The translations under genes and the position numbers were made by a program. DNA of 64,000 nt from Candidatus Poseidoniales archaeon (lineage in GTDB: Archaea; Thermoplasmatota; Poseidoniia; Poseidoniales; Poseidoniaceae), in the NCBI GenBank assembly GCA_038146705.1, contig JAYQSB010000002.1, positions 8,688 to 72,687 of the forward strand. The letters run 5' to 3'. Positions 1-64,000 of this stretch are shown in pieces. The notes beneath the pieces were generated by a model. The model saw nothing but the letters and a program-made list of their open reading frames with translations, had not been told where the DNA came from and did not search any database. How positions within the stretch are numbered: position 1 is the stretch's first letter; the number at the start of each line of letters is the position of its first letter.

Positions 1-2
1 CA

Positions 3-1160
3 TTGCGGGCCTCTGTCGAAAAACCACCTCTGCCATTTCATCGCAAAGATGATGATATCTCAGTTGAACAGGACATTGCATCGTATGTTGATACTTTATT
101 TTCAACACAACCTCATGATGTTAGTTCTTGCTTTTTCTCGTCAACATCGGACATGGTCGTACAGGGTCTTAACGATAACAGAATAATGCTAGCGTTGAAA
201 TTACCAAGACTCGCAGGTCATTTAGGGAAGAAAGATGTTGATATTCACGGCTCTCAATTGCCTCGCTTAGGTCGCGAATTGGCAGGTGCAGCGAAACTTG
301 CAGGTGTCCAGGGTATCTTTCATTCAGATGAATTACCAGCCTACGGCATAACCCAAGACGAAGTTGATGCCGTAACACATGAACTTGGTCTAGATGAAGG
401 TGATGCCTTTGCGTTGTGCCTCGCACCAAAATGGCAGGCAACACTCGCTCTTGAATCTGTAAAAAACAGGGCAAAACAAGCATGGCATCGAATTCCCAAA
501 GAAGTAAGGAATGTTGTGGTCAAAAAAGGAGCGCCTGAAGATGGAACAACCACACCGATGCGTCCTCTGCCGGGCAGCTCCCGAATGTACCCCGAGACTG
601 ATGTTCAAACAACGAGGGTTACAACAACGCATTGGGGGGATATCAAATCCAATCTTCCACCAAACGAAGAACAGAGGTTATTGCGTCTATCTGAAGTTGA
701 TATATCTGAAGACCAGGCCAAGCAACTTCTATCCCGTGAACAAGACGATCTTTTCATTGATTTCCTCGGCGAACTACCTGCGAAATTTTGGGCTTCACTC
801 ATGCTTGATTACGAAGGAACATCTTTGAGCCTCCTTCACAATGTTGCTCTGCTTCATGAACAACAGTTGTGTGCTCGTGACCACATTGAACGGATTGTAT
901 CACACTTTAGGAACGAAACAGATGCCTCGTTTGATGCTCTCAAGTCGTATTGTGAAGAACATCAACTCGCCCCTGCCTCCGAAGATGACTTAGCATCAAT
1001 CATCAAAGGTGTGCTTGAAGAGCGAAGAGAATTTATCGAACAAAAGGGCATGGCTGCAATGGGGCCCTTGATGGGTGTCGTCATGCAAGCAGCAGGCGGT
1101 GCGGACGGGAAGCAAGTGAGCACATTGCTCCGACAGGCGATTCTGGAAATGATTGAGTGA
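3..1160 (+). CDS. gatE: Glutamyl-tRNA(Gln) amidotransferase subunit E (GatE), C-terminal part. 5' end lies outside the window.
   Basis: The sequence has FHSDELPAYGITQDEV and PMRPLPGSSRMYPETD segments, followed by a C-terminal GatB/YqeY-like helical domain (MGPLMGVVMQAAGGADGKQVSTLLRQAILEMIE). The ORF is open to the window edge. Confidence 0.75.
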   Translation: MRASVEKPPLPFHRKDDDISVEQDIASYVDTLFSTQPHDVSSCFFSSTSDMVVQGLNDNRIMLALKLPRLAGHLGKKDVDIHGSQLPRLGRELAGAAKLAGVQGIFHSDELPAYGITQDEVDAVTHELGLDEGDAFALCLAPKWQATLALESVKNRAKQAWHRIPKEVRNVVVKKGAPEDGTTTPMRPLPGSSRMYPETDVQTTRVTTTHWGDIKSNLPPNEEQRLLRLSEVDISEDQAKQLLSREQDDLFIDFLGELPAKFWASLMLDYEGTSLSLLHNVALLHEQQLCARDHIERIVSHFRNETDASFDALKSYCEEHQLAPASEDDLASIIKGVLEERREFIEQKGMAAMGPLMGVVMQAAGGADGKQVSTLLRQAILEMIE

Positions 1161-1166
1161 GAAGGA

Positions 1167-2840
1167 ATGAAACCACAACAATCTGGAATCATTCTTCTCT
1201 TTTTGATTTTGATGAGCTTGCAAACGACAGCTGCATCACCACAGTCATATTCTCTTGCCTGGGAGCATCAATTTGAAGAAGGATACATCACAACCAGTCC
1301 GGTTATTTTTGAGGAAACTGTGTTTGTTCGCACCTCAGGATATTGGGTCGGAGATGAACGACCGAAAGTCACTGCGTTTGATTTCGATGGTAATTTACTG
1401 TGGAATTACACCAATAATGCATCCACTCAGCACGACATGGCACCACTACTTGTTGTCGAAAATGGTGAAGGGATTTGTGGCACTTGGGAAACGATGCTTC
1501 TTGTCCCATGGGCCAATGGTGATTTGACCGCGCATAACGTGTCAACTGGCGAATTGGTTTGGAATCAGTCAACAATGGTTGACCAGTGGGGTCTCACTGG
1601 AAGGGCAATTGTGCATGACGATATCGTCATCGCCCCCACTCGCCATGGTTTTTCTGAATTTTGTTTGGCAGACGGCATGGAACAAATAAATTACCAACTT
1701 GGTCTTGGTTGGAGAAATGGTGTGTCAATACATCTGAATGGGACATGGATTGGTGATGAAAACGGGACGGTGTGGTCTATTCAAAATGGAACAGTTGAAC
1801 AGTTCGATGCGGGTGAAGGGTTTATCCGTCATTCTCCAGTGGTGACGAATGATGGCCTTGTCATTCATTTGCAAACTTCAAATGGAAGCGAAATCCTCTT
1901 TTTCAACAGTACATCAAAATCGTTTACCTTGCTCAACACCAGTGGTCCTTCGCCGGGTGTTCCGTTCAGTACTGGCTCATTTGTGGTGACAACCGACAGC
2001 ACGCATGTTCGAATTTTTGATTGCTCAACAGTTTGTTTTCAAGTCGACTCTATCAGATCACATTCAAATGGTGAGATAGGAATTGATGGAAACAACAGAA
2101 TTTGGGTTCCTCAAAATGTGATGAATGGTGGCACACTCATTCTTTCCCTCAATCAGACAGGGGTAATCGTATCATCATCATCATTCAATACGACCTTGGA
2201 TGGATATTCTACAGCATCTCCGGCATTTTCCACTTCATCTACCTCAATCATGGTTTTTGGAAATGATTTTGGAGCACTACGTCTTTACTCACAGAAAACC
2301 GATGTATTCAACGCAGAGAAGAATTACAATCTAACAGAATTCCTTCTTGGAATTACCTTCTTCTTATTCGTGGCAACATGTGCTAAATTTGTCATCAAGG
2401 GTTCAAAAATATGGGCACTTCGTTTACTTCTAACTTCCTTGCTCATCAGCCTTCTTCTTGTGACCCCTCAATTGATGACACTTCTTCAGGAATCGAAACC
2501 AGAGGCTTTACTGCAAAAAGAAGAGGAGTTATGGTCTCCAGATTGGCCACCAGAATGGAATAATACTCAAGTCGTCATTATCGATTTACCAAACGGCCAA
2601 ATCATCGACGGAGGGTTCACAGGCCACGAAACAGTATATGCACTCACAGTTGCTATGGCAGAGAAAAACAACATTTCTATCGTCGTTCAAGAATTTTATT
2701 TTGGCGTCTTCATCGAAAGTTTTTCCGGGGTGACTGGAAATGGTTGGGAGTTTATCGTCGATGGGGAATTGGGCGATGTATCTGCTGACCAATCTGAAAT
2801 GCCTGTATCCGGAATTTTGAGATGGACCCTAGCATCTTGA
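1167..2840 (+). CDS. Secreted N-glycosylated beta-propeller protein with two TM helices and a C-terminal DUF4430 (transcobalamin/BtuG-like) domain.
   Basis: N-terminal signal peptide MKPQQSGIILLFLILMSLQTTAASP. Many NxS/T sequons and repeated W-containing blades (LLWNY, LVWNQ, TVWSIQNG). Two hydrophobic helices. The tail ...GFTGHETVYALTVAMA...FSGVTGNGWEFIVDGELGDVSADQ...ILRWTL matches the DUF4430 consensus (G.W.y.VNGe...A...ikW.y). Confidence 0.55.
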   Translation: MKPQQSGIILLFLILMSLQTTAASPQSYSLAWEHQFEEGYITTSPVIFEETVFVRTSGYWVGDERPKVTAFDFDGNLLWNYTNNASTQHDMAPLLVVENGEGICGTWETMLLVPWANGDLTAHNVSTGELVWNQSTMVDQWGLTGRAIVHDDIVIAPTRHGFSEFCLADGMEQINYQLGLGWRNGVSIHLNGTWIGDENGTVWSIQNGTVEQFDAGEGFIRHSPVVTNDGLVIHLQTSNGSEILFFNSTSKSFTLLNTSGPSPGVPFSTGSFVVTTDSTHVRIFDCSTVCFQVDSIRSHSNGEIGIDGNNRIWVPQNVMNGGTLILSLNQTGVIVSSSSFNTTLDGYSTASPAFSTSSTSIMVFGNDFGALRLYSQKTDVFNAEKNYNLTEFLLGITFFLFVATCAKFVIKGSKIWALRLLLTSLLISLLLVTPQLMTLLQESKPEALLQKEEELWSPDWPPEWNNTQVVIIDLPNGQIIDGGFTGHETVYALTVAMAEKNNISIVVQEFYFGVFIESFSGVTGNGWEFIVDGELGDVSADQSEMPVSGILRWTLAS

Positions 2841-2877
2841 TGGTAAGGGCTAAGTCCGACTGTCAACTCGGACAACC

Positions 2878-3534
2878 ATGTTCTCTGCTATTGGCACACA
2901 CGGGCCAATATTGTCACCGATTGCAGATACTCTTCTCGACATCTTTTTTGTTGGTCTCGCAATCATGCTTTTTACGAACTCAAAACCATCGAAGATGCAA
3001 TCTTTCTTCTTCCTTTCATTTGTTTGCATCATTGTTGCTGGGCGAGTCATCCTCCAACCATTGCCTAACGTGCAACCTGTAACTCTAGCAGTCTTCCTCA
3101 TGGGGGCACACCAAGGTGCACGTCGAGGTATGAGTTTTGCAATTCTCGTGACCCTTCTGTCAAATCTTTTCATTGGGGATGGATGGTGGACGTTGTTTCA
3201 AGCGATTGGATGGTCTGCAGTTGCAGCACTCGGTGCTTGTGCTACTGCTACTTCGAGTGCAAAAATAGAATTGAACGTGCTCTTGCCTCTGCTTGTTGTT
3301 TCCTCTGTACTTTTTGACATCATAACAACGCTTTCTCTTATTGATTCATCAACAACCATGACTTCATTCATGTCAATTCTTTATTCAGGATTGCTCTACG
3401 ACATGTTCCATATCCTTGGTAATCTATGTTTTGCAGTTTGGTTGGGAGAGTCAATTCAGGACTTTTTGATGCCGATTGAGAACATACACGAAGAATCTGT
3501 ACTGGCTGAGGACTTGCATGTTATCGGTGGATGA
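2878..3534 (+). CDS. Polytopic membrane protein, possibly an ECF-type S-component (vitamin-capture subunit).
   Basis: 218 aa with about 6 hydrophobic helices and Gly/Ala-rich TM segments. It lies immediately downstream of the DUF4430 protein, the usual genomic partner of DUF4430. No soluble domain. Confidence 0.35.
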   Translation: MFSAIGTHGPILSPIADTLLDIFFVGLAIMLFTNSKPSKMQSFFFLSFVCIIVAGRVILQPLPNVQPVTLAVFLMGAHQGARRGMSFAILVTLLSNLFIGDGWWTLFQAIGWSAVAALGACATATSSAKIELNVLLPLLVVSSVLFDIITTLSLIDSSTTMTSFMSILYSGLLYDMFHILGNLCFAVWLGESIQDFLMPIENIHEESVLAEDLHVIGG

Positions 3535-3544
3535 TCAATTTAGC

Positions 3545-3895
3545 ATGGCACTTCTTGTGCGAAATGATCTCGAAATGTCGCCAGGGAAAGTTGCTGTACA
3601 ATGTGCTCATGCCGCAGTAGATTGTTCCTTGCAAGCAAGGAAAGTTATACCACAATTATTCGAGATGTGGCGAAACACCGGCTCGAGAAAAATATGTCTC
3701 GTCGCTTTGGATGAGGAGGACATCCTGTACTGGAAAGAAAAATGTGTTGAAGTTGGCCTCGTTCATTCAATTGTCCGAGATGCAGGCCGAACCGAGGTCC
3801 CTGCACAAACAATTACGGTGTTAGGGGTTGGACCTGCCCACAAAACTTCTCTCGATGACATATTTTCTAATCTAGATTTGTATGGGGTAGAGTGA
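3545..3895 (+). CDS. pth2: Peptidyl-tRNA hydrolase, archaeal/eukaryotic type (Pth2), copy 1.
   Basis: GKVAVQCAHAA motif and a C-terminal ...TITVLGVGPA... segment. About 116 aa from the internal ATG at 3545. The upstream part of the listed ORF overlaps the preceding gene. Confidence 0.8.
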   Translation: MALLVRNDLEMSPGKVAVQCAHAAVDCSLQARKVIPQLFEMWRNTGSRKICLVALDEEDILYWKEKCVEVGLVHSIVRDAGRTEVPAQTITVLGVGPAHKTSLDDIFSNLDLYGVE

Positions 3896-4311
3896 TGGGT
3901 TTTCGTTCATTTCTTCATCGAATTACTGCCCCAAAAATGATACAACCGGTTGAGAATCGTCCACTCAAACTCGTTTTGGTCATCAACCATAGCCTCGGAA
4001 TGAAAAAGGGAAAAATTGCTGCTCAAGTGGGCCACGCTAGTGTACAAACCCTTCTCTCTGCAGGCTCTGTTATCCCACATATAGTCGATGCTTGGCTGGC
4101 TCAAGGTCAAAAGAAAGTATGCGTTAAAGCAGCAAATGAACAACAGATGAATGAATTGTCTTCCAGAGCAAAACAGGCCAAACTTCATACTTCGAAAACA
4201 ATAGATGCTGGGCACACCCAAATCCCAAAAGGTAGTTACACAGTGCTAGCGATTGGTCCCGGATACGAATCAGAAATTGATGAAATCACTGGACATTTAT
4301 CGTTATTGTAG
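3892..4311 (+). CDS. pth2: Peptidyl-tRNA hydrolase Pth2, copy 2 (tandem paralog).
   Basis: GKIAAQVGHAS motif and YTVLAIGPG. An ATGA overlap with the stop of copy 1 suggests translational coupling. Confidence 0.75.
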   Translation: MMGFRSFLHRITAPKMIQPVENRPLKLVLVINHSLGMKKGKIAAQVGHASVQTLLSAGSVIPHIVDAWLAQGQKKVCVKAANEQQMNELSSRAKQAKLHTSKTIDAGHTQIPKGSYTVLAIGPGYESEIDEITGHLSLL

Positions 4312-4324
4312 CATCAAGGAATTG

Positions 4325-5389
4325 ATGAAGAAGAAGTTCTTGGTTGGCACCATGAGAGAATTCAATAACGACAGAATCGATTTTCGAAGCGATACTGTGA
4401 CGCAACCGACTTCGAAAATGTTGGAAGCCATGCACAATGCAAAAGTCGGTGACGATGTTCTAGGAGATGATCCGACAGTGATTGAACTTCAACAAAAAGT
4501 TGCTCGAATGTTTGGAAAAGAGGCTGGATTGTTTGTTCCCTCTGGAACGATGTCAAATGCCATTGCCCTACGAACACATACCGTTCCTGGTGATGAAATC
4601 ATTTGTGATAAATCGGCACATATTTATCGATATGAGGGCGGAGGATTTGCTGCACTTTGTGGGGCATCAATTTCTTTAGTCGATGGGGAAAAATGTCTGA
4701 TGACACCCGAACAAGTTCGTGCTGCCATTCGAAAATCCGAAGGCTCTCAAAGCCATTATCCAAACGGAAGTTTAGTCTGTGTAGAAAATACGACTAATTT
4801 GGGTGGAGGTGCGTGCTACAGGAAAGAAACTCTTGATGCAATTGCAAATGTAGCCCGAGAGTTTGATTGTGCAACTCACATTGATGGAGCACGAATTTTT
4901 AATGCGAGCATTGCTACAAATACTCCTGTTGACAGTTTATCGGAAATGTACGATTCAGTTTCTGTTTGCTTGTCCAAGGGATTAGGCGCCCCAGTTGGCT
5001 CAATTCTTGTAGGGTCGCCTGAATTCATTGCCACTGCTCATCGTTGGCGAAAGATGTTCGGAGGGGGGTGGAGGCAGGCTGGAATACTTGCAGGAGCATG
5101 CTTGTATGCTCTTGAAAACAACATTGAGCGATTAGAAGAAGACCACCGTAGAGCAAAACAAATCGCAGATTTTTTCCATCAAACTCCTGGTTTTCATGTC
5201 GATGTTTCCACTGTTCAGACAAATATGGTCTATGTTGATACAGAACAACCCGCAAAGAAGTGGGTCGAGCATCTTTCAGCAAAAGGCATCGATGTTTTTG
5301 ACGTAGGGCCACATCGACTTCGATTTGTTGTCCATTTACACGTAGAAGATAGAGATGTGATACGGCTCCAAGAAGTTATAATGTCATGA
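4325..5389 (+). CDS. ltaE: Low-specificity L-threonine aldolase (PLP-dependent).
   Basis: FRSDTVTQPT...GDDVLGDDPTV...FVPSGTMSNAIALRTH...CDKSAHIYRYEGGG is typical of the threonine aldolase family. Start moved to the internal ATG at 4325 to avoid overlap with pth2. Confidence 0.8.
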   Translation: MKKKFLVGTMREFNNDRIDFRSDTVTQPTSKMLEAMHNAKVGDDVLGDDPTVIELQQKVARMFGKEAGLFVPSGTMSNAIALRTHTVPGDEIICDKSAHIYRYEGGGFAALCGASISLVDGEKCLMTPEQVRAAIRKSEGSQSHYPNGSLVCVENTTNLGGGACYRKETLDAIANVAREFDCATHIDGARIFNASIATNTPVDSLSEMYDSVSVCLSKGLGAPVGSILVGSPEFIATAHRWRKMFGGGWRQAGILAGACLYALENNIERLEEDHRRAKQIADFFHQTPGFHVDVSTVQTNMVYVDTEQPAKKWVEHLSAKGIDVFDVGPHRLRFVVHLHVEDRDVIRLQEVIMS

Positions 5390-5419
5390 GTTTATATCCA
5401 CTCGGAGATTTTCACTCGT

Positions 5420-7849
5420 GTGAATCCTTACGACAATCCCTGCGAGATTTGTTCTTCACGGCAAACCGAAGAACATCATGAACATTGTGAACTTTGTTCA
5501 TCATTGTTGAAATCCAATATCAGAAAGGATTGGAACATCAAGATTGAACCGGATACCAGAGATGAAATCGTTCATTTGATGGCTGGTGCGAAACAAACCC
5601 CAACAAAATGGAGGCGACTTTCTCCGATGCTTGATATTCCCGAACTTCAATGGTTTAGATTGGATAGTGGTACAGACCCAATACACAAATTACCTTGTGA
5701 AGATGATGAGTTTAGTACTATCATCAATCTTAAATTTTCAGATGGCCCGTTGTGCAAAAAACAACAAGCAATACTCCGAAAGGGCGTTGAACTCCATGAC
5801 GGAACAGTTATTTCGATTCACGGTGAGGATTGTTTTATTGATCATTTTAAATTGGCGAAGGAGGTTCCGATTGGAATATTTTTCAAAATCATGTGCAATC
5901 CAATTGAACGAAAAGGATGGGATTTGAAACAATTTTTCTTAGCAGCCTCCGCTTTTGCTCCAAGCATTCATGAAGCTCGTGAGGAACGAATGTTTCATCA
6001 TCGATTTCAAGGACGCCGTCGACGTCGCACAGCAGGTGAAGAATCATTTTACGCCATGTTGCGATGGCTTGGAAGCAAGATTACTTGCTCCAGGGAAAAC
6101 GACGGTCTTTCGAGCAGTATCAACGCATGGGCATATGATGTGAATTCATTTTTCCAAAATAGAGAGCGAATGAGTTTCCCTCAAAACTATACAAATGCAA
6201 TTAAAAACATCCCCGATGGCTTAGAACACCTCTTTCCTGAACCTTGGGTTCAAGCATGGAATCAAGAGACAAATATTCATCATGAAGATGAAAATCAAGT
6301 TGCTCCGATTCGATTTTCAAAGGGTAAAGTCAAGGTAAAAGTGAAAAGGGCGGACGGCTCTAGTTTCTGGATTTCGGTTATTGAACATCCATTGCACATC
6401 GCGTTTGTTCTTTCAGCATGCTTTTATCCAGTCGACCATCCAGCGAGAAAATTATTTTCAGCACTCCAATCCATTTGGTTCAAAGATGACCACAAAAAGC
6501 CGATTACAGAAACCCCATTCGGAGTATCAGTCCAATTTCTTCAAGGTTGTCTTGATGTCGTAGGGGAAAATGCGGTTGTCCATCGTAATGCGATTTTGAT
6601 CCGAGGAAAGTTTGGTCATTACTATGAATTGAAATTGGGTTATGGAGCTCACGGTGCACCGTATCTCCTTCGACCTTTAGATTGTCAAGGAACGACTCTT
6701 CAGTACCGTGAATCGCTGTGCATTCATAATGGGCCTACGCAAAGAAGACTCCCTATTGGAGATACGATTGGCTCGGTGGTGATGAGTATTGCAAATGATG
6801 CAATTTCATCTCGCCTCGTTGATAGTCTTCGACACCACATCGTTCGAAATGGACCCCTCCTTCTTACACCAACAAACCAAGATGAATTTTTTCAACAACT
6901 TGACATGCCCGAATTTCATGATTTTGTGCGTCAACACCCCTTTCGCGGTCGGAATGATAGGCAGTTTGACGATCATGGAGAAATGAACAGAAGGCCGCGT
7001 TGGTTTCATCGAATTGATGCATCAAATCCTGAATTGACAAAGCAGTTGTCTTTAGTCCATATTAACGATCCGTTTGGAAGGTGGATGCAGAACAGAATTG
7101 GACGTCAACGACGAATAGGCGGCGATGGCGACGATTATGAAATGAAAAGAAAACAAGGAGTCCCTCGCACAACGATTGAAGAATTCACTCACCGAGAGGC
7201 AGTCCTTGCTTGGAAGAGGTTGGTTGACCAATCACTAAGAATGGACGAACAAGATGATGAAGGCGGAGTGAGAATAAACCGAGACAGACTTCGAGAACAT
7301 ATGGGCAGGTACATACAAAATCCCCCATTCATCCACGATATTTTCAGGAATAGAGAGACAAACAAACGAATACATGGGTGTGGTGACATCCGCGACGGAG
7401 AACGCCGGTGGTGTGAAACATTTGCAAGGGCGTGGGAATGTCTGCATCTTCAACCAATCGAATCAACCATCCAATTGCATGGAGTTGATACCAAATCCTT
7501 GGCTTTTCAACACTTCAGTCTCAAGATAACTATTCGAGACAAGGATGAGGAACGGTTTATTCAAAAGATTGCTGAACTTGTTGGTTACGAACTCCTTCTT
7601 GAAGATGAACAGAATCTCGTGATGATACGCAAGCGCCATCCAAGAGCAGATGCTCGTATTGAAGTCGCACGTATGTTGAATCAGCTCCAACAGAAGCAGG
7701 GAGCGGAGAAAGCACCACCTCGTTGGTGGAATTACATCGATAGAACCCATGCCCCAGAAGAGTTGGAGAAAGGGCGATGGCAACTCCATGAGGATTTACA
7801 AGACGACAAAAAAGGCGGGAAGGATTGGATTCGGTTTGAAGACTTGTAG
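5420..7849 (+). CDS. Large hypothetical protein (809 aa) with an N-terminal Cys/His cluster.
   Basis: GTG start. N-terminus reads CEICSS...HHEHCELCSS (zinc-ribbon-like). There is a basic RRRRR patch and a KGKVKVKVK low-complexity segment. No recognisable catalytic motif. Confidence 0.45.
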   Translation: MNPYDNPCEICSSRQTEEHHEHCELCSSLLKSNIRKDWNIKIEPDTRDEIVHLMAGAKQTPTKWRRLSPMLDIPELQWFRLDSGTDPIHKLPCEDDEFSTIINLKFSDGPLCKKQQAILRKGVELHDGTVISIHGEDCFIDHFKLAKEVPIGIFFKIMCNPIERKGWDLKQFFLAASAFAPSIHEAREERMFHHRFQGRRRRRTAGEESFYAMLRWLGSKITCSRENDGLSSSINAWAYDVNSFFQNRERMSFPQNYTNAIKNIPDGLEHLFPEPWVQAWNQETNIHHEDENQVAPIRFSKGKVKVKVKRADGSSFWISVIEHPLHIAFVLSACFYPVDHPARKLFSALQSIWFKDDHKKPITETPFGVSVQFLQGCLDVVGENAVVHRNAILIRGKFGHYYELKLGYGAHGAPYLLRPLDCQGTTLQYRESLCIHNGPTQRRLPIGDTIGSVVMSIANDAISSRLVDSLRHHIVRNGPLLLTPTNQDEFFQQLDMPEFHDFVRQHPFRGRNDRQFDDHGEMNRRPRWFHRIDASNPELTKQLSLVHINDPFGRWMQNRIGRQRRIGGDGDDYEMKRKQGVPRTTIEEFTHREAVLAWKRLVDQSLRMDEQDDEGGVRINRDRLREHMGRYIQNPPFIHDIFRNRETNKRIHGCGDIRDGERRWCETFARAWECLHLQPIESTIQLHGVDTKSLAFQHFSLKITIRDKDEERFIQKIAELVGYELLLEDEQNLVMIRKRHPRADARIEVARMLNQLQQKQGAEKAPPRWWNYIDRTHAPEELEKGRWQLHEDLQDDKKGGKDWIRFEDL

Positions 7850-7867
7850 ATATTGAATCATTCATGT

Positions 7868-8800
7868 TCAGTATCCATTCTTCCGGAGAACGAAGGCACA
7901 GAGAATAATCACGAGGAGCAAATCATTCAAATTGAGGAATGGCAAAGATTCATCTTCTTCTGATGTCGGCTTGTCATCGCTTTCGCAGCATTCTTCATTT
8001 TGAATCGCTGTGAATTCATACATAAGATGAATCTCAATATCATCATCATCAAATGCAGTAGGCGGTGTGAGGGTTGCTGTCCCGTTAAGATTGCTCCCTA
8101 ACGAATGAATTTCACGAACAATGTGCGGGTAGTACCCGAGCTGGTTTGAACCTTCCTCAAATGTAGCACCAGATTCTACAAACCATACTTGAACATCTAT
8201 GGTATAATTTTCCAAAACGAGTGCACTAAAATTGACGTTCCAAGCGACAACACCGACTTCACCTGATGGAGTCCAGGCAAAATCGGATGTACCTTCATTC
8301 AAACGTCGTGTTGAATTGGTGAGATGATCATAATCATCTTTTAACGAATCTCCGTCAGCAACACTTCCAACTTTCTTGAGATGCCCATTGAAAACGACAG
8401 TGGGCGGAATTCTCAGGCCGTATATTTCTTGCCATCGTTCATCGAGAACAACTGAGCCGAATGGGTCTTCAGTCTCTCCAATTGCTCTGTGAAAATGATA
8501 TTGTTGAAGGAAGGGAGCTGGGATTTCATCGAGTGCATGTTCCACATCGACACAATTCGTGCACCATGTCGCAGTGTAATCTTCGACCAAAGATGGTAAA
8601 TCATTGAAATGGTCTGTTTGTGTTGAGATATTCGTTGCATTTGTCCACTGCCCACCGAGGATGAAGCCATGGTCCAAGTCTTCTACAGGTGCTGCTTGAG
8701 TCGATGACATTGAACAGAGAAATGCAAATGTCACAACGACAACAATGAGCCTGCCCATGAGATTTGGACTTGCACCATGTGTTTGATTTTTACCCTTCAA
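7868..8800 (-). CDS. Secreted thioredoxin-fold protein with a WCxxC motif and a C-terminal membrane anchor.
   Basis: Signal peptide (LIVVVVTFAFLCSMSSTQAAP). Redox motif YTATWCTNCVDVE. A C-terminal acidic linker precedes a hydrophobic tail LLLVIILCAFVLRKNGY. Confidence 0.55.
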   Translation of the reverse strand: MKGKNQTHGASPNLMGRLIVVVVTFAFLCSMSSTQAAPVEDLDHGFILGGQWTNATNISTQTDHFNDLPSLVEDYTATWCTNCVDVEHALDEIPAPFLQQYHFHRAIGETEDPFGSVVLDERWQEIYGLRIPPTVVFNGHLKKVGSVADGDSLKDDYDHLTNSTRRLNEGTSDFAWTPSGEVGVVAWNVNFSALVLENYTIDVQVWFVESGATFEEGSNQLGYYPHIVREIHSLGSNLNGTATLTPPTAFDDDDIEIHLMYEFTAIQNEECCESDDKPTSEEDESLPFLNLNDLLLVIILCAFVLRKNGY

Positions 8801-10011
8801 TTATCAACGGCTTCAGTTGAATCTTGCCCATCAGAGCAAGAAGATTCGCTCAAGTTTGGAAGAATTGCTTCTATGAAAGCCTCTGGTAAGAGTTTACGGT
8901 CGTTTTCAACGAGGGAAATGAAATTCGCAAGCCCTTGGGCTGTCATCAAAATTGTATCGGCCAACATTGTGAGGTTTCGATGTCGCCCAACATGTGCCTC
9001 AAGTGAGAAGTAGACGAGCATGGCCATGATTTTCTTTGCAGGGTGGTTGGTTAATGGACCATCGATTGAAGGTTCTTTCAGCAAATTCATACGTCGTTGA
9101 ACATCGTTGTTGATGCTGTCTAGGACTTCATCACTATTACCTGCATCAAATAGAGCATCGAGAAGATCATTGAGTGCTTGTGTGAAGTCTTCGTCTCTGT
9201 TTGTCACACGGATTTCAACCACATTTCGCTCAGCAATATAGCGCAATCCGTTGCATCGAAGACCCAAACGAATTTGTGCTTTGAGACATTTGTCCACAAT
9301 AAGTCGAGCTTTGGTCACAAGTTCAAGAGGCAAATCAAGTGCTTGACGTCGATTGGCTAAATCAACTCGTTGAATCAACCCGAGGAGTGAACACCACTCA
9401 AGGATTGCCATAGCGAGAAGGTAATTGTTAAGGCGGCCTGCAGTAGACCCATTCTCGTCACCTTGGCGTTGAAAGAAGTCCTTTGAGATGCGGTTTGTAC
9501 TTTGAGCTACATTCTTGAGATTCTTCTCACGACGCCCAGATTTCTGTTGATGTTGTTTGATTGTTTGGAGGTCTTCTTCACTAAAAGGGATAATGCAGGC
9601 ATCGATAATACGTTCGATTCGAAACATGGTATCCTCACCAACAAGGTCAACAACAGCTTCTTTCACCTGTCGTAACTGAGGATTTCGTTCACGGACTTGC
9701 GTACGCTGTGTTCCAAAAATGTATGCTCTTCGAAGTTGACGATTCACAGCGCGGCCAGTGTGATCAACGCGGCTTTGTGATGGTTGAAAGGTCCCACCTA
9801 AATCAGCATTTGAGCTCACACGTTCGTGGGTTCGCTCATCGCCAAACAGACTTCCTCCGTTGTTAAATTCATCATTTTGAGACAGTGGCATAACAAAACC
9901 ACAGTCGAAACATACGCATTCAGCTTTTTCTTCTTCTTTGCGGAGGTTCGACCCGCCGCACATTTCACAATTATTTTCCATTTTTTTCACCTCGTGATGA
10001 ATGGTATTCAT
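8797..10011 (-). CDS. Zinc-ribbon protein with a TFB/TFIIB-like N-terminus. Divergent from canonical TFB; function uncertain.
   Basis: The N-terminus CEMCGGSNL...x15...CVCFDCGFV (C-x2-C-x15-C-x2-C) matches the TFB zinc-ribbon pattern. The rest is helical but has no clear cyclin-box conservation. The likely start is the internal ATG near 9981. Confidence 0.3.
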   Translation of the reverse strand: MNTIHHEVKKMENNCEMCGGSNLRKEEEKAECVCFDCGFVMPLSQNDEFNNGGSLFGDERTHERVSSNADLGGTFQPSQSRVDHTGRAVNRQLRRAYIFGTQRTQVRERNPQLRQVKEAVVDLVGEDTMFRIERIIDACIIPFSEEDLQTIKQHQQKSGRREKNLKNVAQSTNRISKDFFQRQGDENGSTAGRLNNYLLAMAILEWCSLLGLIQRVDLANRRQALDLPLELVTKARLIVDKCLKAQIRLGLRCNGLRYIAERNVVEIRVTNRDEDFTQALNDLLDALFDAGNSDEVLDSINNDVQRRMNLLKEPSIDGPLTNHPAKKIMAMLVYFSLEAHVGRHRNLTMLADTILMTAQGLANFISLVENDRKLLPEAFIEAILPNLSESSCSDGQDSTEAVDN

Positions 10012-10125
10012 GAATGAACTTCACACCAAAAAATACCGTTCGTTGCCCCCGACGACACCAAAACATGAATTTTATTCATATTGTTCATTTTCAGCCTAAT
10101 TATTACGGAAAAGGGTTGGTTTCGG

Positions 10126-10190
10126 CAGGGAATTTATACTATGTGGGCGGCAGTTTATAAACTTTGCGTATAATTTTCCACCTATAAAGC
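10126..10190. promoter_or_regulatory. AT-rich divergent promoter region with TATA-like boxes (ATTTATAC, TTTATAAA, CTATAAAG) between the zinc-ribbon gene and the AddB-like gene.
   Basis: A 300-nt intergenic gap between divergently oriented genes contains TTTATAAA at about 10154-10161, which matches the archaeal TATA consensus. Confidence 0.3.
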
Positions 10191-10310
10191 CAATTTAGAC
10201 ACCATAGAATGTTGTGAACTTCACATACGAGAGTCGGGACTCCACAGCGATTAATACTCACCATGGAATGTTATTAAACGCTCGCATCTGGTACTCAAAT
10301 ACGAAGGGAT

Positions 10311-13300
10311 GTGGAGTTTTTTTTGATATCATCGGAACCGGTTGAATTGGGACGAGGCGTCCCTAATTGGTTGTTTGATTCAATCGTTTCTGGGGCAATT
10401 TCCAATGTCTTGTTCATTCATCCGACAACAGAACACAGAAATGCTTTGATGACCCGTCTTCGATACGAAGACGTTACAACTCACCCAAATCACCATGTAA
10501 CATATGACGGACTCATTCGACAATTAGCAAGCGATCTACGACTTCATACTCCATTCGAAGACGATGTCGCATTACTCGAAAAAATCCACAATCTGCTTGA
10601 GAAACGAGCGAGTGAGTTTGCATTTCCCGTCCTGCACAATGGCGCTCACCCCTGGACATTTGCAAAGACTCAACGAATTATCAAAACGCTGAGGACGCTT
10701 TTGCAAGCGGAACTACCTTGGAATTGGGAGGCAAATCCGGGTTTTGAGGATGTATTGTCCGAGCTTCAAAAATTCGAGGAAACGCACCAGAAAATGATAC
10801 CATTCCTCACAGAATTTCATGTGAATGCTTCACTGAAAACTTTGGACAAACGACCTTTTCATCTCCAACTTGTTGATGGCGTCATCGTTCTGAATCACCC
10901 ACCAGATTATTCTCCAATACAAACATCAATTCTACAAAGATTATCTTCGTGGCTTCCTTTTCATCAATTGATTGCACAAGGCCAAATTCGCTTAGGTCAC
11001 CGTGGAAGTTCGATTCTAGACGCACATTTTGATTCAATCAATTCTCTTCCACTTGGACTCGATAAAATCGAGCGCGATAAACTCATGCATGATGGGTGGC
11101 AAACATCAAACGGCATTAGCCATTATCCATCCTTTCTTCGAATTCTTCTCGATGACAAAATGCAGACAATAGAATCAGTGTGCCAATTCATTTCAGAATA
11201 TTTACAGGAACATCAAGGCAAGATCATCATCATCGACCCATGCAAAGAAGATCATCACAATGCTTGGCGACATCATCTCACCATGATGGGCCTACCTGTT
11301 GGGCGTTCCGCAATTCCGATTCAACAAACTCCATTTGTTCAGCAACTCGTCGGTTTAGCAAGAATAGGATATGGTGTGCACGCTTGGTCTCTCAACCATC
11401 TTTTGAGGTTTGTTCACACAGTCGGCTTACCATTGAAAACCGATCTTTTTCCCGAACTCAAGCATCCACAAAATGAAGATTGGCGGCCAGTACTTCATCA
11501 CAATGTCCTGCAGAAATGCTCCACTATCCACCATGTTTTAGGCGGGCCAGGGGCGCTGGGACGATGGCGTGGCACATTGTCACAAATGCAACCCATCGAC
11601 TCGAGGCATGAGGTCATCACGAAGCAAGAAATCGAAGAAACCCTTTGGGCTCTTGCTTCAATTTCAAGATTAATGTCTCCTTTATTGTCATCAGAGGACC
11701 AATATGTTGCCCAAATAGAAGTTGAAGGCCCGATGAGTGAAACAGAATTACCTCTACCATCGAGCCCATCCAATGTGTTCGCATGGTTTGAAGAAATTCT
11801 TGAAAAAATAGATTGGGAAGAAATTGTTAGTGACCTCGACCAAGCAAATCATGAAGCCCAAGCATTGGAAAAATTTATCCTTGAAATTCGAAAGTTACAG
11901 TTGAGTATCCATACATCAACATGGTCGAAACTCACTCCGCATTGGTTTTTCGAAAGAATGACGTACATTTCGACTAAAATAAAAACAGATGCCAGCCAAG
12001 TGAATTCCGATTTGATTAAAATCATGACCCCTGAGCAAGCCTTTGGCCTTGAATGTGATTTGCTCATTCTCACGTTTATGGATTTAGAATCATGGTCGAT
12101 GAAACAACCAGTCATTCCTTGGTTGGATGAGTTCACGAAAAAAGAGCTTGGCTTTCTTTCGAACAGTTCAAAAATTCGACAAGGGCGTCATCACCTTCGT
12201 CATTTGTTGAATTGTTCCCCCTTCGCTTGTATTTTTGATGCTTCTTTAGAGGAGGGGGGTGAACCCGCAACACCTTTGGCCGAATGGTACGCTGAACTTA
12301 ATGAAGAGGAATTTACCAATCTCGCATCGCCTTTTGAATGGATGATGGAAAAAGGTAGCGATTCACTCTCATCGTATTGGGGGACGACGTACGATAAGAA
12401 GGACAATCTCCATTGGATTATTCCAAAACCTTTGCGAATTCATCAAGTCAAAGGTGCATATTTGATTGAAAAGCATGGCTCAAGTCAAAGAAACATACGC
12501 CAAAATGTTGGTCTCGAAGTAAAGTACGGGATGCAGCAAACCCAACCAATACATCGTAACAATTCATTTTTGCCAAGTTTGGAACGGGCACTGCACCAGG
12601 ATCGTATTTCGAGGCAACCCTCAAAAAATACCTTGACGAGGGGAGAAACGTTGTCTTGGGAATCCCGCAAGTACCGCACAACAATATCAGATTTGAAAGA
12701 GGGATTGAATCTTCTTCAAGCACATAAAGTGGAAGGTTTAGGAGGAGAATATCCGCATTTAGGGGTAAAAGGTGGGGGCAAAACCATCACACCGTACATC
12801 GACCCGCGACCACTCCCACCTGCCTTTGAATCACAACCAGAAATCGAACACTTTAGTGGTACAATTGAATCATCCTTAGAGCGAGAGCGTTGGTCACCTT
12901 CTCGACTTCAAACTTGGATAGAGTGCCCCCGTAAAGGTTGGGCAAAACAATTTCTCAACGTTGAGGATGCTCCATCAGAACTTGAGGAAGACATCAATGC
13001 AATCATGCGAGGAGATATGGTGCATGAGGTCCTGGCCCACATCCTTAATGGTCATGGTGTTGTTGCATATGATGGGGAGGTGAAAGAACCAACTCCACTC
13101 CATGAAGGACCAATTTCGAACCCGATTGATGGATGGATGCGAGCCCTAGAATTTCTTGCTACAAATGTGACATGGTTAGAATTAGATTTTGCTATCTCCG
13201 TGCATCGATGTCGAAGCCTCATTGGTTCAACTCCGGAAGCATGGCGCCAATATCTGGAAGGAAAAGTGACTCTGCAACCTCAAGGAAGTTTGGGCGATTT

Positions 13301-14030
13301 AATTCAGAAAACGTACGACTTATCTTCCTGTGCACCGATTGCAGTTGAATGGCCAGTCTCTGATGGAGAGTCAAGCCATGTGAAGATACTGGAAAAGTCG
13401 GATTTGGAACTTTGTGTGAATGGATTTGCTGATCGTGTCGATATATTCATCCCATCAGAAGAATTGGAAGACGCACTTATCGATGAAGGATTCATCGATG
13501 AAAAACAGTTTGATGAACCCTTCCCAATGCAATATATCGACCAACAACGTTCTGCTCAGAGATATGTCATCATTCGAGATTTCAAAACGGTGAATGGTCC
13601 TAAATCTGACAACATTGGGAACCGTCATTTCAAAGGATTAGTTCGTGAAGTACAACTTGCACTCTATGCAAGAGCATGGGAAATTACGCATCCAAACGAC
13701 AGGGTTATTGGCGTAGGCATTAGTGAAGTTGGTGAATGGACTGAACATTATGTCGAAATTGACACAACTGCTTTTCCCCACGGCATTCAAATCAATGGAA
13801 TTGGAAAGCAGACGAATATTTTGAGTCGGCTTTATCCTTCGTCAATTGATGCAGAGAATGTATCTTCTCCATTTCGTGTATGGATGAACGAACGCATTGA
13901 GACGGCCATGAGGGTCATTGAGACGGCATCGAATGGATATGTGAATCCGACACCCGGCCGCCATTGTTCATATTGTCCAATCAACACTGTTTGTACATTG
14001 TTTGACCTAGCGGGGGGTGAACTGAATTGA
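10311..14030 (+). CDS. AddB/RecC-like subunit of a helicase-nuclease complex: inactive helicase scaffold plus a C-terminal RecB-family nuclease with an Fe-S cluster.
   Basis: 1239 aa with a GTG start and no Walker A motif. C-terminal nuclease motifs: CPRKGWAKQFL (first Cys), GDMVHEVLAH, FADRVDIF, IIRDFKTV (D-x-K), QLALYARAW (QxxxY) and CSYCPINTVC (Cys3). This matches the AddB/Cas4 iron-staple nuclease architecture. Confidence 0.65.
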   Translation: MEFFLISSEPVELGRGVPNWLFDSIVSGAISNVLFIHPTTEHRNALMTRLRYEDVTTHPNHHVTYDGLIRQLASDLRLHTPFEDDVALLEKIHNLLEKRASEFAFPVLHNGAHPWTFAKTQRIIKTLRTLLQAELPWNWEANPGFEDVLSELQKFEETHQKMIPFLTEFHVNASLKTLDKRPFHLQLVDGVIVLNHPPDYSPIQTSILQRLSSWLPFHQLIAQGQIRLGHRGSSILDAHFDSINSLPLGLDKIERDKLMHDGWQTSNGISHYPSFLRILLDDKMQTIESVCQFISEYLQEHQGKIIIIDPCKEDHHNAWRHHLTMMGLPVGRSAIPIQQTPFVQQLVGLARIGYGVHAWSLNHLLRFVHTVGLPLKTDLFPELKHPQNEDWRPVLHHNVLQKCSTIHHVLGGPGALGRWRGTLSQMQPIDSRHEVITKQEIEETLWALASISRLMSPLLSSEDQYVAQIEVEGPMSETELPLPSSPSNVFAWFEEILEKIDWEEIVSDLDQANHEAQALEKFILEIRKLQLSIHTSTWSKLTPHWFFERMTYISTKIKTDASQVNSDLIKIMTPEQAFGLECDLLILTFMDLESWSMKQPVIPWLDEFTKKELGFLSNSSKIRQGRHHLRHLLNCSPFACIFDASLEEGGEPATPLAEWYAELNEEEFTNLASPFEWMMEKGSDSLSSYWGTTYDKKDNLHWIIPKPLRIHQVKGAYLIEKHGSSQRNIRQNVGLEVKYGMQQTQPIHRNNSFLPSLERALHQDRISRQPSKNTLTRGETLSWESRKYRTTISDLKEGLNLLQAHKVEGLGGEYPHLGVKGGGKTITPYIDPRPLPPAFESQPEIEHFSGTIESSLERERWSPSRLQTWIECPRKGWAKQFLNVEDAPSELEEDINAIMRGDMVHEVLAHILNGHGVVAYDGEVKEPTPLHEGPISNPIDGWMRALEFLATNVTWLELDFAISVHRCRSLIGSTPEAWRQYLEGKVTLQPQGSLGDLIQKTYDLSSCAPIAVEWPVSDGESSHVKILEKSDLELCVNGFADRVDIFIPSEELEDALIDEGFIDEKQFDEPFPMQYIDQQRSAQRYVIIRDFKTVNGPKSDNIGNRHFKGLVREVQLALYARAWEITHPNDRVIGVGISEVGEWTEHYVEIDTTAFPHGIQINGIGKQTNILSRLYPSSIDAENVSSPFRVWMNERIETAMRVIETASNGYVNPTPGRHCSYCPINTVCTLFDLAGGELN

Positions 14031-17000
14031 CCCAATTTAACAACAGCCAACGTCTTGGTTTAGATATCGATAAGCACATTGCACTCGATGCGGGTGCAGG
14101 CACTGGGAAAACAACGGTGATGGCTCAACGATACATTCAACATTTGTTGTCACCAATCCAAAGAGCAACAATAGCGACGCTTCCAGGTCCACGTGAAGCC
14201 TTGCGGTCCGCTGACTCTCTCAAGTCTTCAAAACAATCGAGAACACATCCAAAACACTGGCTAGGTTTGCTTCCGGCAGAGGTTGCTGCAATTACCTTCA
14301 CACGTAAGGCCGCAGCAGAATTAAAGGGACGGATTCGAAATGTTCTTTCAACGCTATCGGATACATCAACAGCGGGTAAAAACGCTGTTTTTGACCCTCG
14401 ACTCCAAAAGAGTGGAGATGTGGAAATGCTCTTATCAGAGCTTGATAATGCACCTATTTCCACAATTGATAGTTTTCTTAGTCAACTTGTTCAACCATAC
14501 CTTGACCTCGTTGCAATCACGCCTCCTATTGAGCAGATTTCCGAGGAATTGTCCCAAATTTTGATTCTCGAAACCTTGAGTAGTATTTGGCGAATGCGTC
14601 ATGTTGATGATGCCTTAGAAGCAGGTTTGCTTGAGAACCCAATTGAATTTCTTGAAGCAAGGGATCGCTTAACCGTGCGATTAGGAGGTCAAGCAAACGC
14701 TGCAATTGTGATTCAAGGATTAATGTCGAAATCGATGTTTGTCGAAGAGGCGTATCGAAATTTGATGCGACGAGCCGAAGAGAAAGGCATTGAATTCCAT
14801 TCACAACAATCTGAATCAGTTCAGTTGCTGTTCGATATCATGCTGGATACGTTTAATGAAAACAAACTCGATGAGTTTACTGAAGTTCTTCATCAAATCT
14901 TAGAGAATTGGGTTGACAATTTCCGAGCCTACCCCTCCCAGTGTATTCCTTCAGGGCCAACATTTTCACAATCTCGAATGCATCATCTCATTCATCTCGT
15001 GGAAAACCCCTCTCATCAAAATCCATTGGATAAATTACGCTGGATTTGGCGAGTGTGCCTATCCATTTCCAGTTTCTCAAGTTTATCGAGTGGAAAACCG
15101 TCATTTTTCCCTCGAGGCAATTTACCTCATGATGAATGGGTCGCTGGATTATTCAAGAAAGGGGAATCAACCTTTTCAGACAAGGAACTAAAGAATCAAA
15201 CCTATAGCAAAGGTGTTGAATATTCCGATGCAATCAAAGAGCATTTGAACCACCAAGAACACTCAATTTTTCTATTACTTGCCCGGTGTATTTTCACAAT
15301 TCAACCAGGTGATGGATATTCATTCATGCCTTCGAACGCAAAATCGTATCTATACGGTTTAGAAAAAGACATCCCAACAGGCCATGAACATCTGAATCAT
15401 TATGTTTCAGAGCAACTACAAATGGATGTTATGCAAGATTTATTTTTCATTCACAAAGGTGCACATCAAATCCATTCGCACAGAAAATCAATAGACGGAT
15501 TCAATGATTTCGACGATATCCTCAGGTTTGCTTCTGATTTGCTGCTCACCCGATGCCCAGATATCTGTCGTCAAATGTACCCTAATGAAGCGGTTGAAGC
15601 ATTGGATTCGATGACATCGGAACCTTGGAAAGATGCACACATCGCAAGGGCACTCACCATTTTGCATGATAATGAACGCTGTCGAAGCGATTTACTTCAC
15701 AGATTTCAGATTTTGCAGAATCTTCGTCGGCAGTTTAGAGCGTTTATCATCGATGAGTATCAAGACACGAACCCTAGTCATGCCCGTCTTCTTTCCAGAC
15801 TATGGGGACGAAGATTGAAACTTTCCGACGAATCAGAAACAGACGATTGGTATTGGGACCCAACAATTTGCATTGTCGGGGACATGAAACAGAGTATCTA
15901 TCGTTTTCGACAAGCAGAAGTCTCTGTGATGAGAGATATGGTTGAACAAATTCGAAGTGCGAATCGTCAAGAATATTCCAATCCTAGTCTCCAAGATTTG
16001 CGAAAAGAAGACCATGGAAGAGATCCAAGACCAGTTGGTGACGGGGCATCTGGAATTGCATTTACCAATAAACACGATGATAAGCAAAAAAGTGCACCAC
16101 ATACATACATACATTTTGCTGCAGGTGATGACGAGGAAGGGAAATTCATCACAGACCTAGACCGAATTCAACGTCGTCGGGAAGGTCATATCGATATGAC
16201 AACAAATTATCGAACAAATTCACATCTCCTTGAATTCATGAACGATGTTTTTGATGATGTGTTTTCATCACGTCACGAAACGATTGTGGGTAATTGGTAC
16301 GCTGAACCTCAGCGATTACGTCCAGGTAAGAATCAATCAGGTGGACATTTAGAATGGTTGGTGCCTATTCAAACACATCTTGAGCAAGCGAGTGTTGACA
16401 TGAAAAAGGCATTTGACCCATTCCTCGATGCACGCTCTTCAGTCAAACAACTTGAGAATGAACTCATTGCCCAAAGAATTGAAGCTCTACTTTCAGGGCA
16501 ACAAACTCGAGTTTGGGATACTGAAAATCTTGAATGGATAGACATTGTTGATGGTTCAATTTATCAACCCAGTGATGTCATGGTTCTCTTCCATGCCCGC
16601 ACACATGTGGCAGATTTAATTCAAAGGTTAGGCCATAGGGGAATTCCAGCAGTATCGGATAAACAAGGGGCTTTGCTGCACCAGCCAGTAATACAACCTT
16701 TGATATCAATGCTTGAACTTGTCTCGAATCCTGAATCGAAAAGAGCATTGTTTGGAGTCTTACGCTCACCTTTGGTTGGATTGACGGACGACGAAATCCA
16801 TGAAATTTTTAATTCAAAACTCGAGAATGATTTATTTTCATGTTTTGATTCTGAAATCTTTTCCGGTCCAATCAGGAAGATGTTTGTCGATGTGAATTCC
16901 TTACGAATTAAAGGGCGAATCGAGGATGCATTTGCCTACCTTATCGATTATTCAGACCTACTCGTAGTGCATTCAACAGAATCAGAACGAAATCATGTTG

Positions 17001-18931
17001 AATCATGGTGTGAATTATTAAAAACGACTCTCGCCGAAAATGGTTACAATATTCTTGCAGCCCAAAGACACATGAATGCATTGAAAGATCTTGGTAAAAA
17101 AGGACCACCTGCGGAATCATCTTCGTCATCAAATGCAGTCCAAATTATGACATTACACAAATCAAAAGGTTTGCAAGCAAAAGTCATTATTGTGGCAGGA
17201 ATGTTTGACGCAGGTCAACGAGATGCCTCACAATCAGTACAAGATAACGTGCTGGTAACACCTCAAGTTGTTGCAGGTCGAATTCAACCATGGACTGACC
17301 ATGACCGCCCTCACGATGGATTGTGGGAATTTACGAAAGCGATTGATGATGCTCAAGGTCGTGCTGAACGGCGTCGACAACTCTATGTTGCACTTACAAG
17401 GGCCGAAGAGCGTCTAATTTTTGTCGGCTCACCCAGCAGCATGGGGTCATACGATGAGGACTCAAAGTGCTTTAAAATCAAGCGAAGTCAAAGCACTCGC
17501 TCTTTTGGAAATATGCTGATTGATGCCTTACGTCATGTAGCAAAACGTGGTGCTGACGCCGAATCTCCATGGTTACTCGAGGGTGATCTGAATGCAAATA
17601 TTTTACCTCCAATGGATGATAGCCCCATTTATCTTAATCCAAAAGAATTGCTCATTGGTTCTACATTCCACACATCTGCAGTCCAATCTCTCCGCGTCTA
17701 TCACCATCCCGATTGTTTCCAAACGAAGCAACCTGACTCAGTGATGCAACAATCAATTGATTTGTTTGATAAAATAGTTCAGTCGATGGACCAAAAAGAG
17801 AGCAAGAAGAAAATTCCTCAATTCAAGATTGACTTGAAAGGAGCTGCCTACGACATCGATACATCGTTTCGCTGCCCACGAAGATATTGGCTAAGCCAAG
17901 TGCTCGGTTGGCACACTGAACCTCTCTTTCTTCGTCAAAATGACATGCAAGAAGCCTCATCCAACTTTCCAAATCCTCGCGAATTTGGATTGATAATGCA
18001 CAGATTGTTGGAGGTGGGGCTACCAAATCCAATCAACATCAGTGAGAATACAGCAAATCTTTCGGTCGAATGGCATATTGAAAATGAGAATAAGCTGCTC
18101 GATGTCGATACCATCGAATCAGTACTTTCCGAGTATGGAATCACGAAAGAAAACAAGAAATTTGATTCGACAAAGAATCGCATTCTCGCCATTTCCGAAT
18201 TATTTGAACGTCAAAAATTAGGTTTGCTTTTGAAAGGCAAAGAAATGAATGGTTTGTTTGCTGAGGGTTTGAGAACAGAACTCCCTATTCGGCATATTCA
18301 TCATTTTGGAGATTTACGTCTCGAGTTGACTCGATCAACTCCATTCGGTGACCAGATCGATGCTGTTGTCGATGAAGCATCGATGATTTTTGAAGGAAGA
18401 ATAGACCTTGTCATTGCATTAAGAGATAAGAAAAACAATGGCTACCTTCAGGTTGTTGATTTGAAAACAAAAGGTTGTCTTGATGATTTTTCCATCGACA
18501 TGATTAACCCACATCCTCTTCAAGTCATCGATGAAGACTCAATGCACCCAATGCCAACAACATTAGCAGAAGAAGAGCTGCTTCAATCCTACCGATTGCA
18601 ACTAACGCTTTATTCAATGGCGTTAGAGTCCATCGAATCAAGAAAACCAAATCATATGCGAAGAAGAATACTTCCACCTGCCATTTTAGTTGGGGCCTCA
18701 GGCAGAATGATCGAACTCACCTCTGAACAATATGAACAAGCGAAAAATGATTTGAGCCAGCATCTTGAATGGCGAACGAAGGTCAACGCAGCACCAGGAG
18801 TTGTTCAGACACCCGACCGCCTTGATTCAGGAGAAGAATGTATGTCTTGTCCGTTTTTCCGAGGACATGTTCGCCGATGTGGGCCAACATCCGAACCATT
18901 AGGACTTATCTTGCCTGAGCAACGAGAATGA
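14027..18931 (+). CDS. AddA/AdnB-like UvrD-family (SF1A) helicase with a C-terminal RecB-family nuclease carrying Fe-S cysteines.
   Basis: SF1A helicase motifs in order: Walker A DAGAGTGKTT, Ia ITFTRKAAAELKGRI, II FIIDEYQDTNP, III IVGDMKQSIYRFRQAEV, V MTLHKSKGLQAKVIIV, VI LYVALTRAEERLIFVG. C-terminal nuclease: FRCPRRYW, IDLVIALRD, VVDLKTK, QLTLYSMAL, CMSCPFFRGHVRRC. TTG start overlaps the upstream stop (TTGA). Confidence 0.75.
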   Translation: MTQFNNSQRLGLDIDKHIALDAGAGTGKTTVMAQRYIQHLLSPIQRATIATLPGPREALRSADSLKSSKQSRTHPKHWLGLLPAEVAAITFTRKAAAELKGRIRNVLSTLSDTSTAGKNAVFDPRLQKSGDVEMLLSELDNAPISTIDSFLSQLVQPYLDLVAITPPIEQISEELSQILILETLSSIWRMRHVDDALEAGLLENPIEFLEARDRLTVRLGGQANAAIVIQGLMSKSMFVEEAYRNLMRRAEEKGIEFHSQQSESVQLLFDIMLDTFNENKLDEFTEVLHQILENWVDNFRAYPSQCIPSGPTFSQSRMHHLIHLVENPSHQNPLDKLRWIWRVCLSISSFSSLSSGKPSFFPRGNLPHDEWVAGLFKKGESTFSDKELKNQTYSKGVEYSDAIKEHLNHQEHSIFLLLARCIFTIQPGDGYSFMPSNAKSYLYGLEKDIPTGHEHLNHYVSEQLQMDVMQDLFFIHKGAHQIHSHRKSIDGFNDFDDILRFASDLLLTRCPDICRQMYPNEAVEALDSMTSEPWKDAHIARALTILHDNERCRSDLLHRFQILQNLRRQFRAFIIDEYQDTNPSHARLLSRLWGRRLKLSDESETDDWYWDPTICIVGDMKQSIYRFRQAEVSVMRDMVEQIRSANRQEYSNPSLQDLRKEDHGRDPRPVGDGASGIAFTNKHDDKQKSAPHTYIHFAAGDDEEGKFITDLDRIQRRREGHIDMTTNYRTNSHLLEFMNDVFDDVFSSRHETIVGNWYAEPQRLRPGKNQSGGHLEWLVPIQTHLEQASVDMKKAFDPFLDARSSVKQLENELIAQRIEALLSGQQTRVWDTENLEWIDIVDGSIYQPSDVMVLFHARTHVADLIQRLGHRGIPAVSDKQGALLHQPVIQPLISMLELVSNPESKRALFGVLRSPLVGLTDDEIHEIFNSKLENDLFSCFDSEIFSGPIRKMFVDVNSLRIKGRIEDAFAYLIDYSDLLVVHSTESERNHVESWCELLKTTLAENGYNILAAQRHMNALKDLGKKGPPAESSSSSNAVQIMTLHKSKGLQAKVIIVAGMFDAGQRDASQSVQDNVLVTPQVVAGRIQPWTDHDRPHDGLWEFTKAIDDAQGRAERRRQLYVALTRAEERLIFVGSPSSMGSYDEDSKCFKIKRSQSTRSFGNMLIDALRHVAKRGADAESPWLLEGDLNANILPPMDDSPIYLNPKELLIGSTFHTSAVQSLRVYHHPDCFQTKQPDSVMQQSIDLFDKIVQSMDQKESKKKIPQFKIDLKGAAYDIDTSFRCPRRYWLSQVLGWHTEPLFLRQNDMQEASSNFPNPREFGLIMHRLLEVGLPNPINISENTANLSVEWHIENENKLLDVDTIESVLSEYGITKENKKFDSTKNRILAISELFERQKLGLLLKGKEMNGLFAEGLRTELPIRHIHHFGDLRLELTRSTPFGDQIDAVVDEASMIFEGRIDLVIALRDKKNNGYLQVVDLKTKGCLDDFSIDMINPHPLQVIDEDSMHPMPTTLAEEELLQSYRLQLTLYSMALESIESRKPNHMRRRILPPAILVGASGRMIELTSEQYEQAKNDLSQHLEWRTKVNAAPGVVQTPDRLDSGEECMSCPFFRGHVRRCGPTSEPLGLILPEQRE

Positions 18932-19523
18932 GTGTCCCTGCCCAACCGTCTTTTGCCCCAGCACGCAGAGAAATTACATTTTCAAAACCAATCTCACGAA
19001 GGGAATCTTGCCATTCTTCTTCACTCATTGTGGTCATATGAACATTTAATTTCTCAGGCCAAGAATGACTCGATTCGTTTTCAGTGTAGTGGTCTATGCC
19101 AAATATAAGCCAGCCTCCAGAGGCAATCCAATCTGTAGAGATGTTGCGAAGAAATTGTTTCGGATTTTCGAGATAATACATGAATTCCATGCTCATGACA
19201 AGGTCAAATTTCTCTTCCGGAATCCATCCAGGAAGTTGTGCATGGACATACTCGCCCTCGGGATCAATGTCCCTCGCTTTTGCAATCATCTCCTCAGCAC
19301 CATCAATTCCAGTAGCGTGAACACATGAATCGAATGAAAGTAATTTACGTACAACCCACCCATTTCCACAACCAATGTCAATCGCTTTGAACGGTTTTTC
19401 CATACGATGAATCGCTTGCTCTAACATAACTGAAACTGACGCAGCGTGCCCTTCTTCCATTCCAACATCTTTACCGATTTTTGCCCATTCAGAAAAGACA
19501 TCAGTCGCTTTTTTTAAGCCCAT
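18906..19523 (-). CDS. Class I SAM-dependent methyltransferase.
   Basis: Motif I AIDIGCGNGWVVRKL. The Rossmann-fold pattern is typical of small-molecule/Methyltransf_11-type enzymes. Confidence 0.65.
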   Translation of the reverse strand: MGLKKATDVFSEWAKIGKDVGMEEGHAASVSVMLEQAIHRMEKPFKAIDIGCGNGWVVRKLLSFDSCVHATGIDGAEEMIAKARDIDPEGEYVHAQLPGWIPEEKFDLVMSMEFMYYLENPKQFLRNISTDWIASGGWLIFGIDHYTENESSHSWPEKLNVHMTTMSEEEWQDSLREIGFENVISLRAGAKDGWAGTLILVAQAR

Positions 19524-19594
19524 ACAACGGCCACTTCTCCGATGTCAATAAATCTCACGACAATAGAAAAAAACTTGTTCCTCAACCATTTGCC

Positions 19595-20560
19595 ATGAAC
19601 ATGCAAATATCACAAGAGTCAATCGATGATGTTCTTTATCCAAAACTTGAAGCTCATTCAACTGGCTTTCTTCAAGTCACCTCGCTCCATACAATCTTCT
19701 GGGAAAGGTCTGGAAACCCAGAAGGTATCCCGGTCATTGTTATTCACGGCGGGCCAGGTGGCGGAAGTCAACCGTCGTATAGACAATACTTCAATCCAGA
19801 AAAATTCGATATCATTCAATTTGATCAACGAGGTTGTGGAAAATCGACGCCTCATGCCGAATTAACAGAAAACAACACTCAAGCCTCAGTGCAGGATATC
19901 GAAGCATTGCGAGAGCATTTTGGAATTGAACAATGGCATGTATTTGGAGGCTCCTGGGGTTCAACCCTTTCTCTTATCTATGCACAACATCACCCGAATC
20001 GTGTCCTAAGTTTAATTCTTAGAGGAATTTTCATGTGCCGCAAGAGTGAATTGCATTGGTTTTACCAAGATGGTGCAAGCCATATTTTCCCGGACGCCTT
20101 TGATTCATACCGAGACCATATTCCACTTGAAGAACAACACGATTTAATTCGAGCATATTACACAAGATTGACAGATGATAATGTCGAGATTCGACGAGCA
20201 GCAGCACGTGAATGGACACGATGGGAAATGGCAACAAGCCGCCTTTTTCCTGACCCCGAATATCTTGATAAGGCTGAGGATTTGGATTTTGCAGTAGCAT
20301 TTGCCAGAATTGAATGCCATTATTTTATCAATGCCATTTTCGTCGAGGAGGCATATATCCTAAAGAATATTGAACAGGTTTCTCACATTCCTACTGTGAT
20401 TGTTCAAGGTCGCTATGATGTTGTTTGCCCCGCAAAAAGTGCATGGGAACTACATAAGGCCATGAAAACGAGCCAACTCATTATTGTACCAGACGCAGGA
20501 CACTCCATGGGCGAAGTTGGAATTGCACGTGAATTGGTGTCTGCAACTGATAAAATTTAA
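19595..20560 (+). CDS. pip: Proline iminopeptidase (prolyl aminopeptidase, S33 alpha/beta hydrolase).
   Basis: PVIVIHGGPGGGS...FDQRGCGKSTPH...HVFGGSWGSTLSLIYAQHHP matches the PIP signature including the GxSxG nucleophile. Start taken at the internal ATG (MNMQIS) clear of the convergent MTase. Confidence 0.8.
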   Translation: MNMQISQESIDDVLYPKLEAHSTGFLQVTSLHTIFWERSGNPEGIPVIVIHGGPGGGSQPSYRQYFNPEKFDIIQFDQRGCGKSTPHAELTENNTQASVQDIEALREHFGIEQWHVFGGSWGSTLSLIYAQHHPNRVLSLILRGIFMCRKSELHWFYQDGASHIFPDAFDSYRDHIPLEEQHDLIRAYYTRLTDDNVEIRRAAAREWTRWEMATSRLFPDPEYLDKAEDLDFAVAFARIECHYFINAIFVEEAYILKNIEQVSHIPTVIVQGRYDVVCPAKSAWELHKAMKTSQLIIVPDAGHSMGEVGIARELVSATDKI

Positions 20561-20648
20561 TCAAGGAAAATTAGCCATGAATTTGGATTGTTGAAGCGTC
20601 GGCTTGATATGTAAGGCCAATGTGGGTAATAATTAGGCGTAGCCTAGG

Positions 20649-21431
20649 GTGACCAGTATGACAGACGGCACGATAACAGATGACGTTCGAATCAAGGAGT
20701 TAGAAGAGGCTCTTTCGACTGAGACAGACCGACTTCAGAAACTCTTTGCAGCGTATGAAACCCAAGAAAAAGAGTTGGTTGATGCAAGAGCGGAAATCGA
20801 AGTTTTGGAAAAGGAAATTATCGACCGTGAAATCGAAAAAGAATCATTAGAATCCATTATCGCTGAGAAAGATGTACGCCTACGTGAATTAGAGCGTAAA
20901 GCGACAACATCATTGAAACGAGTTGAACACCTTGAGCCAGAACTCGATAAGATGGAAGAAAAATATACAAGAGAAAAAGATCGGCTAGGTAAAGTCTTCT
21001 CCATTGCAGAAGAACTTGATAACGACTTACGATTAGCTGTAGCAGAAATGTCTGCACGTGATACGTGGTACATGGACCACATGGCATTGTTTGAAGAATT
21101 AAACAAAGCGATCAAGGAACGTTACGATATGATTGAGCGAGCAGTTGACGCAGAGCGAAAATCACAACATCTTCGCCGAGCGTTCACTGAACGTGTGGAA
21201 GAACTCGTCGAAGCAAGGGCTGGGGAAATTTCTTCGGACCAAGAAGAACAAGTCGAAGAAGAACCAACAACGGAAGAAGAAAGCGAAGATGAGTCTGTCA
21301 CCGTTGATGAAGAACCTCAAGTTGACGAAACCGTCGAAGAAGACGAAGCAGAGGAAGAAGCAGGTGAAGATTCAGATGAAACAGAAGAACCTTCCACTTG
21401 GTCAGATGGAGAAGACCCTTGGTCATCCTAA
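20649..21431 (+). CDS. Coiled-coil protein with a strongly acidic C-terminal tail (hypothetical).
   Basis: Heptad-rich ELEEAL...EIEVLEKEIIDREIEKESLE segments. The tail is about 70 aa, roughly 50% Asp/Glu. Confidence 0.4.
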   Translation: MTSMTDGTITDDVRIKELEEALSTETDRLQKLFAAYETQEKELVDARAEIEVLEKEIIDREIEKESLESIIAEKDVRLRELERKATTSLKRVEHLEPELDKMEEKYTREKDRLGKVFSIAEELDNDLRLAVAEMSARDTWYMDHMALFEELNKAIKERYDMIERAVDAERKSQHLRRAFTERVEELVEARAGEISSDQEEQVEEEPTTEEESEDESVTVDEEPQVDETVEEDEAEEEAGEDSDETEEPSTWSDGEDPWSS

Positions 21432-21442
21432 TTGGTGAGAAG

Positions 21443-22306
21443 ATGGGCGGACTTGCCCCTGGAGGTTTAGCACCTGTTGTTACAACAGGTTGTATGGGAG
21501 TAAGTGCCCTTGTTGTTGGTTCAATTGTTGACCCAGTGGCTGGCCTTGTTCCGTTGTTTGGTATTCTTTGTATTATGATCTCGCTTTTTTTTGCTAATTT
21601 CTGGCGAGACCCAGATCGACCCATCCCAAAAGAAAACGGCATCATTTTGTCACCCGCCGACGGCCATGTCATGTTCATCAAGCGTGAACGTGCAATAGGC
21701 CGACGTCCATCAACCCAAGAAATTGAATCTGGAGATTACGTGAACGATTCGCTGACTGGGGATTGGTTCGAGAAACCACATGAGGCGCCTTTACAATTTG
21801 AAACTGAACAGCGGTTTGAAGAGGTGCCAAAAGGAGAAGAATCACCAACTGATGTTTGGCGTATTGCAGTATTTATGTCACCATTGGATGTCCATGTAAA
21901 CAGGAGTCCAATCGATGGTGAACTCGTCATAACCGAGCACAGAAAAGGCAAGGGATTGAAGCGTGGGCCGTTCTTACCTGCCTTCAAGAAAGAAAGCGAG
22001 TTTAACGAACGAGTTCGAAATGTGTTTGAATCTTCCGAAGGAGAACGTATCGAAATCACCCAAATTTCTGGTGCACTCGCCAGAACAATTGTTCCGTGGG
22101 TAATCGCACCATACACCCTTCGTCGAGGCCAACGAATCGGGATGATTCGTCTTGGTTCTCGCGTCGATATCAGAGTTGTCGCAGAAAAATATGAACCCAA
22201 CGTTGTTTCTGCCGATGACAAGAATCCAAAGTATCCCAAAGGTGAATTTGTCCAAGCGGGCTCAAGTATTCTTTTTGTATCACATCGTTTGGAGGAAGAT
22301 GAATGA
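21443..22306 (+). CDS. psd: Phosphatidylserine decarboxylase proenzyme (archaeal type).
   Basis: VFMSPLDVHVNRSPIDG matches the PSD core (F.SP.DYHR.H.P.G). IRLGSRVDI is the LGS(T) self-cleavage/pyruvoyl site. An N-terminal TM segment is present. Confidence 0.7.
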   Translation: MGGLAPGGLAPVVTTGCMGVSALVVGSIVDPVAGLVPLFGILCIMISLFFANFWRDPDRPIPKENGIILSPADGHVMFIKRERAIGRRPSTQEIESGDYVNDSLTGDWFEKPHEAPLQFETEQRFEEVPKGEESPTDVWRIAVFMSPLDVHVNRSPIDGELVITEHRKGKGLKRGPFLPAFKKESEFNERVRNVFESSEGERIEITQISGALARTIVPWVIAPYTLRRGQRIGMIRLGSRVDIRVVAEKYEPNVVSADDKNPKYPKGEFVQAGSSILFVSHRLEEDE

Positions 22307-23355
22307 AGTTTCTTCGTATACTCCCAGCATTTTGTTTACTCGCACTTGCTGCTGCACCAGCTTTGTATTACCAAGTTGGATTGTTCGTTTACTTTGAAAT
22401 TGCAAAAACTGATATTGATTGCACCAATCACGCTCCTTACAATACCCCTGCTGAATTTACCCCACATTTGTACCCAGAAAATGTCGAAGGATATACGCAT
22501 GAATGGAACCAATCCATTGCTCCTCAGATTGACCAATATTACATGGAAACATGGGAGAACGCTACAATTTATCTTGAAGATGAACCTATCACTATCTCTG
22601 CATGGTATGTAGAGCAAAATTCATCATCACCTTGGATTATCTTGGTTCACGGCATTCGTTCCTGCAAGGCAAATCATGAAGTCCTCATACCGGCAGGTAT
22701 GTTAGCGAAAAATGGGTTCAATGTTCTTATGCTCGACCTCAGAGACCATTGGGAAAGTACAGTGGAGGATGAATTGGTATCTGCAGGTCAACGCGAATGG
22801 CGTGATGTTCATGCGGCTTGGAACTGGCTCCAAACTGAAAAAGCCGCCTCACCTCAACAAATTGGTTTGTATGGTGCTTCGATGGGTGCGGGTACAGCTG
22901 CACTAGCATTTGCACAAGAACCACTCATACATGCAGCATTTTTGGATTCAGTGTATTATTCAATGGACAAAATTCTACGTGAAGAATTGGAATACCAAGG
23001 TCTACCATCTGTTCTTGTCGACGCAGGTGTTTTTGCAGGCAAGGTGTATTCGGGGGATGATATTGTTGACCTCGAGCCTTACGAAGCAGCGGACAAAATA
23101 AATGATCGTTGGATGTTTATCGCTCAATCAACCAACGACACACGTATCCGCATGCACCACGGAGAGAGCATGTGTGAGGCGGCTCGTGCAAACAGCCAAC
23201 ATGTCGAGTGTTGGTTTGAGCCCTCAGCAGTCCAATTCACAACAGAAGAGGGTGAGGAAGCAATCCTCGCTCATGTGACCTTAATGCTCACTCAACCGAA
23301 CGTGTATGAAGAGAAATTGGTTGAATTTTTCAACAACGCATTGACACCGGAGTGA
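22303..23355 (+). CDS. Secreted alpha/beta-hydrolase (esterase/peptidase-like).
   Basis: Signal peptide MKFLRILPAFCLLALAAAP. ILVHGIRS...LYGASMGAGTAALAF (GxSxG). Predicted catalytic Asp and His lie downstream. Confidence 0.55.
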   Translation: MKFLRILPAFCLLALAAAPALYYQVGLFVYFEIAKTDIDCTNHAPYNTPAEFTPHLYPENVEGYTHEWNQSIAPQIDQYYMETWENATIYLEDEPITISAWYVEQNSSSPWIILVHGIRSCKANHEVLIPAGMLAKNGFNVLMLDLRDHWESTVEDELVSAGQREWRDVHAAWNWLQTEKAASPQQIGLYGASMGAGTAALAFAQEPLIHAAFLDSVYYSMDKILREELEYQGLPSVLVDAGVFAGKVYSGDDIVDLEPYEAADKINDRWMFIAQSTNDTRIRMHHGESMCEAARANSQHVECWFEPSAVQFTTEEGEEAILAHVTLMLTQPNVYEEKLVEFFNNALTPE

Positions 23356-24500
23356 TTGATTTGACGGAGCATCAAACCATTTTGCAACCCAAGACCAAAC
23401 GTCTTCGTATTCATGATTTGGTCAAAGCTCCAGAAAACACAACATATGCTCAAAAAAAGAAAAATGCATGGGATGCGAAGGACCCGGCCCTCGTCTATCA
23501 AACGCCAGAAGTTACCTCCGACGGAACAGTCTGCCAAGCAGCAACGGTTATTTTGAGAACGAAAGGTTGTCATTGGTGGTGGTCATCCGGTTGTACGTTT
23601 TGTGGATATTTCAATGACACAAGAGACGATGTTACATCCGCTGATTTGCATGCACAGTGGGATGTTGCAAAGGAAAAATTGAATTCTTTTTCTGATGTAG
23701 ACATGGTGAAAGTATACACCTCGGGTAGTCTTTTGGAAGACAGAGAAATTCCCGTTGATTTTCAAGCAACAGTCCTACGTGATTGTCACGATTTAGGAAA
23801 AGAATTGATTGTTGAAAGCAGATGTGAACAATTGACTGAAGAAAAGTTGACATGGGCGACAAGTATCAATTCAAAATTCACTGTTGCTATAGGCCTTGAA
23901 GCCTATGATGATGAAGTTTTACGATTTCATGTAAATAAAGGATTCACTACTTCTTCATGGCATCGTGCAGTTGAGAACCTAAGAACATTCAATCTTCGAG
24001 TGAAGACATATCTTATGTTCAAGCCTCCATTCATGAGCGAAGTAGATGCACTTGATCATGCTGTATCTTGGATTTGTGCCGTCGCTCCACTCTCCGATGA
24101 AATATCGGTGAACCCAATGAACGTTCAAGGCGGTACGGTTATCGATCGATTGTACCGCAATGGCGACTACCATCCTCCCTGGCTTTGGTCGCTGGTTGAA
24201 ATGATTCAACGCAGTCATATGAAACTTGAACAAGAAGGGTGTTCAACCCGAATCATTGTCCATCCAACCGCAGGGGGAAAATTACGTGGATCTCACAATT
24301 GTGGACAATGTGATGCAGAAGTTGTCGCAGCGATTGAACGATATGCAGTTTCGGCATCATTAGCGGAATTTTCTGGCATCGAATGTACCTGCCAAAAACA
24401 ATGGAAATTAGAACTGGAATTAGAGAGAAATTTGCCAGTTCCATTGGGATTGTCTAAGCATAGAAGGACGCCTTCAAGAATCAAACTTCGCTCCCCATAA
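23352..24500 (+). CDS. Radical-SAM-like enzyme with a non-canonical Cx7CxxC cluster motif, possibly tRNA-modification (TIGR01210/RaSEA-like).
   Basis: KGCHWWWSSGCTFCGYFND with three Cys spaced Cx7CxxC. A TIM-barrel-like length follows. A C-terminal CGQCD motif is present. Confidence 0.35.
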   Translation: MIDLTEHQTILQPKTKRLRIHDLVKAPENTTYAQKKKNAWDAKDPALVYQTPEVTSDGTVCQAATVILRTKGCHWWWSSGCTFCGYFNDTRDDVTSADLHAQWDVAKEKLNSFSDVDMVKVYTSGSLLEDREIPVDFQATVLRDCHDLGKELIVESRCEQLTEEKLTWATSINSKFTVAIGLEAYDDEVLRFHVNKGFTTSSWHRAVENLRTFNLRVKTYLMFKPPFMSEVDALDHAVSWICAVAPLSDEISVNPMNVQGGTVIDRLYRNGDYHPPWLWSLVEMIQRSHMKLEQEGCSTRIIVHPTAGGKLRGSHNCGQCDAEVVAAIERYAVSASLAEFSGIECTCQKQWKLELELERNLPVPLGLSKHRRTPSRIKLRSP

Positions 24501-24596
24501 GTCTTGATTTTATTGAATCTCTCTTGAATGCTGTAACTGAATCTTTATGGATACCCGCCAAGTCGGGTGAGCATACCTCTTTGGTGTGTGAGCACG

Positions 24597-24869
24597 ATGA
24601 CCGACACTTCTGTTCTCCCTGATACTACTGTTGGAAACAACGAGCCTACGGCTTCACGAATGATGTTAACGCTCATGGTCGTTGCAATTCTAGGATTTTT
24701 TGCTCTCTTTTCAAATATTTTTGGTTGGGACAACATACCTCTCCTTGGCGAAATAGTTCCATTGATTGGCAACCTTGGTGGTGGCGGAATTTGGTACTAT
24801 CTTCTCGGCTTTATCGTCGGCATCGGTGCAATAGTAGCGACTTTAGTTGGAGAAATTCTAGTCGATTGA
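24597..24869 (+). CDS. Small hydrophobic membrane protein (2-3 TM, Gly-rich).
   Basis: MLTLMVVAILGFFALF...GNLGGGGIWYYLLGFIVGIGAIVATLVGEI. It lies immediately upstream of the EF-hand membrane protein. Confidence 0.35.
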   Translation: MTDTSVLPDTTVGNNEPTASRMMLTLMVVAILGFFALFSNIFGWDNIPLLGEIVPLIGNLGGGGIWYYLLGFIVGIGAIVATLVGEILVD

Positions 24870-24878
24870 GGTGACCAC

Positions 24879-26864
24879 ATGGATGTTGTTTTCATTTTCG
24901 GAATTCTTCTCGTAACCTCACTCTATTTCTTATCCCAGTCACTCTCGAAGGGAATTGGAGAAATGAAATCGGTTCTTTCTCAGATTGGTCTCTTCATCCT
25001 CAGGAAAAATCCACCGGGCCTTGTTGATTTGTTTAACGACGACGACGGTAGTGGAGCAAAAACATGGATGAATTTTGGCATGCTCTGGTTCTTCTTTGCA
25101 GGCATCATGGGTTTCCTCATTGGATGGCATACATACGACCCAACCGCCCTCAACTCCTTGTCCAGCGTTGGTTGGTCCTACGATGACGGGTCTGCTCTTG
25201 TCGACTTTACAACATCAGCACTGAACACAGCATTGTTGTTGGGGCTCGTGGGTAGTGGAATGGTCGTTGTTTCTCGAAATGCAAATGGCCGTTTGGCAAG
25301 TGAAGCAAATGCTTCAATGGTTGCAGTCCTTGTATCCGTGTTGCTTGTTACCCGACTCGTCCTACCGGGCCTTCTGGGGATTTTCGATGTCGATACATCA
25401 TCTGATGGATTTACAGTTCTCCTCCTCTCTCTTGAAACCCTCGCAATTGCGGCTCTCATGATTCCAGTCCTCATCAATTTGCTTTCCACAATTGGACAAT
25501 CAAAGGGTGAAACACTTTTGACGGGCTCATGGTTCATCATTATGGCAGTCACCGTGAAAATTTTCGGCTTGTTGTTCATCTTCTTTGGCGAATTAACAGA
25601 TTCCACACAAACCGTTTGGCTCGGTGAGCGTGTTGCAAATGGCTGGGCTATTCTCGCCCTCCTTCTCGGTATGGGGTACTATGTTGTACCCAAGGTCGCT
25701 GAAACACCAATCTGGTCGCCATCACTCCGTACAGCGAGTATGGTATTGTTGTTTGTCACGCCAAGTGTGTTTTTCATGACGACATCCAACAGTGGAAATT
25801 TCTTAACGAACATTGGCGCAATTCTTCTCACGCTCTCAATGTTGCCTTTGTTTGCAGCGAGCATTAACATTATGATGACAGCAACAGGCGGATTTGACAA
25901 AGTCATGAATCATCCAGGTGCACTTGCTGTACTTCTCGCATTCTTCCTCCTTCCATTCTTTGTTGTCGGTTCCTATTTCACAGCAATGGACGTCTTTGTC
26001 GGCTCAGGTGAATTTTCAAGTCTGGCAAGTGTTGTTGATATGGGTGCTATGTTCACCATAGGTGGACTTGTACTCGTTGGATCAGTCTTTACAACATATC
26101 CAATTGCATCAGGAAAAGCACTACCATCCTCATCGACGGCACATCTTTCAGTGTACATGATTTTTGTAGGTGGTCTCGCATCGACAATTGCCTACACAAT
26201 TGGGGAGTTCTCAACAATCACAGTCAACTCAATGGCCATCGAGGACGCAGTTGCAGATGTTGGCAGTTACTACCTCACAGGGTCAGTCCTGTTCTACATT
26301 TTACCCATTGGTGCACTTTTCGCAACGCTGTTGATGATACGTACAGGTATCTCTCATTCAGCACAATCCGTTTCGACCACAGAGGCTGATATCAAATCTT
26401 ACACATTGGTGACAGGCTCGAAAACAAGTATTCGTGAATTGATTGGAAGAGGTGTTGGCATCGATACAATACTCGTCCTTGCAGAACAAGGTCACGCGGA
26501 AGGCGGTACATCGCTTATTTCAGTTGGAGCCACACTCCATGATGATGAGATCACTGAAATCCCCGATAAAGAAGTTGACCACCTTCTCGTCGACCTTGCA
26601 AATCACCTTGTTGAGCAAAAGATGTCAGTCTTTGATTTGTTTAAACAATCCGACAAAGATGCAAGTGGCTCAATCGACGAGCAAGAACTCAGTGATATTT
26701 TCACAGGCATTGGCCATCAACTCTCAATGGCCCAGACCGCTGCTTTAGTTCGTCGATTTGATATCGATGGAGATGGTTCAATCAACCTTCCAGAACTCGA
26801 TATCCAAATAGCCCTCATCAATGCATCGTATACCGTTTCGCAAGCCTCCGATGAAGAAGAATGA
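24879..26864 (+). CDS. Polytopic membrane protein (about 12-14 TM) with two C-terminal EF-hand Ca2+-binding motifs.
   Basis: Many hydrophobic helices across the N-terminal 480 aa. The C-terminus has DKDASGSIDEQEL and DIDGDGSINLPEL, both canonical 12-residue EF-hand loops (D-x-D-x-[SD]-G-x-I-x-x-x-E). Confidence 0.6.
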   Translation: MDVVFIFGILLVTSLYFLSQSLSKGIGEMKSVLSQIGLFILRKNPPGLVDLFNDDDGSGAKTWMNFGMLWFFFAGIMGFLIGWHTYDPTALNSLSSVGWSYDDGSALVDFTTSALNTALLLGLVGSGMVVVSRNANGRLASEANASMVAVLVSVLLVTRLVLPGLLGIFDVDTSSDGFTVLLLSLETLAIAALMIPVLINLLSTIGQSKGETLLTGSWFIIMAVTVKIFGLLFIFFGELTDSTQTVWLGERVANGWAILALLLGMGYYVVPKVAETPIWSPSLRTASMVLLFVTPSVFFMTTSNSGNFLTNIGAILLTLSMLPLFAASINIMMTATGGFDKVMNHPGALAVLLAFFLLPFFVVGSYFTAMDVFVGSGEFSSLASVVDMGAMFTIGGLVLVGSVFTTYPIASGKALPSSSTAHLSVYMIFVGGLASTIAYTIGEFSTITVNSMAIEDAVADVGSYYLTGSVLFYILPIGALFATLLMIRTGISHSAQSVSTTEADIKSYTLVTGSKTSIRELIGRGVGIDTILVLAEQGHAEGGTSLISVGATLHDDEITEIPDKEVDHLLVDLANHLVEQKMSVFDLFKQSDKDASGSIDEQELSDIFTGIGHQLSMAQTAALVRRFDIDGDGSINLPELDIQIALINASYTVSQASDEEE

Positions 26865-26873
26865 GGGGCTGAT

Positions 26874-28154
26874 GTGAAGATTGGTTTGGTTGGCAAACCA
26901 AATGTCGGAAAATCGACATTCTTTAGTGCCTCGACGCTAGCTACCGTTGATATTGCGAATTACCCCTTTTGCACAATCGACCCAAACATCGGTGTCGCCT
27001 ATGTTCGTGCTCCATCTCCTTGCCCATGTAAGCAACTTCGCGAGAGATTAGAACACGAGGGAAGAATTTCAGATCACGACATGAACGATGAACGTAAAGG
27101 AAGTTTATGTGAACCTCGAACAGGTTTCTGCGTAAATCATCAACGATATATTCCAGTACAACTTGTCGATGTTGCGGGTTTGGTCCCTGGTGCACACGCA
27201 GGTCGAGGACGAGGTAATGCATTTCTTTCTGACCTTTCAAATTGCGATGCTTTGATTCATATTTTTGATGCATCTGGTTCGACAGATATTGAAGGTCAAT
27301 TTTTGGGATTTCAACAACCCTATGAACAGACCCTTGAACGTTCAATTCAAGAGATTGCTTTTCTAAAAGATGAACTTGACTCATGGGTTTTCCAGTTGCT
27401 CTCTGAGGGGTGGAGTCGTGGAACTCGACGTGTGCAATCAGAAGGCGAACGTGGATTCGGTTTATTTCTTCTCGATAAATTAAGTGGAATCGGTGCACAA
27501 AGCTCACATGTTAATCAGACAATACAGGATTTCATCCAACAAGGCGGCGATGTATCAACGCCCTGGGCCCTATCCGAAGAAGATCAGAGGAAAATTTCGA
27601 CGATGTTGCGTCAACGAATTTTTCCAATCGTTTATGCAGGAAACAAGTGTGATAAAACCGATCATCTCGAAGTCTTAAAACAAGAGTTACCAATCGATTT
27701 TACACCATGCCTAGCAGATTTAGAATTAGCATTACGACGTGCAACAGAATCGAAACTTATTCATTATACACCGGGCAATTCTTCTTTTACGATTTCAGAA
27801 GATTCAACATTATCGGAACCTCAGCAACGTGCATTAGAACAAATGCAGTTGTTGTTGCAGCAACATTCCTCAACTGGAGTCTTGCCTTTACTGGAAAAAA
27901 TCGTTTTCGAGATTCTTGAACATGTTGTTGTGTATCCAGTTCAGGATGAGAATCATTGGTTGGATGGTGAACAACGAGTCTTACCTGATGCATTTCTTGT
28001 CGAATCTTCATCAACATGCAAAGAAATGGCCTACAAGGTACATTCTGATTTGGGCGATGGTTTTATTCGAGCCATTCACGGTGTCACAAAACGAACAATT
28101 GGAGCAGATTACATCGTTCAAGATAACGATGTCATCAAAATTCATTCAAAATAA
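26874..28154 (+). CDS. Obg/YchF-superfamily GTPase (Ygr210-like) with a C-terminal TGS domain.
   Basis: G1 GKPNVGKST at the extreme N-terminus. G2 [10 protein letters not shown]3 DVAGLV, G4 NKCD. A Cys-rich insert follows. The TGS-like end reads [10 protein letters not shown]. Confidence 0.65.
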
Positions 28155-28541
28155 TCAATGTCCCTTGGGTCGGTCGTATTGTGGAGTGAGTCGTGCCATA
28201 TCCCCAGAGAATTTTCCACCTCTGTAGATAAACCATACTGGACCTAAGAGGGTGAGCAAGAGAATCAAGACGAGAAAATATGTGCCCCATGGCTTGATAC
28301 CTGAGAGAAAGACAATCCACAACGTCCAGAGCACAGGAATGTAAAGAAGAATACTGTATCTTCGTGCAACAGTTCCGAAACGGGCATTTGCTAGATCCCC
28401 AGTGTACATATTCGGAGCATCATCCTTGTTGACGAGGCCGAGGTCGAGAGCACATCGCACACATACCTGAGTTTTAGGACCATTTCCATGAATAAACTGT
28501 TCTCTTGGATAGGTACTCGCACAATGTCTGCATGTCGGCAT
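28155..28541 (-). CDS. Small zinc-ribbon membrane protein (CxxC...CxxC plus 2 TM).
   Basis: Start trimmed to MPTCRHC...CVRCALD. The longer listed ORF overlaps the end of pabAB in another frame. Two TM helices follow the Cys pairs. Confidence 0.4.
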   Translation of the reverse strand: MPTCRHCASTYPREQFIHGNGPKTQVCVRCALDLGLVNKDDAPNMYTGDLANARFGTVARRYSILLYIPVLWTLWIVFLSGIKPWGTYFLVLILLLTLLGPVWFIYRGGKFSGDMARLTPQYDRPKGH

Positions 28542-28569
28542 AGTCTCCCCAACCCATCGGAAATGAACC

Positions 28570-30837
28570 TCATTCTTCAACAATGCGATGATGGTTGAAG
28601 AAATTTGAGAATATAAGGTCGCCATGTTGTGAACCAACGGATTCCGGGTGAAATTGAATTCCAAAAACCGAATGTTTGTTATGGCGGATCGACATAATTT
28701 CTCCATGAATATCCTTTGATGTGATGATGAAATCGTTATCTTTTTTTGGTACAAGAACAAGAGAATTGTATCGAGTACATTTCCATGGAGACTTGATGTT
28801 ATTGAATAAGCCAAGTTCTCCATGGTGAATATCGACCGGCCTACCATGTACAGGTCCATGTTCTGATTCAATGAGGTTGAAACCTCCTTGAAGACCTAAT
28901 GCTTGATGGCCGAGGCATACACCGAGAATGGATTGACGAAGTTTTCCATCGACAGCAAGTTTAGCGAGATGGAAACTGAAAGGAACATCTTCCGGCCTCC
29001 CCGGTCCAGGTCCAATAACGACATAAGAGGACGAATGATTTGTCAACCAATCCAGAATTTCGATTTCACTCATCGAATAAAATGGAGGAAACCGTGCAGG
29101 AATAATTTGTACTTCGTAACCCTTTGAGCTCAACGAATGTACGATATTCATCGAAAATGAATCGAGGTTATCAATGAAGAGAATATCAGCATTCTTTTGG
29201 CTTGAATCAGAAATCACATTCCCAACATACGCATTATTCTTATTCCAATTTCTTTCTTTTGGTAGACTAAAGATTTTGATTGATTGTTGCAAAGGCGACG
29301 CTGTATCCTTGACCCAACCAGCAGCATGCAGCAATGGTTTTGCTTTTTGCAAGGACTCTTGTACTTCTGCCGCAGGGTTTGAAGAAATCGTAATACCCCC
29401 GCCCGCTGCAATGGTGCCAATCCATTTTTTCCCTTCAATCCGAGATTCTATGGTGCGAATGAGGATATTCCAACATGCATTGTTTGAATATGGGTCAAAC
29501 CACCCGATTGAACCAGTCCAAAACGAGCGTGAGGTTTGCTCAATTTGGTTGATGATATGACAAACCATCGTTCGAGGGCATCCAGTGATCGAACCTCCTG
29601 GGAAAATTGAATCAATTATTGTAGATGAGGAAATATCTTGTTGTAATTTTCCTGAAATTCGACTTACAAGATGCTGGACACTTGAATATTGTTCAATGTC
29701 AAATCGTTCGACACGTACACTACCTACGTCACAAACTTGACCTAGGTCGTTTCTCATCAAATCAACTAACATTCTGTGCTCCGCTCGTTCTTTTTCATCA
29801 TTAAGCAAAGTCGTCCTAGCCTTTTCATTTTCCAATTCATCTTTTCCAGTATGAATTGTACCCTTGATTGGAGATGTTTGGATGAAACCATCACCTGACT
29901 CAAGTAAACATTCAGGTGAACTCGAAATGAGGGCCATGCCTTCATCTTTCATTTCGAAGAATGCAGAATATGGGGCTGGATTTATTTCATCCAATAAGCA
30001 AAATGTATCCCAAGGTTGATGTTGTAATTCACCACGCCATTCTTGACCAATGTTAACTTGGTAAACGTCACCTTTGATGATTTTTTGTTGAACATTCTCG
30101 ATTCGCTTCAGGTATTCTTGTTCATTTAATCTGGTTGTAAATGTCATTTGTCGAAACGGCCCGTAAGCATCTGTTGTTTTCTCAATGGTGGTGATGTTCG
30201 GATTCCAATTTGATGAAGGGATTTTGAAAACTTTGAAATTTTGTTCTAGACAATTGTAAACACAACCTTGCTCAACTAAATAGAAACTCGCGAGAATTGT
30301 CTTTGCTTCCGGTCGATGTTGAAATTTGATGGGTTGCGTCCATTGAACGAGGTCGTATGATAGGGCTGATACCCAGAAAGGTTGCGATGGAAGTTTTGGA
30401 TGTGGAACTGTATCAAACAATGTCGTCGGAGAATAAAGTTTCAATTCATCCATTGCACTCCCAATTGAATCGAGTTGATGCTTCCTCAAGTGGTACCATG
30501 CTCCATGTTTCCATTCCTCGATTTCTAGAAAAATCGGTGAGGTTTTTGCTTGGATAGAGAACCGCCCACTCATTTCAGATTGTGCGTCCATTTCATCTTC
30601 GGGTTGTCGTACAATCGCTCGAATTTTCGATGGCCCGCAAAGTAATGAAAATGTTGAGAGATGGGTTGCTGGCCCACCTGAATGGAGAAGGATACAGTCT
30701 GGGCTGCCGAAATGAGTTGCTTTCTCACCAAGCCAACCTTGTTGTTCCCAAACCTGTTTGAGTTGCAAGATGCTATGCATGCCGATCACACTACCTTTGT
30801 CCATGATATCGGATCTTCTCGGTGCAATGCTAAACAC
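28570..30837 (-). CDS. pabAB: Aminodeoxychorismate (or anthranilate) synthase, fused component I (chorismate-binding) and component II (glutamine amidotransferase).
   Basis: The N-terminal two-thirds carries chorismate-binding motifs (LVDLMRNDLGQVC, IAAGGGITISS). The C-terminal third is class-I GATase (CLGHQALG, GIQFHPES). Confidence 0.75.
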   Translation of the reverse strand: MFSIAPRRSDIMDKGSVIGMHSILQLKQVWEQQGWLGEKATHFGSPDCILLHSGGPATHLSTFSLLCGPSKIRAIVRQPEDEMDAQSEMSGRFSIQAKTSPIFLEIEEWKHGAWYHLRKHQLDSIGSAMDELKLYSPTTLFDTVPHPKLPSQPFWVSALSYDLVQWTQPIKFQHRPEAKTILASFYLVEQGCVYNCLEQNFKVFKIPSSNWNPNITTIEKTTDAYGPFRQMTFTTRLNEQEYLKRIENVQQKIIKGDVYQVNIGQEWRGELQHQPWDTFCLLDEINPAPYSAFFEMKDEGMALISSSPECLLESGDGFIQTSPIKGTIHTGKDELENEKARTTLLNDEKERAEHRMLVDLMRNDLGQVCDVGSVRVERFDIEQYSSVQHLVSRISGKLQQDISSSTIIDSIFPGGSITGCPRTMVCHIINQIEQTSRSFWTGSIGWFDPYSNNACWNILIRTIESRIEGKKWIGTIAAGGGITISSNPAAEVQESLQKAKPLLHAAGWVKDTASPLQQSIKIFSLPKERNWNKNNAYVGNVISDSSQKNADILFIDNLDSFSMNIVHSLSSKGYEVQIIPARFPPFYSMSEIEILDWLTNHSSSYVVIGPGPGRPEDVPFSFHLAKLAVDGKLRQSILGVCLGHQALGLQGGFNLIESEHGPVHGRPVDIHHGELGLFNNIKSPWKCTRYNSLVLVPKKDNDFIITSKDIHGEIMSIRHNKHSVFGIQFHPESVGSQHGDLIFSNFFNHHRIVEE

Positions 30838-31556
30838 GTCCGTAATTCATCGGCAATGCTTTGCGTTGTCCCGATTCTTATGCTATCAATTTCAGTAATT
30901 TGAGTGACGCCAACACCAGTGCCAAAAACAACAAATTCTCTACAGGTTCGAATCATTCGCTCGGTGAGTTTACCGTATCGTATGCTGAAACCATGTGCTA
31001 CCATTTTGTCGAGCATTCCTCCCAACGTAATGCTCCTCACACAACCTTGTTGTTCAGAAGCGACCCAAAGTTCACCATCGTTGGTTATGAGTGCAGGAGT
31101 TGCCCTATCGGCATCAACGATTGCATTATCATGCATGAAGACAGAGATGTCTGTGCCATGAGATTTTGCTAAAGATTTTGCTTCGATGTATGGAAGCCAG
31201 TCTGCGTGTTTACAGCCAGTAATTGTATGATTCCATTGTGGAGCCTCAACACTAATTGCCCTCATTTGTCTTTGAAGTGTTGGAGGTGTCCTCATCGTCA
31301 CATCGCAACTTCCATTTTTTTGTACTTCAATTCGTAGCAATTGATGAACACCTTTGAATACACTTTGGTTGGTGAGAAATGGTTCTAGTTGTTCAGAGAT
31401 TTTTTTGGCCATGTCGGCGGGTAATTCGAACCCGAGACGAATGGAATGTTCTTCTAAACGTTTGAGATGCAAAGGCCAATCCAAGACATATCCACGACCG
31501 TCCCAAAGACAAGTGGTAAACACAGCATCTGTTGGTTCGCTACGAAGACCATCCAT
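30786..31556 (-). CDS. pabC: Aminodeoxychorismate lyase / class IV (fold-type IV) PLP aminotransferase.
   Basis: 256 aa with fold-type IV pattern. It sits adjacent to and overlaps the PabAB-like gene, giving a pab operon context. Confidence 0.55.
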   Translation of the reverse strand: MDGLRSEPTDAVFTTCLWDGRGYVLDWPLHLKRLEEHSIRLGFELPADMAKKISEQLEPFLTNQSVFKGVHQLLRIEVQKNGSCDVTMRTPPTLQRQMRAISVEAPQWNHTITGCKHADWLPYIEAKSLAKSHGTDISVFMHDNAIVDADRATPALITNDGELWVASEQQGCVRSITLGGMLDKMVAHGFSIRYGKLTERMIRTCREFVVFGTGVGVTQITEIDSIRIGTTQSIADELRTCLALHREDPISWTKVV

Positions 31557-31567
31557 CTAGTTAGCCC

Positions 31568-34500
31568 TCAAAGTAGGTCATCCAAAAATGATGTGTCAAT
31601 CGATGATGGTGCATTTTGAGTTGGTGTTTGTGCTGGTTGAATAATTTGATTTGGCTGTTGGACCGGTTGAAGCACAGGTTGTGTTGCCTGGTACACTTGT
31701 CTTCCGTACGTTCCAACTTGTTGTTCGGGCTGTGAAGGCGGCTGTTGGTCAAAAGTTTCGGAGGCACCTCTATTCCAAGTTGTATCTGTTTCAATTCCCC
31801 ATGTTGATTCTTGCAACTCCCAATCTTTTGAAATTCGGGCCCCGCCTGTACGCCTTCGTCCACGAACGAGGGCGATGAGTGTTAACAAAACTACGAGACC
31901 AAGCCCGAGTGCGAGAAGCATTTCTTGGCTTAGGATTGCATTAATCGAGAATTCTGTTCCATCTCCATTCTGCTCTCCTTCAGTCGCTGAAGCATCGACA
32001 TTGTTCAAAACGACAGGTACGACTTCCTTCTCAACGCCGAGGGCATTAAATGGTGTTACTGCGATATACCATTTTGATGAATTCACCAATGCACTGTACA
32101 CCTCACTTGTGATGATAAACGAAGTATCCCCCTTGACTTCGCCAAGGAAATCGGCTTCATCAATCGTTGAAAATCCTTCATTTTGGATGTATATTCGCAT
32201 TCCATCAACCCGTTCATCGATTGGATTTTCCCATTGAATAAGGATGTCTCTCTCATCAATCCATGACACCTTCACATCCAATGCAGGGGACAAGGGGTCA
32301 CTCGAAGAGAATCCACCATTGTCCACCGCCGAGCCTTCTGCAACGATGAGTTCTGTTCGATGAGCATTTCCAGCCGCATCGACAGCAACAACAGCAACCC
32401 AGATGTCCAGCCCTGCAATAATTTGAGTATCACCTGCAAGAAGGTCAAGACGGATTGGTAATTCAGGCGTTCTGGTCAAGATAAATAGCGGGTCGGTAGG
32501 GCCATCTCCACCTATGGTGACTGAAGAAAACGCCCATGTGGCACCATAAATTTCGTAAGATGAAATATCTGACGCATTAGAAAATTCAAAATCAACAAAG
32601 ACAGATGTACCGTCATCGTTTGGAACATCGAGAATAGAAACGGTGTCAATGCGCTGTGGCGGGTCATTATCGTTGAGGTTATCGATTGGGGTCACAGTGG
32701 CTTGAATCAAATCATCGACGTGGACATTTCCTTTGATGTCATGCACGGTGACGACAACATACAGTTTCACATCGGGTTGGATGATTTGAGGTGTTGATGC
32801 GAGGAGATCTTGCCCTCCATACAATGCTGTTGAAATCGTAAGCTCAATTGGATTTGTTCGTTCATCAATCCATTGTTTATTGAATGAAAAACATCCGCAG
32901 TTTGCAGCATTTGTTCCCCTTGATGCATATAGCCATGAAATGTCGGTGAGAGGTTTATCGGCAACCCAAATCGTGTAGGAGGCAAAATCGTCAGCCTCGG
33001 ATGGTTGCCATACAACATCGATTGCTGTACCATCGTCATCAGGGTGGTCAAATGCCATGATGTTTGTTACACGGTTAGGTATCGTTCCCGAACCTACGAT
33101 ATTTTGTAGAGGAGTAGCTGAAACCAACAAAACATCTTCTGTGTTTCCATTGAGCCATGCATCGTATGCAACCACACCAATGATGTATTGTTGTCCATCA
33201 ATGAGTGGAACGCCATCGAGGGACGAAAGAATGGTTTGATTTTCATCACATGGACTTATGATGGCGGCTTGTGAAAAATCGTTTACACTCCCGCGAGTCG
33301 TGCTGTTTTGGTCGTCAGCATTTGTGATTCCATCGTTCTGAGCCTGTTTCATGAACACAGTGTACAATGAGCAATCATCATCGAGGCTCACGTTCCATTG
33401 TACAGAAATTCTCCCACCTTCATCGTTCGGAATATCATCAGCTATTGTACCATTGATGGGAAGTGGAGCTTGGTTGTCGTTTAATTCCCCAGTTGGAACA
33501 ACCGGTCCGACGATAGTGACATCCGATGTGTTTTCTTGGCCAGCCTCATCTTCACATGTGAATCCAATCCAGTAGGGGGTTTGGGGTGTTAGCGAGATAA
33601 TCGAGGTGTTCCCTTCCAACACGTCGATAGTGTCATGAATTTTGAGTCCGATGACATCAGAAAATTGGTTTTTCGAGACATAGACATTTGTTGAAGCGAG
33701 GTCGAGGGCAGTACATCTTGCCCATTCTAGTTCAATTTCGCCATCCTCACCATTCGTATGCGGTTCAGCAGTAGCCCAATTCGGAGGTCGTGGAACTTCA
33801 TCTGTAGGGGTCGCAGGTCCAATTTGAAGAGGAATATTTCCCCATCGGCCATCGTTGTACTGGGTGACGACAATTGCAAAATACTCACGGCCATCGACTA
33901 GAGGCACGCTATCTGCTGTAGAAACCTCTGAAGAGGTGCGACTGTGAAGTGAAATTGTTTTGTCGGGCGTGCGTTGTCGTAGTTCAAGTTCAGTTGGTGC
34001 ATTTATCCACGGTCCATCATTCACAAAGATGTGGTATTGCGAGAAGTCAGGGTCATGAATTAACGACCATTCTACCATCAATGTAGAACCACCATCGTCT
34101 GGTCGGTCATAGATTGAATTGAGTTGAATAGGCGTATCTCGGCGAATGTAATCATAACTCAACCGAACAAGCAGCGTACCATTCTGCGGAGACTGCAACG
34201 TCAATGACACATGTTGTGTGTTGTTGAGCAACATGCCCGAATCGATAGCATATTGAAGGTTTGATACAAGATTTTCATCGTTGCTAAGATTGATGATTGC
34301 ATTGTATTTTAGATCGACGAGTTTCGTCCAAACCATAGCACTGTCCACAGGAGATGTGAACATGAACGGCATTGTGGAGAAGGTGGTATTGTGTGGTCCA
34401 GCAACATCTCCTGCAAGGTTGAGGAATAGCGGATTTGTCGGGTCCACAAGGGTAATTTCATCGCCAACATGAGTTTGTGAGGTGACATTTCTTGAAATTG

Positions 34501-37500
34501 CACCACCTGCTGTTGCAAACTGAAGAGGTTGAGCACGTCGAAGGATGAAATCATCCACTGCGTTGTATTGTCCATTGTTCTCAAAGCCAACGAGACCTTG
34601 GTCTGTTGTCAACCAAAAATGAGAGGAGGTTACAACGCCCTGTCGCACCTCATTAATGCCTTCAGGTGGAAGGGCAATGTTAAGAATCGAATGAGCACTT
34701 GTTCTTGATTCGAGCATAGCAATACCATTGTTTGAACTAATGCTGACAATTTGGTTTCCATTGCTCATAAGATCTCGGGCAGGCCACCAAGAGTTGAGAT
34801 TGACAAAGCCTTGACCTTCTTCGAAATCACCGCTTGAACTATTCCAGTGAATCATTTGTTGGGAATTGAGTGTTGAGATATGAATGCCCCACCAATCGCT
34901 TGAAAGTGCAAGAACGATATTTGATGGAAGTTGGTCAAATTTGTGAGTTGAATCCAATGTTGGTGGAGATGTTGAAAGGCTCAGTATACTAATTCCTGGT
35001 CGTTCATCACCTCTTCCATCATGTGATACGAGAAGATTTGTTGCTCCACTTGGGCTTGTCGACTCTGCGAACATCCAAGCAGAATTACCAGCAAGTCCCT
35101 GTGCCTTTCCAATCGTTTGGAGTTGTGAAGTGCTTTCATCAAATTCAACCACGCCGTTTGCTGTGGCGAAATATACCAATGAACCTGAACCACTACTCGA
35201 CGAGCCTCCAACAAAAATATCGTTTACAATCGAAGAGGGTAATCCATCTGCAGATGTGATCGAATCTTCCCAGTCATCATTTGAATAGTTCCAAACACCA
35301 ATACCGTTGTCGGTTGCGATGTACATGTGGGTTGAACTCGTTGCGAATCCGTTGACAATGTTTGATGGAAGACCTGCAATGAGCCTTCCTGCAGTGAACG
35401 TTTGCGTCGAGAGATTGAAATTTTGTACACCTGGGCTCGAACCCGATTCGGCTGCTAGACCAATGACCAAGTCACCACCGTATCTGGCGATACCGTCGAG
35501 GTTCTGATGTAATCCACCGCTGATTTTTTGCAACTGGCCATTCGAACTCAATTTGAATAAACCGTTGTTGATGGTTGAGAAGTACATGTCAGCATTGACC
35601 ATCTCTGCATCGTAAGCAATCGCTCGCCCGGGGAACGTCCATCCGAAATCCCATTCAAGCGAGCCATTTGCTAAGAAATGGCCCTTTAACACGCCAGTAG
35701 CTGCAAATGAATTCCCAGTTCCACCAGTTGTTGGTTTCGTTGTGACATACACATTTGTAGCATTACCTGAGATGGTCCCAAGTTGTCCACTCACGATTCC
35801 GGGCAGGTCGAGAAGCACCTGCTCACCGAGAATTGAGATGTTTGAGACACGACTGTAACCGGATGAACCCCCAGCCTGGCCCATGAGCCAAGAAGCCCCT
35901 AACCACTGGAACGAGGTAGCGGATGAACCTCCGCCGCGTACGGTAGCTTGCCCTGTTGTTGCTCCGTTAGAAGTGAAAATGGAATATCCGCCAGCAATGT
36001 CATTGCCTACACCATGGCCGACGATGAGGCGACCATTCGACCAGTCAAGACCATCGTACCAAACCAAATCAGAAGGCAAACCGTTTGCAGATGTTGTGAT
36101 TTGGTTCAACCATTGTTGTGTTGAATAACTGTATTTTGAGATGCCTTGGTTGTTGTTGTAGAATCCGACATAGAGGGTTTCTGATGAATCGCATGCAACA
36201 GAGGCCACACCAAATCCTCCAAAATCAGAACGTTGGAATGGCGAGACGGTCGTTGATTGATTGTTGAGAATATTGAATCGTGCAATAGAGCCTGTGCCTT
36301 GGTACATGGCCATGTGGAGATACCCTCCGCACATTGTTGCAGACATCGGATATCCGTTTGGAATATTGTTTGATTGACTGCTTCGATGAAGTGTGGTGAT
36401 GTTTGTGATGCCGTTGAGATGTGTGACTACGCCTTCCTGGAAGAATTCTCCACCGCCAAAACTGCCGTAAATTCCACCACCGATGATAAGGTGATTGCCA
36501 TTGGTCCACAATTCAAAGAATCGTGATCCAGCATTATTTGGTAGGCCACTTCCTTCAGTCCAGGTTGATAGCCATTGTGAATTCTGTTCATCATACCGGA
36601 GTATGCCATCCTCAGTAGCAAAGAGCGTGGCTCCTTTCCATTCAACGATGCCTCGAATCGGAAGGTCAAATTGGTCCCAACTACCTTGAAGTACATAGCT
36701 GGAGTCATAGAGTTCAAGCTTCGATTCACCCCACGCAACCCATGTATTTCCGAAACTGCTTTCGTACGCAGTGACACGGTCGACCTGACCCTCAGGAAAG
36801 ACACTTGTTCCCCATGAATTGTTTGAAGTGTTCCACAAAGCGAGTCCTCCAGAGCCTTCAGCGTTCCACCACTGGCCCGATGCTACGGAGGCGATGAGAA
36901 TGTCACCAACAAGACCAAGGCCATAGATGACACCACCATTTTCATTCACCCTTGGACCTGCATCAAGCAATGCAAGTTGATTGAAATTGACAAGGTCGAT
37001 ACGTCCAATAGAATCGGAGTTGTCGCTTCGGTAATACATCACATTGTTGTGAACAATCATCTGGTATGGTTCAGAGGTTCCGGTGTACAATGAACTTGAA
37101 CGTTCAATGTCGTAGACTTCTTGACCAGACGTGACATTGATCAACTGAAATCCATCTTCTCCTCCAACCCACAAGTGATTTGGACGAATATCAGCAGCAA
37201 GACCAGAAACATCTTCATTTCCGTTATCGAGAACGTTATCGAGCGTGTATGGTGTCAGCCACTGTTGTGTCGTTAGGTCGTAACGTAAGACCCCAAAACC
37301 GCTGATGCCGATAAAGGCAACATCGCCAATGATCTCAACAACAGCATTACCGGATTGGCCGAAATCATTCTCCCAATTTTCTGACCATGTGAATGAAGAT
37401 TTGTCGAGCAAACCAACCCCGCTCACAGTTCCACCAAAGACCACTGTTGCGTTAGTGCCCACACTGTAAACTGCCCAATTTGGCATACCATCTTGTGCGT

Positions 37501-39892
37501 TAATACAATCTTGAATTGCAAGTGTACTTAGTGTGTACTTACACAATCCTATGTTCGTACCTGCATAGACAGCGCTCCCTTCGACCATCAAATCAAAAAA
37601 TTGTGAAGGGCGAGTACTCCAACTGCTTCCTTGTCCAAAGGAGGAGGCGGTTTGTCCATTCCATTTCCTTGCTCCCTGCTGAGTTCCAATGAGGAGGTCG
37701 CCACCGTCAGATGCAAGTGCAAACACGTTAGCAGAGGGTAATATTGCAAACCGATTTCCACTATTACCTTGAGCGGTTACCAACGGCTCAATAATTTCGT
37801 TTAATGATAGGTCTTTACGGGCTATACCAAACCCAGGCAGACCGAGGTGAAGGATATCCCCGACGATAGCAACAGGAGCAAAATCAACGCCATTGACGCC
37901 AGTTGAGGACCATGGTTGCAAAAATGAGTTTGAACTTGTATTGTAGCGAAGAACACCTTCATCTTCAGAAGCGATGTAAATGACTTGATTGTGCATGACG
38001 ACATCCGTCAAAAACGAAGAATCAAGTCCATTTTGAGTGTTAAAAACATTCCAGCCAGCGTTAGTCGTGGTATGGTCGATATACGCCATAACGCCAGAAG
38101 CAACGATCACCAAGTTGGTTGAATCAACAGCACAACCTGCAAGCCTAGAACCCGTCTGTTGACTGCTTGTGTAATAATTTTGAACTTGGCCAGTGGCAGA
38201 CACTTTTGCTACATCTCCGTTTTTGAAGCAAGCAAAGATTGATTGTCCATCCGTACGTAAAAATGCGATAGCATTTTGATTTTGGTTACCTAAATTCGAG
38301 AATGGCGTAGCCCATTCTGCTGCAGAAACATCATACCGGTTGATGAGGTCTTCAGCCCCGACATAGATCATGCCATTGAGTTCAACTAAGCCCGACATGT
38401 CACCAGAACTCGGACCGCTTGCAAGAAGAATATCTGCATGGTTTCCCGTCGATTTATCATAGGCAATCAATCGTCCTGAACCATCACCAACGATGACTGA
38501 AGCATACGATGGACCAAACTCACCTCCCACTGGCCATGTTGTGATACTCTGACCTTCACCGAGGAGGCCAAATTCTGATGAAAGACCAAAATTACCTCCG
38601 CTGACAAAGACCCCACTGGTTGAGTTGTAGGTTTGCAAATTCTTCCCATTGAGAATGTAAATCGAATTTCCGCTGAGAGCGAGTCCACCGATGTAATTTG
38701 ATGTTAACCAGTTGCCGCTGTTCCAAGTTGACAACCAAAATCCTGAATTCCAGTCATATCTTCCAATCCCGCTATCATGAGAAGCCATGAACAATTGATT
38801 TCCAACAACGAGAAATTCGGTGACAAAGTCGGAGTGAAGATTGTTCGCAGTCGACCATTGTGAAACGACATTACCGCTTGAAATATCGATGGTTTGTACA
38901 CCCAAATTCGCATGTGAAACATACAATAAACCGTTTAATACAATCATGTCGAGTCCATCATTTGCTCCTGAACTTTGCTGTCCGGCTGGCGTCCAGTTCC
39001 CCTGCACTAGAGACGCAACTCCACCGGAATACGACGCCCACCATGTCTGTCCATCGTAAATGAATTTGTTGAACAAGTAATTCGTAGGGGCATTTGGGAG
39101 CCCGTTTTGTATTGAATTATCATCGAGTGAAATTCCAGAAAATGTTCCATCTGCATGAAGAATTTGAAGGATTTGAGATTGAATATCAATTTCAATGTCG
39201 AGGATGGACTCTTTGTTGAGGTCTAGCACATCTAGAATTGTTGATGAAACACCATCGAATGATAGCACGAGTATGCTTGAATCGATAGCGAGGTACATTT
39301 TATGATCGTTCGGGTCAATTTCCGAGTCAATAATTTCGACCTTGACTTCCCGTAGAGAAACAGCAGGGTCTGCAGGAGATAATGCTTCGATAATCATCGT
39401 TGTAATTTCAGCGTTCGTAGGGAGTGTCACTTGGGCTCCTGAGAAACTGTTCGGATTCAACTGTCCAGAAGCCGTTGAACTCCCAGGAGAGCCGTCGAAA
39501 ATATTCGTTTGGCCGAGCGTACCCCAACCTCGCATATCGACAATATTTGCATTGTTTTGTTGGCCAACAAAAAGATGAGGTTCATCGATGATGATGCCAT
39601 CTTCACCTCGTACTTGGATTTCAAGGTGAACATTGGAGACTTCTGCACCTGGTGCAAACGACAAGTTCCATGTCGCCGACGCTTTTGTATTCGTTGATGG
39701 GTTAGCACCAGTAGTCGATAATTGAACCCATCCTGTATCGTTGCTACCTTCTGTTGGCCATACGACATCGCCGGGGACAGAGTGTGCTTGTGCGGGGATG
39801 ATCAGGCCCATGGGAACCGTTGTACTGAGAGCCATGACTATGACCAATGCGAACGCAGAAAACGTCCGCCTTAACTCATAGCGTCGGTTCAT
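31568..39892 (-). CDS. Giant cell-surface protein (2774 aa): signal peptide, extensive beta-propeller/beta-sheet repeats, FN3-like modules, a C-terminal TM anchor and a Gln/Pro-rich cytoplasmic tail.
   Basis: Signal peptide FSAFALVIVMALSTTVPMG. Hundreds of NxS/T sequons. Repeated W/G/S/T/N-rich blades. A C-terminal hydrophobic helix LALGLGLVVLLTLIALV is followed by RGRRR and a QP-rich tail. Confidence 0.7.
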   Translation of the reverse strand: MNRRYELRRTFSAFALVIVMALSTTVPMGLIIPAQAHSVPGDVVWPTEGSNDTGWVQLSTTGANPSTNTKASATWNLSFAPGAEVSNVHLEIQVRGEDGIIIDEPHLFVGQQNNANIVDMRGWGTLGQTNIFDGSPGSSTASGQLNPNSFSGAQVTLPTNAEITTMIIEALSPADPAVSLREVKVEIIDSEIDPNDHKMYLAIDSSILVLSFDGVSSTILDVLDLNKESILDIEIDIQSQILQILHADGTFSGISLDDNSIQNGLPNAPTNYLFNKFIYDGQTWWASYSGGVASLVQGNWTPAGQQSSGANDGLDMIVLNGLLYVSHANLGVQTIDISSGNVVSQWSTANNLHSDFVTEFLVVGNQLFMASHDSGIGRYDWNSGFWLSTWNSGNWLTSNYIGGLALSGNSIYILNGKNLQTYNSTSGVFVSGGNFGLSSEFGLLGEGQSITTWPVGGEFGPSYASVIVGDGSGRLIAYDKSTGNHADILLASGPSSGDMSGLVELNGMIYVGAEDLINRYDVSAAEWATPFSNLGNQNQNAIAFLRTDGQSIFACFKNGDVAKVSATGQVQNYYTSSQQTGSRLAGCAVDSTNLVIVASGVMAYIDHTTTNAGWNVFNTQNGLDSSFLTDVVMHNQVIYIASEDEGVLRYNTSSNSFLQPWSSTGVNGVDFAPVAIVGDILHLGLPGFGIARKDLSLNEIIEPLVTAQGNSGNRFAILPSANVFALASDGGDLLIGTQQGARKWNGQTASSFGQGSSWSTRPSQFFDLMVEGSAVYAGTNIGLCKYTLSTLAIQDCINAQDGMPNWAVYSVGTNATVVFGGTVSGVGLLDKSSFTWSENWENDFGQSGNAVVEIIGDVAFIGISGFGVLRYDLTTQQWLTPYTLDNVLDNGNEDVSGLAADIRPNHLWVGGEDGFQLINVTSGQEVYDIERSSSLYTGTSEPYQMIVHNNVMYYRSDNSDSIGRIDLVNFNQLALLDAGPRVNENGGVIYGLGLVGDILIASVASGQWWNAEGSGGLALWNTSNNSWGTSVFPEGQVDRVTAYESSFGNTWVAWGESKLELYDSSYVLQGSWDQFDLPIRGIVEWKGATLFATEDGILRYDEQNSQWLSTWTEGSGLPNNAGSRFFELWTNGNHLIIGGGIYGSFGGGEFFQEGVVTHLNGITNITTLHRSSQSNNIPNGYPMSATMCGGYLHMAMYQGTGSIARFNILNNQSTTVSPFQRSDFGGFGVASVACDSSETLYVGFYNNNQGISKYSYSTQQWLNQITTSANGLPSDLVWYDGLDWSNGRLIVGHGVGNDIAGGYSIFTSNGATTGQATVRGGGSSATSFQWLGASWLMGQAGGSSGYSRVSNISILGEQVLLDLPGIVSGQLGTISGNATNVYVTTKPTTGGTGNSFAATGVLKGHFLANGSLEWDFGWTFPGRAIAYDAEMVNADMYFSTINNGLFKLSSNGQLQKISGGLHQNLDGIARYGGDLVIGLAAESGSSPGVQNFNLSTQTFTAGRLIAGLPSNIVNGFATSSTHMYIATDNGIGVWNYSNDDWEDSITSADGLPSSIVNDIFVGGSSSSGSGSLVYFATANGVVEFDESTSQLQTIGKAQGLAGNSAWMFAESTSPSGATNLLVSHDGRGDERPGISILSLSTSPPTLDSTHKFDQLPSNIVLALSSDWWGIHISTLNSQQMIHWNSSSGDFEEGQGFVNLNSWWPARDLMSNGNQIVSISSNNGIAMLESRTSAHSILNIALPPEGINEVRQGVVTSSHFWLTTDQGLVGFENNGQYNAVDDFILRRAQPLQFATAGGAISRNVTSQTHVGDEITLVDPTNPLFLNLAGDVAGPHNTTFSTMPFMFTSPVDSAMVWTKLVDLKYNAIINLSNDENLVSNLQYAIDSGMLLNNTQHVSLTLQSPQNGTLLVRLSYDYIRRDTPIQLNSIYDRPDDGGSTLMVEWSLIHDPDFSQYHIFVNDGPWINAPTELELRQRTPDKTISLHSRTSSEVSTADSVPLVDGREYFAIVVTQYNDGRWGNIPLQIGPATPTDEVPRPPNWATAEPHTNGEDGEIELEWARCTALDLASTNVYVSKNQFSDVIGLKIHDTIDVLEGNTSIISLTPQTPYWIGFTCEDEAGQENTSDVTIVGPVVPTGELNDNQAPLPINGTIADDIPNDEGGRISVQWNVSLDDDCSLYTVFMKQAQNDGITNADDQNSTTRGSVNDFSQAAIISPCDENQTILSSLDGVPLIDGQQYIIGVVAYDAWLNGNTEDVLLVSATPLQNIVGSGTIPNRVTNIMAFDHPDDDGTAIDVVWQPSEADDFASYTIWVADKPLTDISWLYASRGTNAANCGCFSFNKQWIDERTNPIELTISTALYGGQDLLASTPQIIQPDVKLYVVVTVHDIKGNVHVDDLIQATVTPIDNLNDNDPPQRIDTVSILDVPNDDGTSVFVDFEFSNASDISSYEIYGATWAFSSVTIGGDGPTDPLFILTRTPELPIRLDLLAGDTQIIAGLDIWVAVVAVDAAGNAHRTELIVAEGSAVDNGGFSSSDPLSPALDVKVSWIDERDILIQWENPIDERVDGMRIYIQNEGFSTIDEADFLGEVKGDTSFIITSEVYSALVNSSKWYIAVTPFNALGVEKEVVPVVLNNVDASATEGEQNGDGTEFSINAILSQEMLLALGLGLVVLLTLIALVRGRRRTGGARISKDWELQESTWGIETDTTWNRGASETFDQQPPSQPEQQVGTYGRQVYQATQPVLQPVQQPNQIIQPAQTPTQNAPSSIDTSFLDDLL

Positions 39893-40049
39893 AGAATTTT
39901 TTGTTGTTTTATGGTATTTGAAGGCATTCCTTCACTGACTCTAATTTTGCATCACGCAATGTTTGTTCTAGACGATGAATTGACGCATGTGCCTCATTTC
40001 ATGAGCAATGCTCATACATGAAGGGGGCACCGGTTTTGATGGTGATGAT

Positions 40050-42359
40050 ATGAATCGACGTCAAAAAGAGTCCAGACTCAAGAAGGAGGCGTTGGAGTAT
40101 CACGAAGCCGAACCCCGTGGGAAAATCAAAGTGGTTCCAACCAAACCGCATTCGACTTCTCACGAGTTGAGCCTAGCATATTCACCGGGTGTTGCTTACC
40201 CTTGCTTAGAAATTGAAAAAGTCCCAGAGAATGCATACAAGTACACATCGAAAGGAAATTTAGTCGCAGTAATAAGCAACGGAACTGCGGTACTTGGACT
40301 AGGAAATATTGGACCTCTAGCCAGCAAACCGGTCATGGAAGGCAAAGGCCTGCTCCTCAAGACCTTTGCAGGCATTGATGTTTTTGACATTGAAATAAAC
40401 ACTGAAGACCCAGATGAATTTGTGAAAACAGTTGTCAACATCTCTCAAACTTTTGGTGGTATAAACCTTGAAGACATCAAAGCCCCAGAATGTTTTGAAA
40501 TTGAAAAACGCATTGCTGAGGCGACAGACATTCCAGTCATGCACGATGACCAGCATGGAACTGCCATCATTTCAGGAGCAGCTTTGCTCAACGCATGTGA
40601 ACTGCAAGACAAGTCGTTAGACAAGGTCAACGTCGTCGTGATCGGTGCAGGTGCATCAGCCATCGCATGTGCCAGACACTATGTGGCGCTAGGCGTGAAA
40701 ATTGAGAACATCACAATGGTTGATAGTCAAGGTATCGTTACAAAATCAAGAGTCGATAAGGGTGAGGTTAACGAATACAAACAACCGTTTGCACAAGACC
40801 GTAAGGATGGAGACCTAGCAGATGCCCTCGTGGGTGCTGATGTTCTTCTTGGACTATCAAAAGGTGGGCTTGTTTCAAAGGAAATGGTCGAAAAAATGGC
40901 CCCAAAACCAATTGTTTTCGCACTTGCAAACCCAACTCCTGAAATCACACCGGAGGAAGTCATGAAGGTCCGAAAGGATGCAATCGTTGCAACGGGCAGG
41001 TCTGATTATCCCAATCAAGTCAATAATGTGCTTGGATTTCCCTACATTTTCAGGGGTGCTCTCGATGTTCGAGCAAGAGATATCACTCAACATATGAAAA
41101 TGGCTGCAACCCGAGCTCTTGCTGCACTAGCTAAAGAACCAGTGCCTGATTACATATCGGAAGCGTACGATGGGGTAACAATGCAATATGGTCCGGAGTA
41201 TATCATCCCGAAGCCATTCGATCGGCGAGTCCTCATTTGGGAAGCAGCCGCTGTAGCCAAAGCTGCAATTGAGGAAGGAATCGCAGCCGTTTCTCTTGAA
41301 GAATTTGATTTGAAAGCCTACCAAGAGGAATTGGAGGCAAGATTAGGTGAGTCATATTCTGTCATGCGACAGGTAATCAATCAAGTACGGGGTAAGAACA
41401 AGAGAATTGTGTTCCCCGAAGGTGACAATGAGAAGGTCATCCGAGCAGCTGCTCAATTACATGAAGAAAAAATCTGCCATCCCATTCTTCTGGGCAAAGT
41501 CGATAGAATCAACGAGATGGTCGAGGATCTTGGATTGCATTTTGATTATGAAGTCTATGACCCTCCAAATGACCCGCGTAGAAAAACAACATACGCAGAA
41601 GGGTTTTTCAAAAAACGACAACGTAAAGGCATCACACTCGCTGATGCTCAACGAATGATGCGAAGCAGGCCATATTTTGCAAGTCAAATGGTTGTACAAG
41701 GTGACGCCGATGGATTTGTTGGAGGTGTGAGTCGAAAATATGCTGATGTTTTACGCCCTACACTCGAGTCAATAGGTTCAGACACAGAAAGTCATTGTGT
41801 TATTGGTTGCTACATGATGAACATCAAAGGTCGGACGATATTTCTTGCAGACGCCACAGTCAATGTTTATCCAGATGAACGGACCCTTGCTGAAATAGCC
41901 GTGCAAACAGCGAAGGTAGCACGACGGTTTGGTGTGAGTCCTCGTGTTGCCATGCTTTCATTTTCAAATTTTGGTTCAACAAAAGAAATCCGAACCAACC
42001 GTATCGAAAAAGCTCTGAAAATTGCAAAAGAACTCGACCCTACACTTGTGATTGATGGCCCTATGCAAGCAGATACCGCCCTCAATACAACCGTGCAAAG
42101 TGAGTATCCCTTTATGTCATTTAAAGGTCCAGCGAACGTCCTTATCCTCCCGAACCTAGCAGCAGCAAATATTGCATACAAATTGCTTGAAGAATTGGGG
42201 GATGCTGAAATGACAGGCCCAATCCTCGAAGGAATGAAATGCCCTGTTCAACTCGTCGCTCAGCAAGATGGAGTACGACATATATTCAATATGGCAACAA
42301 TATGTGTGGCGGATGCAATTCGAAAAGAATCTGTATGGAATCAATTTTCAGTTGAGTAG
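40050..42359 (+). CDS. maeB: NADP-dependent malic enzyme (MaeB type: malic enzyme domain plus C-terminal phosphotransacetylase-like domain).
   Basis: [38 protein letters not shown] and GAGASAIA (NAD(P)-binding). The C-terminal 330 aa is PTA-like. Confidence 0.85.
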
Positions 42360-43189
42360 ACACCTTCCTTGTAGTGAATTGTTGGTCGTTTCGGCCTCCA
42401 TATTGCACCACTTACAAATCCAGCGACAAGGCCTCCAAAAAGTAGATTTGGCCAACCAGATATTGCATAATCTTCCATCCCTCGAAAAATTGGAATGAGA
42501 AATGAAGGAACAATACCTAAGCACGTTATCCAGAGCAATTCTGAACGAATTGTCGCAAATAAATCGGCATTCTTTGGTACAATTTTAGCAGGACCTCGTC
42601 GTTGTGGAGAAATCACGAATCGAGCGATAACATTTGGCAATCCTCGATCGATTGGAACAGAAGTTAGTGCTGTAACCTTTTGATTCCGAGGGTGTGTTGC
42701 GATAGCGGCTACTTGAGCCGCAGCGGGACCGATAAGATTGTTTGGGCGTGGCCGTCCGTCCATCATCGCTCCTCTATTTCCGAGAACAGGAGCATCGCAG
42801 AGCAACTCGGTTTTCCCCATTCGGGATTGTATGATGTCGTTTTCAAATGCACATTGCCATTCTGCTATTGATGGGAGCCGAACTTCCCAATCTCCAGAGT
42901 TCAAGAATTGTTCGACCTCTTCGTTCTGTATGAATTTTTCAATGAGTTCATTGGTTTGTTGAAATAGAATTTCTTCGACATCACCATCGTCATGATTTGA
43001 TTCTTCATTGAATAATACAGCGATGTCTCGATGTTGAATTGGAGTTTCGAGGATGTAATATTCGGGAAGTTTGACTTCATACCGTGGTCGTTGACTGGCG
43101 TACATCCATCCGCCCTTGTCACTTCCAACATAACAGGATTGAGATGGAACTTTGACAAAATTAAATTCCAAAAGACGAAGTTGATTCAC
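42341..43189 (-). CDS. FGE (sulfatase-modifying factor)-like N-terminal domain fused to C-terminal TM helices; atypical or truncated.
   Basis: FVKVPSQSCYVGSDKGG...RLPSIAEWQCAFEN resembles the FGE-sulfatase start and LPTEAEWE motif. The distal FGE motifs are absent. The C-terminus is hydrophobic (LWITCLGIVPSFLIPIF, LLFGGLVAGFVSGAIW). Confidence 0.3.
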   Translation of the reverse strand: MNQLRLLEFNFVKVPSQSCYVGSDKGGWMYASQRPRYEVKLPEYYILETPIQHRDIAVLFNEESNHDDGDVEEILFQQTNELIEKFIQNEEVEQFLNSGDWEVRLPSIAEWQCAFENDIIQSRMGKTELLCDAPVLGNRGAMMDGRPRPNNLIGPAAAQVAAIATHPRNQKVTALTSVPIDRGLPNVIARFVISPQRRGPAKIVPKNADLFATIRSELLWITCLGIVPSFLIPIFRGMEDYAISGWPNLLFGGLVAGFVSGAIWRPKRPTIHYKEGVYSTEN

Positions 43190-43198
43190 GAGGATTCC

Positions 43199-43888
43199 TC
43201 AAGTGATGAGTGCCATCATTCGATCATACCAAGCCATGCCTTTTTTATGATTTGTAAGCAAAGAGAACTGCTTAAACGGTGAGATTGAACGCATGTAGCC
43301 AAAGGCTGCAAAGTCAACTAGATCTGGGCTTGTCCCGCCAAAAAAAGTATTTTCGCCAACCTCACTGGTAAATTCGTCTAGGAGGTCGTGCCAAAGTTGT
43401 TGAGGCGTTCGCCCATCTTTTTTTACTCTCGACCTCGCAATGATGCCCCACATGATTGGAAAACCAAGCCAAGCGTATGCCTTTCGATATATGAAACCAA
43501 ATTTCTCCTCCTTTGAAACTCTCCGAGTTGTGCTTAGTGCAGAAAAGAACCCTCCGTATAAGATAGGGATTGTCGCTTTCGAGAGTTTTGTATCGCACCA
43601 TTCGAGCCATTTTTGCTGACGTTCTTGATTTTCTGCGAAAAGTTTGCCATCATTGTGCGTTTGGTCAAGATGTTTCATGATTGGTGTTGAATCAACATGG
43701 TGTTTGCCTTCGGCATCTGTGTACACAGGAACTTTGTTCCAATCGTCTACAAAATTCAATTCTTTTTTTGCCCGCAACCCGTTAATTCCGTGATATGACA
43801 CATCAAGGTTGAGATAACGAATCAGCCCGCGAACCTTCCAACAAAACGGGCAGGTATACAGCAAATGGAGCGTACCATCTTTGCCCAT
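43199..43888 (-). CDS. Glutathione S-transferase / glutaredoxin-2-like protein (mPGES-2-like CPFC thioredoxin fold plus GST_C).
   Basis: LYTCPFCWKVRGLI with the CPFC active site. VPVY...STPIMKHLD is GST N-domain-like. The C-terminal domain is helical. Confidence 0.6.
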   Translation of the reverse strand: MGKDGTLHLLYTCPFCWKVRGLIRYLNLDVSYHGINGLRAKKELNFVDDWNKVPVYTDAEGKHHVDSTPIMKHLDQTHNDGKLFAENQERQQKWLEWCDTKLSKATIPILYGGFFSALSTTRRVSKEEKFGFIYRKAYAWLGFPIMWGIIARSRVKKDGRTPQQLWHDLLDEFTSEVGENTFFGGTSPDLVDFAAFGYMRSISPFKQFSLLTNHKKGMAWYDRMMALIT

Positions 43889-43922
43889 ATCAAATCGACA
43901 AGATGTACCTTCTTAAGCCTCA

Positions 43923-44351
43923 TCAATCGTCCATATCCTGATTTACTTTCCAACCTGGTTTCCAAAAATCAATATTATCGAGCCAAGTCAACCATTCGTC
44001 ATCAATACAGGTGAGGAGTATATCGGCTCTCATGACCAATCCATCTAAATTAATCTTGGAAAGTGTGCCTTCATGATGTGCAAGATTCCATTCTTCAAGA
44101 CAACGTTTAACTTCACTGCGTCCGGACGCAGGAGAATTGTAGTGATGTTCACAGGTCTCTCTCAGTTCTGCTAACCAAATGGTGTATGTTTTGAGTATTG
44201 GATCATTTGGAATGGGTCGTTTCTTTTCCCAAAACTTCCACCCCATGAGGGAATACTTCAAGCCCAACCACTTGAGGATTTTCCTCATCAAAGCAGGTAT
44301 CAACGAGTTCCACATCGGCGTATCATGGGCCGAATTGTGGTTCACCTCCAT
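43923..44351 (-). CDS. Hypothetical protein (Trp-rich, possibly an NTF2-like fold).
   Basis: ORF only; no motif recognised. Confidence 0.25.
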   Translation of the reverse strand: MEVNHNSAHDTPMWNSLIPALMRKILKWLGLKYSLMGWKFWEKKRPIPNDPILKTYTIWLAELRETCEHHYNSPASGRSEVKRCLEEWNLAHHEGTLSKINLDGLVMRADILLTCIDDEWLTWLDNIDFWKPGWKVNQDMDD

Positions 44352-44756
44352 GGTCGATTAAGAGATTCATCAATGAAATCACTGTTTTCTACATATGAAG
44401 CACGATTGAAATCAAAAAATATTCGCGTTGAAATACATAATGAAAAGAGTTCACCACTCGAGTATTACAATCAAATTTGTTCCCAGGAAGGTGAAAAACT
44501 GTTTCTCGATGAAAACGGAAAAATGTACAATTCTTTGGAATTTTCAGAATTGATTGGGACCGTGTCACTTCGTTCGGAGCATTTACATTTATGCATAGGG
44601 CCTGTCGAAGGTTGGAACAGTGTCCTTAAAACATCAGATTCTATAGTATCATTATCAAAGATGACCTTTACACATGAATTTGCTTCAGTTGTTCTCATTG
44701 AGCAAATTTATCGAGCTTTTGAAATTTTGAAAGGCTCAGAATATCACAAGGTATAG
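44325..44756 (+). CDS. rlmH: SPOUT methyltransferase RlmH-like (rRNA pseudouridine N3-methyltransferase family).
   Basis: Length is about 143 aa. LCIGPVEGWN parallels LLIGGPEGLS, and the C-terminus ...IYRAFEILKGSEYHKV parallels the RlmH end ...YRAWSI..HPYHR. Confidence 0.6.
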   Translation: MGRIVVHLHGRLRDSSMKSLFSTYEARLKSKNIRVEIHNEKSSPLEYYNQICSQEGEKLFLDENGKMYNSLEFSELIGTVSLRSEHLHLCIGPVEGWNSVLKTSDSIVSLSKMTFTHEFASVVLIEQIYRAFEILKGSEYHKV

Positions 44757-44803
44757 GCAATGGTCAAGAAGGTCGGTCATCAGCAACGAATGAGTGAGGC
44801 AAC

Positions 44804-45535
44804 ATGCTGATAGAATCATTTGCCAACAAGAGTGTCATCTACCTTGTTGTCTTTGCGATATCAATGGTGTTGTTCTTATGGAGTCGACATCAACCTTTCC
44901 CTCTCATTTCAAAGAGGTTGGCTTACATCTCGTTTGGCTATCTTTCTCTTCTTCTTCTATCTGATACGGCACCGAGGCCGATGGAAATCGATACAATACT
45001 TTTGACTCTTTTTCTTTTCTCAGGCTTAGGATTATGGCTTGGTATGTATCATTTGTTGAAGACGAGGAGAGATGTCATCATCGCACCAATGTTTGGATTT
45101 TTGTTTTGTCTTTCAAGCACAGGCCTCATTGTTTTACTTTGGAATCAATTAGATCAACTCGAGCATTGGGTTGGCTTTCTTACACTGGGTGCGCTCTACT
45201 CCGGTCAAACGTGGTTGGTGTTTCGTGGTTTGCTCATAGGTCGCCTTCCTCTTGCATGGAGCCAAGCTGGATATATCGCCTTAAGCAAAGGTCAGTTGTT
45301 CGGGCCTCACGGAGCAATCAAATGTTTTGAAAGAGCGTGGGATGCAGAAGAAGAGCACCTCAACCCAATGGCCTATTTTGCTTTAGAACAAATACATCGA
45401 AGCCTCGGAAACACGAGTGATTCGCAAAAATGGTCAGATTTGCTTGAGTTATCAGGGGGAATACATGCTATCGACGCCCATTGGGTTGAGGCTATTGAAT
45501 CAAGCATCGAAAATATCACAATCGACCTGCGGTAA
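44804..45535 (+). CDS. Membrane protein (about 5 TM) with a C-terminal soluble helical domain; hypothetical.
   Basis: Hydrophobic helices in the N-terminal 150 aa. No motif. Confidence 0.4.
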   Translation: MLIESFANKSVIYLVVFAISMVLFLWSRHQPFPLISKRLAYISFGYLSLLLLSDTAPRPMEIDTILLTLFLFSGLGLWLGMYHLLKTRRDVIIAPMFGFLFCLSSTGLIVLLWNQLDQLEHWVGFLTLGALYSGQTWLVFRGLLIGRLPLAWSQAGYIALSKGQLFGPHGAIKCFERAWDAEEEHLNPMAYFALEQIHRSLGNTSDSQKWSDLLELSGGIHAIDAHWVEAIESSIENITIDLR

Positions 45536-45614
45536 TGTATGATACTATCAAAGAACGAAACAGATTGACACAAGAAATACAAGATATTATAATCTTCGAG
45601 GCCAATATACTTCC

Positions 45615-45899
45615 ATGAGCATGGACAACGAAGCGAAAGACTGGCCACTGGGAACGATTATGTGGTATGCGGTTCTAGTTTGGTTTTCATCCAGTTTGCT
45701 TTCACAGTCGATTTATCTCGCACTCTATCGGCAGCCATATGATGCTCTAGTTTTGCTTCAGACGTTGGGTCCATTATACTACGTTGTTGTTGTTGTTGAA
45801 GTAATAATGTGGATCGCATTACTTCTTTTAGGAATAACGAAACTAAAGTCGACAAAGCGTCAACAAGGTCCAGAAACGTTCGTTGTCACAAGTGCTTGA
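45615..45899 (+). CDS. Small membrane protein (2 TM), hypothetical.
   Basis: Two hydrophobic segments (WYAVLVWFSSSLL, YYVVVVVEVIMWIALLLLGI). Confidence 0.25.
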   Translation: MSMDNEAKDWPLGTIMWYAVLVWFSSSLLSQSIYLALYRQPYDALVLLQTLGPLYYVVVVVEVIMWIALLLLGITKLKSTKRQQGPETFVVTSA

Positions 45900-45986
45900 A
45901 CGGATAGATTGAGAGCACGGAGAAAGGCAATGCTCCTAGCAAAAAAGACCGATGAATTCAAATGCTTTCAAAATTAAGATGCTATC

Positions 45987-46469
45987 GTGAATTCAAAGAA
46001 AGATGAGCCTTTTGTTTCGGGAATTCCGATGGACGTTGAACCTGTCCACTTGGAGCAATTTTCCGAAGAATTGCCTCGTCATGCACGCCTTGTGAGTTTA
46101 GAAGAAGCTCGGGAATCCCTAGAAATTGCCTCCAGCACAATGTGCATTCTACAATCACTCAGTGAAGAAGCGCATGACCTTACAAACGAACTAGAAATAT
46201 TGCTCGAACAACTCGATGTGAATGACGAACACGTCGTTCAAGTTGCAGAACAACTCGCTTGCCTTGTCGCTCAGTGGCAAGGATTGGTCGAAGAATTGGA
46301 ATTAACAGGGGCAAGAATAGCCTCACTCGATTTAGGAAGATTAGAGTGGTATGGAATTGTTGATGATACACTAGCAATTTATTCTTGGATGATTGGAGAA
46401 GATGACATTGAATGGTATCATGATGTTCATTGCAGTTTTCAAACCCGAAAACCACTCATAGAAGCATGA
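45987..46469 (+). CDS. Hypothetical acidic helical protein (possibly DUF2203-like).
   Basis: The C-terminal EWYGIVDD...YSWMIGEDDIEWYHDVHCSFQTRKPL resembles the conserved end of DUF2203. Weak. Confidence 0.3.
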   Translation: MNSKKDEPFVSGIPMDVEPVHLEQFSEELPRHARLVSLEEARESLEIASSTMCILQSLSEEAHDLTNELEILLEQLDVNDEHVVQVAEQLACLVAQWQGLVEELELTGARIASLDLGRLEWYGIVDDTLAIYSWMIGEDDIEWYHDVHCSFQTRKPLIEA

Positions 46470-46491
46470 GCGTGGCTAACTCGGTGAGGGA

Positions 46492-47187
46492 ATGGTAAGG
46501 ATAGACCGAGTACATACCGGTTCTGGCGATTCAGGTGAAACATCGCTCGTTGATGGTTCAAGAATTGATAAATCGAACCCAAGAATTCACATCGTGGGTA
46601 CACTCGACGAGGTTAATTCAATAGTCGGAGCAGTTTCCATGGAAACAAACCGTTTAATCAGCCATCACGATGGTGGCGATAGCAGTTCAATTCAAAGAGT
46701 GAAAAGCGTCGTTTCATTAGCCCTTCAAAGGATCCAAAATGAATTGTTTGATTTGGGTGCCGAGCTAGGTTGCGAGGTTCAATCCGTTCCCGAATATGTT
46801 ACGTTGCTCGATGCAAAACACTCAGACCTTTTGCTTGAAGAAATAGAAGCGTTAACAAAAGACACGCCCCCTTTGTCAAGTTTTATTTTACCAGGGGGCT
46901 GTCCTCCAGTAACATTTCTTCATGTGGCTCGAACGGTAACACGTCGATTGGAGCGCGTAATTGTTGAACTTGAGCGAAGTCAAGAAGGTTCAATTCGTCC
47001 TATCGTTCTTCAATACATCAATCGCTTATCAGATTGGTTTTTTGTTTTGGGGCGATGGATAAGTCATACATTGGGTGAACATGAACCACTTTGGCAACCA
47101 TTGAGTGGCCGACAATCAGAAAAGGGCATTGTGGAAACCATTTCGCAAATGAAAGCAAATGATGCGGATTTCGATACCCTAGATTGA
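46492..47187 (+). CDS. pduO: PduO-type ATP:cob(I)alamin adenosyltransferase (MMAB family).
   Basis: The N-terminus RIDRVHTGSGDSGETSLVDGSRIDKSNPRIHIVGTLDEVNSIVG matches the conserved PduO start (TGDKGETSL...VGTLDELNS). Confidence 0.8.
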   Translation: MVRIDRVHTGSGDSGETSLVDGSRIDKSNPRIHIVGTLDEVNSIVGAVSMETNRLISHHDGGDSSSIQRVKSVVSLALQRIQNELFDLGAELGCEVQSVPEYVTLLDAKHSDLLLEEIEALTKDTPPLSSFILPGGCPPVTFLHVARTVTRRLERVIVELERSQEGSIRPIVLQYINRLSDWFFVLGRWISHTLGEHEPLWQPLSGRQSEKGIVETISQMKANDADFDTLD

Positions 47188-47577
47188 CTCTAAGAAGGCT
47201 TGAGCAGATTCTACGACAGATCTCGTTTCTTTGTGCGTTATGAGTTGAAATGCACTTTCCCAATCTAGCCAAATATAATCCCTGTGCTCATGGGAAAGAT
47301 GAACATCTATTTCTTCAGTTTCAGCAAGAAACCATTGCACTTGTTTTGTTTTTTCTTTACCTTTGTACGTATAGGAATACATTGTTGTTTCAGCAAAGCC
47401 ATCAATAACATCGATATTCTGAATCCCTGTTTCTTCAAACAATTCCCTTCTCATTGTGGTAATTGGTGATTCATCGGCCTCAACATGACCTTTTGGTAAA
47501 TCCCAGTGACCCTGGGGGTATTGAAGGAGAAGAACGGTGCCTAGATTGACCAAGACAACGCCACAAGAGGTTTCCAT
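47179..47577 (-). CDS. Nudix hydrolase.
   Basis: Nudix box GHVEADESPITTMRRELFEETGI (Gx5Ex7REUxEExGU). Confidence 0.8.
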   Translation of the reverse strand: METSCGVVLVNLGTVLLLQYPQGHWDLPKGHVEADESPITTMRRELFEETGIQNIDVIDGFAETTMYSYTYKGKEKTKQVQWFLAETEEIDVHLSHEHRDYIWLDWESAFQLITHKETRSVVESAQAFLESI

Positions 47578-47643
47578 AGTGGTCCGACGATGCGGTGATT
47601 CATTGCTTTGACGGATTGAAATCTGTTCGTAATGAAAATTTTT

Positions 47644-49965
47644 CTATTCTTCCTCATTGCTTCGTTGGAAAATTTTTGGTGACCACCAATTAAAGCGACC
47701 CATCAATCGCATAGTCGATGGAACTACGAGAGCCCGTACCAATGTAGCATCAATAAGAATAGCGAGAGCCAGTCCTAAGCCAATTTGTTTCAAGATAATA
47801 ACCGAGGACAATCCAAAGGCACTGAACACTACGACCATGATGGCGGCAGCGCCAGTGATGAGTCCTCCCGTCTTCTGCAGACCGTTGGCCACAGCGAGCG
47901 TATTGTCGCCGGTCCGTTCCCATTCTTCATGAATACGGGATAACATCAGCACTTCGTAGTCCATAGAAAGTCCGAATACAATGCAGAACATGATGACGGG
48001 GTTGCCTGAATCAATGGGCTGAGCGGTGAAGTTGAGCAGGCTTTCTCCGTACCCCCACTGAAATACCCAGACCAGCATTCCAAACGAAGCAGAGATGGAC
48101 AGGATGTTCATGGCGATGGCCTTGATTGGAATGATGACAGAGCGAACTTGGAGGAAAATCAACACACAAGTGGCGATGAGAATGAAGGCTAGTGCTCGCG
48201 GAAGATTGTCAGCGATGGCGTCAAGATTGTCAGCATTGTAGGCTGCAAAGCCAGCGACTAACAAGCGGTCGTTCTCGCCATCAAAGTCATCGAGAAAACC
48301 GTCACGATGTTCTCTGATGTCTTCGACCATCAATCTTGAATCAACATTGGTTTGAGCCCCCACCAGTTGAAGTGAAATCATGGTGGCGTTGTCACCCACA
48401 AAAGACGAACGCAAACTTTCTCTCATAGCGATTTGTTCAGCAGGGAGGAATTCATCGGGCGTTTGCCAGAATTGCAGCACCTCATCGACGTTCATCGTGG
48501 GGGACGGCAATCCGACACCGATACCTCCTGACGTTCTTGAATCATTGAGCAAATCGATGATGTATGCGTGCTGAACCCGCAAGTTTGCTTCTGAGAGCGG
48601 GTCGGCTCCGTCGGTATCAACGACCAAGAAAATCGAGTTGGCTGCTTGGTCAGGCCAGTGTTCATCGATAAGTTCCATACCTTGTCGGGATTCATCATCG
48701 GGCGGCAGAGCCTTCCACGATGAGAGAGAAAATTCAGCGTAGGCAAATGGCAATCCAGCGCCAATCAACAAAACCAATGTAGGAATGAGGACAGCCCAAG
48801 GTCGGTCCATCACTCGCTTAGCGATTCGCGCCCACATACCATCGTCTTTTGCCGACATGTCAAACGCATAGGGAATCGTTCCTTTGTTGACTCGAGGACC
48901 CAACCAAGCCATCACTGCAGGGAGGACGATGGTCGAATAGATCATGGCAATGGAAACGGCGATGGTCCCTCCTATGCCGAGTGAAGGCAGCGAAGTGTTG
49001 GAAAAAAAGAGCATCCCCATAAGACCGATAGCGACGGTAATACCGGAATAGAAGACTGCTTTTCCAGCGGTAGCACAACTCATTGCGGTGGCGGTCCGAA
49101 CATCGTGACCGCGTCCCAATTCTTCTCTGAAACGATTGACCAGAAACAGGGAATAATCGATAGACACCCCGATGCCAATGAGAGAGACGATGTTCGTGGC
49201 ATAAACGGTCACATCGGTGATGTTGGAGAGCAATATGGTCATTCCAATTGCTGCGATAAGCGTCCCTCCACCAATGCCCATCGGAAGGATTGCGGCAATA
49301 ACTGAACCAAAGATGAGACCTAAGATGATGAGAGTCAGCGGAAAGGCAACGATTTCGGCTTTGATGAGGTCATTCTTGATTCGGTCGTCAAAGGTCCAAT
49401 CAATTGCAATACCATCGGTCATCCATCCTTCAAATCCACTTGCGATATCAATCGAATCGTGGTGTTCGTCCATGATTGCTTTTGCCTCTTTTCGGTCGGT
49501 AGCGAAGTTGACTGTAGTGATGGCGTAATTGCCGTCGTCGCTGTTGACGAACACATCGTCTCTATCAACATCCTCAGCAAGCCACGAGTAGTCAATTGTG
49601 ACGTCGGGGTGAGATGCAAACGGTTTCAAAGCATCTATCACGGCTTCTTGCCATGCATCGCTGGAGTCGTTTAATGTCGGATGGTACACGAGGTATCGGA
49701 GCGTTTGCCCTCCGTCATCATCGTCGGTTCCGAACCGCTCAGAGATAAGTCGTCCTGCATTGACAGACTCAACATCGTCTTCACCGAACCCTTCAGCCCA
49801 ATCTGCCCCGATGGAGGCGAGCCCACCCATGAGGATACATGATACGAGGCCAAAAGCCATCATCGCCTTTCGATGGTCGTGGATGAACAACCCGAGTCGG
49901 AAAAAGAGGCGGTTTTTGAGGACTTCAGGGTCGGTCGCACCTTCCATAGGCAGCGGGCAAATCAT
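47644..49965 (-). CDS. MMPL/RND-superfamily membrane transporter (12 TM, two large extracytoplasmic loops).
   Basis: 773 aa. Two homologous six-helix bundles, each preceded by a large soluble loop, give an SSD/MMPL-like arrangement. Confidence 0.65.
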   Translation of the reverse strand: MICPLPMEGATDPEVLKNRLFFRLGLFIHDHRKAMMAFGLVSCILMGGLASIGADWAEGFGEDDVESVNAGRLISERFGTDDDDGGQTLRYLVYHPTLNDSSDAWQEAVIDALKPFASHPDVTIDYSWLAEDVDRDDVFVNSDDGNYAITTVNFATDRKEAKAIMDEHHDSIDIASGFEGWMTDGIAIDWTFDDRIKNDLIKAEIVAFPLTLIILGLIFGSVIAAILPMGIGGGTLIAAIGMTILLSNITDVTVYATNIVSLIGIGVSIDYSLFLVNRFREELGRGHDVRTATAMSCATAGKAVFYSGITVAIGLMGMLFFSNTSLPSLGIGGTIAVSIAMIYSTIVLPAVMAWLGPRVNKGTIPYAFDMSAKDDGMWARIAKRVMDRPWAVLIPTLVLLIGAGLPFAYAEFSLSSWKALPPDDESRQGMELIDEHWPDQAANSIFLVVDTDGADPLSEANLRVQHAYIIDLLNDSRTSGGIGVGLPSPTMNVDEVLQFWQTPDEFLPAEQIAMRESLRSSFVGDNATMISLQLVGAQTNVDSRLMVEDIREHRDGFLDDFDGENDRLLVAGFAAYNADNLDAIADNLPRALAFILIATCVLIFLQVRSVIIPIKAIAMNILSISASFGMLVWVFQWGYGESLLNFTAQPIDSGNPVIMFCIVFGLSMDYEVLMLSRIHEEWERTGDNTLAVANGLQKTGGLITGAAAIMVVVFSAFGLSSVIILKQIGLGLALAILIDATLVRALVVPSTMRLMGRFNWWSPKIFQRSNEEE

Positions 49966-49997
49966 GAGTTTATCAAAAAGTGCTTTTTGTCTTAGAT

Positions 49998-50474
49998 TTA
50001 AACGACTTCAAAAATATACAAAAACCCAAGGAATGCATGAATAAAAACGAGAATCATAATCAAATCTGCGGCCCTTCCATGTTGCTTTTTGGTTAATGTG
50101 TACGACTGCCCTTCTTCTTTTATCAATGCTGCCTTCCTTCCAAATCGAATCATGTAGTAAAGCAAAAACAAACCGATAGGTCCAGTAAATCCATGCAGAT
50201 TTGTCGGAATGAGATTCACCAATATCGGTTCGTTCTTTGAATATGCATCGAAGGCTCTTGCACCAAAGGCGATGAGGACAATCGCAACACCAGATTTTAA
50301 CAGGAATTCCCCAAATTGTTGGTGATGCTCAATTTTCTCCAAACGAGTCTGGCCTTTGAATTCTAGATTTCTGCTTTTCCAAGAATATTGCCACCACATT
50401 GCAGCGATTAAAATCAAAGCAAACATGGGATGAAGAAGCAGTACAATTGTAGAGAGCACCCCCATCTGACTCAA
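49998..50474 (-). CDS. Four-TM membrane protein with conserved intramembrane His residues (possibly heme-binding, DUF420-like).
   Basis: His residues sit in hydrophobic helices (LLLHPMF, NLHGFTGPIG, HGRAADLIMILVFIHAFLG). Confidence 0.3.
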   Translation of the reverse strand: MSQMGVLSTIVLLLHPMFALILIAAMWWQYSWKSRNLEFKGQTRLEKIEHHQQFGEFLLKSGVAIVLIAFGARAFDAYSKNEPILVNLIPTNLHGFTGPIGLFLLYYMIRFGRKAALIKEEGQSYTLTKKQHGRAADLIMILVFIHAFLGFLYIFEVV

Positions 50475-50590
50475 CTTTACTACAACCCATACCTATGTTG
50501 AATTTGTGTAGGTAAACATTCAGACTCATGGATTCATAGCGGTGGATTGAAAGCACATCGTTCCCGCGTTAAAATTGCCGAGGTCATCGT

Positions 50591-53500
50591 ATGATTGAAC
50601 TTAGGATGGAGCAGTGCCTAAAATCAGTGTTGGGTGCTCCAAAACTAAAACGGCTCCGCATGGCCGTGCGTTCACCAACATGGGAACTCATTGACAAACC
50701 TCACAAAGGGATTCTATCATTTGCGATGAATGAAGAAGAAGTCCCATCCGATAATGATGATCAGCAGAATCAACCCTCTCATATGAGAACAAAAGGAAGA
50801 CGATTGAGAAACAAATCTCGAGGGCAATCAACTGTAATGTCGCCTCAGGAATACCTACCCGAATTAAACGAAATACAACAATTTGAATTATCATCCGCAT
50901 CGACACTCGCTATTCTTCTCATACGAAAACAAATGAATGACCCAGACTGGAATGATGAATTTGAATCGTTGGAGATGTTCATGCGAAATGATTGTTTGGA
51001 AAATGGAGTGCACCCCGTGTGGCATACAATTGCTGAAAAAACGAATTATCTCACACAATTTCTTGCATTTCCAAAAGTTAGGCCTAAATCTGAATCAACA
51101 ACGAAAAAATTCGATCCCAAAAAAGCAACAATCAATCCAGCGGATTCATCTCAAGTGGCACTCTTACTCTCACACGCCTTAGAAACAACAATCGACGCAA
51201 ATCTACAAGTCGCAATGAACAGATTGATTGGACAACTTCAATCTTCATCTGGTCAGTCTGTGAAAATTGAACAAATTCTGTTTTCTCTTGAAGACAGTCT
51301 TCAATACCTAAGCATCATTTTAAAATTCCATTCACAAGATGACATAACAGAATCGAATATTGAATTTTTGAACGCACAAAAAAGTGGGGTTGCAAAGAAT
51401 TTATTGAGATATTCTGAATTCCAATCGAATAATTTTTCAAACTGGGCTGAAGTTATCGAACTTCCTGGAAACAACGAACTTGAGCGTATGCTTCTTGAAA
51501 TGGTTTGGATGAACCTACCTGATGAAGCCGCAGAACTAAGCTCTCAACACATTGACAAAGGCATAGCACTCATCCAAGAATTGCAGCAATCAAAAGCACA
51601 AATTGACAAACTGAAATGGTGGAAGATGAGTGCGTTACAACGTGAAGGACAAGGGGGCATTGCTCTCGAGGTCCTTCAAGATCTAGCCATTACATCCTTC
51701 ACTGATATTGATGCATTGCTAAATTTCCTCATGATTTTCCCAGCAGAAAAAACAAGTCAATGGGTCCTCAAATTTATCGATGAGATTGATATCGACGGAT
51801 TAAGTGCTATCCTTGTATCAGATCATTACGAAGGTGAGTTACAAATCCTCATCGCCCAACGAATTTTCGATTCACATGGGTTTGAATTTGAGCAAGAGAG
51901 AAGTTATTTGTTGAAGGCATTCATTTCTGGTTTGGATTTTGAGCGACTGACAAAAATATTTCATTCTGATGCAATGTATTGCTTCTCTTATCCATATGAT
52001 GCACTTTTTTGTTATCATGCAACACCTGCATCATTATCGGTGAACAGTGAAAAGCAATTTCATGATTTGAGAATGCATGCTTTACAGAGTCTCACAGATT
52101 CTTCTCGTCCAGATTATATCTCAGATTCAGTTGAAGAACTCTTATTGCTCATGGAAGGAATTCAGTTGGATTCCGATGCCCTCATGAAGACACTGGGGAA
52201 TAAAGTTTACATTGATTTTCAACCGGTTATCAATGCACTTCAACAGGGAATTTCAGAGGTCAATATTCAACAACCTAAATTACAAGCGCTTAAACTTCGG
52301 TTGAGCGGAATTAACACATTAACGCCCTTGGAAAGCCGTCTGTTCAACGTATTATTTTCGACTATTGCCATGAATAACACACGTCAAGCATTTCACAATA
52401 GAATGGAGACACCGGAGCAAAAGAAAGATATGGCAATGATTGTCAATGAACCCTTTTTCACCCTCACAATTTTACAAACAATACAAGAACTTGTGTTAGA
52501 TTATGATCTTGGGATACCAGAATTAGTTGATTGGTATCAAAAATACAGCCCGTCTTCACCTTGGCAAACGCTCAGTAGAGCAGCGAACCATGTTCAAAAA
52601 GATGAGCAGTTGAATGCAGCCCGAGAGTACAAGAGGGTTGCAGACCAAATCCACACAGTTAGAGTAGACTCTGACGATAGAAAAAATTCTGCAGAAGAGG
52701 TCATGTATTATGTTCAGCAAGGGATTTTTGGAATCGAGCAAGAGATAGCACTTTATCGCAAAGCTTTGATTCATTATGCCCACGCAGGCCACTGGGCAGA
52801 AGCACTGGATTTACTAGAAAATAATCCTTCACTTAAATCAGCCCTCACGAAGAGATTTCAATTGTACCTTCAAGTTTCGAATCTTGCAGACAACCAACAA
52901 ACAGGGCCAGCAACTCGACTCATCGTAAACCATGTGTTGAGTTCGATTACTGAAGAAGATCAGTCCGGAGAAGGTATGCGAACAAGGGAAACATATGACG
53001 AAGAAGAATTAGAGACCTTACGCTCATACACAACAAACCATGCAGTGCATCTGCCCGATAAACCGTTCAATGGCAGGGTGATCGCTGCACACACTGAATT
53101 GTCACGAAAATTATCACGACATCGTGATGAGTTTGAACGAAGATTCCAAATGCTTGAAAAAGAATCCAAGTTTGATTTTATTGAAGTTTATGAATTAGCA
53201 AAAGAAGCTTCAAATGCAAGTCCATTAACAGGATTGAAGATTCTTGAAAGGGCTCAACATCATCGAACACTCGACACTATAGGGAGGCAAAAACTCAAAG
53301 ATGCTGAGATTACTCTTTTCAAAAATCACGAAGAAAAGATACCCCTTAAACACAGGAGTCAATTACGACAATTGAATTTGAAACCATTGGTTGTCGTTGA
53401 CACGAATATTCTCATCAATGCCCTTATTGAAGAAGTATACACACACCTTGGTATTATTGCTGGTCATCAGCGAAAAACGATGAATCAACTTGATTCTTCA

Positions 53501-54094
53501 GGAGATGTACTCCCAAATTCCGGTTTGGGAGATTTTTTCAGATTTTTGAAGAATCAATCCGAAAATGGGAAAATATTCCTACATGTTCCTGAGGTAATAC
53601 GTGAAGAATTGAGCATGTTTGGCGACCCTCGTCGGTTGGAGCGTCAGATGAATTTGAAATCAATGCTATCAAAATCAAATAACAATGAAATTACCACTGA
53701 GTTCCTCAAAGAAAAGATTGCAGAAGTCATCGATGCGTTTTCAACATGGAATGAAGCTGAATATATTGAAAAAGTTGAAGATGTTGTTACGCCAGAATTA
53801 GAAGAATTCTTTGTGCAGCATCATGAAGTGTTTGAAGAAATATCATCTGTAAAACAAAAATATGGGGCAACCACACCCAGAACAAAAATTGCTGGAAAAC
53901 AATACTATCCTGAAGAGAACGATATGCATCTGCTCCACTACGCAAAAGCGGTTTCCAATTTAGCTTCGAAAGGTATTGGTGTAGTCCTCATCGCATCGTA
54001 CGACAATGACTTCACGTTTATCTCTAGAGCCCTCGAAGAAACATTCGGCATCTCCGTTGTACGAAATCCAAGGACATTGACCGACTGGTTGTAG
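50591..54094 (+). CDS. Large (1167 aa) helical protein with a C-terminal PIN-like nuclease domain carrying a long insert.
   Basis: PIN acidic residues: KPLVVVDTNILINAL (D1), PEVIREEL (E), EENDMHLLHYA (D) and VVLIASYDNDFTF (D4). The N-terminal 900 aa is alpha-helical repeat-like with no motif. Confidence 0.5.
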   Translation: MIELRMEQCLKSVLGAPKLKRLRMAVRSPTWELIDKPHKGILSFAMNEEEVPSDNDDQQNQPSHMRTKGRRLRNKSRGQSTVMSPQEYLPELNEIQQFELSSASTLAILLIRKQMNDPDWNDEFESLEMFMRNDCLENGVHPVWHTIAEKTNYLTQFLAFPKVRPKSESTTKKFDPKKATINPADSSQVALLLSHALETTIDANLQVAMNRLIGQLQSSSGQSVKIEQILFSLEDSLQYLSIILKFHSQDDITESNIEFLNAQKSGVAKNLLRYSEFQSNNFSNWAEVIELPGNNELERMLLEMVWMNLPDEAAELSSQHIDKGIALIQELQQSKAQIDKLKWWKMSALQREGQGGIALEVLQDLAITSFTDIDALLNFLMIFPAEKTSQWVLKFIDEIDIDGLSAILVSDHYEGELQILIAQRIFDSHGFEFEQERSYLLKAFISGLDFERLTKIFHSDAMYCFSYPYDALFCYHATPASLSVNSEKQFHDLRMHALQSLTDSSRPDYISDSVEELLLLMEGIQLDSDALMKTLGNKVYIDFQPVINALQQGISEVNIQQPKLQALKLRLSGINTLTPLESRLFNVLFSTIAMNNTRQAFHNRMETPEQKKDMAMIVNEPFFTLTILQTIQELVLDYDLGIPELVDWYQKYSPSSPWQTLSRAANHVQKDEQLNAAREYKRVADQIHTVRVDSDDRKNSAEEVMYYVQQGIFGIEQEIALYRKALIHYAHAGHWAEALDLLENNPSLKSALTKRFQLYLQVSNLADNQQTGPATRLIVNHVLSSITEEDQSGEGMRTRETYDEEELETLRSYTTNHAVHLPDKPFNGRVIAAHTELSRKLSRHRDEFERRFQMLEKESKFDFIEVYELAKEASNASPLTGLKILERAQHHRTLDTIGRQKLKDAEITLFKNHEEKIPLKHRSQLRQLNLKPLVVVDTNILINALIEEVYTHLGIIAGHQRKTMNQLDSSGDVLPNSGLGDFFRFLKNQSENGKIFLHVPEVIREELSMFGDPRRLERQMNLKSMLSKSNNNEITTEFLKEKIAEVIDAFSTWNEAEYIEKVEDVVTPELEEFFVQHHEVFEEISSVKQKYGATTPRTKIAGKQYYPEENDMHLLHYAKAVSNLASKGIGVVLIASYDNDFTFISRALEETFGISVVRNPRTLTDWL

Positions 54095-54095
54095 A

Positions 54096-54482
54096 TTAGA
54101 CAAATTGCGGAACATTTGAACCTGATTTTTGTGGCGAGAGGAAATTTTGATTCACTCTGTCAATCAGTTCCTTTCCAAGAATCATGGCACAAGATAATTC
54201 TGTTCGATCTGTGATTGATAATTCTACATCGTATGTTGTTCTCCCGATTCTAATTTTTGCTTCGACAAGTTGCCTTGTTTGTTTACCCATTGCGTTGCGA
54301 ACTTGTATTTCACCAACTTTCTTCAGGCCTAGAGCATTTGCTAATTTCTTGTCAATTGAACAACGGGAAGCACCGGTGTCAATTTTTGCTTTCAAACGAA
54401 TCCACCACTTTCGTTTTCCTCCTCCTTTGAGGCTAACCCACTTGGAGTCAAACGATTTACCCATGGCTCTCACCAATATCAC
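54096..54482 (-). CDS. Retropepsin-like aspartic protease (PF05618 / 'ATP-dependent Zn protease'-like clan AA).
   Basis: [13 protein letters not shown] carries the D-T/S-G-A active-site motif in a 128-aa protein. It overlaps the icd stop by 4 nt. Confidence 0.45.
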
Positions 54483-55789
54483 ATGTATTGAATTATTGCA
54501 TTTCCAAATTCACTGCAAGATAGTAACGTAGCGTGCTCCATCAATCGTTCAAAGTCGTATGTCACTGTGCCTGCTGAAATTGCCCCTTCCATTCCTTTGA
54601 TAATCAAATCAGCGGCTTCAGTCCAACCCATATGTCTCAACATCATCTCAGCACTCAAGATAACTGAGCCGGGGTTGACCTTGTCTTGCCCGGTGTATTT
54701 TGGTGCAGTTCCATGCGTTGCTTCAAAGATTGCGTGTCCGCTGTTATAGTTGATATTCGCTCCAGGTGCAATACCAATGCCCCCAACCTGAGCAGCGAGT
54801 GCATCGCTGAGGTAATCTCCGTTGAGGTTGAGTGTGGCGATGACATCATATTCTTTGGGCCGGAGTAAAACTTGTTGCAACATAGCATCTGCAATGACAT
54901 CTTTGATGATGATGCCTGCACCGTCTTTTCCTTCAGGAATAATGTGCCATGGACCTCCTTCGTAGGGAACAGCTCCAAAGAAATCTCGTGCGACTTTATA
55001 CGCCCATTCAGCAAATGAACCCTCTGTGAATTTCATGATGTTACCTTTGTGTACAATAGTAACGCTCTTTCGTTGATTTTCTACTGCGTATTCGATTGCA
55101 CTATGAACGAGTCGCTCGGTTCCCAAGTAACTAACAGGCTTCAAACCAATACCTACACGTACAGATTCTTCTCGTGGTGAACCACCAGTTGAAGATAAGG
55201 TTTCAATCCAGTCATCTGTCTTTTCTTTTGTACCAAATCGAATTTTATCGAAGCGCTCTGGGAACTGCTTGGCTAGTAATTCTAGGAATGTTTTGTTCTC
55301 ATCAGTCCCTGCCTCGAATTCGATGCCTGCGTAAATATCTTCGGTGTTTTCCCTAAAGATGACCATGTCAATGTTTTGTGGTTCTCGTACTGGAGCTGGA
55401 ACACCATTGTACCATCGAACTGGGCGAACACAAGCAAACAGATCGAGTTTTTGCCGCAATGCGACATTTAACGAACGAATACCTCCGCCAACAGGTGTTG
55501 TCAATGGACCTTTAATGGAAACAAAACCTTCTGCCATTGCTTTTAGTGTTGCATCTGGTAGCCATTCTCCTGTTTGATTGAATGCTTTTTCACCAGCGAG
55601 AACCTCATTCCAATGAATCTTTTTTGAACCCCCATATGCTTTTTCCACTGCAGAATCAACGACCTTGAGCATGACAGGAGATATGTCAATACCTATACCA
55701 TCGCCTTCAATGTAGTGGACGATAGGCTCGTTTGGTACGTGAAGTGTTCCGTTTTCGAAGGTAATAGGCGTTCCAGTCATGACTCTCAT
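54479..55789 (-). CDS. icd: NADP-dependent isocitrate dehydrogenase.
   Basis: [26 protein letters not shown] is nearly identical to the bacterial ICDH signature. Also [15 protein letters not shown] and [14 protein letters not shown]. Confidence 0.9.
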
Positions 55790-55835
55790 GCGTAGCGACC
55801 GACATCTCCTTCAAGAATGAAACGCCCGCAATTTA

Positions 55836-56219
55836 TTGATGAAGGCAAGTGTTCACTGGACGAATGGGACAGAATTGATAGGAAAAACCGAGGCTGGCCA
55901 AGAGTTACACCTCGATTGGGAAAGCGGCCCATCTCCAATGCAAGTTACACTACAAATGATAGGTGCCTGTTCCCTCGTAGACGTAGTCTTAGGTTTGAAG
56001 GAACGAAATTTTACTGAGGTTTGGATTGAGTGTGATGCAGACAGATCAACAGATTATCCTCGAATCTTTACACACATCCGAATGACATACCATGTCCGTG
56101 GCGATGTACCGCGAGCACTCGTCGAGCGGATTGTTGAAAAAAGTCATGAAAAATATTGCAGTGTATCGAATATGCTCAGAGATGAAGTCAATATTAGTTT
56201 TGAAGTTGAACTCCATTGA
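55836..56219 (+). CDS. OsmC/Ohr-family peroxiredoxin-like protein.
   Basis: QMIGACSLVD and KYCSVS give two Cys in the OsmC spacing. Length 127 aa. Confidence 0.7.
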   Translation: MMKASVHWTNGTELIGKTEAGQELHLDWESGPSPMQVTLQMIGACSLVDVVLGLKERNFTEVWIECDADRSTDYPRIFTHIRMTYHVRGDVPRALVERIVEKSHEKYCSVSNMLRDEVNISFEVELH

Positions 56220-56223
56220 ATCG

Positions 56224-56607
56224 TTATGTTCGAAATTTGAGGTAATATGCAGCGTTGATCATACCTGCAAAACTTACCCAAGCGATATAAGGTAGCATAA
56301 GTTTGGAAGCTTCTGGTAACGGTTTCCACGTCAAATACAAGTAAATGCTTGACAATGCAATCATGCACAGAATCATTGCGAATGAAATGAGATATTGTTC
56401 GGCATTGAAGACTGCTGGCCATGCCAGATTTATGAGAAGTTGAGCAACAAAAACAGTGACTATAAAACCAAATCTTTCGATATCTTCCCTGCGTGAATAA
56501 ACCATTGATATGCTGATGATGAGTGTTGTGTAAAGGATAAGCCATACAGGACGAACAATCCACCCTGGAGGTTGAAAAAAAGGCTCATATTCTGAATTGA
56601 AAGACAT
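56224..56607 (-). CDS. tspO: TspO/MBR family tryptophan-rich membrane protein.
   Basis: PPGWIVRPVWLILYTTL, LINLAWPAVFN and LPYIAWVSFAGMINAAYYL match TspO signature helices. Confidence 0.65.
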   Translation of the reverse strand: MSFNSEYEPFFQPPGWIVRPVWLILYTTLIISISMVYSRREDIERFGFIVTVFVAQLLINLAWPAVFNAEQYLISFAMILCMIALSSIYLYLTWKPLPEASKLMLPYIAWVSFAGMINAAYYLKFRT

Positions 56608-56650
56608 GAGAAAGTCGCTTAAACTCAGAGATAATAGACAAATACGTCGT

Positions 56651-57118
56651 TCATATTGGTGATGGTTTGAATTGTTTAATCATAATGTTTTGTAAGACAT
56701 AGAGCAGTTGTTTGAAGAAATCTTTCCACTGTTCAGGAAGATTTTTCGGAGATTTTAATCCGATGATTTCATCATTTCTGTGAACAACTGTAGCAAACGG
56801 GCGAATTTTCATGCCTTCACCGTCGGTTAACTCGAGGAGAAGATGATATGCATCACGGTCTTTTCTGACATCGATCGACTCTACATCTATGCGCAACTCA
56901 TGGTTTTGAACAATATTTTGGAAATGTTGATCGGTTTGAATTTCTTCTTGTGCTAAAATTCGTAGAAGGTCTTCGACCGATTCGTCGTCAGTTTCATCAT
57001 CCATGAAGGCGGCAAGAGGGTCATGATATGATTTCGTTTCAGTCGATTTGGTTTTTGAAACGCCTAATGCCTCAAAGATGTCAAAATCATCATCTTCAGT
57101 TAAACCGTCTTCCATCAT
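56651..57118 (-). CDS. Hypothetical acidic cytoplasmic protein.
   Basis: The N-terminal 60 aa are highly acidic (DDDFDIFEAL..DDETDDESVEDLL). No motif. Confidence 0.35.
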   Translation of the reverse strand: MMEDGLTEDDDFDIFEALGVSKTKSTETKSYHDPLAAFMDDETDDESVEDLLRILAQEEIQTDQHFQNIVQNHELRIDVESIDVRKDRDAYHLLLELTDGEGMKIRPFATVVHRNDEIIGLKSPKNLPEQWKDFFKQLLYVLQNIMIKQFKPSPI

Positions 57119-57217
57119 GAATCAATGTCATTCCGTTACGATATAAATCATCGTTTTTCTAGATTGTAGTTTGCATCATGAATAAGCCTCAAGAAGTGTT
57201 GCTGCTGATACTTCACC

Positions 57218-57835
57218 ATGAGATGGAGGTTTACGCTGTCATGCCTCTTCTTTTTGCTCATCGGTTCTTCGAGTTCATTGACGCAGGCTAGTCATTTGGG
57301 CGTGGGTGATGCAGCGAATGAAGGGTGTCAATGTCATGCGTATTCATCTGCAACTGAAATTTTCCTCGAAGGAATTCCACAACGCTTCGAATCGAATGCA
57401 ACACTGAATGTTACCTTACGAATTGAAAGCGATATAGAATTTAACGAAGGCAATCACGCAGGAGGTTTTCGATTGGAGTACATCGGTGAAGGTTCAATCG
57501 GTATTCTCGACGAAGCAACAACCCAATTTCAGGATGGTTATCTAACACACACCGTAAATGGTTCAATGCACAGGTCGTGGCAGTTTGAATGGAAAACGCC
57601 TGAAAATAATTCAACGATTGTGGAGTTCAAGATTTTTGCAAATGCCGTCAATGGAAACAATCAACCTACTGGCGATGGTTGGTCATCCCTCTCGGTGACG
57701 GTCCCAGGAGTATCAAGCAACGAGGACTTTAATGCAAATACCAGTCAAGAGGTTGAAATTTTTGACCTTATCCTTCTAGCATGTGGTCTTGTACTTCTCG
57801 GCTATCTGCTTTGGACGAGTTTCCGTTCTAATTGA
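57218..57835 (+). CDS. Secreted or membrane-anchored protein with a CQCH motif (hypothetical).
   Basis: Signal peptide LSCLFFLLIGSSSSLTQA. NEGCQCHAY. NxT sequons. C-terminal TM LILLACGLVLLGYLLW. Confidence 0.4.
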   Translation: MRWRFTLSCLFFLLIGSSSSLTQASHLGVGDAANEGCQCHAYSSATEIFLEGIPQRFESNATLNVTLRIESDIEFNEGNHAGGFRLEYIGEGSIGILDEATTQFQDGYLTHTVNGSMHRSWQFEWKTPENNSTIVEFKIFANAVNGNNQPTGDGWSSLSVTVPGVSSNEDFNANTSQEVEIFDLILLACGLVLLGYLLWTSFRSN

Positions 57836-58958
57836 CAAATTCGATGCTTTGATTTCTTAGTGCCCGAAGTTGTCTGTTTTCATTTGAACCATGAATTTGT
57901 GCACTTTTTACACCGGTTAGGACGATCATCACACGAATTTCATCACCCATGGACTCATCAACTGCTGCACCCCAAATTATTTTTGCGTGGGGCGATATAC
58001 GCTGTTGGATAAGTTGTGCACAAATTTCAGCTTCTCCCAGGCTGAGAGATTCTCCTCCAACAACGTTGATGAGGGCTCCACGAGCATCAGAAGTATCCAT
58101 TTCGAGAAGCGGAGATTCAAATGCTTCTAGGGTTGCTTTTGTCGCACGTTCTGGTCCCGAACTTGAACCCAAACCAATCATGGCAACGCCACTACCAGAC
58201 TGAATGACTGACCGTAAGTCTTCAAAGTCAAGATTGACCATACCTTCAGTCGTGAGAAGTTCTGTTACACCTGTGATGGAGCGAACAAGTAACTCATCAC
58301 CAACTCTAAACGCTCTCGCTATAGGTAAATCCTTAACGCCTTCAATTTCCAAAAGTCGTTCATTGGGTATCACGAGTATGGTGTCACAAAATTCTCGTAG
58401 ACGTTCCAATCCCCACTCAGCATTTTGCTTTCGTAATGATCCTTCGGATTTGAAAGGATATGTAACAACAGCGATTGTTAACGCACCCTGTTGCTTTGCC
58501 AACCTTGCAAGGTGGCCTGCGGCGCCGGTACCTGAACCACCGCCCATGCCCGCTGTGATGATTGCGAGTTGGGTGTCTTCTGTGATACGACGTAAGGCAT
58601 TTTCAGATTCTAAAGCGGCCGCCTCGCCTTTTGTCGGATCCCCACCGGCACCTCTGCCTCTAGCAGAGCGACCGATCAAGATTTTCTGCTCAAGCGGAGA
58701 TTGAAGAAGTGCTTGTGCATCTGTATTGATGGCGTAGCCTGTAACATATGACGATTCAAACAATCCTTCTTCGTGCAATCTGTTGATAGCATTGCATCCC
58801 GCACCACCAACGCCGTAGACACGTATTCGAGGTTGAAGTGATTCAAGGAGAGCACGTAGTTCTGCATCGCTTCCTTCATCTAAACGAATTGGCGGAGTAC
58901 TATCTGATTGTAATTCTTCTTCGGAAAGTTGTAACACTCGCTCGATGAGATGGCGCAT
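57828..58958 (-). CDS. ftsZ: Cell-division GTPase FtsZ (tubulin/FtsZ family).
   Basis: IRVYGVGGAGCNAINRL (tubulin GGGTG-type N-motif) and GMGGGSGTGAAGHLARLAKQQGALTIAVVTYPFKSEG (T4 loop signature). Confidence 0.8.
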   Translation of the reverse strand: MRHLIERVLQLSEEELQSDSTPPIRLDEGSDAELRALLESLQPRIRVYGVGGAGCNAINRLHEEGLFESSYVTGYAINTDAQALLQSPLEQKILIGRSARGRGAGGDPTKGEAAALESENALRRITEDTQLAIITAGMGGGSGTGAAGHLARLAKQQGALTIAVVTYPFKSEGSLRKQNAEWGLERLREFCDTILVIPNERLLEIEGVKDLPIARAFRVGDELLVRSITGVTELLTTEGMVNLDFEDLRSVIQSGSGVAMIGLGSSSGPERATKATLEAFESPLLEMDTSDARGALINVVGGESLSLGEAEICAQLIQQRISPHAKIIWGAAVDESMGDEIRVMIVLTGVKSAQIHGSNENRQLRALRNQSIEFVN

Positions 58959-59044
58959 GGGGTTATTTTACCGAGATAGATTTTGAATGTGCCGCTTCCA
59001 TCGAGGTTAATGAATGCGATTTTCACACGAACTTCAAATTTCCA

Positions 59045-60076
59045 TCAGTCTCGAAGACCATCTTGCGTGACTTCGTAAACACATTCTCCATCAGGCAAGT
59101 TCGGAGAGTCAACAAGTCGGGCGATCCTCCGTCCAGCTTTTGCTTTTCTGAGGTAAAGTCTGAACGTGCTTGCGTGGGCTAAAATGTGGCCACCAATTGG
59201 TTTTGTGGGGTCGCCCCACAGTGCATCTGGTTTTGCATGAACTTGGTTGGTGACGAGAACAAGTGCATTGTTCACATCTGCTAGTTGCTTGAGATCTTTG
59301 AGATGACTGTTGAGTTTTTGTTGTCGTCGGGCAAGCATACCTCTACCGATGAATTCGGCTCTAAAATGACTGGTCAATGAATCAACAATAATCATCTTCA
59401 CATTCAAGCCTTTGCTCATTCGCTTTATTTCATCAGTGAGTAACATTTGATGTGCAGAGTTGTAGGCACGGGCAACATGTATTCTTGAGAGGACGTAGTC
59501 CGGATCTAAACCATGTCCTCGGGCCATTTGAGAGATTCTCTCTGGGCGAAATGTATCTTCAGTGTCGATGTAAAAGACATCTCCATCAAGCCCACCTTGG
59601 TCCAAGGGTAGTGTGCAATTTACAGCGAGTTGATGACCAATTTGTGTTTTTCCACTTCCGAATTCACCATACACTTCAACGAGTGCTTGGGTTTCAAAAC
59701 CTCCACCGAGTAAATCATCAATAGATTGTACTTTAGATGACAATTTCTGTACTTCTCTTCTTCGGTCGAGCAAAGCGTCTCCTGAAACAAAGCCGCCAAT
59801 GTTGGCCATTTTCTTGGCACCTGCAATGATTTTTGCTGCTACAGCTTCACCCAACTCGGCTTCTTCTGCTAGATCTGCTGGTGACATTACTGCGAGGGAA
59901 AGGAGTTCTTCGAATCCTGCTTCTCTTAATTTTTCGGCGGTTGCAGGACCCACTCCGGGTAGGTCCTCAATCGTCAATTCAGGTCCTTCTTCTTCCATTG
60001 GTACGTCCTCTTCTGCGAGGGAACCTTGGTCTTTTTTATCGGTTTGCTTGGATTTCGTTTTTGCTGGCATGACCAT
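59045..60076 (-). CDS. radA: DNA repair and recombination protein RadA (archaeal Rad51/RecA homolog).
   Basis: Hh[19 protein letters not shown]. Walker [13 protein letters not shown]. Walker [15 protein letters not shown]. The start is set at the internal MVMPAK; an alternative start at 60175 is possible. Confidence 0.85.
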
Positions 60077-60211
60077 ACGACATCGGTCATTTGTATATGA
60101 AGAATGAAAAGACAGTTCGGACATTTCACCGTAAGAATATGCAAACAACTGTGTCTTAGTAGCCTTATTTTTCACTTTCAGTTCATTTTTACAGTCAGTT
60201 AAAGTGAAGAA

Positions 60212-61009
60212 TTATTGAGGTAAATCAATCGGATTTGCCTCGGTTTCTTTTTCTTCATATCGAATGGATACATCATGCGTAATGTTGATATTATCTTCTC
60301 CTGATTCAATCACGACACTCAATGTCCATGTTCCCAAAGTCACACCGAGTTGGTCATGTTCCCAAAGTTTTGTTTGTCCATCGGCGATTGGCTCTGTCTT
60401 GGTCGCAGTTGTTTCACCATCTGGATCGTTGAGTTTCCAAGTTATTGTTGTCGTCCCACCAGTCCCTGGAATCAAGCTTTCTGGATTCGTGACTTGAGAA
60501 TCAATAGAAATGAGCGTTGGACCTTCACAGTTTTCGCAATCTGGAATGGTGTTGAGATTCATAGATTCAGGATCCTCAGAATTTTGCTCAACCCAATGCA
60601 TGAATGAATCTATTCGAATGAGAATGGACATATCTGCGACGTTTCCTTCGGAATCTTCTGCTCCTAGTGTCGCACTGAATAAGCCATGCGTCAAGTATTC
60701 GTATGTCAATGATGCAGATTGTGAAGCATCAATTTCGACTGGTGCACTTCCGTCGCCGGGCGTAAGCGAAAATATCCTCATCTCACCTTCAGTTGTTGTT
60801 GTACGAGCAAAATCGAAGGTTAGTTCCACACCAGTTTGAGAAATTCGTTGGCCGTTTGTCCAATTTTCGTAAAGTGTACCCGAGGTATGTTCGTAGTAAA
60901 CGATGAGGGTTACAGGCGATGACGTGGTATCTTCATCTGCTAAACAACCTGTAAGAATTGATGAAAGAAGGATAATGAGGAGAATGAGGGCTTCATTCAC
61001 CTTGGCCAT
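60212..61009 (-). CDS. Secreted (possibly lipid-anchored) beta-rich protein; hypothetical.
   Basis: Start at the internal ATG (MAKVNEALILLIILLSSILTGC), because the longer ORF would run through the tRNA gene. Signal peptide with Cys. T/S/N-rich beta-strand-like sequence follows. Confidence 0.45.
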   Translation of the reverse strand: MAKVNEALILLIILLSSILTGCLADEDTTSSPVTLIVYYEHTSGTLYENWTNGQRISQTGVELTFDFARTTTTEGEMRIFSLTPGDGSAPVEIDASQSASLTYEYLTHGLFSATLGAEDSEGNVADMSILIRIDSFMHWVEQNSEDPESMNLNTIPDCENCEGPTLISIDSQVTNPESLIPGTGGTTTITWKLNDPDGETTATKTEPIADGQTKLWEHDQLGVTLGTWTLSVVIESGEDNINITHDVSIRYEEKETEANPIDLPQ

Positions 61010-61106
61010 GGTACTGCTACATCTTCGATATAGATGAATCCAATGGATGAACGATGACAATTTCACAATCGGTGGTTTCAAATTAGAGCACAAATGGGGG
61101 AGGGTT

Positions 61107-61184
61107 AGCGAGGTGGGGTAGTCTGGATATCCCGTCGGGCTCATAACCCGGAGATCGATGGTTCAAATCCATCCCTCGCTACCA
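61107..61184 (+). tRNA. tRNA-Met (CAT), initiator type, with genomically encoded CCA.
   Basis: Cloverleaf by hand: acceptor AGCGAGG/CCTCGCT (A1:U72), D-loop with GG, anticodon stem TCGGG/CCCGG with three consecutive G:C, loop CU-CAU-AA, T-arm GATGG-TTCAAAT-CCATC, discriminator A, then CCA. Confidence 0.85.
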
Positions 61185-61973
61185 TCAACCATACTCGTAA
61201 TAATCGTGTTTTGGTTGCAAATTTTGCAAAGCAGATTCTAATTGTGCATTAGCAGCACGCTCTCCTGCCTCAATCCTTGAGATTTCTTGCTCTAAGAAAT
61301 CGATGTGCTCTTTACATTTGTTTTCAACGTTGTTTGAAGCCTGTTGCGCAATCTCCAATGCGTTTTTTATGATCTCAATTTCCACTTGTGAACCCGTTGA
61401 AGACATGACATAATAACGACCGTTGACTCTTGATACCCCTTTATTGTGTTCAAATGAATCAACCATGGCACCACATGTTGTAGCATCTATTATTCCATTG
61501 AGAAGTGCATCGCTCCACACCTCTAGTGGTTTGGTCAAGATCGCAGCACTTTTTTTGTACATTTTCTTAGCTGCTCCTTTCTTACCCGATTGTGAAAACA
61601 AATTTGCAGCAAGATGGTAATCTTCTCCTGAAGATGGAAGCGATTCGAGAAGATGCGGCGCATTCTTTTTGAGATATTTGTATAATTTATTTCGAAAAGA
61701 ATGTAATTTTTTTATCCAACGTAAACCTTCAGACCCTTTACCTCGCTGCAAGTGAATTGAACAAAGCAGGCGTAAACCTTTGACTAAATAGACGAGTTGT
61801 TGAACATCTTCTTGATGTTTTGTCAACATCAATTGACAGAATTCTGTAGCCATCACCTCAGCGAGTTCTAATCTTCCCTCCGTAGAATAACGTTCGATTT
61901 GTTGAATGGTCTGGGCAGGGTCGCTCATACCAAACATCGTACTCACAATAGGCACAACCTCATTATGTATCAT
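61185..61973 (-). CDS. Hypothetical helical protein.
   Basis: ORF only. Its stop codon abuts the tRNA 3' end. Confidence 0.35.
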   Translation of the reverse strand: MIHNEVVPIVSTMFGMSDPAQTIQQIERYSTEGRLELAEVMATEFCQLMLTKHQEDVQQLVYLVKGLRLLCSIHLQRGKGSEGLRWIKKLHSFRNKLYKYLKKNAPHLLESLPSSGEDYHLAANLFSQSGKKGAAKKMYKKSAAILTKPLEVWSDALLNGIIDATTCGAMVDSFEHNKGVSRVNGRYYVMSSTGSQVEIEIIKNALEIAQQASNNVENKCKEHIDFLEQEISRIEAGERAANAQLESALQNLQPKHDYYEYG

Positions 61974-62044
61974 GTCTTTGTCAAATTCTCACGAGGAAGA
62001 GAATCAATCAACAAACCTAAGTGTTTGAGTTTGCTCGATGAGGT

Positions 62045-62617
62045 GTGGAATTTCACGGATGTATCGCTATTACGGGAAGCCCAGGTGTTGGAAAAACAAC
62101 TCTTGCACATCTCTTGTCCTTGGCGTTAAATTTTGAAGTTCAATCGATTGAAAGCATCGCCGCTCAATCAAATTGCCTGGGGGGTGTGGATGAGAACGAT
62201 AGTACTATGCTCATTGACACGGATTGTCTCCAACAACAAATCCAGTTTCTTGGCAAAGATTGTATTGTTGAAGGCCATTTATCTCATTTCATTCCATCGA
62301 ACATCATTCTTGTTCTTCGTTGTCATCCTATGGTGCTCAAGCAACGGCTTGAGAAGCGAGCATACAGCGAGAGCAAAATTATCGAAAACGTAGAATGGGA
62401 ATTCCTTGGAGGTGCGAGGACTGAAATTTCACATATTGAACACCAAACATTAGTTCTTGAATTTGACACCTCAAACGAAGATGCAGAAAGTATCTGCCAA
62501 AAGGTCATTCAGAAATTGTCCGAAACAACGCCTCCCTCTCATTCGAATCAAGACCACATCGATTGGATTGAAAATGCCAATATTGATGTCAAAATGTTCG
62601 ATGCATCCCGACTTTGA
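62045..62617 (+). CDS. P-loop kinase, Fap7/adenylate-kinase-6-like.
   Basis: IAITGSPGVGKTTLAHLLS at the N-terminus (Fap7: IAITGTPGVGKTT). Length 190 aa. GTG start. Confidence 0.5.
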   Translation: MEFHGCIAITGSPGVGKTTLAHLLSLALNFEVQSIESIAAQSNCLGGVDENDSTMLIDTDCLQQQIQFLGKDCIVEGHLSHFIPSNIILVLRCHPMVLKQRLEKRAYSESKIIENVEWEFLGGARTEISHIEHQTLVLEFDTSNEDAESICQKVIQKLSETTPPSHSNQDHIDWIENANIDVKMFDASRL

Positions 62618-62659
62618 ACAAAAACATAACAATACAGAACAACTGGGCAACATGATATC

Positions 62660-63367
62660 ATGGCACTTGAGCAGTTGAGAAAAACTTGGGAAAAAAGTTT
62701 AGATCCACTCCTTGAAAAATACGATTGGATATCGCCATCAACGATTACCTGGATTGCCCTTCCCATCGGCTTACTGGCTGCAATTCTCTCTTGGTTCGCT
62801 CCCGCAGGGGAAGAAGGAGGCTGGTGGTTTCTCGGAAGTGCTGCGTTGATTGGAGTTGCGATGATTTTTGATGGGCTCGATGGACCTATTGCGAGGAAAA
62901 AAGGCCTCGTCTCGCGATGGGGCGATTATCTTGACCACACTTTTGATAGAGTTCTTGATGCTGTTTGGTTAATCGGGATTAGTGCTTCTGTCTATGTTGA
63001 TAGCCTAGCACTTGGTTTCGCATCTGCCTTTTTCACACTCCTCGGGTCATACATGGGAACACAAGCCCAAGCAGTTTCTGGAACACGGAATTATGGTGGC
63101 TTTTCCAGAGCGGATAGAACGGTGTTGATTATTCTCATGCTAACGATTATGGGTATCGTCACCCTTGCAGATTATCCGTTTAATGACAGATTCATGGCAC
63201 CATTTGATTCTATCAAAATGAATCCTCTTTCCGTTGCTCTCTTCGTGAGTCTTTTCGGCGGATTGTGGACGTTCTTCCTCCGTTTTTTCCAAGCACAAAA
63301 GGTGATTCAAGCCATGGATGCCAACCATCCACTGCCACAACCAAATGCGAAAATGGAAGAAGAATGA
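62660..63367 (+). CDS. CDP-alcohol phosphatidyltransferase (archaetidylserine / archaetidylinositol-phosphate synthase family).
   Basis: DGLDGPIARKKGLVSRWGDYLDHTFDRVLDAV matches D-x2-DG-x2-AR-x8-G-x3-D-x3-D. Multi-TM. Confidence 0.8.
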   Translation: MALEQLRKTWEKSLDPLLEKYDWISPSTITWIALPIGLLAAILSWFAPAGEEGGWWFLGSAALIGVAMIFDGLDGPIARKKGLVSRWGDYLDHTFDRVLDAVWLIGISASVYVDSLALGFASAFFTLLGSYMGTQAQAVSGTRNYGGFSRADRTVLIILMLTIMGIVTLADYPFNDRFMAPFDSIKMNPLSVALFVSLFGGLWTFFLRFFQAQKVIQAMDANHPLPQPNAKMEEE

Positions 63368-63470
63368 CCGGAAAAGTGCAAAGGTGGGCAAATAGAACAT
63401 TTTAAGCAAAACAACGACATAGTCATAATATACGAAGTTCACAGGTGTATAGGCGGGGTGGGGTATCCAA

Positions 63471-64000
63471 TGAACAGAACACGGCGACACACATCGGTTG
63501 TTATCGCAATTTTTCTCCTTACGTTAGCACCAATTTCACTGTTTGCAACTGCGCAAGATGAAGGCGATCCTGAAAATTATCAAGCCCAAAATATCACGGC
63601 TTATTTCGACCCAGTCACCGAATCAACAATCGTGAATTGGACGGTTCAAGCATCAGTTGATGGAACAGCACAGTTCATTCAATATCAAACATACCAAGTC
63701 TACAGGTCAACAGACCCAATTACACCATCCACAATTGGTTCACTCACGCCTTTTGCAACCCGACAGGTTTGTCCAACAACGATGAGCCCGTTTGATTGTT
63801 ATGGGATGAATCATAGCGCAACATTCCAAGTCTCACCAGGTGTGAATGGCTCGTTTTATTATGCTGTGACGACATTGCTTGCTGACCAAACGGAAGCTGC
63901 CGAACTCATCATGAACTCTTCCTCGCTCTACACACCTGTCGTGGAGATAACTTCTGCTATTCGAACACCTTATTTCGTTTCGGCATCGTTTGACCCATCG
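63471..64000 (+). CDS. Secreted protein, N-terminal fragment (3' end outside the window).
   Basis: ATG at 63471. Signal peptide VVIAIFLLTLAPISLFATAQ. NxT sequons. Open to the window end. Confidence 0.4.

What the first reader, a model, noticed from the sequence alone, without database searches (positions are those of the whole stretch)
1167..3534. Beta-propeller surface glycoprotein fused to a DUF4430 (transcobalamin/BtuG-like) domain, followed by a candidate ECF S-component: a possible corrinoid-scavenging module
The 557-aa protein has a signal peptide, a W-rich propeller-like ectodomain with many N-glycosylation sequons and two TM helices. Its C-terminal 90 aa fit the DUF4430 consensus well (GNGWEFIVDGELGDVSADQ...ILRWTL). 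By established knowledge, DUF4430 resembles the B12-binding domains of transcobalamin and intrinsic factor, usually sits beside ECF-type vitamin S-components, and bacterial surface B12-capture proteins (BtuG) are beta-propellers. The next gene is a 6-TM membrane protein of S-component size. The window also encodes a PduO-type cobalamin adenosyltransferase at 46492-47187, consistent with corrinoid salvage. A fusion of propeller and DUF4430 in an archaeon would be an undescribed architecture for vitamin capture.
Basis: partly seen in the sequence, partly recalled or inferred. Interest (0 to 1): 0.55.

Follow-up and report, generated by a model that had tools for sequence, protein, structure and literature searches.

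The report
Archaeal vitamin B12 capture-and-uptake gene pair
Two adjacent genes in this marine archaeon (Marine Group II) most likely form a vitamin B12 uptake module: a membrane transporter subunit related to a proven bacterial B12 importer, preceded by a surface protein that fuses a transcobalamin-type domain to a large propeller, an arrangement I found described nowhere.

Summary
ORF B (2878-3534) is a homolog of CbrT, the cobalamin-binding S-component of the Lactobacillus ECF-CbrT transporter. CbrT's chain in 6FNP is its only PDB hit (E=7e-11 alone, 8e-20 as a family profile; 34% identity), and its model has the ECF S-component fold. The C-terminal ~90 aa of ORF A (1167-2840) are a true DUF4430 domain. 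The direct Pfam hit is sub-threshold (E=0.04), but 73 of 78 homologs hit PF14478. A profile built only from unrelated small DUF4430 proteins finds ORF A alone in the window (E=3e-14), and hhalign gives 99.1%. A DUF4430 gene followed by a DUF6580/CbrT-like gene recurs in five longer non-archaeal contigs with different neighbours, once beside PduO and ribonucleotide reductase genes. That matches the gene content of the Lactobacillus nrdJ-cbrS-cbrT-pduO cluster. New here is the fusion: signal peptide, eight-bladed BamB/PQQ-type propeller (not BtuG-like), TM hairpin, then DUF4430, with both domains outside. The pair is present in 78 of 80 Poseidoniales species loci. Unresolved: no ECF ATPase/T module was found, cobalamin binding is untested, and the propeller's role is inferred. 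This is a new variant of a known kind.

The parts
1167..2840 (+). ORF A, 557 aa: signal peptide, eight-bladed propeller, TM hairpin, Trp-motif linker, DUF4430 (propeller-fused CbrS-like surface protein)
   Evidence: ORF. 161 full-length homologs, all of which that carry a source name are from Poseidoniales/Thermoplasmatota-type MAGs. AF2 model pLDDT 86.
1167..1235 (+). Signal-peptide-like N-terminus (residues 1-23; hydrophobic core 5-20, then TAAS)
   Evidence: Helix 5-20 in the model. A Kyte-Doolittle peak and similar N-termini across the family. Cleavage was not tested.
1248..2294 (+). Eight-bladed BamB/PQQ-type beta-propeller (residues 28-376), extracellular, with four invariant Cys
   Evidence: PF13360 33.2 bits, above the 27.6 cutoff. 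Profile hits to BamB and Cake8-10 in PDB. Foldseek TMt 0.80 to Cake8, 0.79 to Tako8 and about 0.7 to BamB. Cys104/166/286/290 are invariant in 78 of 78 sequences.
2331..2492 (+). Transmembrane hairpin (helices 389-410 and 414-442) with a short basic cytoplasmic loop
   Evidence: Model helices. Across the family the loop averages 2.6 K+R against 0.6 D+E, while both flanks are acidic (0.7 against 4.2 and 0.7 against 6.6).
2529..2567 (+). Clade-specific juxtamembrane linker motif W-x3-W-P-x2-W-x2-T-Q (W456, W460, W464 invariant)
   Evidence: Invariant columns in A1 and A3. Most small DUF4430 proteins align only from profile position ~16 onward, so they mostly lack this motif.
2568..2831 (+). DUF4430 (PF14478) domain, residues 468-555, beta-beta-alpha-beta-beta-beta-beta, with the G-W-E-[YF]-x-[VI]-[DN]-G motif
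   Evidence: Direct Pfam hit E=0.04. 73 of 78 homologs hit PF14478. The exhaustive profile search reaches genuine PF14478 proteins. Reciprocal HMM E=3.4e-14 and hhalign 99.1%.
2878..3534 (+). ORF B, 218 aa: CbrT-like (DUF6580 / ECF_trnsprt) substrate-binding membrane component
   Evidence: Its only PDB hit is 6fnp_A (CbrT): E=7e-11 alone and 8.4e-20 as a profile. BLASTP gives 34% identity over 125 aa. 46 of 66 family members hit PF20221 and 13 of 66 hit PF12822. The fold matches FolT and PanT.
2878..2982 (+). Clade-specific N-terminal extension of ORF B: invariant G6-x-H8-G9-P10 motif plus an extra TM-like helix (14-34)
   Evidence: CbrT residue 5 aligns to profile position 36. The extension is absent from CbrT and from out-of-clade DUF6580 proteins. 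Invariant columns are listed. Helix 14-34 is in the model.
2983..3468 (+). Six-helix S-component core with blocks shared with CbrT (R-x6-PNVQPVT, SN-x-F-x-G-x-G-x-WT, [YF]D-x2-H-x2-GN)
   Evidence: Alignments.
46492..47187 (+). PduO-type cob(I)alamin adenosyltransferase. This is context only: it is 43 kb away and not part of the locus.
   Evidence: PF01923, E=7e-47.

Best explanation
ORF A and ORF B form a corrinoid (vitamin B12 or cobamide) acquisition module of Marine Group II archaea. It is the archaeal counterpart of the bacterial cbrS-cbrT gene pair.

ORF B is the membrane substrate-binding and translocating subunit. It is a homolog of CbrT, which binds cobalamin and cobinamide with nanomolar affinity.

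ORF A is a surface accessory. Its last ~135 residues (TM helix, linker, DUF4430) correspond to an entire small membrane-anchored DUF4430 protein of the kind encoded directly upstream of DUF6580/CbrT-like genes in other lineages. DUF4430 is also the C-terminal domain type of transcobalamin-family proteins. In Poseidoniales this unit has been fused, through a second TM helix, to a secreted eight-bladed propeller. Both globular domains therefore sit on the outer face of the membrane.

Inferred mechanism: the DUF4430 domain, possibly clamping the ligand against the propeller face the way the two domains of transcobalamin sandwich B12, captures scarce corrinoid from seawater and hands it to ORF B in the same membrane. 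Imported cobalamin is then adenosylated by PduO.

Shown: the homologies, the folds, the topology signal and the conserved gene pairing. Inferred: ligand identity, the hand-off, the propeller's role and the energy source.
For: ORF B and CbrT:
- The family profile hits only CbrT's chain in the PDB (6fnp_A, E=8.4e-20). ORF B alone gives E=7e-11.
- Identity is 34% over 125 aa. The CbrT authors give 25-60% as the range among presumed isofunctional CbrT homologs, and only 16% between CbrT and FolT2 (PMC5997447).
- The S-component fold is supported by Foldseek.

DUF4430: (reciprocal HMM 47.6 bits, E=3.4e-14, covering TM2, linker and domain; hhalign 99.1%). Transcobalamin-family proteins carry DUF4430 at their C-terminus (PMC4350170).

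Pairing:
- 78 of 80 Poseidoniales species loci have the DUF4430 domain ending 41-84 nt upstream of ORF B on the same strand.
- Out of clade, a small DUF4430 gene is directly followed by a PF20221 gene in L091, L092/L093, L094, L096 and L097. L008 and L095 each show a truncated downstream ORF consistent with the same pattern, and L008's matches the ORF B family HMM.
- In L091 the pair lies beside PF01923 PduO and ribonucleotide reductase genes, one with a TSCPD domain. This matches the gene content of the L. delbrueckii nrdJ-cbrS-cbrT-pduO cluster.
- The L. rhamnosus DUF4430 gene neighbours rtpR (PMC9963975).

Topology: basic hairpin loop, acidic flanks and four invariant Cys in the propeller.

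PduO is in the window.
Against: - No cobalamin binding or transport has been measured for any DUF4430 or DUF6580 protein of this clade.
- ECF-CbrT transports B12 without CbrS (PMC5997447), so a DUF4430 partner is not essential in bacteria, and its function is unknown even there.
- That CbrS is the DUF4430 protein is my inference from gene neighbourhoods, not a checked fact.
- CbrT alone did not support uptake and needs EcfAA'T. No ABC ATPase or EcfT was found in the 64-kb window or in any fetched locus.
- Within Poseidoniales the whole neighbourhood (MCM-GatE-A-B-Pth2-Pth2-aldolase) is syntenic, so adjacency there is weak evidence of linkage.
- Two species keep ORF B without an adjacent ORF A. 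One divergent ORF A homolog (L090) has no CbrT-like neighbour.
- ORF B itself has no Pfam hit, and ORF A's PF14478 score is below the gathering threshold.
- No B12-dependent enzyme is encoded in the window.
Confidence: 0.7

Rival explanations
1. The pair is the same module but ORF B works as a solitary, ECF-independent transporter. In this reading ORF B works like BtuM or solitary BioY, because Poseidoniales lack an EcfAA'T module. The clade-specific additions (the extra N-terminal TM helix and outward-facing G-x-H-G-P motif of ORF B, and the TM hairpin of ORF A) replace the missing partners.
For: No Walker A + LSGGQ ORF occurs in the window or in 97 fetched loci. None of the out-of-clade DUF4430-DUF6580 pairs has an adjacent ECF module either. 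BtuM and some BioY proteins transport without a module (PMC6072759). The N-terminal extension is invariant and clade-specific.
Against: Group II S-components normally use an ECF module encoded elsewhere in the genome, so its absence nearby means little. CbrT, the closest characterised relative, strictly needs the module. The A2 profile does not hit BtuM even at E<=10. The genome-wide search could not be done.
Confidence: 0.25
2. The module imports a different ligand. Candidates are another tetrapyrrole or bulky cofactor, or specifically cobinamide or pseudocobalamin rather than cobalamin. In that case the similarity to CbrT reflects family membership only.
For: S-component specificity cannot be read from sequence. 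DUF6580 is annotated only as a 'putative transport protein'. No paper in the library mentions DUF6580. CbrT itself is promiscuous for cobinamide and for beta-ligands.
Against: 34% identity to CbrT is far above the ~16% seen between S-components of different specificity. The only known ligand-binding relatives of DUF4430 are the B12 carriers. The L091 pair sits beside PduO and ribonucleotide reductase genes.
Confidence: 0.15
3. ORF A is a generic archaeal surface or S-layer-associated propeller glycoprotein (adhesion, or a PQQ-type enzyme). Its C-terminal beta-rich module is just a membrane-proximal stalk, and its adjacency to ORF B is inherited synteny without functional coupling.
For: The whole neighbourhood is syntenic across Poseidoniales. 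NCBI names these proteins only 'PQQ-binding-like beta-propeller repeat protein'. L055 and L071 lack an adjacent ORF A, and L090 lacks ORF B.
Against: The C-terminal unit is homologous, TM anchor included, to stand-alone DUF4430 proteins that are themselves always paired with DUF6580 genes in unrelated genomes. The propeller is ~350 aa and BamB-like rather than a ~600-aa PQQ dehydrogenase.
Confidence: 0.1

Closest known systems
[quoted passage not shown]
   Same: ORF B is a sequence homolog of CbrT (34% identity; its only PDB hit) with the same S-component fold and shared motif blocks. It is preceded by a gene with a membrane-anchored extracellular domain, as cbrT is preceded by cbrS. A PduO gene is present in the genome.
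   Different: The organism is an archaeon. ORF B has an extra N-terminal helix and a G-x-H-G-P motif. ORF B's family scores mostly in PF20221 (DUF6580), whereas CbrT scores in PF12822. The upstream partner is fused to a propeller through a TM hairpin. No ECF module, nrdJ or pduO is adjacent. The identity of CbrS as a DUF4430 protein is inferred, not verified.
Small membrane-anchored DUF4430 proteins paired with DUF6580 genes (uncultured, probably bacterial lineages; loci L091, L092, L094, L096, L097)
   Same: The gene order is the same (DUF4430 then DUF6580, overlapping or less than ~70 nt apart). ORF A residues ~420-553 align end to end with these ~140-aa proteins, and ORF B is a distant homolog of their partners.
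   Different: Those proteins have no propeller and only one TM helix. Their DUF6580 partners are only 15-19% identical to ORF B and lack its N-terminal extension.
Transcobalamin / intrinsic factor / haptocorrin, and bacterial SLH-anchored proteins combining a prenyltransferase-like alpha/alpha toroid with DUF4430 repeats (P0275, P0281)
   Same: Both combine a DUF4430 (beta) domain with a second large globular domain on an extracellular protein. In transcobalamin the two domains sandwich B12 (from established knowledge).
   Different: The second domain here is an eight-bladed beta-propeller, not an alpha6/alpha6 toroid. The two domains are separated by a TM hairpin rather than a soluble linker. 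No sequence match to PF01122 was found.
BtuG surface lipoproteins of Bacteroidetes
   Same: Both are cell-surface beta-propellers encoded beside a B12 transporter gene, with the plausible role of high-affinity capture and hand-off.
   Different: BtuG is seven-bladed, restricted to Bacteroidetes, a lipoprotein, and partners the outer-membrane transporter BtuB (PMC6143338). The ORF A propeller is eight-bladed and BamB/PQQ-like, with no sequence or top-50 structural match to BtuG.
BtuM (solitary S-component-like B12 transporter, Thiobacillus denitrificans)
   Same: It is a small S-component-fold membrane protein for B12 in organisms without an ECF module, so it is a possible functional analogy.
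   Different: The ORF B family profile gives no detectable sequence match to BtuM even at E<=10. Whether ORF B has an equivalent of BtuM's catalytic Cys80 was not examined.

Membership tests
DUF4430 (Pfam PF14478) | Score at or above the Pfam gathering threshold (23.8 bits) for this protein | tested here: not met
   14.8 bits, E=0.04, residues 489-545 against profile positions 3-60 of 72.
DUF4430 (Pfam PF14478) | Homology to bona fide family members shown by profile methods | tested here: met
   73 of 78 homologs hit PF14478, best E=3e-6. The A3 profile retrieves proteins scoring 47-266 bits on PF14478. An HMM of 29 out-of-clade DUF4430 proteins hits ORF A at 47.6 bits, E=3.4e-14, and hhalign gives 99.1%.
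DUF4430 (Pfam PF14478) | Corrinoid binding by the domain | not testable with these tools
   This needs binding assays. Only the eukaryotic transcobalamin-family relatives are known B12 binders.
CbrT-type cobalamin S-component (ECF_trnsprt PF12822 / DUF6580 PF20221) | Significant sequence similarity to the experimentally characterised CbrT | tested here: met
   6fnp_A at E=7e-11 (single sequence) and E=8.4e-20 (profile). BLASTP gives 34% identity over 125 aa. The matched chain fragment scores as an ECF S-component in Pfam.
CbrT-type cobalamin S-component (ECF_trnsprt PF12822 / DUF6580 PF20221) | Six-helix ECF S-component fold | tested here: met
   The AF2 model has pLDDT 87. Top Foldseek hits are FolT 5d3m_C (prob 0.99, TMt 0.65), FolT 4huq_S, and PanT 6zg3_C and 4rfs_S. 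Foldseek E-values are weak (0.2-2.5). One additional N-terminal helix is present.
CbrT-type cobalamin S-component (ECF_trnsprt PF12822 / DUF6580 PF20221) | Pfam family hit for this protein itself | tested here: not met
   ORF B has no PF20221 or PF12822 hit at E<=1. 46 of 66 homologs hit PF20221 and 13 of 66 hit PF12822.
CbrT-type cobalamin S-component (ECF_trnsprt PF12822 / DUF6580 PF20221) | An EcfA/A'/T energising module encoded in the genome | not testable with these tools
   None in the window or in the fetched loci. Whole Poseidoniales genomes could not be read.
CbrT-type cobalamin S-component (ECF_trnsprt PF12822 / DUF6580 PF20221) | Genomic linkage to B12-dependent or B12-processing genes | tested here: inconclusive
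   PduO is in the window but 43 kb away. Direct linkage (PduO plus ribonucleotide reductase genes) was seen only for the out-of-clade pair in L091. There is no cobalamin riboswitch, as expected for archaea.
BtuG | Seven-bladed beta-propeller homologous to PDB 3DSM; Bacteroidetes lipoprotein partnered with BtuB | tested here: not met
   The A1 profile finds no BtuG in the PDB at E<=10. The best structural matches are eight-bladed BamB, Cake8 and Tako8. BtuG's properties are from PMC6143338.
Transcobalamin / intrinsic factor family (PF01122) | N-terminal alpha6/alpha6 toroid domain plus C-terminal DUF4430-type beta domain | tested here: not met
   Only the beta-domain equivalent is present. The N-terminal domain is a propeller, and there is no PDB sequence hit for the C-terminal domain.
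BamB / PQQ_2 beta-propeller superfamily (PF13360) | Pfam score above threshold and an eight-bladed fold | tested here: met
   33.2 bits against a 27.6 cutoff. BamB TMt is about 0.7. This is fold and superfamily membership only: an archaeon has no BAM complex, and the NCBIfam BamB equivalog scores are far below cutoff.

The most novel reading that the evidence does not exclude
The propeller-hairpin-DUF4430 protein is a membrane-tethered analogue of transcobalamin. An eight-bladed propeller has replaced the alpha/alpha toroid as the second jaw of a B12 clamp, giving ultra-high-affinity capture at the picomolar B12 levels of seawater. It would deliver the ligand to a CbrT-like protein that, through its clade-specific outward-facing G-x-H-G-P motif and extra helix, works without any ECF ATPase module. 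That would be a new, self-contained archaeal B12 uptake system. It would also imply that the most abundant surface-ocean archaea are obligate B12 scavengers.
Probability: 0.15. Interest if true: 0.8.

Novelty: new variant of a known kind. Interest (0 to 1): 0.55.

Why it matters
[quoted passage not shown] The two main comparative-genomics papers and a metatranscriptome study on them have no text match for vitamin, B12, cobalamin or ECF.

A near-universal CbrT-like transporter gene with a dedicated surface DUF4430 protein makes a concrete, testable prediction. These archaea should take up external corrinoids, which bears on how to grow them and on who consumes B12 in the sea.

For transport biology, the function of CbrS/DUF4430 proteins next to ECF-type B12 S-components is unknown. 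A natural fusion that fixes the domain on the outer membrane face next to a propeller gives a handle on that question. It also hints that ECF-type S-components, usually thought to need no binding protein, can have extracellular helpers.

Tried and rejected
- **PDB search with the C-terminal domain profile (A3):** no hit even at E<=10, so a direct link to transcobalamin structures by sequence failed.
- **Fold comparison of the DUF4430 domain alone:** not possible.
- **BtuG relationship:** considered and rejected.
- **PQQ dehydrogenase reading:** judged unlikely. The matches cover only generic propeller blades, and the domain is BamB-sized.
- **Cobalamin riboswitch:** none found.
- **ECF A/T genes or any ABC ATPase in the window and all loci:** none found.
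- **Genome-collection scan with the ORF B family:** the 80 loci kept were all Poseidoniales-type MAGs, apart from one contig labelled Verrucomicrobiales, so it gave no out-of-clade context.
- **Contexts of the divergent propeller-DUF4430 proteins P0285 and P0295:** a truncated contig and a locus without a CbrT-like neighbour.
- **Taxonomic names for the small-DUF4430 lineage:** none on record. They look bacterial (DivIC, MGDG synthase neighbours), but this is inference.
- **Rodionov 2009 paper that named cbrS/cbrT:** not held in the library.
- **AxxxA motif in S-component helix 1:** by eye it is not conserved in the ORF B family. I did not treat this as evidence, because the motif is not universal.
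Full report
**Observation.** They sit in a tight co-directional array: GatE (ending at 1160), ORF A, ORF B, two tandem Pth2 genes, then a beta-eliminating lyase/threonine-aldolase-like gene. GatE, Pth2 and the source names given to homologs place the window in Poseidoniales, the Marine Group II archaea.

ORF A has the following features:
- a signal-peptide-like N-terminus;
- a propeller at residues ~28-376;
- two TM helices (389-410 and 414-442);
- a ~90-aa beta-rich C-terminal domain (AF2 model pLDDT 86);
- 17 Trp, ten of them invariant in the family;
- 15 N-glycosylation sequons against 5.9 +/- 2.2 expected by shuffling. The family median is only 5.5, so heavy glycosylation potential is a trait of this sub-lineage, not of the family.

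**The C-terminal domain of ORF A is a DUF4430 domain.** Scanned directly, PF14478 scores only 14.8 bits (E=0.04, cutoff 23.8). By Pfam's own rule, this protein is not a called member. Four further tests establish homology.
- 73 of 78 full-length homologs hit PF14478 at E<=0.1, best 3e-6.
- A profile of the C-terminal 103 residues (A3) was searched exhaustively against 1.84 billion representative proteins and found 465 proteins at E<=1e-3. These include ~140-aa proteins and large SLH-anchored proteins that score 47-266 bits on PF14478.
- An HMM built only from 29 such out-of-clade small proteins finds ORF A, and nothing else, among the window's 341 stop-to-stop ORFs (47.6 bits, E=3.4e-14).
- hhalign between the two alignments gives 99.1% probability.

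The reciprocal match spans HMM positions 6-138 against ORF A residues ~420-553. So TM2, the linker and DUF4430 of ORF A together correspond to a whole small membrane-anchored DUF4430 protein. ORF A therefore reads as a fusion of a secreted, C-terminally anchored propeller with an N-terminally anchored DUF4430 protein (inference). The transcobalamin family carries DUF4430 at its C-terminus (PMC4350170). Some bacterial hits combine DUF4430 repeats with a prenyltransferase-like alpha/alpha toroid, which is the transcobalamin two-domain logic.

**The propeller is BamB/PQQ-type, not BtuG-like.** PF13360 is above threshold. The family profile hits BamB, designed Cake propellers and PQQ enzymes in the PDB, and no BtuG at E<=10. 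Foldseek gives its best TM-scores to eight-bladed designs (Cake8 0.80, Tako8 0.79) and to BamB (~0.7). BtuG is seven-bladed and confined to Bacteroidetes (PMC6143338). The BtuG parallel is therefore at most a functional analogy.

**Topology.** Across the 78 sequences the loop between the two TM helices is basic (2.6 K+R against 0.6 D+E). The segments before TM1 and after TM2 are acidic (0.7 against 4.2, and 0.7 against 6.6). Four propeller cysteines are invariant. By the positive-inside rule, both the propeller and DUF4430 face outward. An invariant W-x3-W-P-x2-W motif sits just after TM2. It is specific to this clade.

**ORF B is a CbrT-like S-component.**
- ORF B itself has no Pfam hit. However, 46 of 66 homologs hit PF20221 (DUF6580) and 13 of 66 hit PF12822 (ECF_trnsprt).
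- Against all PDB sequences, the family profile hits one meaningful chain, 6fnp_A (E=8.4e-20). ORF B alone hits the same chain and nothing else (E=7e-11).
- 6FNP is ECF-CbrT, the cobalamin/cobinamide ECF transporter of L. delbrueckii (PMC5997447). I take the 182-aa chain to be the S-component CbrT, because its matched fragment scores as an ECF S-component in Pfam.
- BLASTP gives 34% identity over 125 aa. The CbrT authors report 25-60% among presumed isofunctional homologs, and only 16% between CbrT and FolT2.
- Shared blocks include R-x6-PNVQPVT, SN-x-F-x-G-x-G-x-WT and [YF]D-x2-H-x2-GN.
- The AF2 model (pLDDT 87, pTM 0.84) matches FolT and PanT S-components best (prob 0.99, TMt 0.65 for the top hit). 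Foldseek E-values are weak.
- ORF B's family has an extra ~35 residues at the N-terminus: an invariant G-x-H-G-P motif and a TM-like helix. These are absent from CbrT and from other DUF6580 proteins. Since S-component N-termini are cytoplasmic, this would put the motif outside (inference).

**Is the pairing meaningful?** Within Poseidoniales the DUF4430 domain ends 41-84 nt upstream of the ORF B homolog in 78 of 80 species-representative loci. However, the whole neighbourhood is syntenic, so this alone proves little.

The independent evidence comes from outside the clade. In every longer contig obtained for small DUF4430 genes (L091, L092, L094, L096, L097), the next gene is a PF20221 protein, overlapping or less than ~70 nt away. 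The short contig L093 shows the same pair. L008 and L095 show a truncated downstream ORF consistent with it, and L008's matches the ORF B family HMM. The surrounding genes differ between these contexts.

In L091 the pair lies next to a PduO-type adenosyltransferase and ribonucleotide reductase genes, one with a TSCPD domain. This matches the gene content of the nrdJ-cbrS-cbrT-pduO cluster of L. delbrueckii. In L. rhamnosus the DUF4430 gene neighbours rtpR (PMC9963975), which I know to be the B12-dependent ribonucleotide reductase. I therefore infer that CbrS is the DUF4430 protein, and that ORF A and ORF B are a cbrS-cbrT equivalent. I could not check CbrS directly, because the Rodionov 2009 paper is not held.

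**Counter-examples.** L055 and L071 keep ORF B and Pth2 but have carotenoid genes upstream. A divergent propeller-DUF4430 protein in L090 has no CbrT-like neighbour.

**Context in the window.**
- PduO is confirmed at 46492-47187, but it is 43 kb away.
- There is no cobalamin riboswitch.
- No cob/cbi gene, B12-dependent enzyme, EcfT or ABC ATPase appears among the ORFs scanned.
- CbrT needs its ECF module to transport, whereas BtuM does not (PMC6072759).
- Whether Poseidoniales have a module elsewhere is the main open question.

**Mechanism.** The best-supported reading is as follows.
1. ORF B binds and translocates a corrinoid.
2. ORF A presents a DUF4430 domain, and a propeller, on the outer face of the same membrane to capture the ligand and pass it on.
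3. PduO then adenosylates the imported cobalamin.

The homologies, folds, topology signal and recurrent pairing are shown. The ligand, the hand-off, a clamp role for the propeller and the energy source are inferred.

**Novelty.**
- The DUF4430/S-component pairing and CbrT itself are known.
- The archaeal occurrence, the propeller-hairpin-DUF4430 fusion and the extended ORF B appear undescribed.
- No paper in the library mentions DUF6580, and the eight that mention DUF4430 do so only in passing.
- The MGII genomics and transcriptomics papers have no text match for vitamins, B12 or ECF.
- NCBI names ORF A homologs only 'PQQ-binding-like beta-propeller repeat protein'.

I rate this a new variant of a known kind, with moderate interest (0.55). 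It offers a concrete hypothesis about B12 dependence in an abundant uncultured archaeal group, and a natural construct for working out what DUF4430 does beside ECF-type transporters.

Noticed in passing
window 3476-3895 and 3892-4311 (+): Two tandem peptidyl-tRNA hydrolase Pth2 genes (both PF01981, E of 1e-34 to 1e-38) lie directly after ORF B. The duplication is conserved across Poseidoniales loci (L001-L006). The first copy's longest ORF overlaps the end of ORF B by 59 nt, but its real start is probably further downstream.
   Followed up: partly
L055 and L071, around 1950-6660: In two related Poseidoniales species, ORF B and Pth2 are retained but ORF A and GatE are replaced upstream. In their place are what look like carotenoid genes (phytoene desaturase-like and phytoene synthase-like, judged by eye only) and a 459-aa protein on the opposite strand. 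This is a local rearrangement that separates ORF B from ORF A.
   Followed up: partly
L090 65-991 and L089 3-329: Divergent propeller-DUF4430 genes (P0295, P0285, which have an insertion inside the DUF4430 domain) are preceded by a cupredoxin (PF00127) protein with a PGF-CTERM archaeosortase signal. The N-terminal half of the L090 protein weakly resembles DUF4430 (12 bits, E=0.003 in a small local database). This may hint at a copper-protein link, or it may be chance.
   Followed up: partly
window 31568-39892 (-) and 50591-54094 (+): A 2774-aa ORF and a 1167-aa ORF have no Pfam hit at E<=1e-4. They may be giant surface proteins of the kind common in MGII.
   Followed up: no
window 10311-14030 and 14027-18931 (+): Adjacent 1239-aa and 1634-aa ORFs carry PD-(D/E)XK nuclease and UvrD helicase domains. 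This AddAB/RecBCD-like helicase-nuclease pair seemed an unexpected repair system for an archaeon.
   Followed up: no
window 24879-26864 (+): A 661-aa protein with a C-terminal EF-hand pair (PF13499, E=3e-9), which seemed unexpected in an archaeon. The rest of the protein has no family hit.
   Followed up: no
window 5420-7849 (+) and 7868-8800 (-): An 809-aa Cys-rich-N-terminus protein and a 310-aa secreted, TM-anchored protein have no Pfam family. Proteins of similar length occupy the same positions across Poseidoniales loci (788-795 aa and 293-300 aa in L001-L005).
   Followed up: no
L022 (NZEQ01000040.1): A contig labelled 'Verrucomicrobiales bacterium' carries an ORF B homolog 49% identical over 206 aa. 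It ranks among Poseidoniales loci, so the contig was most likely binned into the wrong genome.
   Followed up: no

Follow-up and report, generated by a model that had tools for sequence, protein, structure and literature searches.

The two giant genes analyzed here probably encode an AddAB-type heterodimeric helicase-nuclease that serves Marine Group II and its close relatives as a core, vertically inherited chromosomal function. An initial annotation of the 64,000-nucleotide stretch of Candidatus Poseidoniales DNA that contains them (the window) had proposed a two-gene helicase-nuclease of the AddAB type, and this proposal is borne out by the motif set, by AddA as the best match of the second protein and by the AddB-like fold of the first.

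The AddB-like subunit gene (ORF1, 10311..14030, + strand) starts with GTG and encodes 1239 aa, consisting of an inactivated SF1 helicase-like body and a C-terminal RecB-family nuclease with a putative iron staple; the AddA-like subunit gene (ORF2, 14027..18931, + strand) starts with TTG and encodes 1634 aa, consisting of an active SF1A motor and a C-terminal nuclease of the RecB family that bears four Cys. The genes share a 4-nt TTGA start/stop overlap (14027..14030, + strand; the junction reads ...AAT TGA, with the TTG at 14027) indicative of translational coupling, and the coordinates and lengths originally reported for the coupled genes proved exact. Wherever the sequence sufficed, which was the case for 57 related loci, the AddB-like gene is directly followed by the AddA-like gene, a constant order, and in 43 of 57 related species the upstream stop is overlapped by an ATG, GTG or TTG (1 or 4 nt). 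The intergenic region between ORF1 and a divergent 404-aa zinc-ribbon gene (10012..10310, no strand assigned) is presumed to be a promoter region based on a sequence reading, in which A/T-rich TATA-like boxes were noted at approximately 10133-10190. A bacterial-type scan upstream of ORF1 detected neither a sigma-70-type promoter nor an intrinsic terminator, as expected in an archaeon.

The motor region of ORF2 (aa 1-1140, 14027..17446, + strand) could be aligned at the residue level with AddA and AdnB, and its motif residues were invariant across 58 species. These comprise, all on the + strand, the Walker A motif AGAGTGKTT read from the sequence (aa 22-30, nt 14090-14116), TFTRKAA, DEYQDT (aa 576-581, nt 15752-15769), GDMKQSIYRFR (aa 618-628, nt 15878-15910), motif IV (N727/R729), and motif V (T1042..KGLQ) together with motif VI (YVALTRA, 1120-1126) at approximately nt 17150-17404. 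The nuclease domain (17834..18928, + strand) carries H1325, D1460, D1478-x-K1480 and Q1525xxxY1529, with the catalytic residues retained in 58/58 species. The combination that characterizes AddA, a complete set of SF1A (UvrD/PcrA) motifs with an intact D...D-x-K...QxxxY nuclease, was therefore found in every one of the 58 species, and the Pfam matches (UvrD-helicase, UvrD_C and PDDEXK_1) agree with the original description of ORF2 as a full UvrD/PcrA-type motor with a C-terminal RecB-family nuclease.

Profile searches, which the initial annotation had recommended, also placed ORF2 closest to AddA. Among the NCBIfam models, addA_Gpos scored highest (198 bits), followed by recB (133) and addA_alphas (130), and addA_Gpos was the top model for all 12 family members tested. 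A profile of the ORF2 family searched against the PDB returned AddA (3u44_A, E 1.3e-34) ahead of AdnB (6e-18) and RecB (7e-15). The scores nevertheless lie under the curated AddA cut-offs (198 vs 708 bits for TIGR02785 and 130 vs 861 for TIGR02784). In an AF2 model of the ORF2 nuclease domain (pLDDT 81.7), the top fold matches were AdnA, in first place, and the nuclease domains of AddB, AddA, Dna2 and ACE1/Cas4.

ORF1 presents the complementary picture of a helicase-like fold without motor motifs, followed by a RecB-family nuclease, which is the architecture that characterizes AddB. Its helicase-like region (aa 1-860, 10311..12890, + strand) has no Walker A motif, and its fold aligns with the helicase-like domains of AddB, AdnA and RecC. 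GKT is absent throughout the protein; the P-loop position instead reads [LIV][HY]P[NTS]E..R in 58/58 species, and the Walker-B-like strand (IIIIDP) retains the Asp alone, the Walker-B Glu being missing in the same 58/58. The nuclease domain (12891..14027, + strand) is intact, with H905, D1041/D1044, D1090-x-K1092 and Q1115xxxY1119 and with catalytic residues conserved in all 58 species; the earlier claim that ORF1 lacks Walker A yet ends in the same kind of nuclease as ORF2 thus stands. PDDEXK_1 was the Pfam match in ORF1, and weak Cas4 matches were obtained at its C-terminus.

The assignment of ORF1 as AddB-like, likewise made at the outset, is supported by the predicted fold and by weak sequence links to the alpha-type AddB. 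In the fold ranking, AddB was first, AdnA second and RecC the third class, with Dna2 also among the matches; the structure prediction used an alignment of 40 database proteins, and the model stops short of the C-terminal CxxCx5C tail of ORF1, a protein that extends 39 aa beyond 1200 aa. At the sequence level, TIGR02786 (addB_alphas) was matched by 17 of 40 family members, with a best E of 7e-14 and with the non-nuclease region included; for example, aa 532-658 of family member P0133 align to model positions 564-689, and this protein, the sole member with a bit score given, reached 27.8 bits against a cut-off of 486.5. ORF1 of this locus itself had no match to the AddB models TIGR02773 and TIGR02786, and its relatives also remained far under the cut-offs. 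Because the curated AddA and AddB cut-offs were missed, the gene pair represents a divergent AddAB lineage and not an equivalog.

The divergence of ORF1 was also apparent in the wider searches. Sequence and profile comparisons of ORF1 with the PDB returned no AddB, AdnA or RecC, only a spurious GshAB match and a marginal Cas4 match, and an hhalign comparison of the ORF1 and ORF2 families produced a single match (6% probability) at helicase motif V. When 1.84 billion cluster representatives were searched with a profile of the ORF1 helicase-like region, only 206 proteins were recovered; the 150 matches listed were proteins of about 1200 aa or short pieces consistent with family membership, and among these listed matches no relatives of the helicase-like part were detected outside the family. 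In public records, the AddB-like protein is labeled just as 'PD-(D/E)XK nuclease family protein' or 'hypothetical'.

Both nuclease domains carry the cysteines of an iron-sulfur staple. In ORF1 these are C872 (nt 12924-12926), conserved in 58/58 species, and C1219-x2-C1222-x5-C1228 (nt 13965-13994), conserved in 55/58, whereas in ORF2 they are C1283 (nt 17873-17875) and C1605-x2-C1608-x9-C1618 (nt 18839-18880), conserved in 57, 57, 54 and 53 of 58 species, respectively (all + strand). This arrangement, with one Cys before and three after the catalytic core, predicts that a [4Fe-4S] cluster fastens each of the two nuclease domains. The arrangement, recognized initially on both subunits, is kept across the family, and all eight Cys are present in 51/58 species; the remaining 7/58 have lost cluster Cys on one subunit or the other, and the clusters are therefore not universally required. 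In the characterized AddAB and AdnAB enzymes, the Fe-S cluster is confined to the AddB/AdnA subunit (PMC3378879; PMC13000450). The earlier remark that a double staple is atypical, given a cluster on AddB alone in B. subtilis, agrees with this literature (PMC3378879), and the Fe-S-type Cys in the sequence of the motor subunit set the pair apart from both characterized enzymes.

Among known systems, the closest counterpart is B. subtilis AddAB (PDB 3U44/3U4Q/4CEH-J), which was the top sequence match for ORF2 and the top fold match for ORF1. It is likewise a two-gene operon in the order addB-addA, with one active SF1A motor (AddA) and a RecB-type nuclease on each subunit, and its AddB is likewise helicase-shaped, does not act as a motor and has an iron staple of the form C...CxxCx5C. 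The differences are that its identity to ORF1 is only about 11%, that ORF2 exceeds B. subtilis AddA by approximately 400 aa, with insertions of unassigned role, and that the host is an archaeon using RadA. Additionally, B. subtilis AddB retains Walker A, which is absent from ORF1. No cluster has been reported for the AddA nuclease (PMC3378879), whereas ORF2 has four conserved Cys in the arrangement C...CxxCx9C. The alphaproteobacterial-type AddAB (TIGR02784 addA_alphas/TIGR02786 addB_alphas) supplies the sole AddB model matched by family sequences, but ORF2 prefers the Gram-positive AddA model (198 vs 130 bits). The alpha-type AddB likewise is not known to have an ATP-binding motif.

E. coli RecBCD is alike in its overall task, and its inactive, helicase-shaped RecC subunit serves as a Chi-scanning scaffold; RecBCD differs in comprising three subunits, with just one nuclease among them and with RecD as a second motor. 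The identification of the pair as RecBCD was rejected, as no recD-like gene was found in this locus or in the related loci and the nuclease residues of ORF1 are all intact, whereas the nuclease-like domain of RecC is dead. The archaeal Mre11-Rad50/HerA-NurA machinery has a presumed task that is alike, 5' resection giving RadA a 3' tail, but it is built from an SMC-like ATPase, a phosphoesterase, a hexameric FtsK-like translocase and an RNase-H-like nuclease, none of them related to the pair.

The surroundings of the pair are archaeal, as had been described: RadA (59045-60175, - strand), the C-terminal part of GatE (3-1160) and a tRNA-Met with A1:U72 (61107-61184) were all confirmed within the window, which also contains an FtsZ gene, and Pth2 is present in the corresponding block of related loci. 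The partner recombinase is RadA and not RecA, which counts against the AddAB reading. The SAM methyltransferase convergent to the pair was found where expected (18906-19523, - strand); it is of a small-molecule type and is not consistently adjacent to the pair in related loci. For the divergent 404-aa gene, described initially as a zinc-ribbon TFB-like gene, the N-terminal zinc ribbon is present, but likeness to TFB was not established (TFIIB zinc-ribbon match, E = 0.081).

The AddB-like protein is encoded by at least 141 GTDB species representatives, and all 80 listed contigs carrying it are Poseidoniales-type; both Poseidoniales families are represented, with member cluster P0155 including a protein annotated as Candidatus Thalassarchaeaceae. 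A common synteny, in which MCM-GatE-PTH2 precede the pair and PS decarboxylase-radical SAM follow it, extends to distant relatives, even one with 71% GC. Sequence identity changes in parallel for the two genes and in step with species divergence (88/89, 59/68, ~34/44 and ~31/39%), the dN/dS relative to the nearest relative was approximately 0.09 for both, and the pair is indistinguishable in GC content from its flanks and the rest of the window. Both genes are under strong purifying selection. No relatives of the pair were found in 2.9 million viral contigs, and a tblastn search of plasmids with ORF2 returned partial UvrD-like matches alone, at about 25% identity and mostly from Thermus and haloarchaeal plasmids, a result that is uninformative about a donor. 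Combined, these results identify the pair as order-wide, syntenic, vertically inherited core genes of Poseidoniales and their relatives. Based on the order-wide spread, conserved synteny, host-like GC, low dN/dS, and the lack of viral relatives and of any match to a defence-specific model, the pair is anciently fixed and is neither a recent transfer nor a defence island. The distribution comes close to that of a euryarchaeal clade with wide vertical inheritance, the finding that the initial annotation had set against its own reading. A literature search returned no paper describing such a clade, nor any that connects Marine Group II with AddAB, RecB or UvrD-nuclease genes.

The alternative that fares best, though still an unlikely one, is that the pair defends against viruses or plasmids, as a module in which a UvrD helicase-Cas4-like nuclease fusion works with an accessory nuclease towards invader destruction over chromosome repair. 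Bacterial RecBCD and AddAB degrade phage DNA too, which counts for such a role, as do the resemblance of both nuclease folds to Cas4/ACE1 and the methyltransferase adjoining the pair. UvrD-Cas4-like fusions that likewise combine a helicase with an iron-sulfur Cas4-like nuclease in a single polypeptide occur in bacteria and mesophilic archaea and have been proposed as defence components (Hudaiberdiev et al. 2017, PMC5704561), but these are single genes in variable contexts, often with restriction-modification or Dcm genes, whereas ORF2 is always paired and coupled with its AddB-like partner. In every lineage examined, moreover, the pair lies in a conserved housekeeping block (MCM, GatE, PTH2 and PS decarboxylase), unlike defence islands, its occurrence is nearly universal, and purifying selection on it is strong; the methyltransferase, being of a small-molecule type and inconsistently adjacent, does not help the defence explanation either. 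In PADLOC, ORF2 has many matches to GajB, the Gabija helicase, but these are generic UvrD-domain matches of at most 68 bits, compared to 198 bits for AddA. Gabija itself (GajA/GajB) was discarded, as these models match the conserved helicase motifs only and no GajA-like gene is present. With generic PADLOC matches and no viral relatives, the earlier suggestion of a defence-related helicase-nuclease has no specific support.

It is very unlikely that the complex is mainly replication-associated, reversing forks or processing flaps, for example, as the iron-staple helicase-nuclease Dna2 does, and not devoted to double-strand-break resection. Dna2 ranks high by fold for the ORF2 nuclease domain and also occurs in the ORF1 match list, which is consistent with such a role, as is the location of MCM within the conserved block in relatives. 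However, Dna2 is a single SF1B chain with an N-terminal nuclease, the whole-protein matches point to AddA and AddB, and several unrelated genes separate MCM from the pair.

Even less probable is an AdnAB-type enzyme, the actinobacterial form, which has an ATP-binding motor domain and a nuclease on both subunits. Mycobacterial AdnAB (PDB 6PPJ/7SJR/9NP6) shares with the pair a nuclease on each subunit and an iron-sulfur subdomain in the AddB-equivalent, and it was the second-best structural match: AdnA ranked second for the fold of ORF1 and first for the ORF2 nuclease domain, while AdnB was the second-best PDB sequence match of ORF2. Against this, AdnA keeps Walker A/B and binds nucleotide (PMC3321194; PMC13000450), whereas ORF1 has neither motif in 58/58 species, Fe-S has been reported in AdnA alone (PMC13000450), and whole-protein comparisons always favored AddA/AddB over AdnB/AdnA. 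The likeness to AdnAB raised by the initial annotation is accordingly not sustained.

That the genes were acquired horizontally in recent times, or stem from bacterial contamination of an archaeal assembly, is scarcely credible: the architecture is typical of bacteria, addAB transfer to archaea has been suggested (Cromie 2009, as cited in PMC2887965), and two related contigs are labeled as bacterial MAGs (L018 and L070), but both of these carry the archaeal block and are therefore probably mis-binned, the archaeal synteny is identical in at least 57 species and in deep relatives, the GC matches that of the flanks, the parallel identities of the two genes follow species divergence, and no relatives of the ORF1 helicase-like part were detected beyond its own family in the listed matches. 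The initial annotation's suggestion of horizontal acquisition from bacteria is thus contradicted for a sporadic or recent event by the order-wide synteny (57 loci) and host-like composition, while an ancient bacterial origin stays plausible; no donor was identified.

Returning to the AddAB-type heterodimer, a working mechanism for the Poseidoniales pair can be proposed by analogy with B. subtilis AddAB, for which the canonical mechanism and the role of the Fe-S cluster have been described (PMC3321194, PMC3378879). The complex would bind a dsDNA end, and the AddA-like subunit (1634 aa), as the sole motor, would use its intact SF1A ATPase to translocate 3'->5' on one strand while its C-terminal RecB-type nuclease cuts that same strand. 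Lacking both the P-loop Gly-Lys-Thr and the Walker-B Glu, the AddB-like subunit (1239 aa) would neither bind nor hydrolyze ATP. Its helicase-shaped scaffold may instead thread the unwound 3' strand and, as suggested by B. subtilis AddB, could be a ssDNA-scanning module or a candidate site for Chi-like sequence recognition, while its iron-staple nuclease would cut the 5' strand. We know of no Chi-like sequence for Poseidoniales. RadA, the archaeal recombinase, would thereby be provided with a 3' single-stranded tail, and unprotected linear DNA would be degraded.

More tentatively, a bacterial-type AddAB may have been fixed in the common ancestor of Poseidoniales and their high-GC relatives and have become the principal end-resection machine, supplying RadA and replacing HerA-NurA/Mre11-Rad50 or making them redundant; under this possible scenario, the enzyme would have taken a form without precedent among characterized systems, with a staple on both nucleases, that of the motor subunit included, and with an ATP-blind AddB that has drifted beyond sequence recognition in its helicase-like body and may respond to a Chi-like signal specific to the lineage.

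A motor subunit that bears a putative iron-staple nuclease would give enzymologists a new comparison point, and the natural lineages without the Cys on one subunit or the other bear on the role of the Fe-S cluster in AddB, Dna2 and Cas4. If the pair is a core AddAB-type enzyme, the order would start homologous recombination with bacterial-style machinery coupled to a eukaryote-like RadA, a natural hybrid pathway that raises the questions of how the hand-off to RadA would proceed, whether a Chi-like regulatory sequence exists in Poseidoniales genomes, and whether the archaeal HerA-NurA has been lost.

The pair consists of an AddB-like gene, ORF1 (10311..14030, forward strand, GTG start, 1239 aa), and an AddA-like gene, ORF2 (14027..18931, forward strand, TTG start, 1634 aa). 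The two meet at AAT-TGA, with the TTG beginning at 14027 and start and stop overlapping in TTGA; on re-reading of the sequence, the coordinates, lengths and overlap in the initial annotation matched exactly. ORF2 contains the helicase motifs Walker A AGAGTGKTT, TFTRKAA, DEYQDT, GDMKQSIYRFR and motifs IV, V and VI, followed by the nuclease residues C1283...H1325...D1460...D1478-x-K1480...Q1525xxxY1529...C1605xxC1608x9C1618. ORF1 carries the nuclease residues C872...H905...D1041/D1044...D1090-x-K1092...Q1115xxxY1119...C1219xxC1222x5C1228. All motifs previously listed for both ORFs were found in the claimed order. Pfam matches for ORF2 were UvrD-helicase (E 6.5e-35), UvrD_C and PDDEXK_1, and the sole match for ORF1 was PDDEXK_1 at the C-terminus (E 2.6e-13); no P-loop was found in ORF1, in agreement with its description as a protein lacking Walker A but ending in a nuclease.

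The best NCBI curated model for the AddA-like protein was Gram-positive AddA in all 12 members tested (198 bits for ORF2), ahead of RecB (133 bits), alpha-type AddA (130 bits) and then epsilon-type RecB-like, PcrA and UvrD models, with scores in these 12 members below the trusted cut-off of every curated model matched. Among solved structures, the ORF2 family profile matched B. subtilis AddA best (E 1.3e-34), followed by AdnB (6e-18) and RecB (7e-15); the proposed UvrD-type motor with a C-terminal RecB-family nuclease is therefore supported by Pfam, curated models and PDB matches. By residue alignment, the surplus of 400 aa relative to AddA is spread over four places: about +130 between motifs Ib and II, about +70 after motif III, about +150 in the linker and nuclease region, and the N-terminus. 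The predicted model of residues 1181-1634 (pLDDT 81.7) was nearest in fold to the nuclease domains of AdnA, AddB, AddA, Dna2 and the Cas4-family ACE1, most of these matches being iron-sulfur nucleases.

A search of the PDB with ORF1 gave no AddB, AdnA or RecC match, and neither did one with a 40-sequence profile. Searching 1.84 billion cluster representatives with a profile built on residues 1-860 gave only 206 proteins; those listed, 150 of them, were about 1200 aa long or were short pieces, which fits members of the family and their fragments. Sequence methods give little information on the ORF1 of the window; the predicted structure was decisive for its AddB-like identity. The top match of the model of residues 1-1200 (pLDDT 85.8, pTM 0.70) was chain B, AddB, in crystal structures of AddAB with DNA (Foldseek E 1.6e-18 to 4e-16), with a TM of about 0.5 over the full length. 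Across the family, 17 of 40 members match the alphaproteobacterial AddB model (best E 7e-14); the match of one member, P0133, pairs aa 532-658 with model positions 564-689, in the helicase-like part and outside the nuclease. Profile-profile comparison of the subunits weakly aligned ORF1 562-591 to helicase motif V of ORF2. Judged by its residues, ORF1 cannot be an ATPase, because all 58 species have [LIV][HY]P[NTS]E..R at the P-loop position and Asp-Pro closes the Walker-B-like strand.

Across the 58 species, no residue varies in the ORF2 helicase motifs or in either nuclease catalytic set. One cysteine before and three after the catalytic core were found on both subunits, as claimed, and all eight are present in 51 of the species. 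In L037, L040 and L047, the three C-terminal cysteines of the AddB-like protein are replaced (Tyr, Ser/Gly, Tyr; Y-x2-[SG]-x5-Y), with the first cysteine and all catalytic residues retained; L047 has lost the AddA-like cysteines as well. In four further species (L052, L055, L059, L078) the AddA-like C-terminus is shortened and its last two cysteines are missing. The ORF1 spacing, CxxCx5C, is the classical AddB/Cas4/Dna2 spacing, and that of ORF2, CxxCx9C, lies inside a conserved block, C-x2-C-P-[FY]-x2-G-x-[VI]-[RK]-x-C. Dna2 carries a helicase and an iron-staple nuclease on one chain, as do UvrD-Cas4-like fusions (PMC5704561). Because the cluster has been reported in AddB only for characterised AddAB (PMC3378879) and in AdnA only for characterised AdnAB (PMC13000450), a predicted cluster on the motor subunit appears atypical relative to these enzymes.

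The surroundings are archaeal, as initially annotated: the window encodes RadA (59045-60175, reverse strand), the C-terminal part of GatE (3-1160) and an initiator-type tRNA-Met with A1:U72, in addition to FtsZ. In the databases, relatives of the two proteins go under the names 'Candidatus Poseidoniales' or 'Poseidoniaceae archaeon', and the window therefore derives from a Marine Group II archaeon; the nearest species representative (L001) has 88-89% identity in both proteins. In a protein search, ORF2-like proteins of ~1630-1665 aa and 40-91% identity occupied the top 120 clusters. When GTDB species, each represented by one genome, were scanned with ORF1-family patterns, at least 141 matched stretches were confirmed as encoding an ORF1 relative, of which 80, representing 79 distinct loci, were kept. 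All 80 listed relatives are on Poseidoniales-type contigs, among which is the original MG-II assembly, CM001443.1. Two loci filed as 'Verrucomicrobiales bacterium' (L018, NZEQ01000040.1) and 'Salipiger bermudensis' (L070, CAXQWT010000040.1) carry the archaeal AddB-like/AddA-like block, including upstream ORFs of 790 and 777 aa, and are probably mis-binned Poseidoniales contigs.

In 57/57 loci with enough sequence, an AddB-like ORF (1201-1250 aa) is directly followed by an AddA-like ORF (1609-1695 aa), and in 43 of these a start codon shares 1 or 4 nt with the stop of the preceding ORF. Identities to the window drop in parallel for ORF1 and ORF2 (88/89, 59/68, about 34/44 and about 31/39%). The pair is kept in the most divergent members, P0172 (3.0-Mb contig, locus 71% GC), P0181 and P0168, and the P0155 cluster contains a member annotated Thalassarchaeaceae. 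The loci of P0172, P0181 and P0168 have in common the neighbourhood MCM-GatE-...-PTH2-...-pair-...-Rce1-like-PS decarboxylase-radical SAM; of these genes, the window has GatE on the upstream side of the pair and PS decarboxylase and radical SAM on the downstream side. At L080 (ENA ERZ26167216, 3.0-Mb contig, 10001-18168) the pair (1164 and 1558 aa) has all motifs, all eight cysteines and the same synteny in a locus of 71% GC vs ~43% in the window, extending the family past typical marine Poseidoniales. Against the nearest relative, dN/dS was 0.09 for each gene, and no relative of the pair was found among 2.9 million viral contigs. Given the order-wide distribution, fixed synteny, parallel identities, low dN/dS and lack of viral relatives, the pair is an old, vertically inherited core feature of the lineage.

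An ancient acquisition from bacteria is plausible: the architecture is otherwise bacterial, addAB transfer into archaea was suggested earlier (Cromie 2009, as cited in PMC2887965), and the gains inferred for the Poseidoniales ancestor amount to 392 gene families, bacterial-type coxA among them (PMC9287336). The suggested defence role gained no specific support, as PADLOC returned only generic GajB helicase matches (at most 68 bits) and Cas4 C-terminal matches, the locus is a housekeeping block, and the adjoining methyltransferase is of small-molecule type and not a constant neighbour across loci; breaking down linear DNA of foreign origin would still come naturally to such an enzyme as a side activity, as it does to RecBCD. 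Recent horizontal acquisition, also suggested initially, or contamination is contradicted by the host-like GC (0.42-0.44 across the pair, equal to the remainder of the window), the archaeal context and the order-wide syntenic distribution that includes divergent members.

The convergent SAM-methyltransferase gene was found as described, its 3' end overlapping that of the AddA-like gene by 26 nt (18906-18931); methyltransferase genes also lie 3' of the pair in L081 and L082 and are absent there in L080 and L083. The divergent 404-aa protein (8797-10011, reverse strand) has the expected N-terminal zinc ribbon (CxxC...CxCxxC), but the label 'TFB-like' is unproven, with E = 0.081 only against the TFIIB zinc-ribbon. 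The overlapping downstream 310-aa gene (7868-8800, reverse strand) had no family match. Neither Pfam nor PADLOC gave a match for an 809-aa ORF (5420-7849, forward strand), which encodes a conserved protein of unknown function; most of the 79 related loci have an ORF of ~765-877 aa at the equivalent place, ~2.4 kb upstream of their AddB-like gene. Elsewhere are a giant uncharacterised 2774-aa ORF (31568-39892, reverse strand), a giant 1167-aa ORF without Pfam match (50591-54094, forward strand) and a 661-aa protein with a C-terminal EF-hand pair (24879-26864, forward strand), in keeping with calcium-binding families that PMC9258230 reports to be Poseidoniaceae-specific (MGIIa).

RecC resembles ORF1 in being a non-ATPase subunit, and AdnA, unlike ORF1, keeps both Walker motifs (PMC3321194); readings of the pair as AdnAB or RecBCD failed on the defining features of those systems. 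By architecture, the pair is most likely an AddAB-type end-processing enzyme with a single motor and two nucleases. By analogy with homologous enzymes, from which the complex, clusters, strand assignment and steps are all inferred, ORF2 would drive 3'->5' translocation and cut the tracking strand, and ORF1 would supply an inactive channel of helicase shape, the part of B. subtilis AddB that scans for Chi (PMC3321194), together with the 5'-strand nuclease, its Fe-S subdomain placed at the fork. RadA, itself encoded in the window, would receive the resulting 3' tail.

A literature search found no paper describing this gene pair in Marine Group II, and public labels are 'PD-(D/E)XK nuclease family protein', 'hypothetical', 'UvrD-helicase domain-containing protein' and 'exodeoxyribonuclease V beta subunit'. 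The kind of system is well known and the pair is not a new category; the variant is worth recording and testing, and combines four features: it occurs order-wide in an archaeon, routine sequence searches do not recognise its AddB-like subunit, that subunit lacks Walker A, and iron-staple cysteines are present on both subunits.

Follow-up and report, generated by a model that had tools for sequence, protein, structure and literature searches.

What does an uncultured marine archaeon do with a protein of 1167 amino acids whose sole annotation is "hypothetical"? Poseidoniales rank among the most abundant archaea of the surface ocean. None of them has been cultured, so their biology is read almost entirely from genomes. 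The window analysed here, a stretch of 64 kb in total, contains one long gene for which the original prediction, made from the sequence, had proposed a C-terminal PIN nuclease domain behind a helical region of about 900 aa that belongs to no recognised family. Three questions follow from this proposal: whether the gene is real and conserved, whether the C-terminal domain is a PIN domain with an intact active site, and what such a protein might do.

The gene, its neighbours and its promoter

The open reading frame is a real gene, present as originally described (Table 1), and it encodes a protein of 134 kDa with a pI of 5.35. Some homologs are annotated from a position equivalent to M6 (50606); the start at 50591 is favoured here because of its Shine-Dalgarno-like spacing. 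The upstream neighbour is a divergent ORF for a membrane protein of 158 aa. On the other side lie two convergent genes, a retropepsin-like ORF (54096-54482; Asp_protease_2, E 1.8e-8) and icd (54479-55789). The gene is encoded alone, as had been claimed.

Transcription is predicted to start near 50577, downstream of a core promoter-like element. Among 86 sequences examined, of which 79 had enough upstream sequence to display, 76 carry a motif of the same class ~50 nt ahead of the start codon. The same motif also precedes tRNA-Met, where exactly 23 nt separate its end from the mature 5' end in the window and at three other loci (L001, L003 and L086). In its exact form, CGGTGGATTGAAAG occurs once in the 64-kb window, and once per locus, at the upstream position, in 23 of 24 matching loci. 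An RNA hairpin and a gene-specific operator were both considered for this motif and rejected. A core promoter is preferred because the flanking "stems" are inconsistent between lineages and because the distance before tRNA-Met is fixed. The near-consensus promoter-like motif that the gene has in common with tRNA-Met is conserved across the order, and the gene is apparently strongly promoted.

Table 1. Features of the gene and its product, with positions in the window
Feature	Position	Strand	Basis or remark
Core promoter-like element CGGTGGATTGAAAG (BRE/TATA-like)	50540..50553	+	Same motif class recurrent in relatives
Shine-Dalgarno-like GAGGT	50580..50584	+	6 nt before ATG; invariant when the window is aligned with L004-L008
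Coding sequence	50591..54094	+	1167 aa plus stop; full-length homologs
Basic N-terminal segment, aa 1-85, pI about 10	50591..50845	+	Short helices, then disordered patch
Alpha-helical solenoid-like scaffold, aa 86-780	50846..52930	+	AlphaFold2 model
Conserved beta-hairpin (aa 783-802) and helical linker (to aa 923)	52931..53359	+	DSSP on model
Predicted PIN-like metallonuclease domain, aa 924-1167 (244 aa)	53360..54091	+	Domain model, subthreshold profile matches, fold matches
D937-T938-N939 codons, end of strand S1	53399..53407	+	Invariant across 30 sequences, the most distant at 22% identity
Disordered loop inside PIN domain, aa 956-980	53456..53530	+	Only in the window's subclade
E1006 codon, VapC-type catalytic Glu position	53606..53608	+	Invariant in domain alignment
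Helical insert, aa 1021-1094, fourth helix to S3	53651..53872	+	Conserved family-wide
E1108 to D1111 codons (PEENDM)	53912..53923	+	P1107, E1108 and D1111 invariant
D1138-N-D1140 codons (DxDF), directly after S4	54002..54010	+	D1138, D1140 and F1141 invariant

A narrow family at a fixed locus

How far does the family extend? Searches with the intact protein give no above-threshold sequence match in Pfam, NCBIfam, PADLOC or PDB, and profiles of the whole protein and of its domains, compared with Pfam, NCBIfam, PADLOC and PDB sequences, return nothing meaningful. Antibody light chains (matched through "WYQ") and a lectin neck repeat appeared in the sequence searches as chance matches and were set aside. 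There is no match in PHROGs, and literature searches found no description of the family. These solenoid-PIN proteins form a hitherto undescribed family that is narrow, with full-length members of about 1090-1170 aa. Relatives fell into 22 clusters in a word-indexed search, and a profile search run exhaustively over 1.84 billion representatives gave 217 matches, all of them full-length proteins or fragments. They are encoded in 308 species-representative genomes, and every named match is a Poseidoniales-type marine archaeal MAG. The same is true of habitat and domain for the 80 loci that were retained, all from marine archaeal MAGs, which are labelled Poseidoniales, Poseidoniaceae or Poseidonia, or more broadly Euryarchaeota, Methanobacteriota or Thermoplasmatota. 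The family apparently occurs in all lineages of Poseidoniales (Marine Group II).

Gene order is conserved along with the protein. Of 83 loci, 76 have the small divergent ORF on the upstream side and 78 have icd on the downstream side, and this synteny is kept even in homologs at 23-32% identity. Across the order there is one copy of the gene, at a single syntenic position among metabolic and cell-division genes. RadA and FtsZ are encoded within about 5 kb in the conserved block, with unrelated genes on other strands in between. Stand-alone "PIN-only" relatives, or fission of the domains, were also considered and rejected. The short matches on long contigs (L086 and L087) come from frameshifted copies of the gene in its usual place, whose tails are out of frame, and another short match (L088) is on an error-rich long-read contig. 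When a PIN profile from which the insert had been deleted was searched against 5.8 billion proteins at E <= 10, it retrieved fragments of the family only and no PIN proteins from outside it.

A divergent PIN-type domain

Is the C-terminal domain a PIN domain? No PIN-clan profile matches the intact protein above its curated threshold, so the assignment has to be judged from conserved residues, from a model and from weaker matches. The four motifs that had been singled out are all present, and each contributes an invariant acidic residue: D937 (VVVDTN), E1006 (the second E of "REE"), D1111 (ENDMHLL) and D1138 (SYDNDF). With E1108 and D1140, the invariant acidic residues number six. They are conserved across homologs in alignments of 17, 30 and 27 sequences, down to 22% identity. 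PIN activity requires at least four acidic active-site residues (PMC5499597), and the family has more than that number. The PIN core is also the most conserved region of the protein, with 28% and 18% of columns at least 90% conserved, as against 5% in the scaffold.

An AlphaFold2 model of the domain (pLDDT 81, pTM 0.81) has strands at 931-936, 996-998, 1098-1105 (a hairpin), 1129-1135 and 1154-1157, with helices alternating, and its elements run b-a-a-b-a-a-[insert]-b-a-b-a-a-b-a along the domain. By succession along the sequence, the modelled domain has the five-stranded alternating beta/alpha arrangement of PIN proteins. Within it, the acidic residues fall where PIN domains place them. D937 immediately follows strand 931-936 (S1), E1006 lies within helix 1001-1011, which comes after strand 996-998 (S2), E1108 and D1111 are at the start of helix 1109-1122 (H4, after S3), and D1138 and D1140 directly follow strand 1129-1135 (S4). 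In the VapC-like group, a catalytic Glu in the helix between S2 and H3 replaces the Asp of S2, and there is no helical arch or H3TH; FEN-like enzymes have a catalytic Asp on S2 instead (PMC5499597). The AlphaFold2 models contain no H3TH or H2TH element after the PIN core. The VapC-type position of E1006 and the absence of an H3TH-like extension thus point to the RNase-rich VapC-like group rather than to the FEN-like DNA nucleases.

The original prediction had a single long insert interrupting the domain. The interruption is there, but it is twofold. The loop at aa 956-980 has a pLDDT below 50 and not one column that is at least 90% conserved. The helical insert, of 75 aa, carries the conserved residues W1053, F1073 and K1088. 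When inserts were deleted and the cores of 25 members were searched against Pfam, the top six families all belonged to the PIN clan: PIN, PIN_12, PIN_5, PIN_3, PIN_4 and NYN. PIN was matched by 10 of the 25 members, PIN_12 by eight (best 2.5e-4) and PIN_5 by five (best E 0.0062; displayed scores of 12-16 bits against a cut-off of 27). The N-terminal matches of these models begin in register at S1; every displayed score falls short of the gathering score, and no match reaches significance. Among curated NCBIfam models the closest is TIGR03875 ("RNA ligase partner"), which we take to be the PIN_5/HARP family; it was matched by six of the 25 members (best E 7e-4), again subthreshold.

In fold comparisons, a phage protein named "PIN like domain" is the best match in BFVD (probability 1.00, E 2e-3). 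The second is also a PIN protein (probability 0.66), while FEN, 5'-3' exonuclease and XRN-type PIN-like proteins occur among the lower matches. A Foldseek search of PDB with the domain model gave nothing at E <= 1e-3 among the matches listed, with VapC-1 (6nkl_B) at rank 3 (TM 0.50, normalised to the target). An hhalign comparison with a VapC alignment, based on a Shigella VapC sequence (98% identical to P0260, PF01850), drew on too shallow a profile to be informative. Judged from alignments and model together, this is a predicted PIN-type domain that is divergent but has a complete putative active site.

The helical N-terminal region

The region ahead of the PIN domain had been described as helical, repeat-like and without a recognisable family. 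Its predicted architecture is indeed helical. Except for one beta-hairpin (aa 783-802), only helices are predicted in the first ~920 aa, and the scaffold is modelled entirely as helices, with block pLDDT mostly 75-95. "Repeat-like" holds for this predicted architecture but not for the sequence: comparison of the profile with itself revealed no internal sequence repeats (probability below 1%), and tandem TPR or HEAT repeats went unrecognised, TPR_6 being matched in one of 17 members at E 0.21. The absence of a known family was confirmed. The scaffold has no Pfam matches, and a Foldseek search of PDB with the full model found generic HEAT/TPR solenoids only, with none at E <= 1e-3. The PIN prediction as a whole stands, because the acidic residues are conserved at the expected structural positions and the entire protein matches no housekeeping family.

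Which parts of this region are conserved? About 50 invariant residues are scattered through the scaffold, for example in GVHPVW (139-144), WYQ (648-650), LYRKALIH (721-728) and RFQLYL (755-760). The hairpin and linker are the second most conserved part of the protein: 11% of their columns reach at least 90% conservation, compared with 5% for the solenoid. Their invariant residues include E804, E806, Y813, P822, F826, G828, R829 and LERAQ (885-889). Near the N terminus, the model has a pLDDT below 50 over aa 49-85, where a disordered patch, acidic and then Arg-rich (RTKGRRLRNKSRG), contains R73, conserved in at least 90% of sequences.

What might the protein do?

We consider it on balance probable that the gene encodes an order-specific, vertically inherited and independently transcribed housekeeping protein, a PIN-like endoribonuclease whose scaffold selects the substrate. 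The PIN-like active site would bind Mg2+ or Mn2+ and would cut phosphodiester bonds, with RNA as the most probable substrate. A conserved macromolecular substrate or partner may be positioned before the active site by the ~840-aa helical scaffold together with the hairpin and linker, the helical insert of the PIN domain and the Arg-rich patch; candidates are a structured RNA, the ribosome or another RNP. The scaffold could then act much as helical domains do in eukaryotic PRORP or SMG6, where they guide PIN/NYN nucleases. Of the two contexts suggested originally, an RNA-processing-type housekeeping role fits the evidence better than a toxin or defence module does, because inheritance is vertical and order-wide at a fixed locus, there is no antitoxin and no PADLOC match, and the strong promoter is conserved. 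A more specific version of this proposal is possible, though we would put it forward only tentatively. The protein may be a core RNA-processing or surveillance endonuclease of this lineage, in which a giant non-repetitive helical scaffold delivers a conserved cellular RNA or RNP to the PIN-like site, and would then be an independent archaeal invention along the lines of PRORP and SMG6. If so, the scaffold-PIN endonuclease might stand in for RNases that this branch of Thermoplasmatota lacks.

Could the substrate instead be DNA? The protein would then be a structure-specific nuclease of replication, repair or recombination, with a scaffold that binds DNA or repair partners. Some archaeal PIN proteins do act on DNA, FEN, 5'-3' exonuclease and XRN-type proteins appear among the lower fold matches, and RadA and FtsZ are not far away in the conserved block. 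This reading is nonetheless unlikely, given that the catalytic Glu is in the helix after S2 as in VapC and not on S2 as a FEN-like Asp, that H3TH/H2TH is absent after the core, that the best fold and Pfam matches are to PIN, PIN_12 and PIN_5 and not to 5'-3' exonuclease families, and that unrelated genes on other strands set RadA and FtsZ apart. Still less probable is a solo toxin or an anti-virus effector in which the helical domain senses infection and unleashes the nuclease. PIN domains are common as toxins (VapC), defence systems include fusions of sensors to nucleases with large helical domains, and the best fold match is encoded by a phage. Against this, PADLOC has no match at E <= 1, there is no antitoxin-like partner, and throughout the order the gene has one copy, which keeps the same syntenic place among genes of metabolism and cell division. 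Moreover, the scaffold has about 50 invariant residues, where a domain that senses viral proteins would be expected to vary, and the conserved, near-consensus promoter is of a type common to tRNA-Met.

Is the domain catalytic at all? Inactive PIN domains exist, for example in SMG5. DIS3L has been noted as another (PMC5499597). A PIN-like module that is inert and serves only for binding or scaffolding is very improbable here, since the six acidic residues together with T938 and N939 are invariant at 22-30% overall identity, the segments that hold them are the most conserved in the protein, and the minimum of four acidic residues needed for activity is present (PMC5499597). Least probable of all is a protein-only enzyme for processing tRNA 5' ends, an RNase P-like convergent analogue of PRORP or HARP. 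The combination of a helical scaffold with a PIN-like domain, the helical insert within that domain, reminiscent of the HARP spike-helix, and the TIGR03875 and PIN_5 matches are all consistent with it. However, every one of those matches is subthreshold, PPR repeats and a zinc-binding module are absent, and no HARP structure is among the PDB fold matches listed. To our knowledge, RNA-based RNase P is nearly universal in archaea. The fixed 23 nt between the promoter box and the mature 5' end of tRNA-Met also hints that there is little or no 5' leader to remove.

What are the implications of a probable RNA-processing housekeeping nuclease of this kind? A conserved, single-copy 134-kDa protein with an intact predicted nuclease site very likely performs a central function. 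With it, the PIN-like nucleases gain both a new family and a new domain architecture. It also offers a concrete biochemical target, as it should be possible to express the PIN domain (aa 924-1167) on its own. Knowledge of the substrate would bring to light a step in archaeal RNA metabolism that is specific to this lineage.

Comparison with known systems

With the VapC-like group of the PIN superfamily (Matelska et al. 2017, PMC5499597), the family has in common a predicted beta/alpha core, the "DTN" Asp after S1, a Glu in the helix after S2, an Asp/Glu at the start of H4 and an Asp after S4. Its DxDF motif is an addition relative to that group and recalls NYN/LabA domains. Compared with the Pfam members of the PIN clan, namely PIN (PF01850), PIN_12 (PF16289), PIN_3, PIN_4 and PIN_5, it differs in the 75-aa helical insert before S3, in the 920-aa helical scaffold and in its confinement to a single archaeal order. 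VapC toxins have the same D-E-D-D pattern of catalytic residues, but they are proteins of about 130 aa with an adjacent antitoxin gene and variable copy number and location, whereas the family protein has 1167 aa and is unpaired, single-copy and syntenic across the order. Its upstream gene is divergent, its downstream gene is convergent and neither is an antitoxin-like partner, as would be found in VapBC; PADLOC-DB contains no defence-system family that matches at E <= 1.

HARP, the minimal protein-only RNase P (PMC8266387), is likewise a PIN-like nuclease with a helical insertion in the domain. In HARP this insertion, the spike-helix, serves to form oligomers and to bind tRNA. Both have an acidic pair after the insert, E1108/D1111 in the family and D138/D142 in the HARP protein Aq880. 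The family's insert is longer, with 3-4 helices, and HARP proteins, at about 200 aa, form dodecamers and have no scaffold domain. PIN_5 and TIGR03875 matches stay far below the cut-off in a protein of 1167 aa. HARP structures are present in PDB (PMC8266387), and none is among the best 50 PDB fold matches listed.

The resemblance to PRORP (PPR plus NYN metallonuclease) and to SMG6/EST1 (14-3-3/TPR-like plus PIN) is one of analogy, with no detectable sequence relationship. None of 17 members matches PPR or a zinc module, NYN matches are subthreshold only, and EST1 domains were not detected. What the archaeal family appears to have in common with both is the design: a putative helical recognition domain at the N terminus, here 3-4 times larger than in PRORP or SMG6 and without sequence repeats, followed by a predicted endonuclease at the C terminus.

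A probable PIN-like nuclease domain with an intact active site

The 1167-aa open reading frame (ORF) carries all four predicted acidic motifs in its last 240 residues, and this C-terminal domain is very probably a PIN-like metallonuclease whose active site is intact. In three alignments, with 17, 30 and 27 sequences, the family shows invariant D937, T938, N939 and E1006 in the N-terminal half of the domain, followed by R1097, P1107, E1108, D1111, G1130, A1135, D1138, D1140, F1141 and G1153; all four acidic motif positions are thus conserved across homologs. The segments bearing the invariant residues are the most conserved of the whole protein, with 28% of columns in aa 924-955 and 18% in aa 1095-1167 at least 90% conserved, compared with 5% in the scaffold. 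Two AlphaFold2 predictions, one for the full-length protein (pLDDT 79.6) and one for the isolated domain (pLDDT 81, pTM 0.81), place the structural elements in the same order. A PIN-like active site is defined by four features, and in the VapC-like group the fourth residue is a glutamate in the helix after S2 (Matelska et al., PMC5499597). In the predicted fold, D937, D1111 (with E1108), D1138 (with D1140) and E1006 sit exactly at these positions, as the PIN assignment in the original prediction implied. That prediction also described a long insert; it is present, but alignment and models place two interruptions in the domain, not one.

Profile support for the domain arises only after both interruptions are excised. 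Among 25 insert-deleted cores, six PIN-clan models were the top six Pfam families: PIN (10/25), PIN_12 (8/25, best E 2.5e-4), PIN_5 (5/25), PIN_3 (4/25), PIN_4 (3/25) and NYN (3/25), with every displayed score under its gathering score. N-terminal matches start at profile position 1-3, aligned to S1. The NCBIfam model TIGR03875 "RNA ligase partner", which we take to be the PIN_5/HARP family, matched 6/25 members (best E 7e-4). A fold search of the domain against PDB gave nothing significant, with VapC-1 at rank 3 (TM 0.50 normalised to target) and Utp23 lower down. Searching a viral structure library put a phage protein, "PIN like domain", first (E 2e-3, probability 1.00, TM 0.41, 260 columns) and a PIN-domain protein of Medusavirus second; further down the ranking, PIN-like exonucleases of the FEN and XRN types occur repeatedly. 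The C-terminal VLVA[ST]xDxDFT resembles the NYN/LabA signature, which fits both the subthreshold NYN matches on the C-terminal half and the IMG label "LabA/DUF88" on some family fragments. VapC-like and NYN/LabA-like features are both present, so subgroup placement within the superfamily is tentative. The catalytic domain is a member of a well-known superfamily and is itself a new sequence family.

Features of the nuclease gene, its protein and the window
Feature	Position	Strand	Remark
Nuclease ORF	50591-54094	+	1167 aa
Promoter-like motif CGGTGGATTGAAAG	50540-50553	+	Upstream of nuclease gene
GAGGT, Shine-Dalgarno-like	50580-50584	+	26 nt after motif, six nt before ATG
Hydrophobic ORF, 158 aa	49998-50474	-	No significant Pfam match; a homolog has a weak DUF4079 match
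Terminator-like hairpin and T-run	53510-53531	+	9-bp, GC-containing; inside coding sequence, within the clade-specific loop
Short helices	aa 1-48
Disordered segment	aa 49-85		Acidic run, then conserved patch rich in Arg; R73 shared by at least 90% of the sequences
Helices	aa 86-780		Confident AlphaFold2 prediction
Conserved beta-hairpin	aa 783-802		Then helical linker to aa 923; joins scaffold to PIN domain
S1 (AlphaFold2)	aa 931-936		Then two helices
Loop	aa 956-980		Disordered; only in window's subclade
S2 (AlphaFold2)	aa 996-998		Then helices 1001-1011 and 1013-1020, helical insert
Helical insert	aa 1021-1094		In all members; conserved W1053, F1073, K1088; R1097 after it
Hairpin containing S3 (AlphaFold2)	aa 1098-1105		Then helix 1109-1122
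S4 (AlphaFold2)	aa 1129-1135		Then two short helices
S5 (AlphaFold2)	aa 1154-1157		Then final helix
tRNA-Met	61107-61184		Promoter-like box at 61068-61083
tRNA-Met promoter-like box, orthologous loci	L001 17613; L003 18183; L086 14122
ORF, 1239 aa	10311-14030	+	C-terminal PD-(D/E)XK nuclease domain
ORF, 1634 aa	14027-18931	+	UvrD helicase and PD-(D/E)XK domains; overlaps 1239-aa ORF
ORF, 661 aa	24879-26864	+	C-terminal EF-hand calcium-binding motifs
ORF, 2774 aa	31568-39892	-	No Pfam match at E <= 1e-5; another giant uncharacterised protein

The N-terminal scaffold

The first ~900 residues had been called helical and repeat-like. AlphaFold2 predicts a helical, solenoid-like scaffold in the N-terminal 920 residues, but profile self-comparison found no internal repeats, and no repeat family was detected. 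Foldseek returned generic HEAT/TPR solenoids only, none at E <= 1e-3, including karyopherins, IFT-A, Ski3, Ctr9 and APC subunits. Roughly 50 residues of the scaffold never vary in sequences at 30% identity, which makes a conserved substrate or partner more likely than a target that evolves fast. The hairpin and linker form the second most conserved region of the protein, and the first two segments (aa 1-85) together have a pI of ~10.

An order-wide family

Apart from a chance match to ACT_7, the intact protein has no family match in Pfam, NCBIfam or PADLOC (E <= 1) and none in PDB by sequence, consistent with the original description of its N-terminal part as matching no recognised family. A word-indexed search of 5.8 billion proteins yielded 22 clusters only, all of 1065-1167 aa and 95% to 30% identity, one of them assigned by name to a MAG of Candidatus Poseidoniales. 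When 1.84 billion cluster representatives were searched exhaustively with a profile, 217 matched, ~30 of them full-length (1090-1170 aa) and the rest fragments, with no other architecture and no generic PIN protein pulled in. An insert-deleted PIN profile at E <= 10 likewise found family fragments only and no stand-alone relatives; short "PIN-only" proteins on long contigs were rejected as such, being frameshifted copies at the same syntenic position. Scanning one genome per prokaryotic species found 308 loci encoding a relative. The 80 retained, in which the gene is intact over residues ~1-1167, come from MAGs of marine archaea; labels are Poseidoniales, Poseidoniaceae or Poseidonia for most, and broader (Euryarchaeota, Methanobacteriota or Thermoplasmatota) for the remainder. 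The window protein is 91% identical to that of one uncultured Poseidoniales MAG (L004). Labels are similar in the most divergent clusters (22-28% identity), and one fragment is named Thalassarchaeaceae. Two contigs of one MAG, UBA128 (L065 and L068), each have a full-length copy ~30% identical to the window protein, reflecting either a rare duplication or a bin of mixed strains. No description of this family, its domain architecture or its conservation across the order appears in the family libraries and literature searched.

Genomic neighborhood

The gene order agrees with the earlier view that the protein is encoded alone: the gene is monocistronic, with the 158-aa membrane-protein ORF divergent upstream and a retropepsin-like ORF and icd convergent downstream. 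Among 83 related loci, 76 have the small ORF upstream in opposite orientation (median gap 140 bp), 78 have icd downstream, and only 22 have the retropepsin-like ORF. The wider block (DUF2203, cobalamin adenosyltransferase, NUDIX, nuclease gene, icd, OsmC, FtsZ, RadA) is retained around homologs at 30-32% identity, and its upstream half even at 23-24%. This arrangement is ancient, and its conservation points to a vertically inherited core gene rather than a mobile or defence island. At the locus of the most divergent homolog, L085, the 158-aa ORF, elsewhere a positional partner of the nuclease gene, is absent, and a bacteriorhodopsin-family (proteorhodopsin-like) gene lies between the nuclease gene and icd (12047-12916).

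Expression signals

The motif upstream of the gene belongs to a class, CGGTG[G/C]NTT[G/C]AA[A/G], CCGGTGGCTCTAAAG or CCGGTTAATTGAATAG, that 76 of the 86 examined sequences carry ~50 nt upstream of the start (for 79 of the 86, the upstream sequence was long enough to be displayed), and homologs with it share only ~30% protein identity. In its exact form the motif is found a single time in the 64-kb window, and once per locus, at this position, in 23/24 matching loci. Most simply, it is a near-consensus BRE/TATA core promoter. Transcription would then start near 50577, and the 14-nt leader would include the Shine-Dalgarno-like sequence. This supports ATG 50591 as the start codon; we infer that the gene is well expressed. 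The same motif, as a box of the form CGGTG[G/C]NTT[G/C]AAA, also precedes tRNA-Met in the window and three other loci, each time ending exactly 23 nt from the mature 5' end. Given this fixed spacing, tRNA-Met transcription may begin at or beside the mature 5' end, and this one tRNA family may be nearly leaderless, like tRNAs of RNase P-free archaea.

In 13 related loci (L036, L043, L046, L048, L049, L051, L052, L057, L062-L064, L066 and L077), an inverted repeat, CACCCC-NNN-GGGGTG, lies directly 5' of the start codon, within 25 nt (loops GGA, GTA, GAA or TAA). In it, the Shine-Dalgarno-like GGGGTGA would base-pair with a sequence resembling an anti-SD, and the resulting hairpin could control translation; the clade of the window lacks the repeat.

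Other genes of the window

Together, the 1239-aa and 1634-aa ORFs resemble a helicase-nuclease pair of the AddAB type, here in an archaeon. The EF-hand ORF fits published Poseidoniales-specific calcium-binding families (PMC9258230).

Functional implications

What might the nuclease do? Best supported is a metal-dependent endonuclease with a housekeeping role, most probably an endoribonuclease. A conserved cellular RNA or RNP would be selected by its large scaffold together with the linker hairpin, the insert in the PIN domain and the basic tail. RNA is the favoured substrate class: the active site is arranged as in the VapC-like group, made up mainly of RNases, and the H3TH element that DNA-flap nucleases have is missing. 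A DNA repair nuclease is less well supported, and so are a protein-only analogue of RNase P and, given the invariant active-site residues, an inert module. Large PIN fusions had been linked at the outset both to RNA processing and to defence or toxin modules. A housekeeping, RNA-type role is favoured, but a defence island is not: the neighborhood is that of a vertically inherited core gene and the intact protein lacks a PADLOC match, so a toxin or defence effector is also less well supported.

Thermoplasmatales are reported to lack aRNase J and its helicase partner (PMC7144898), and RNA decay in this part of the archaeal tree, perhaps including Poseidoniales, may therefore use other enzymes. 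The lineage carrying the gene is globally abundant and uncultured. The protein is a solid, specific target, although it would be no surprise to a specialist unless its substrate is unusual. By analogy only, the helical insert within the PIN domain resembles the spike-helix domain of HARP, which binds tRNA and mediates oligomerisation (PMC8266387).
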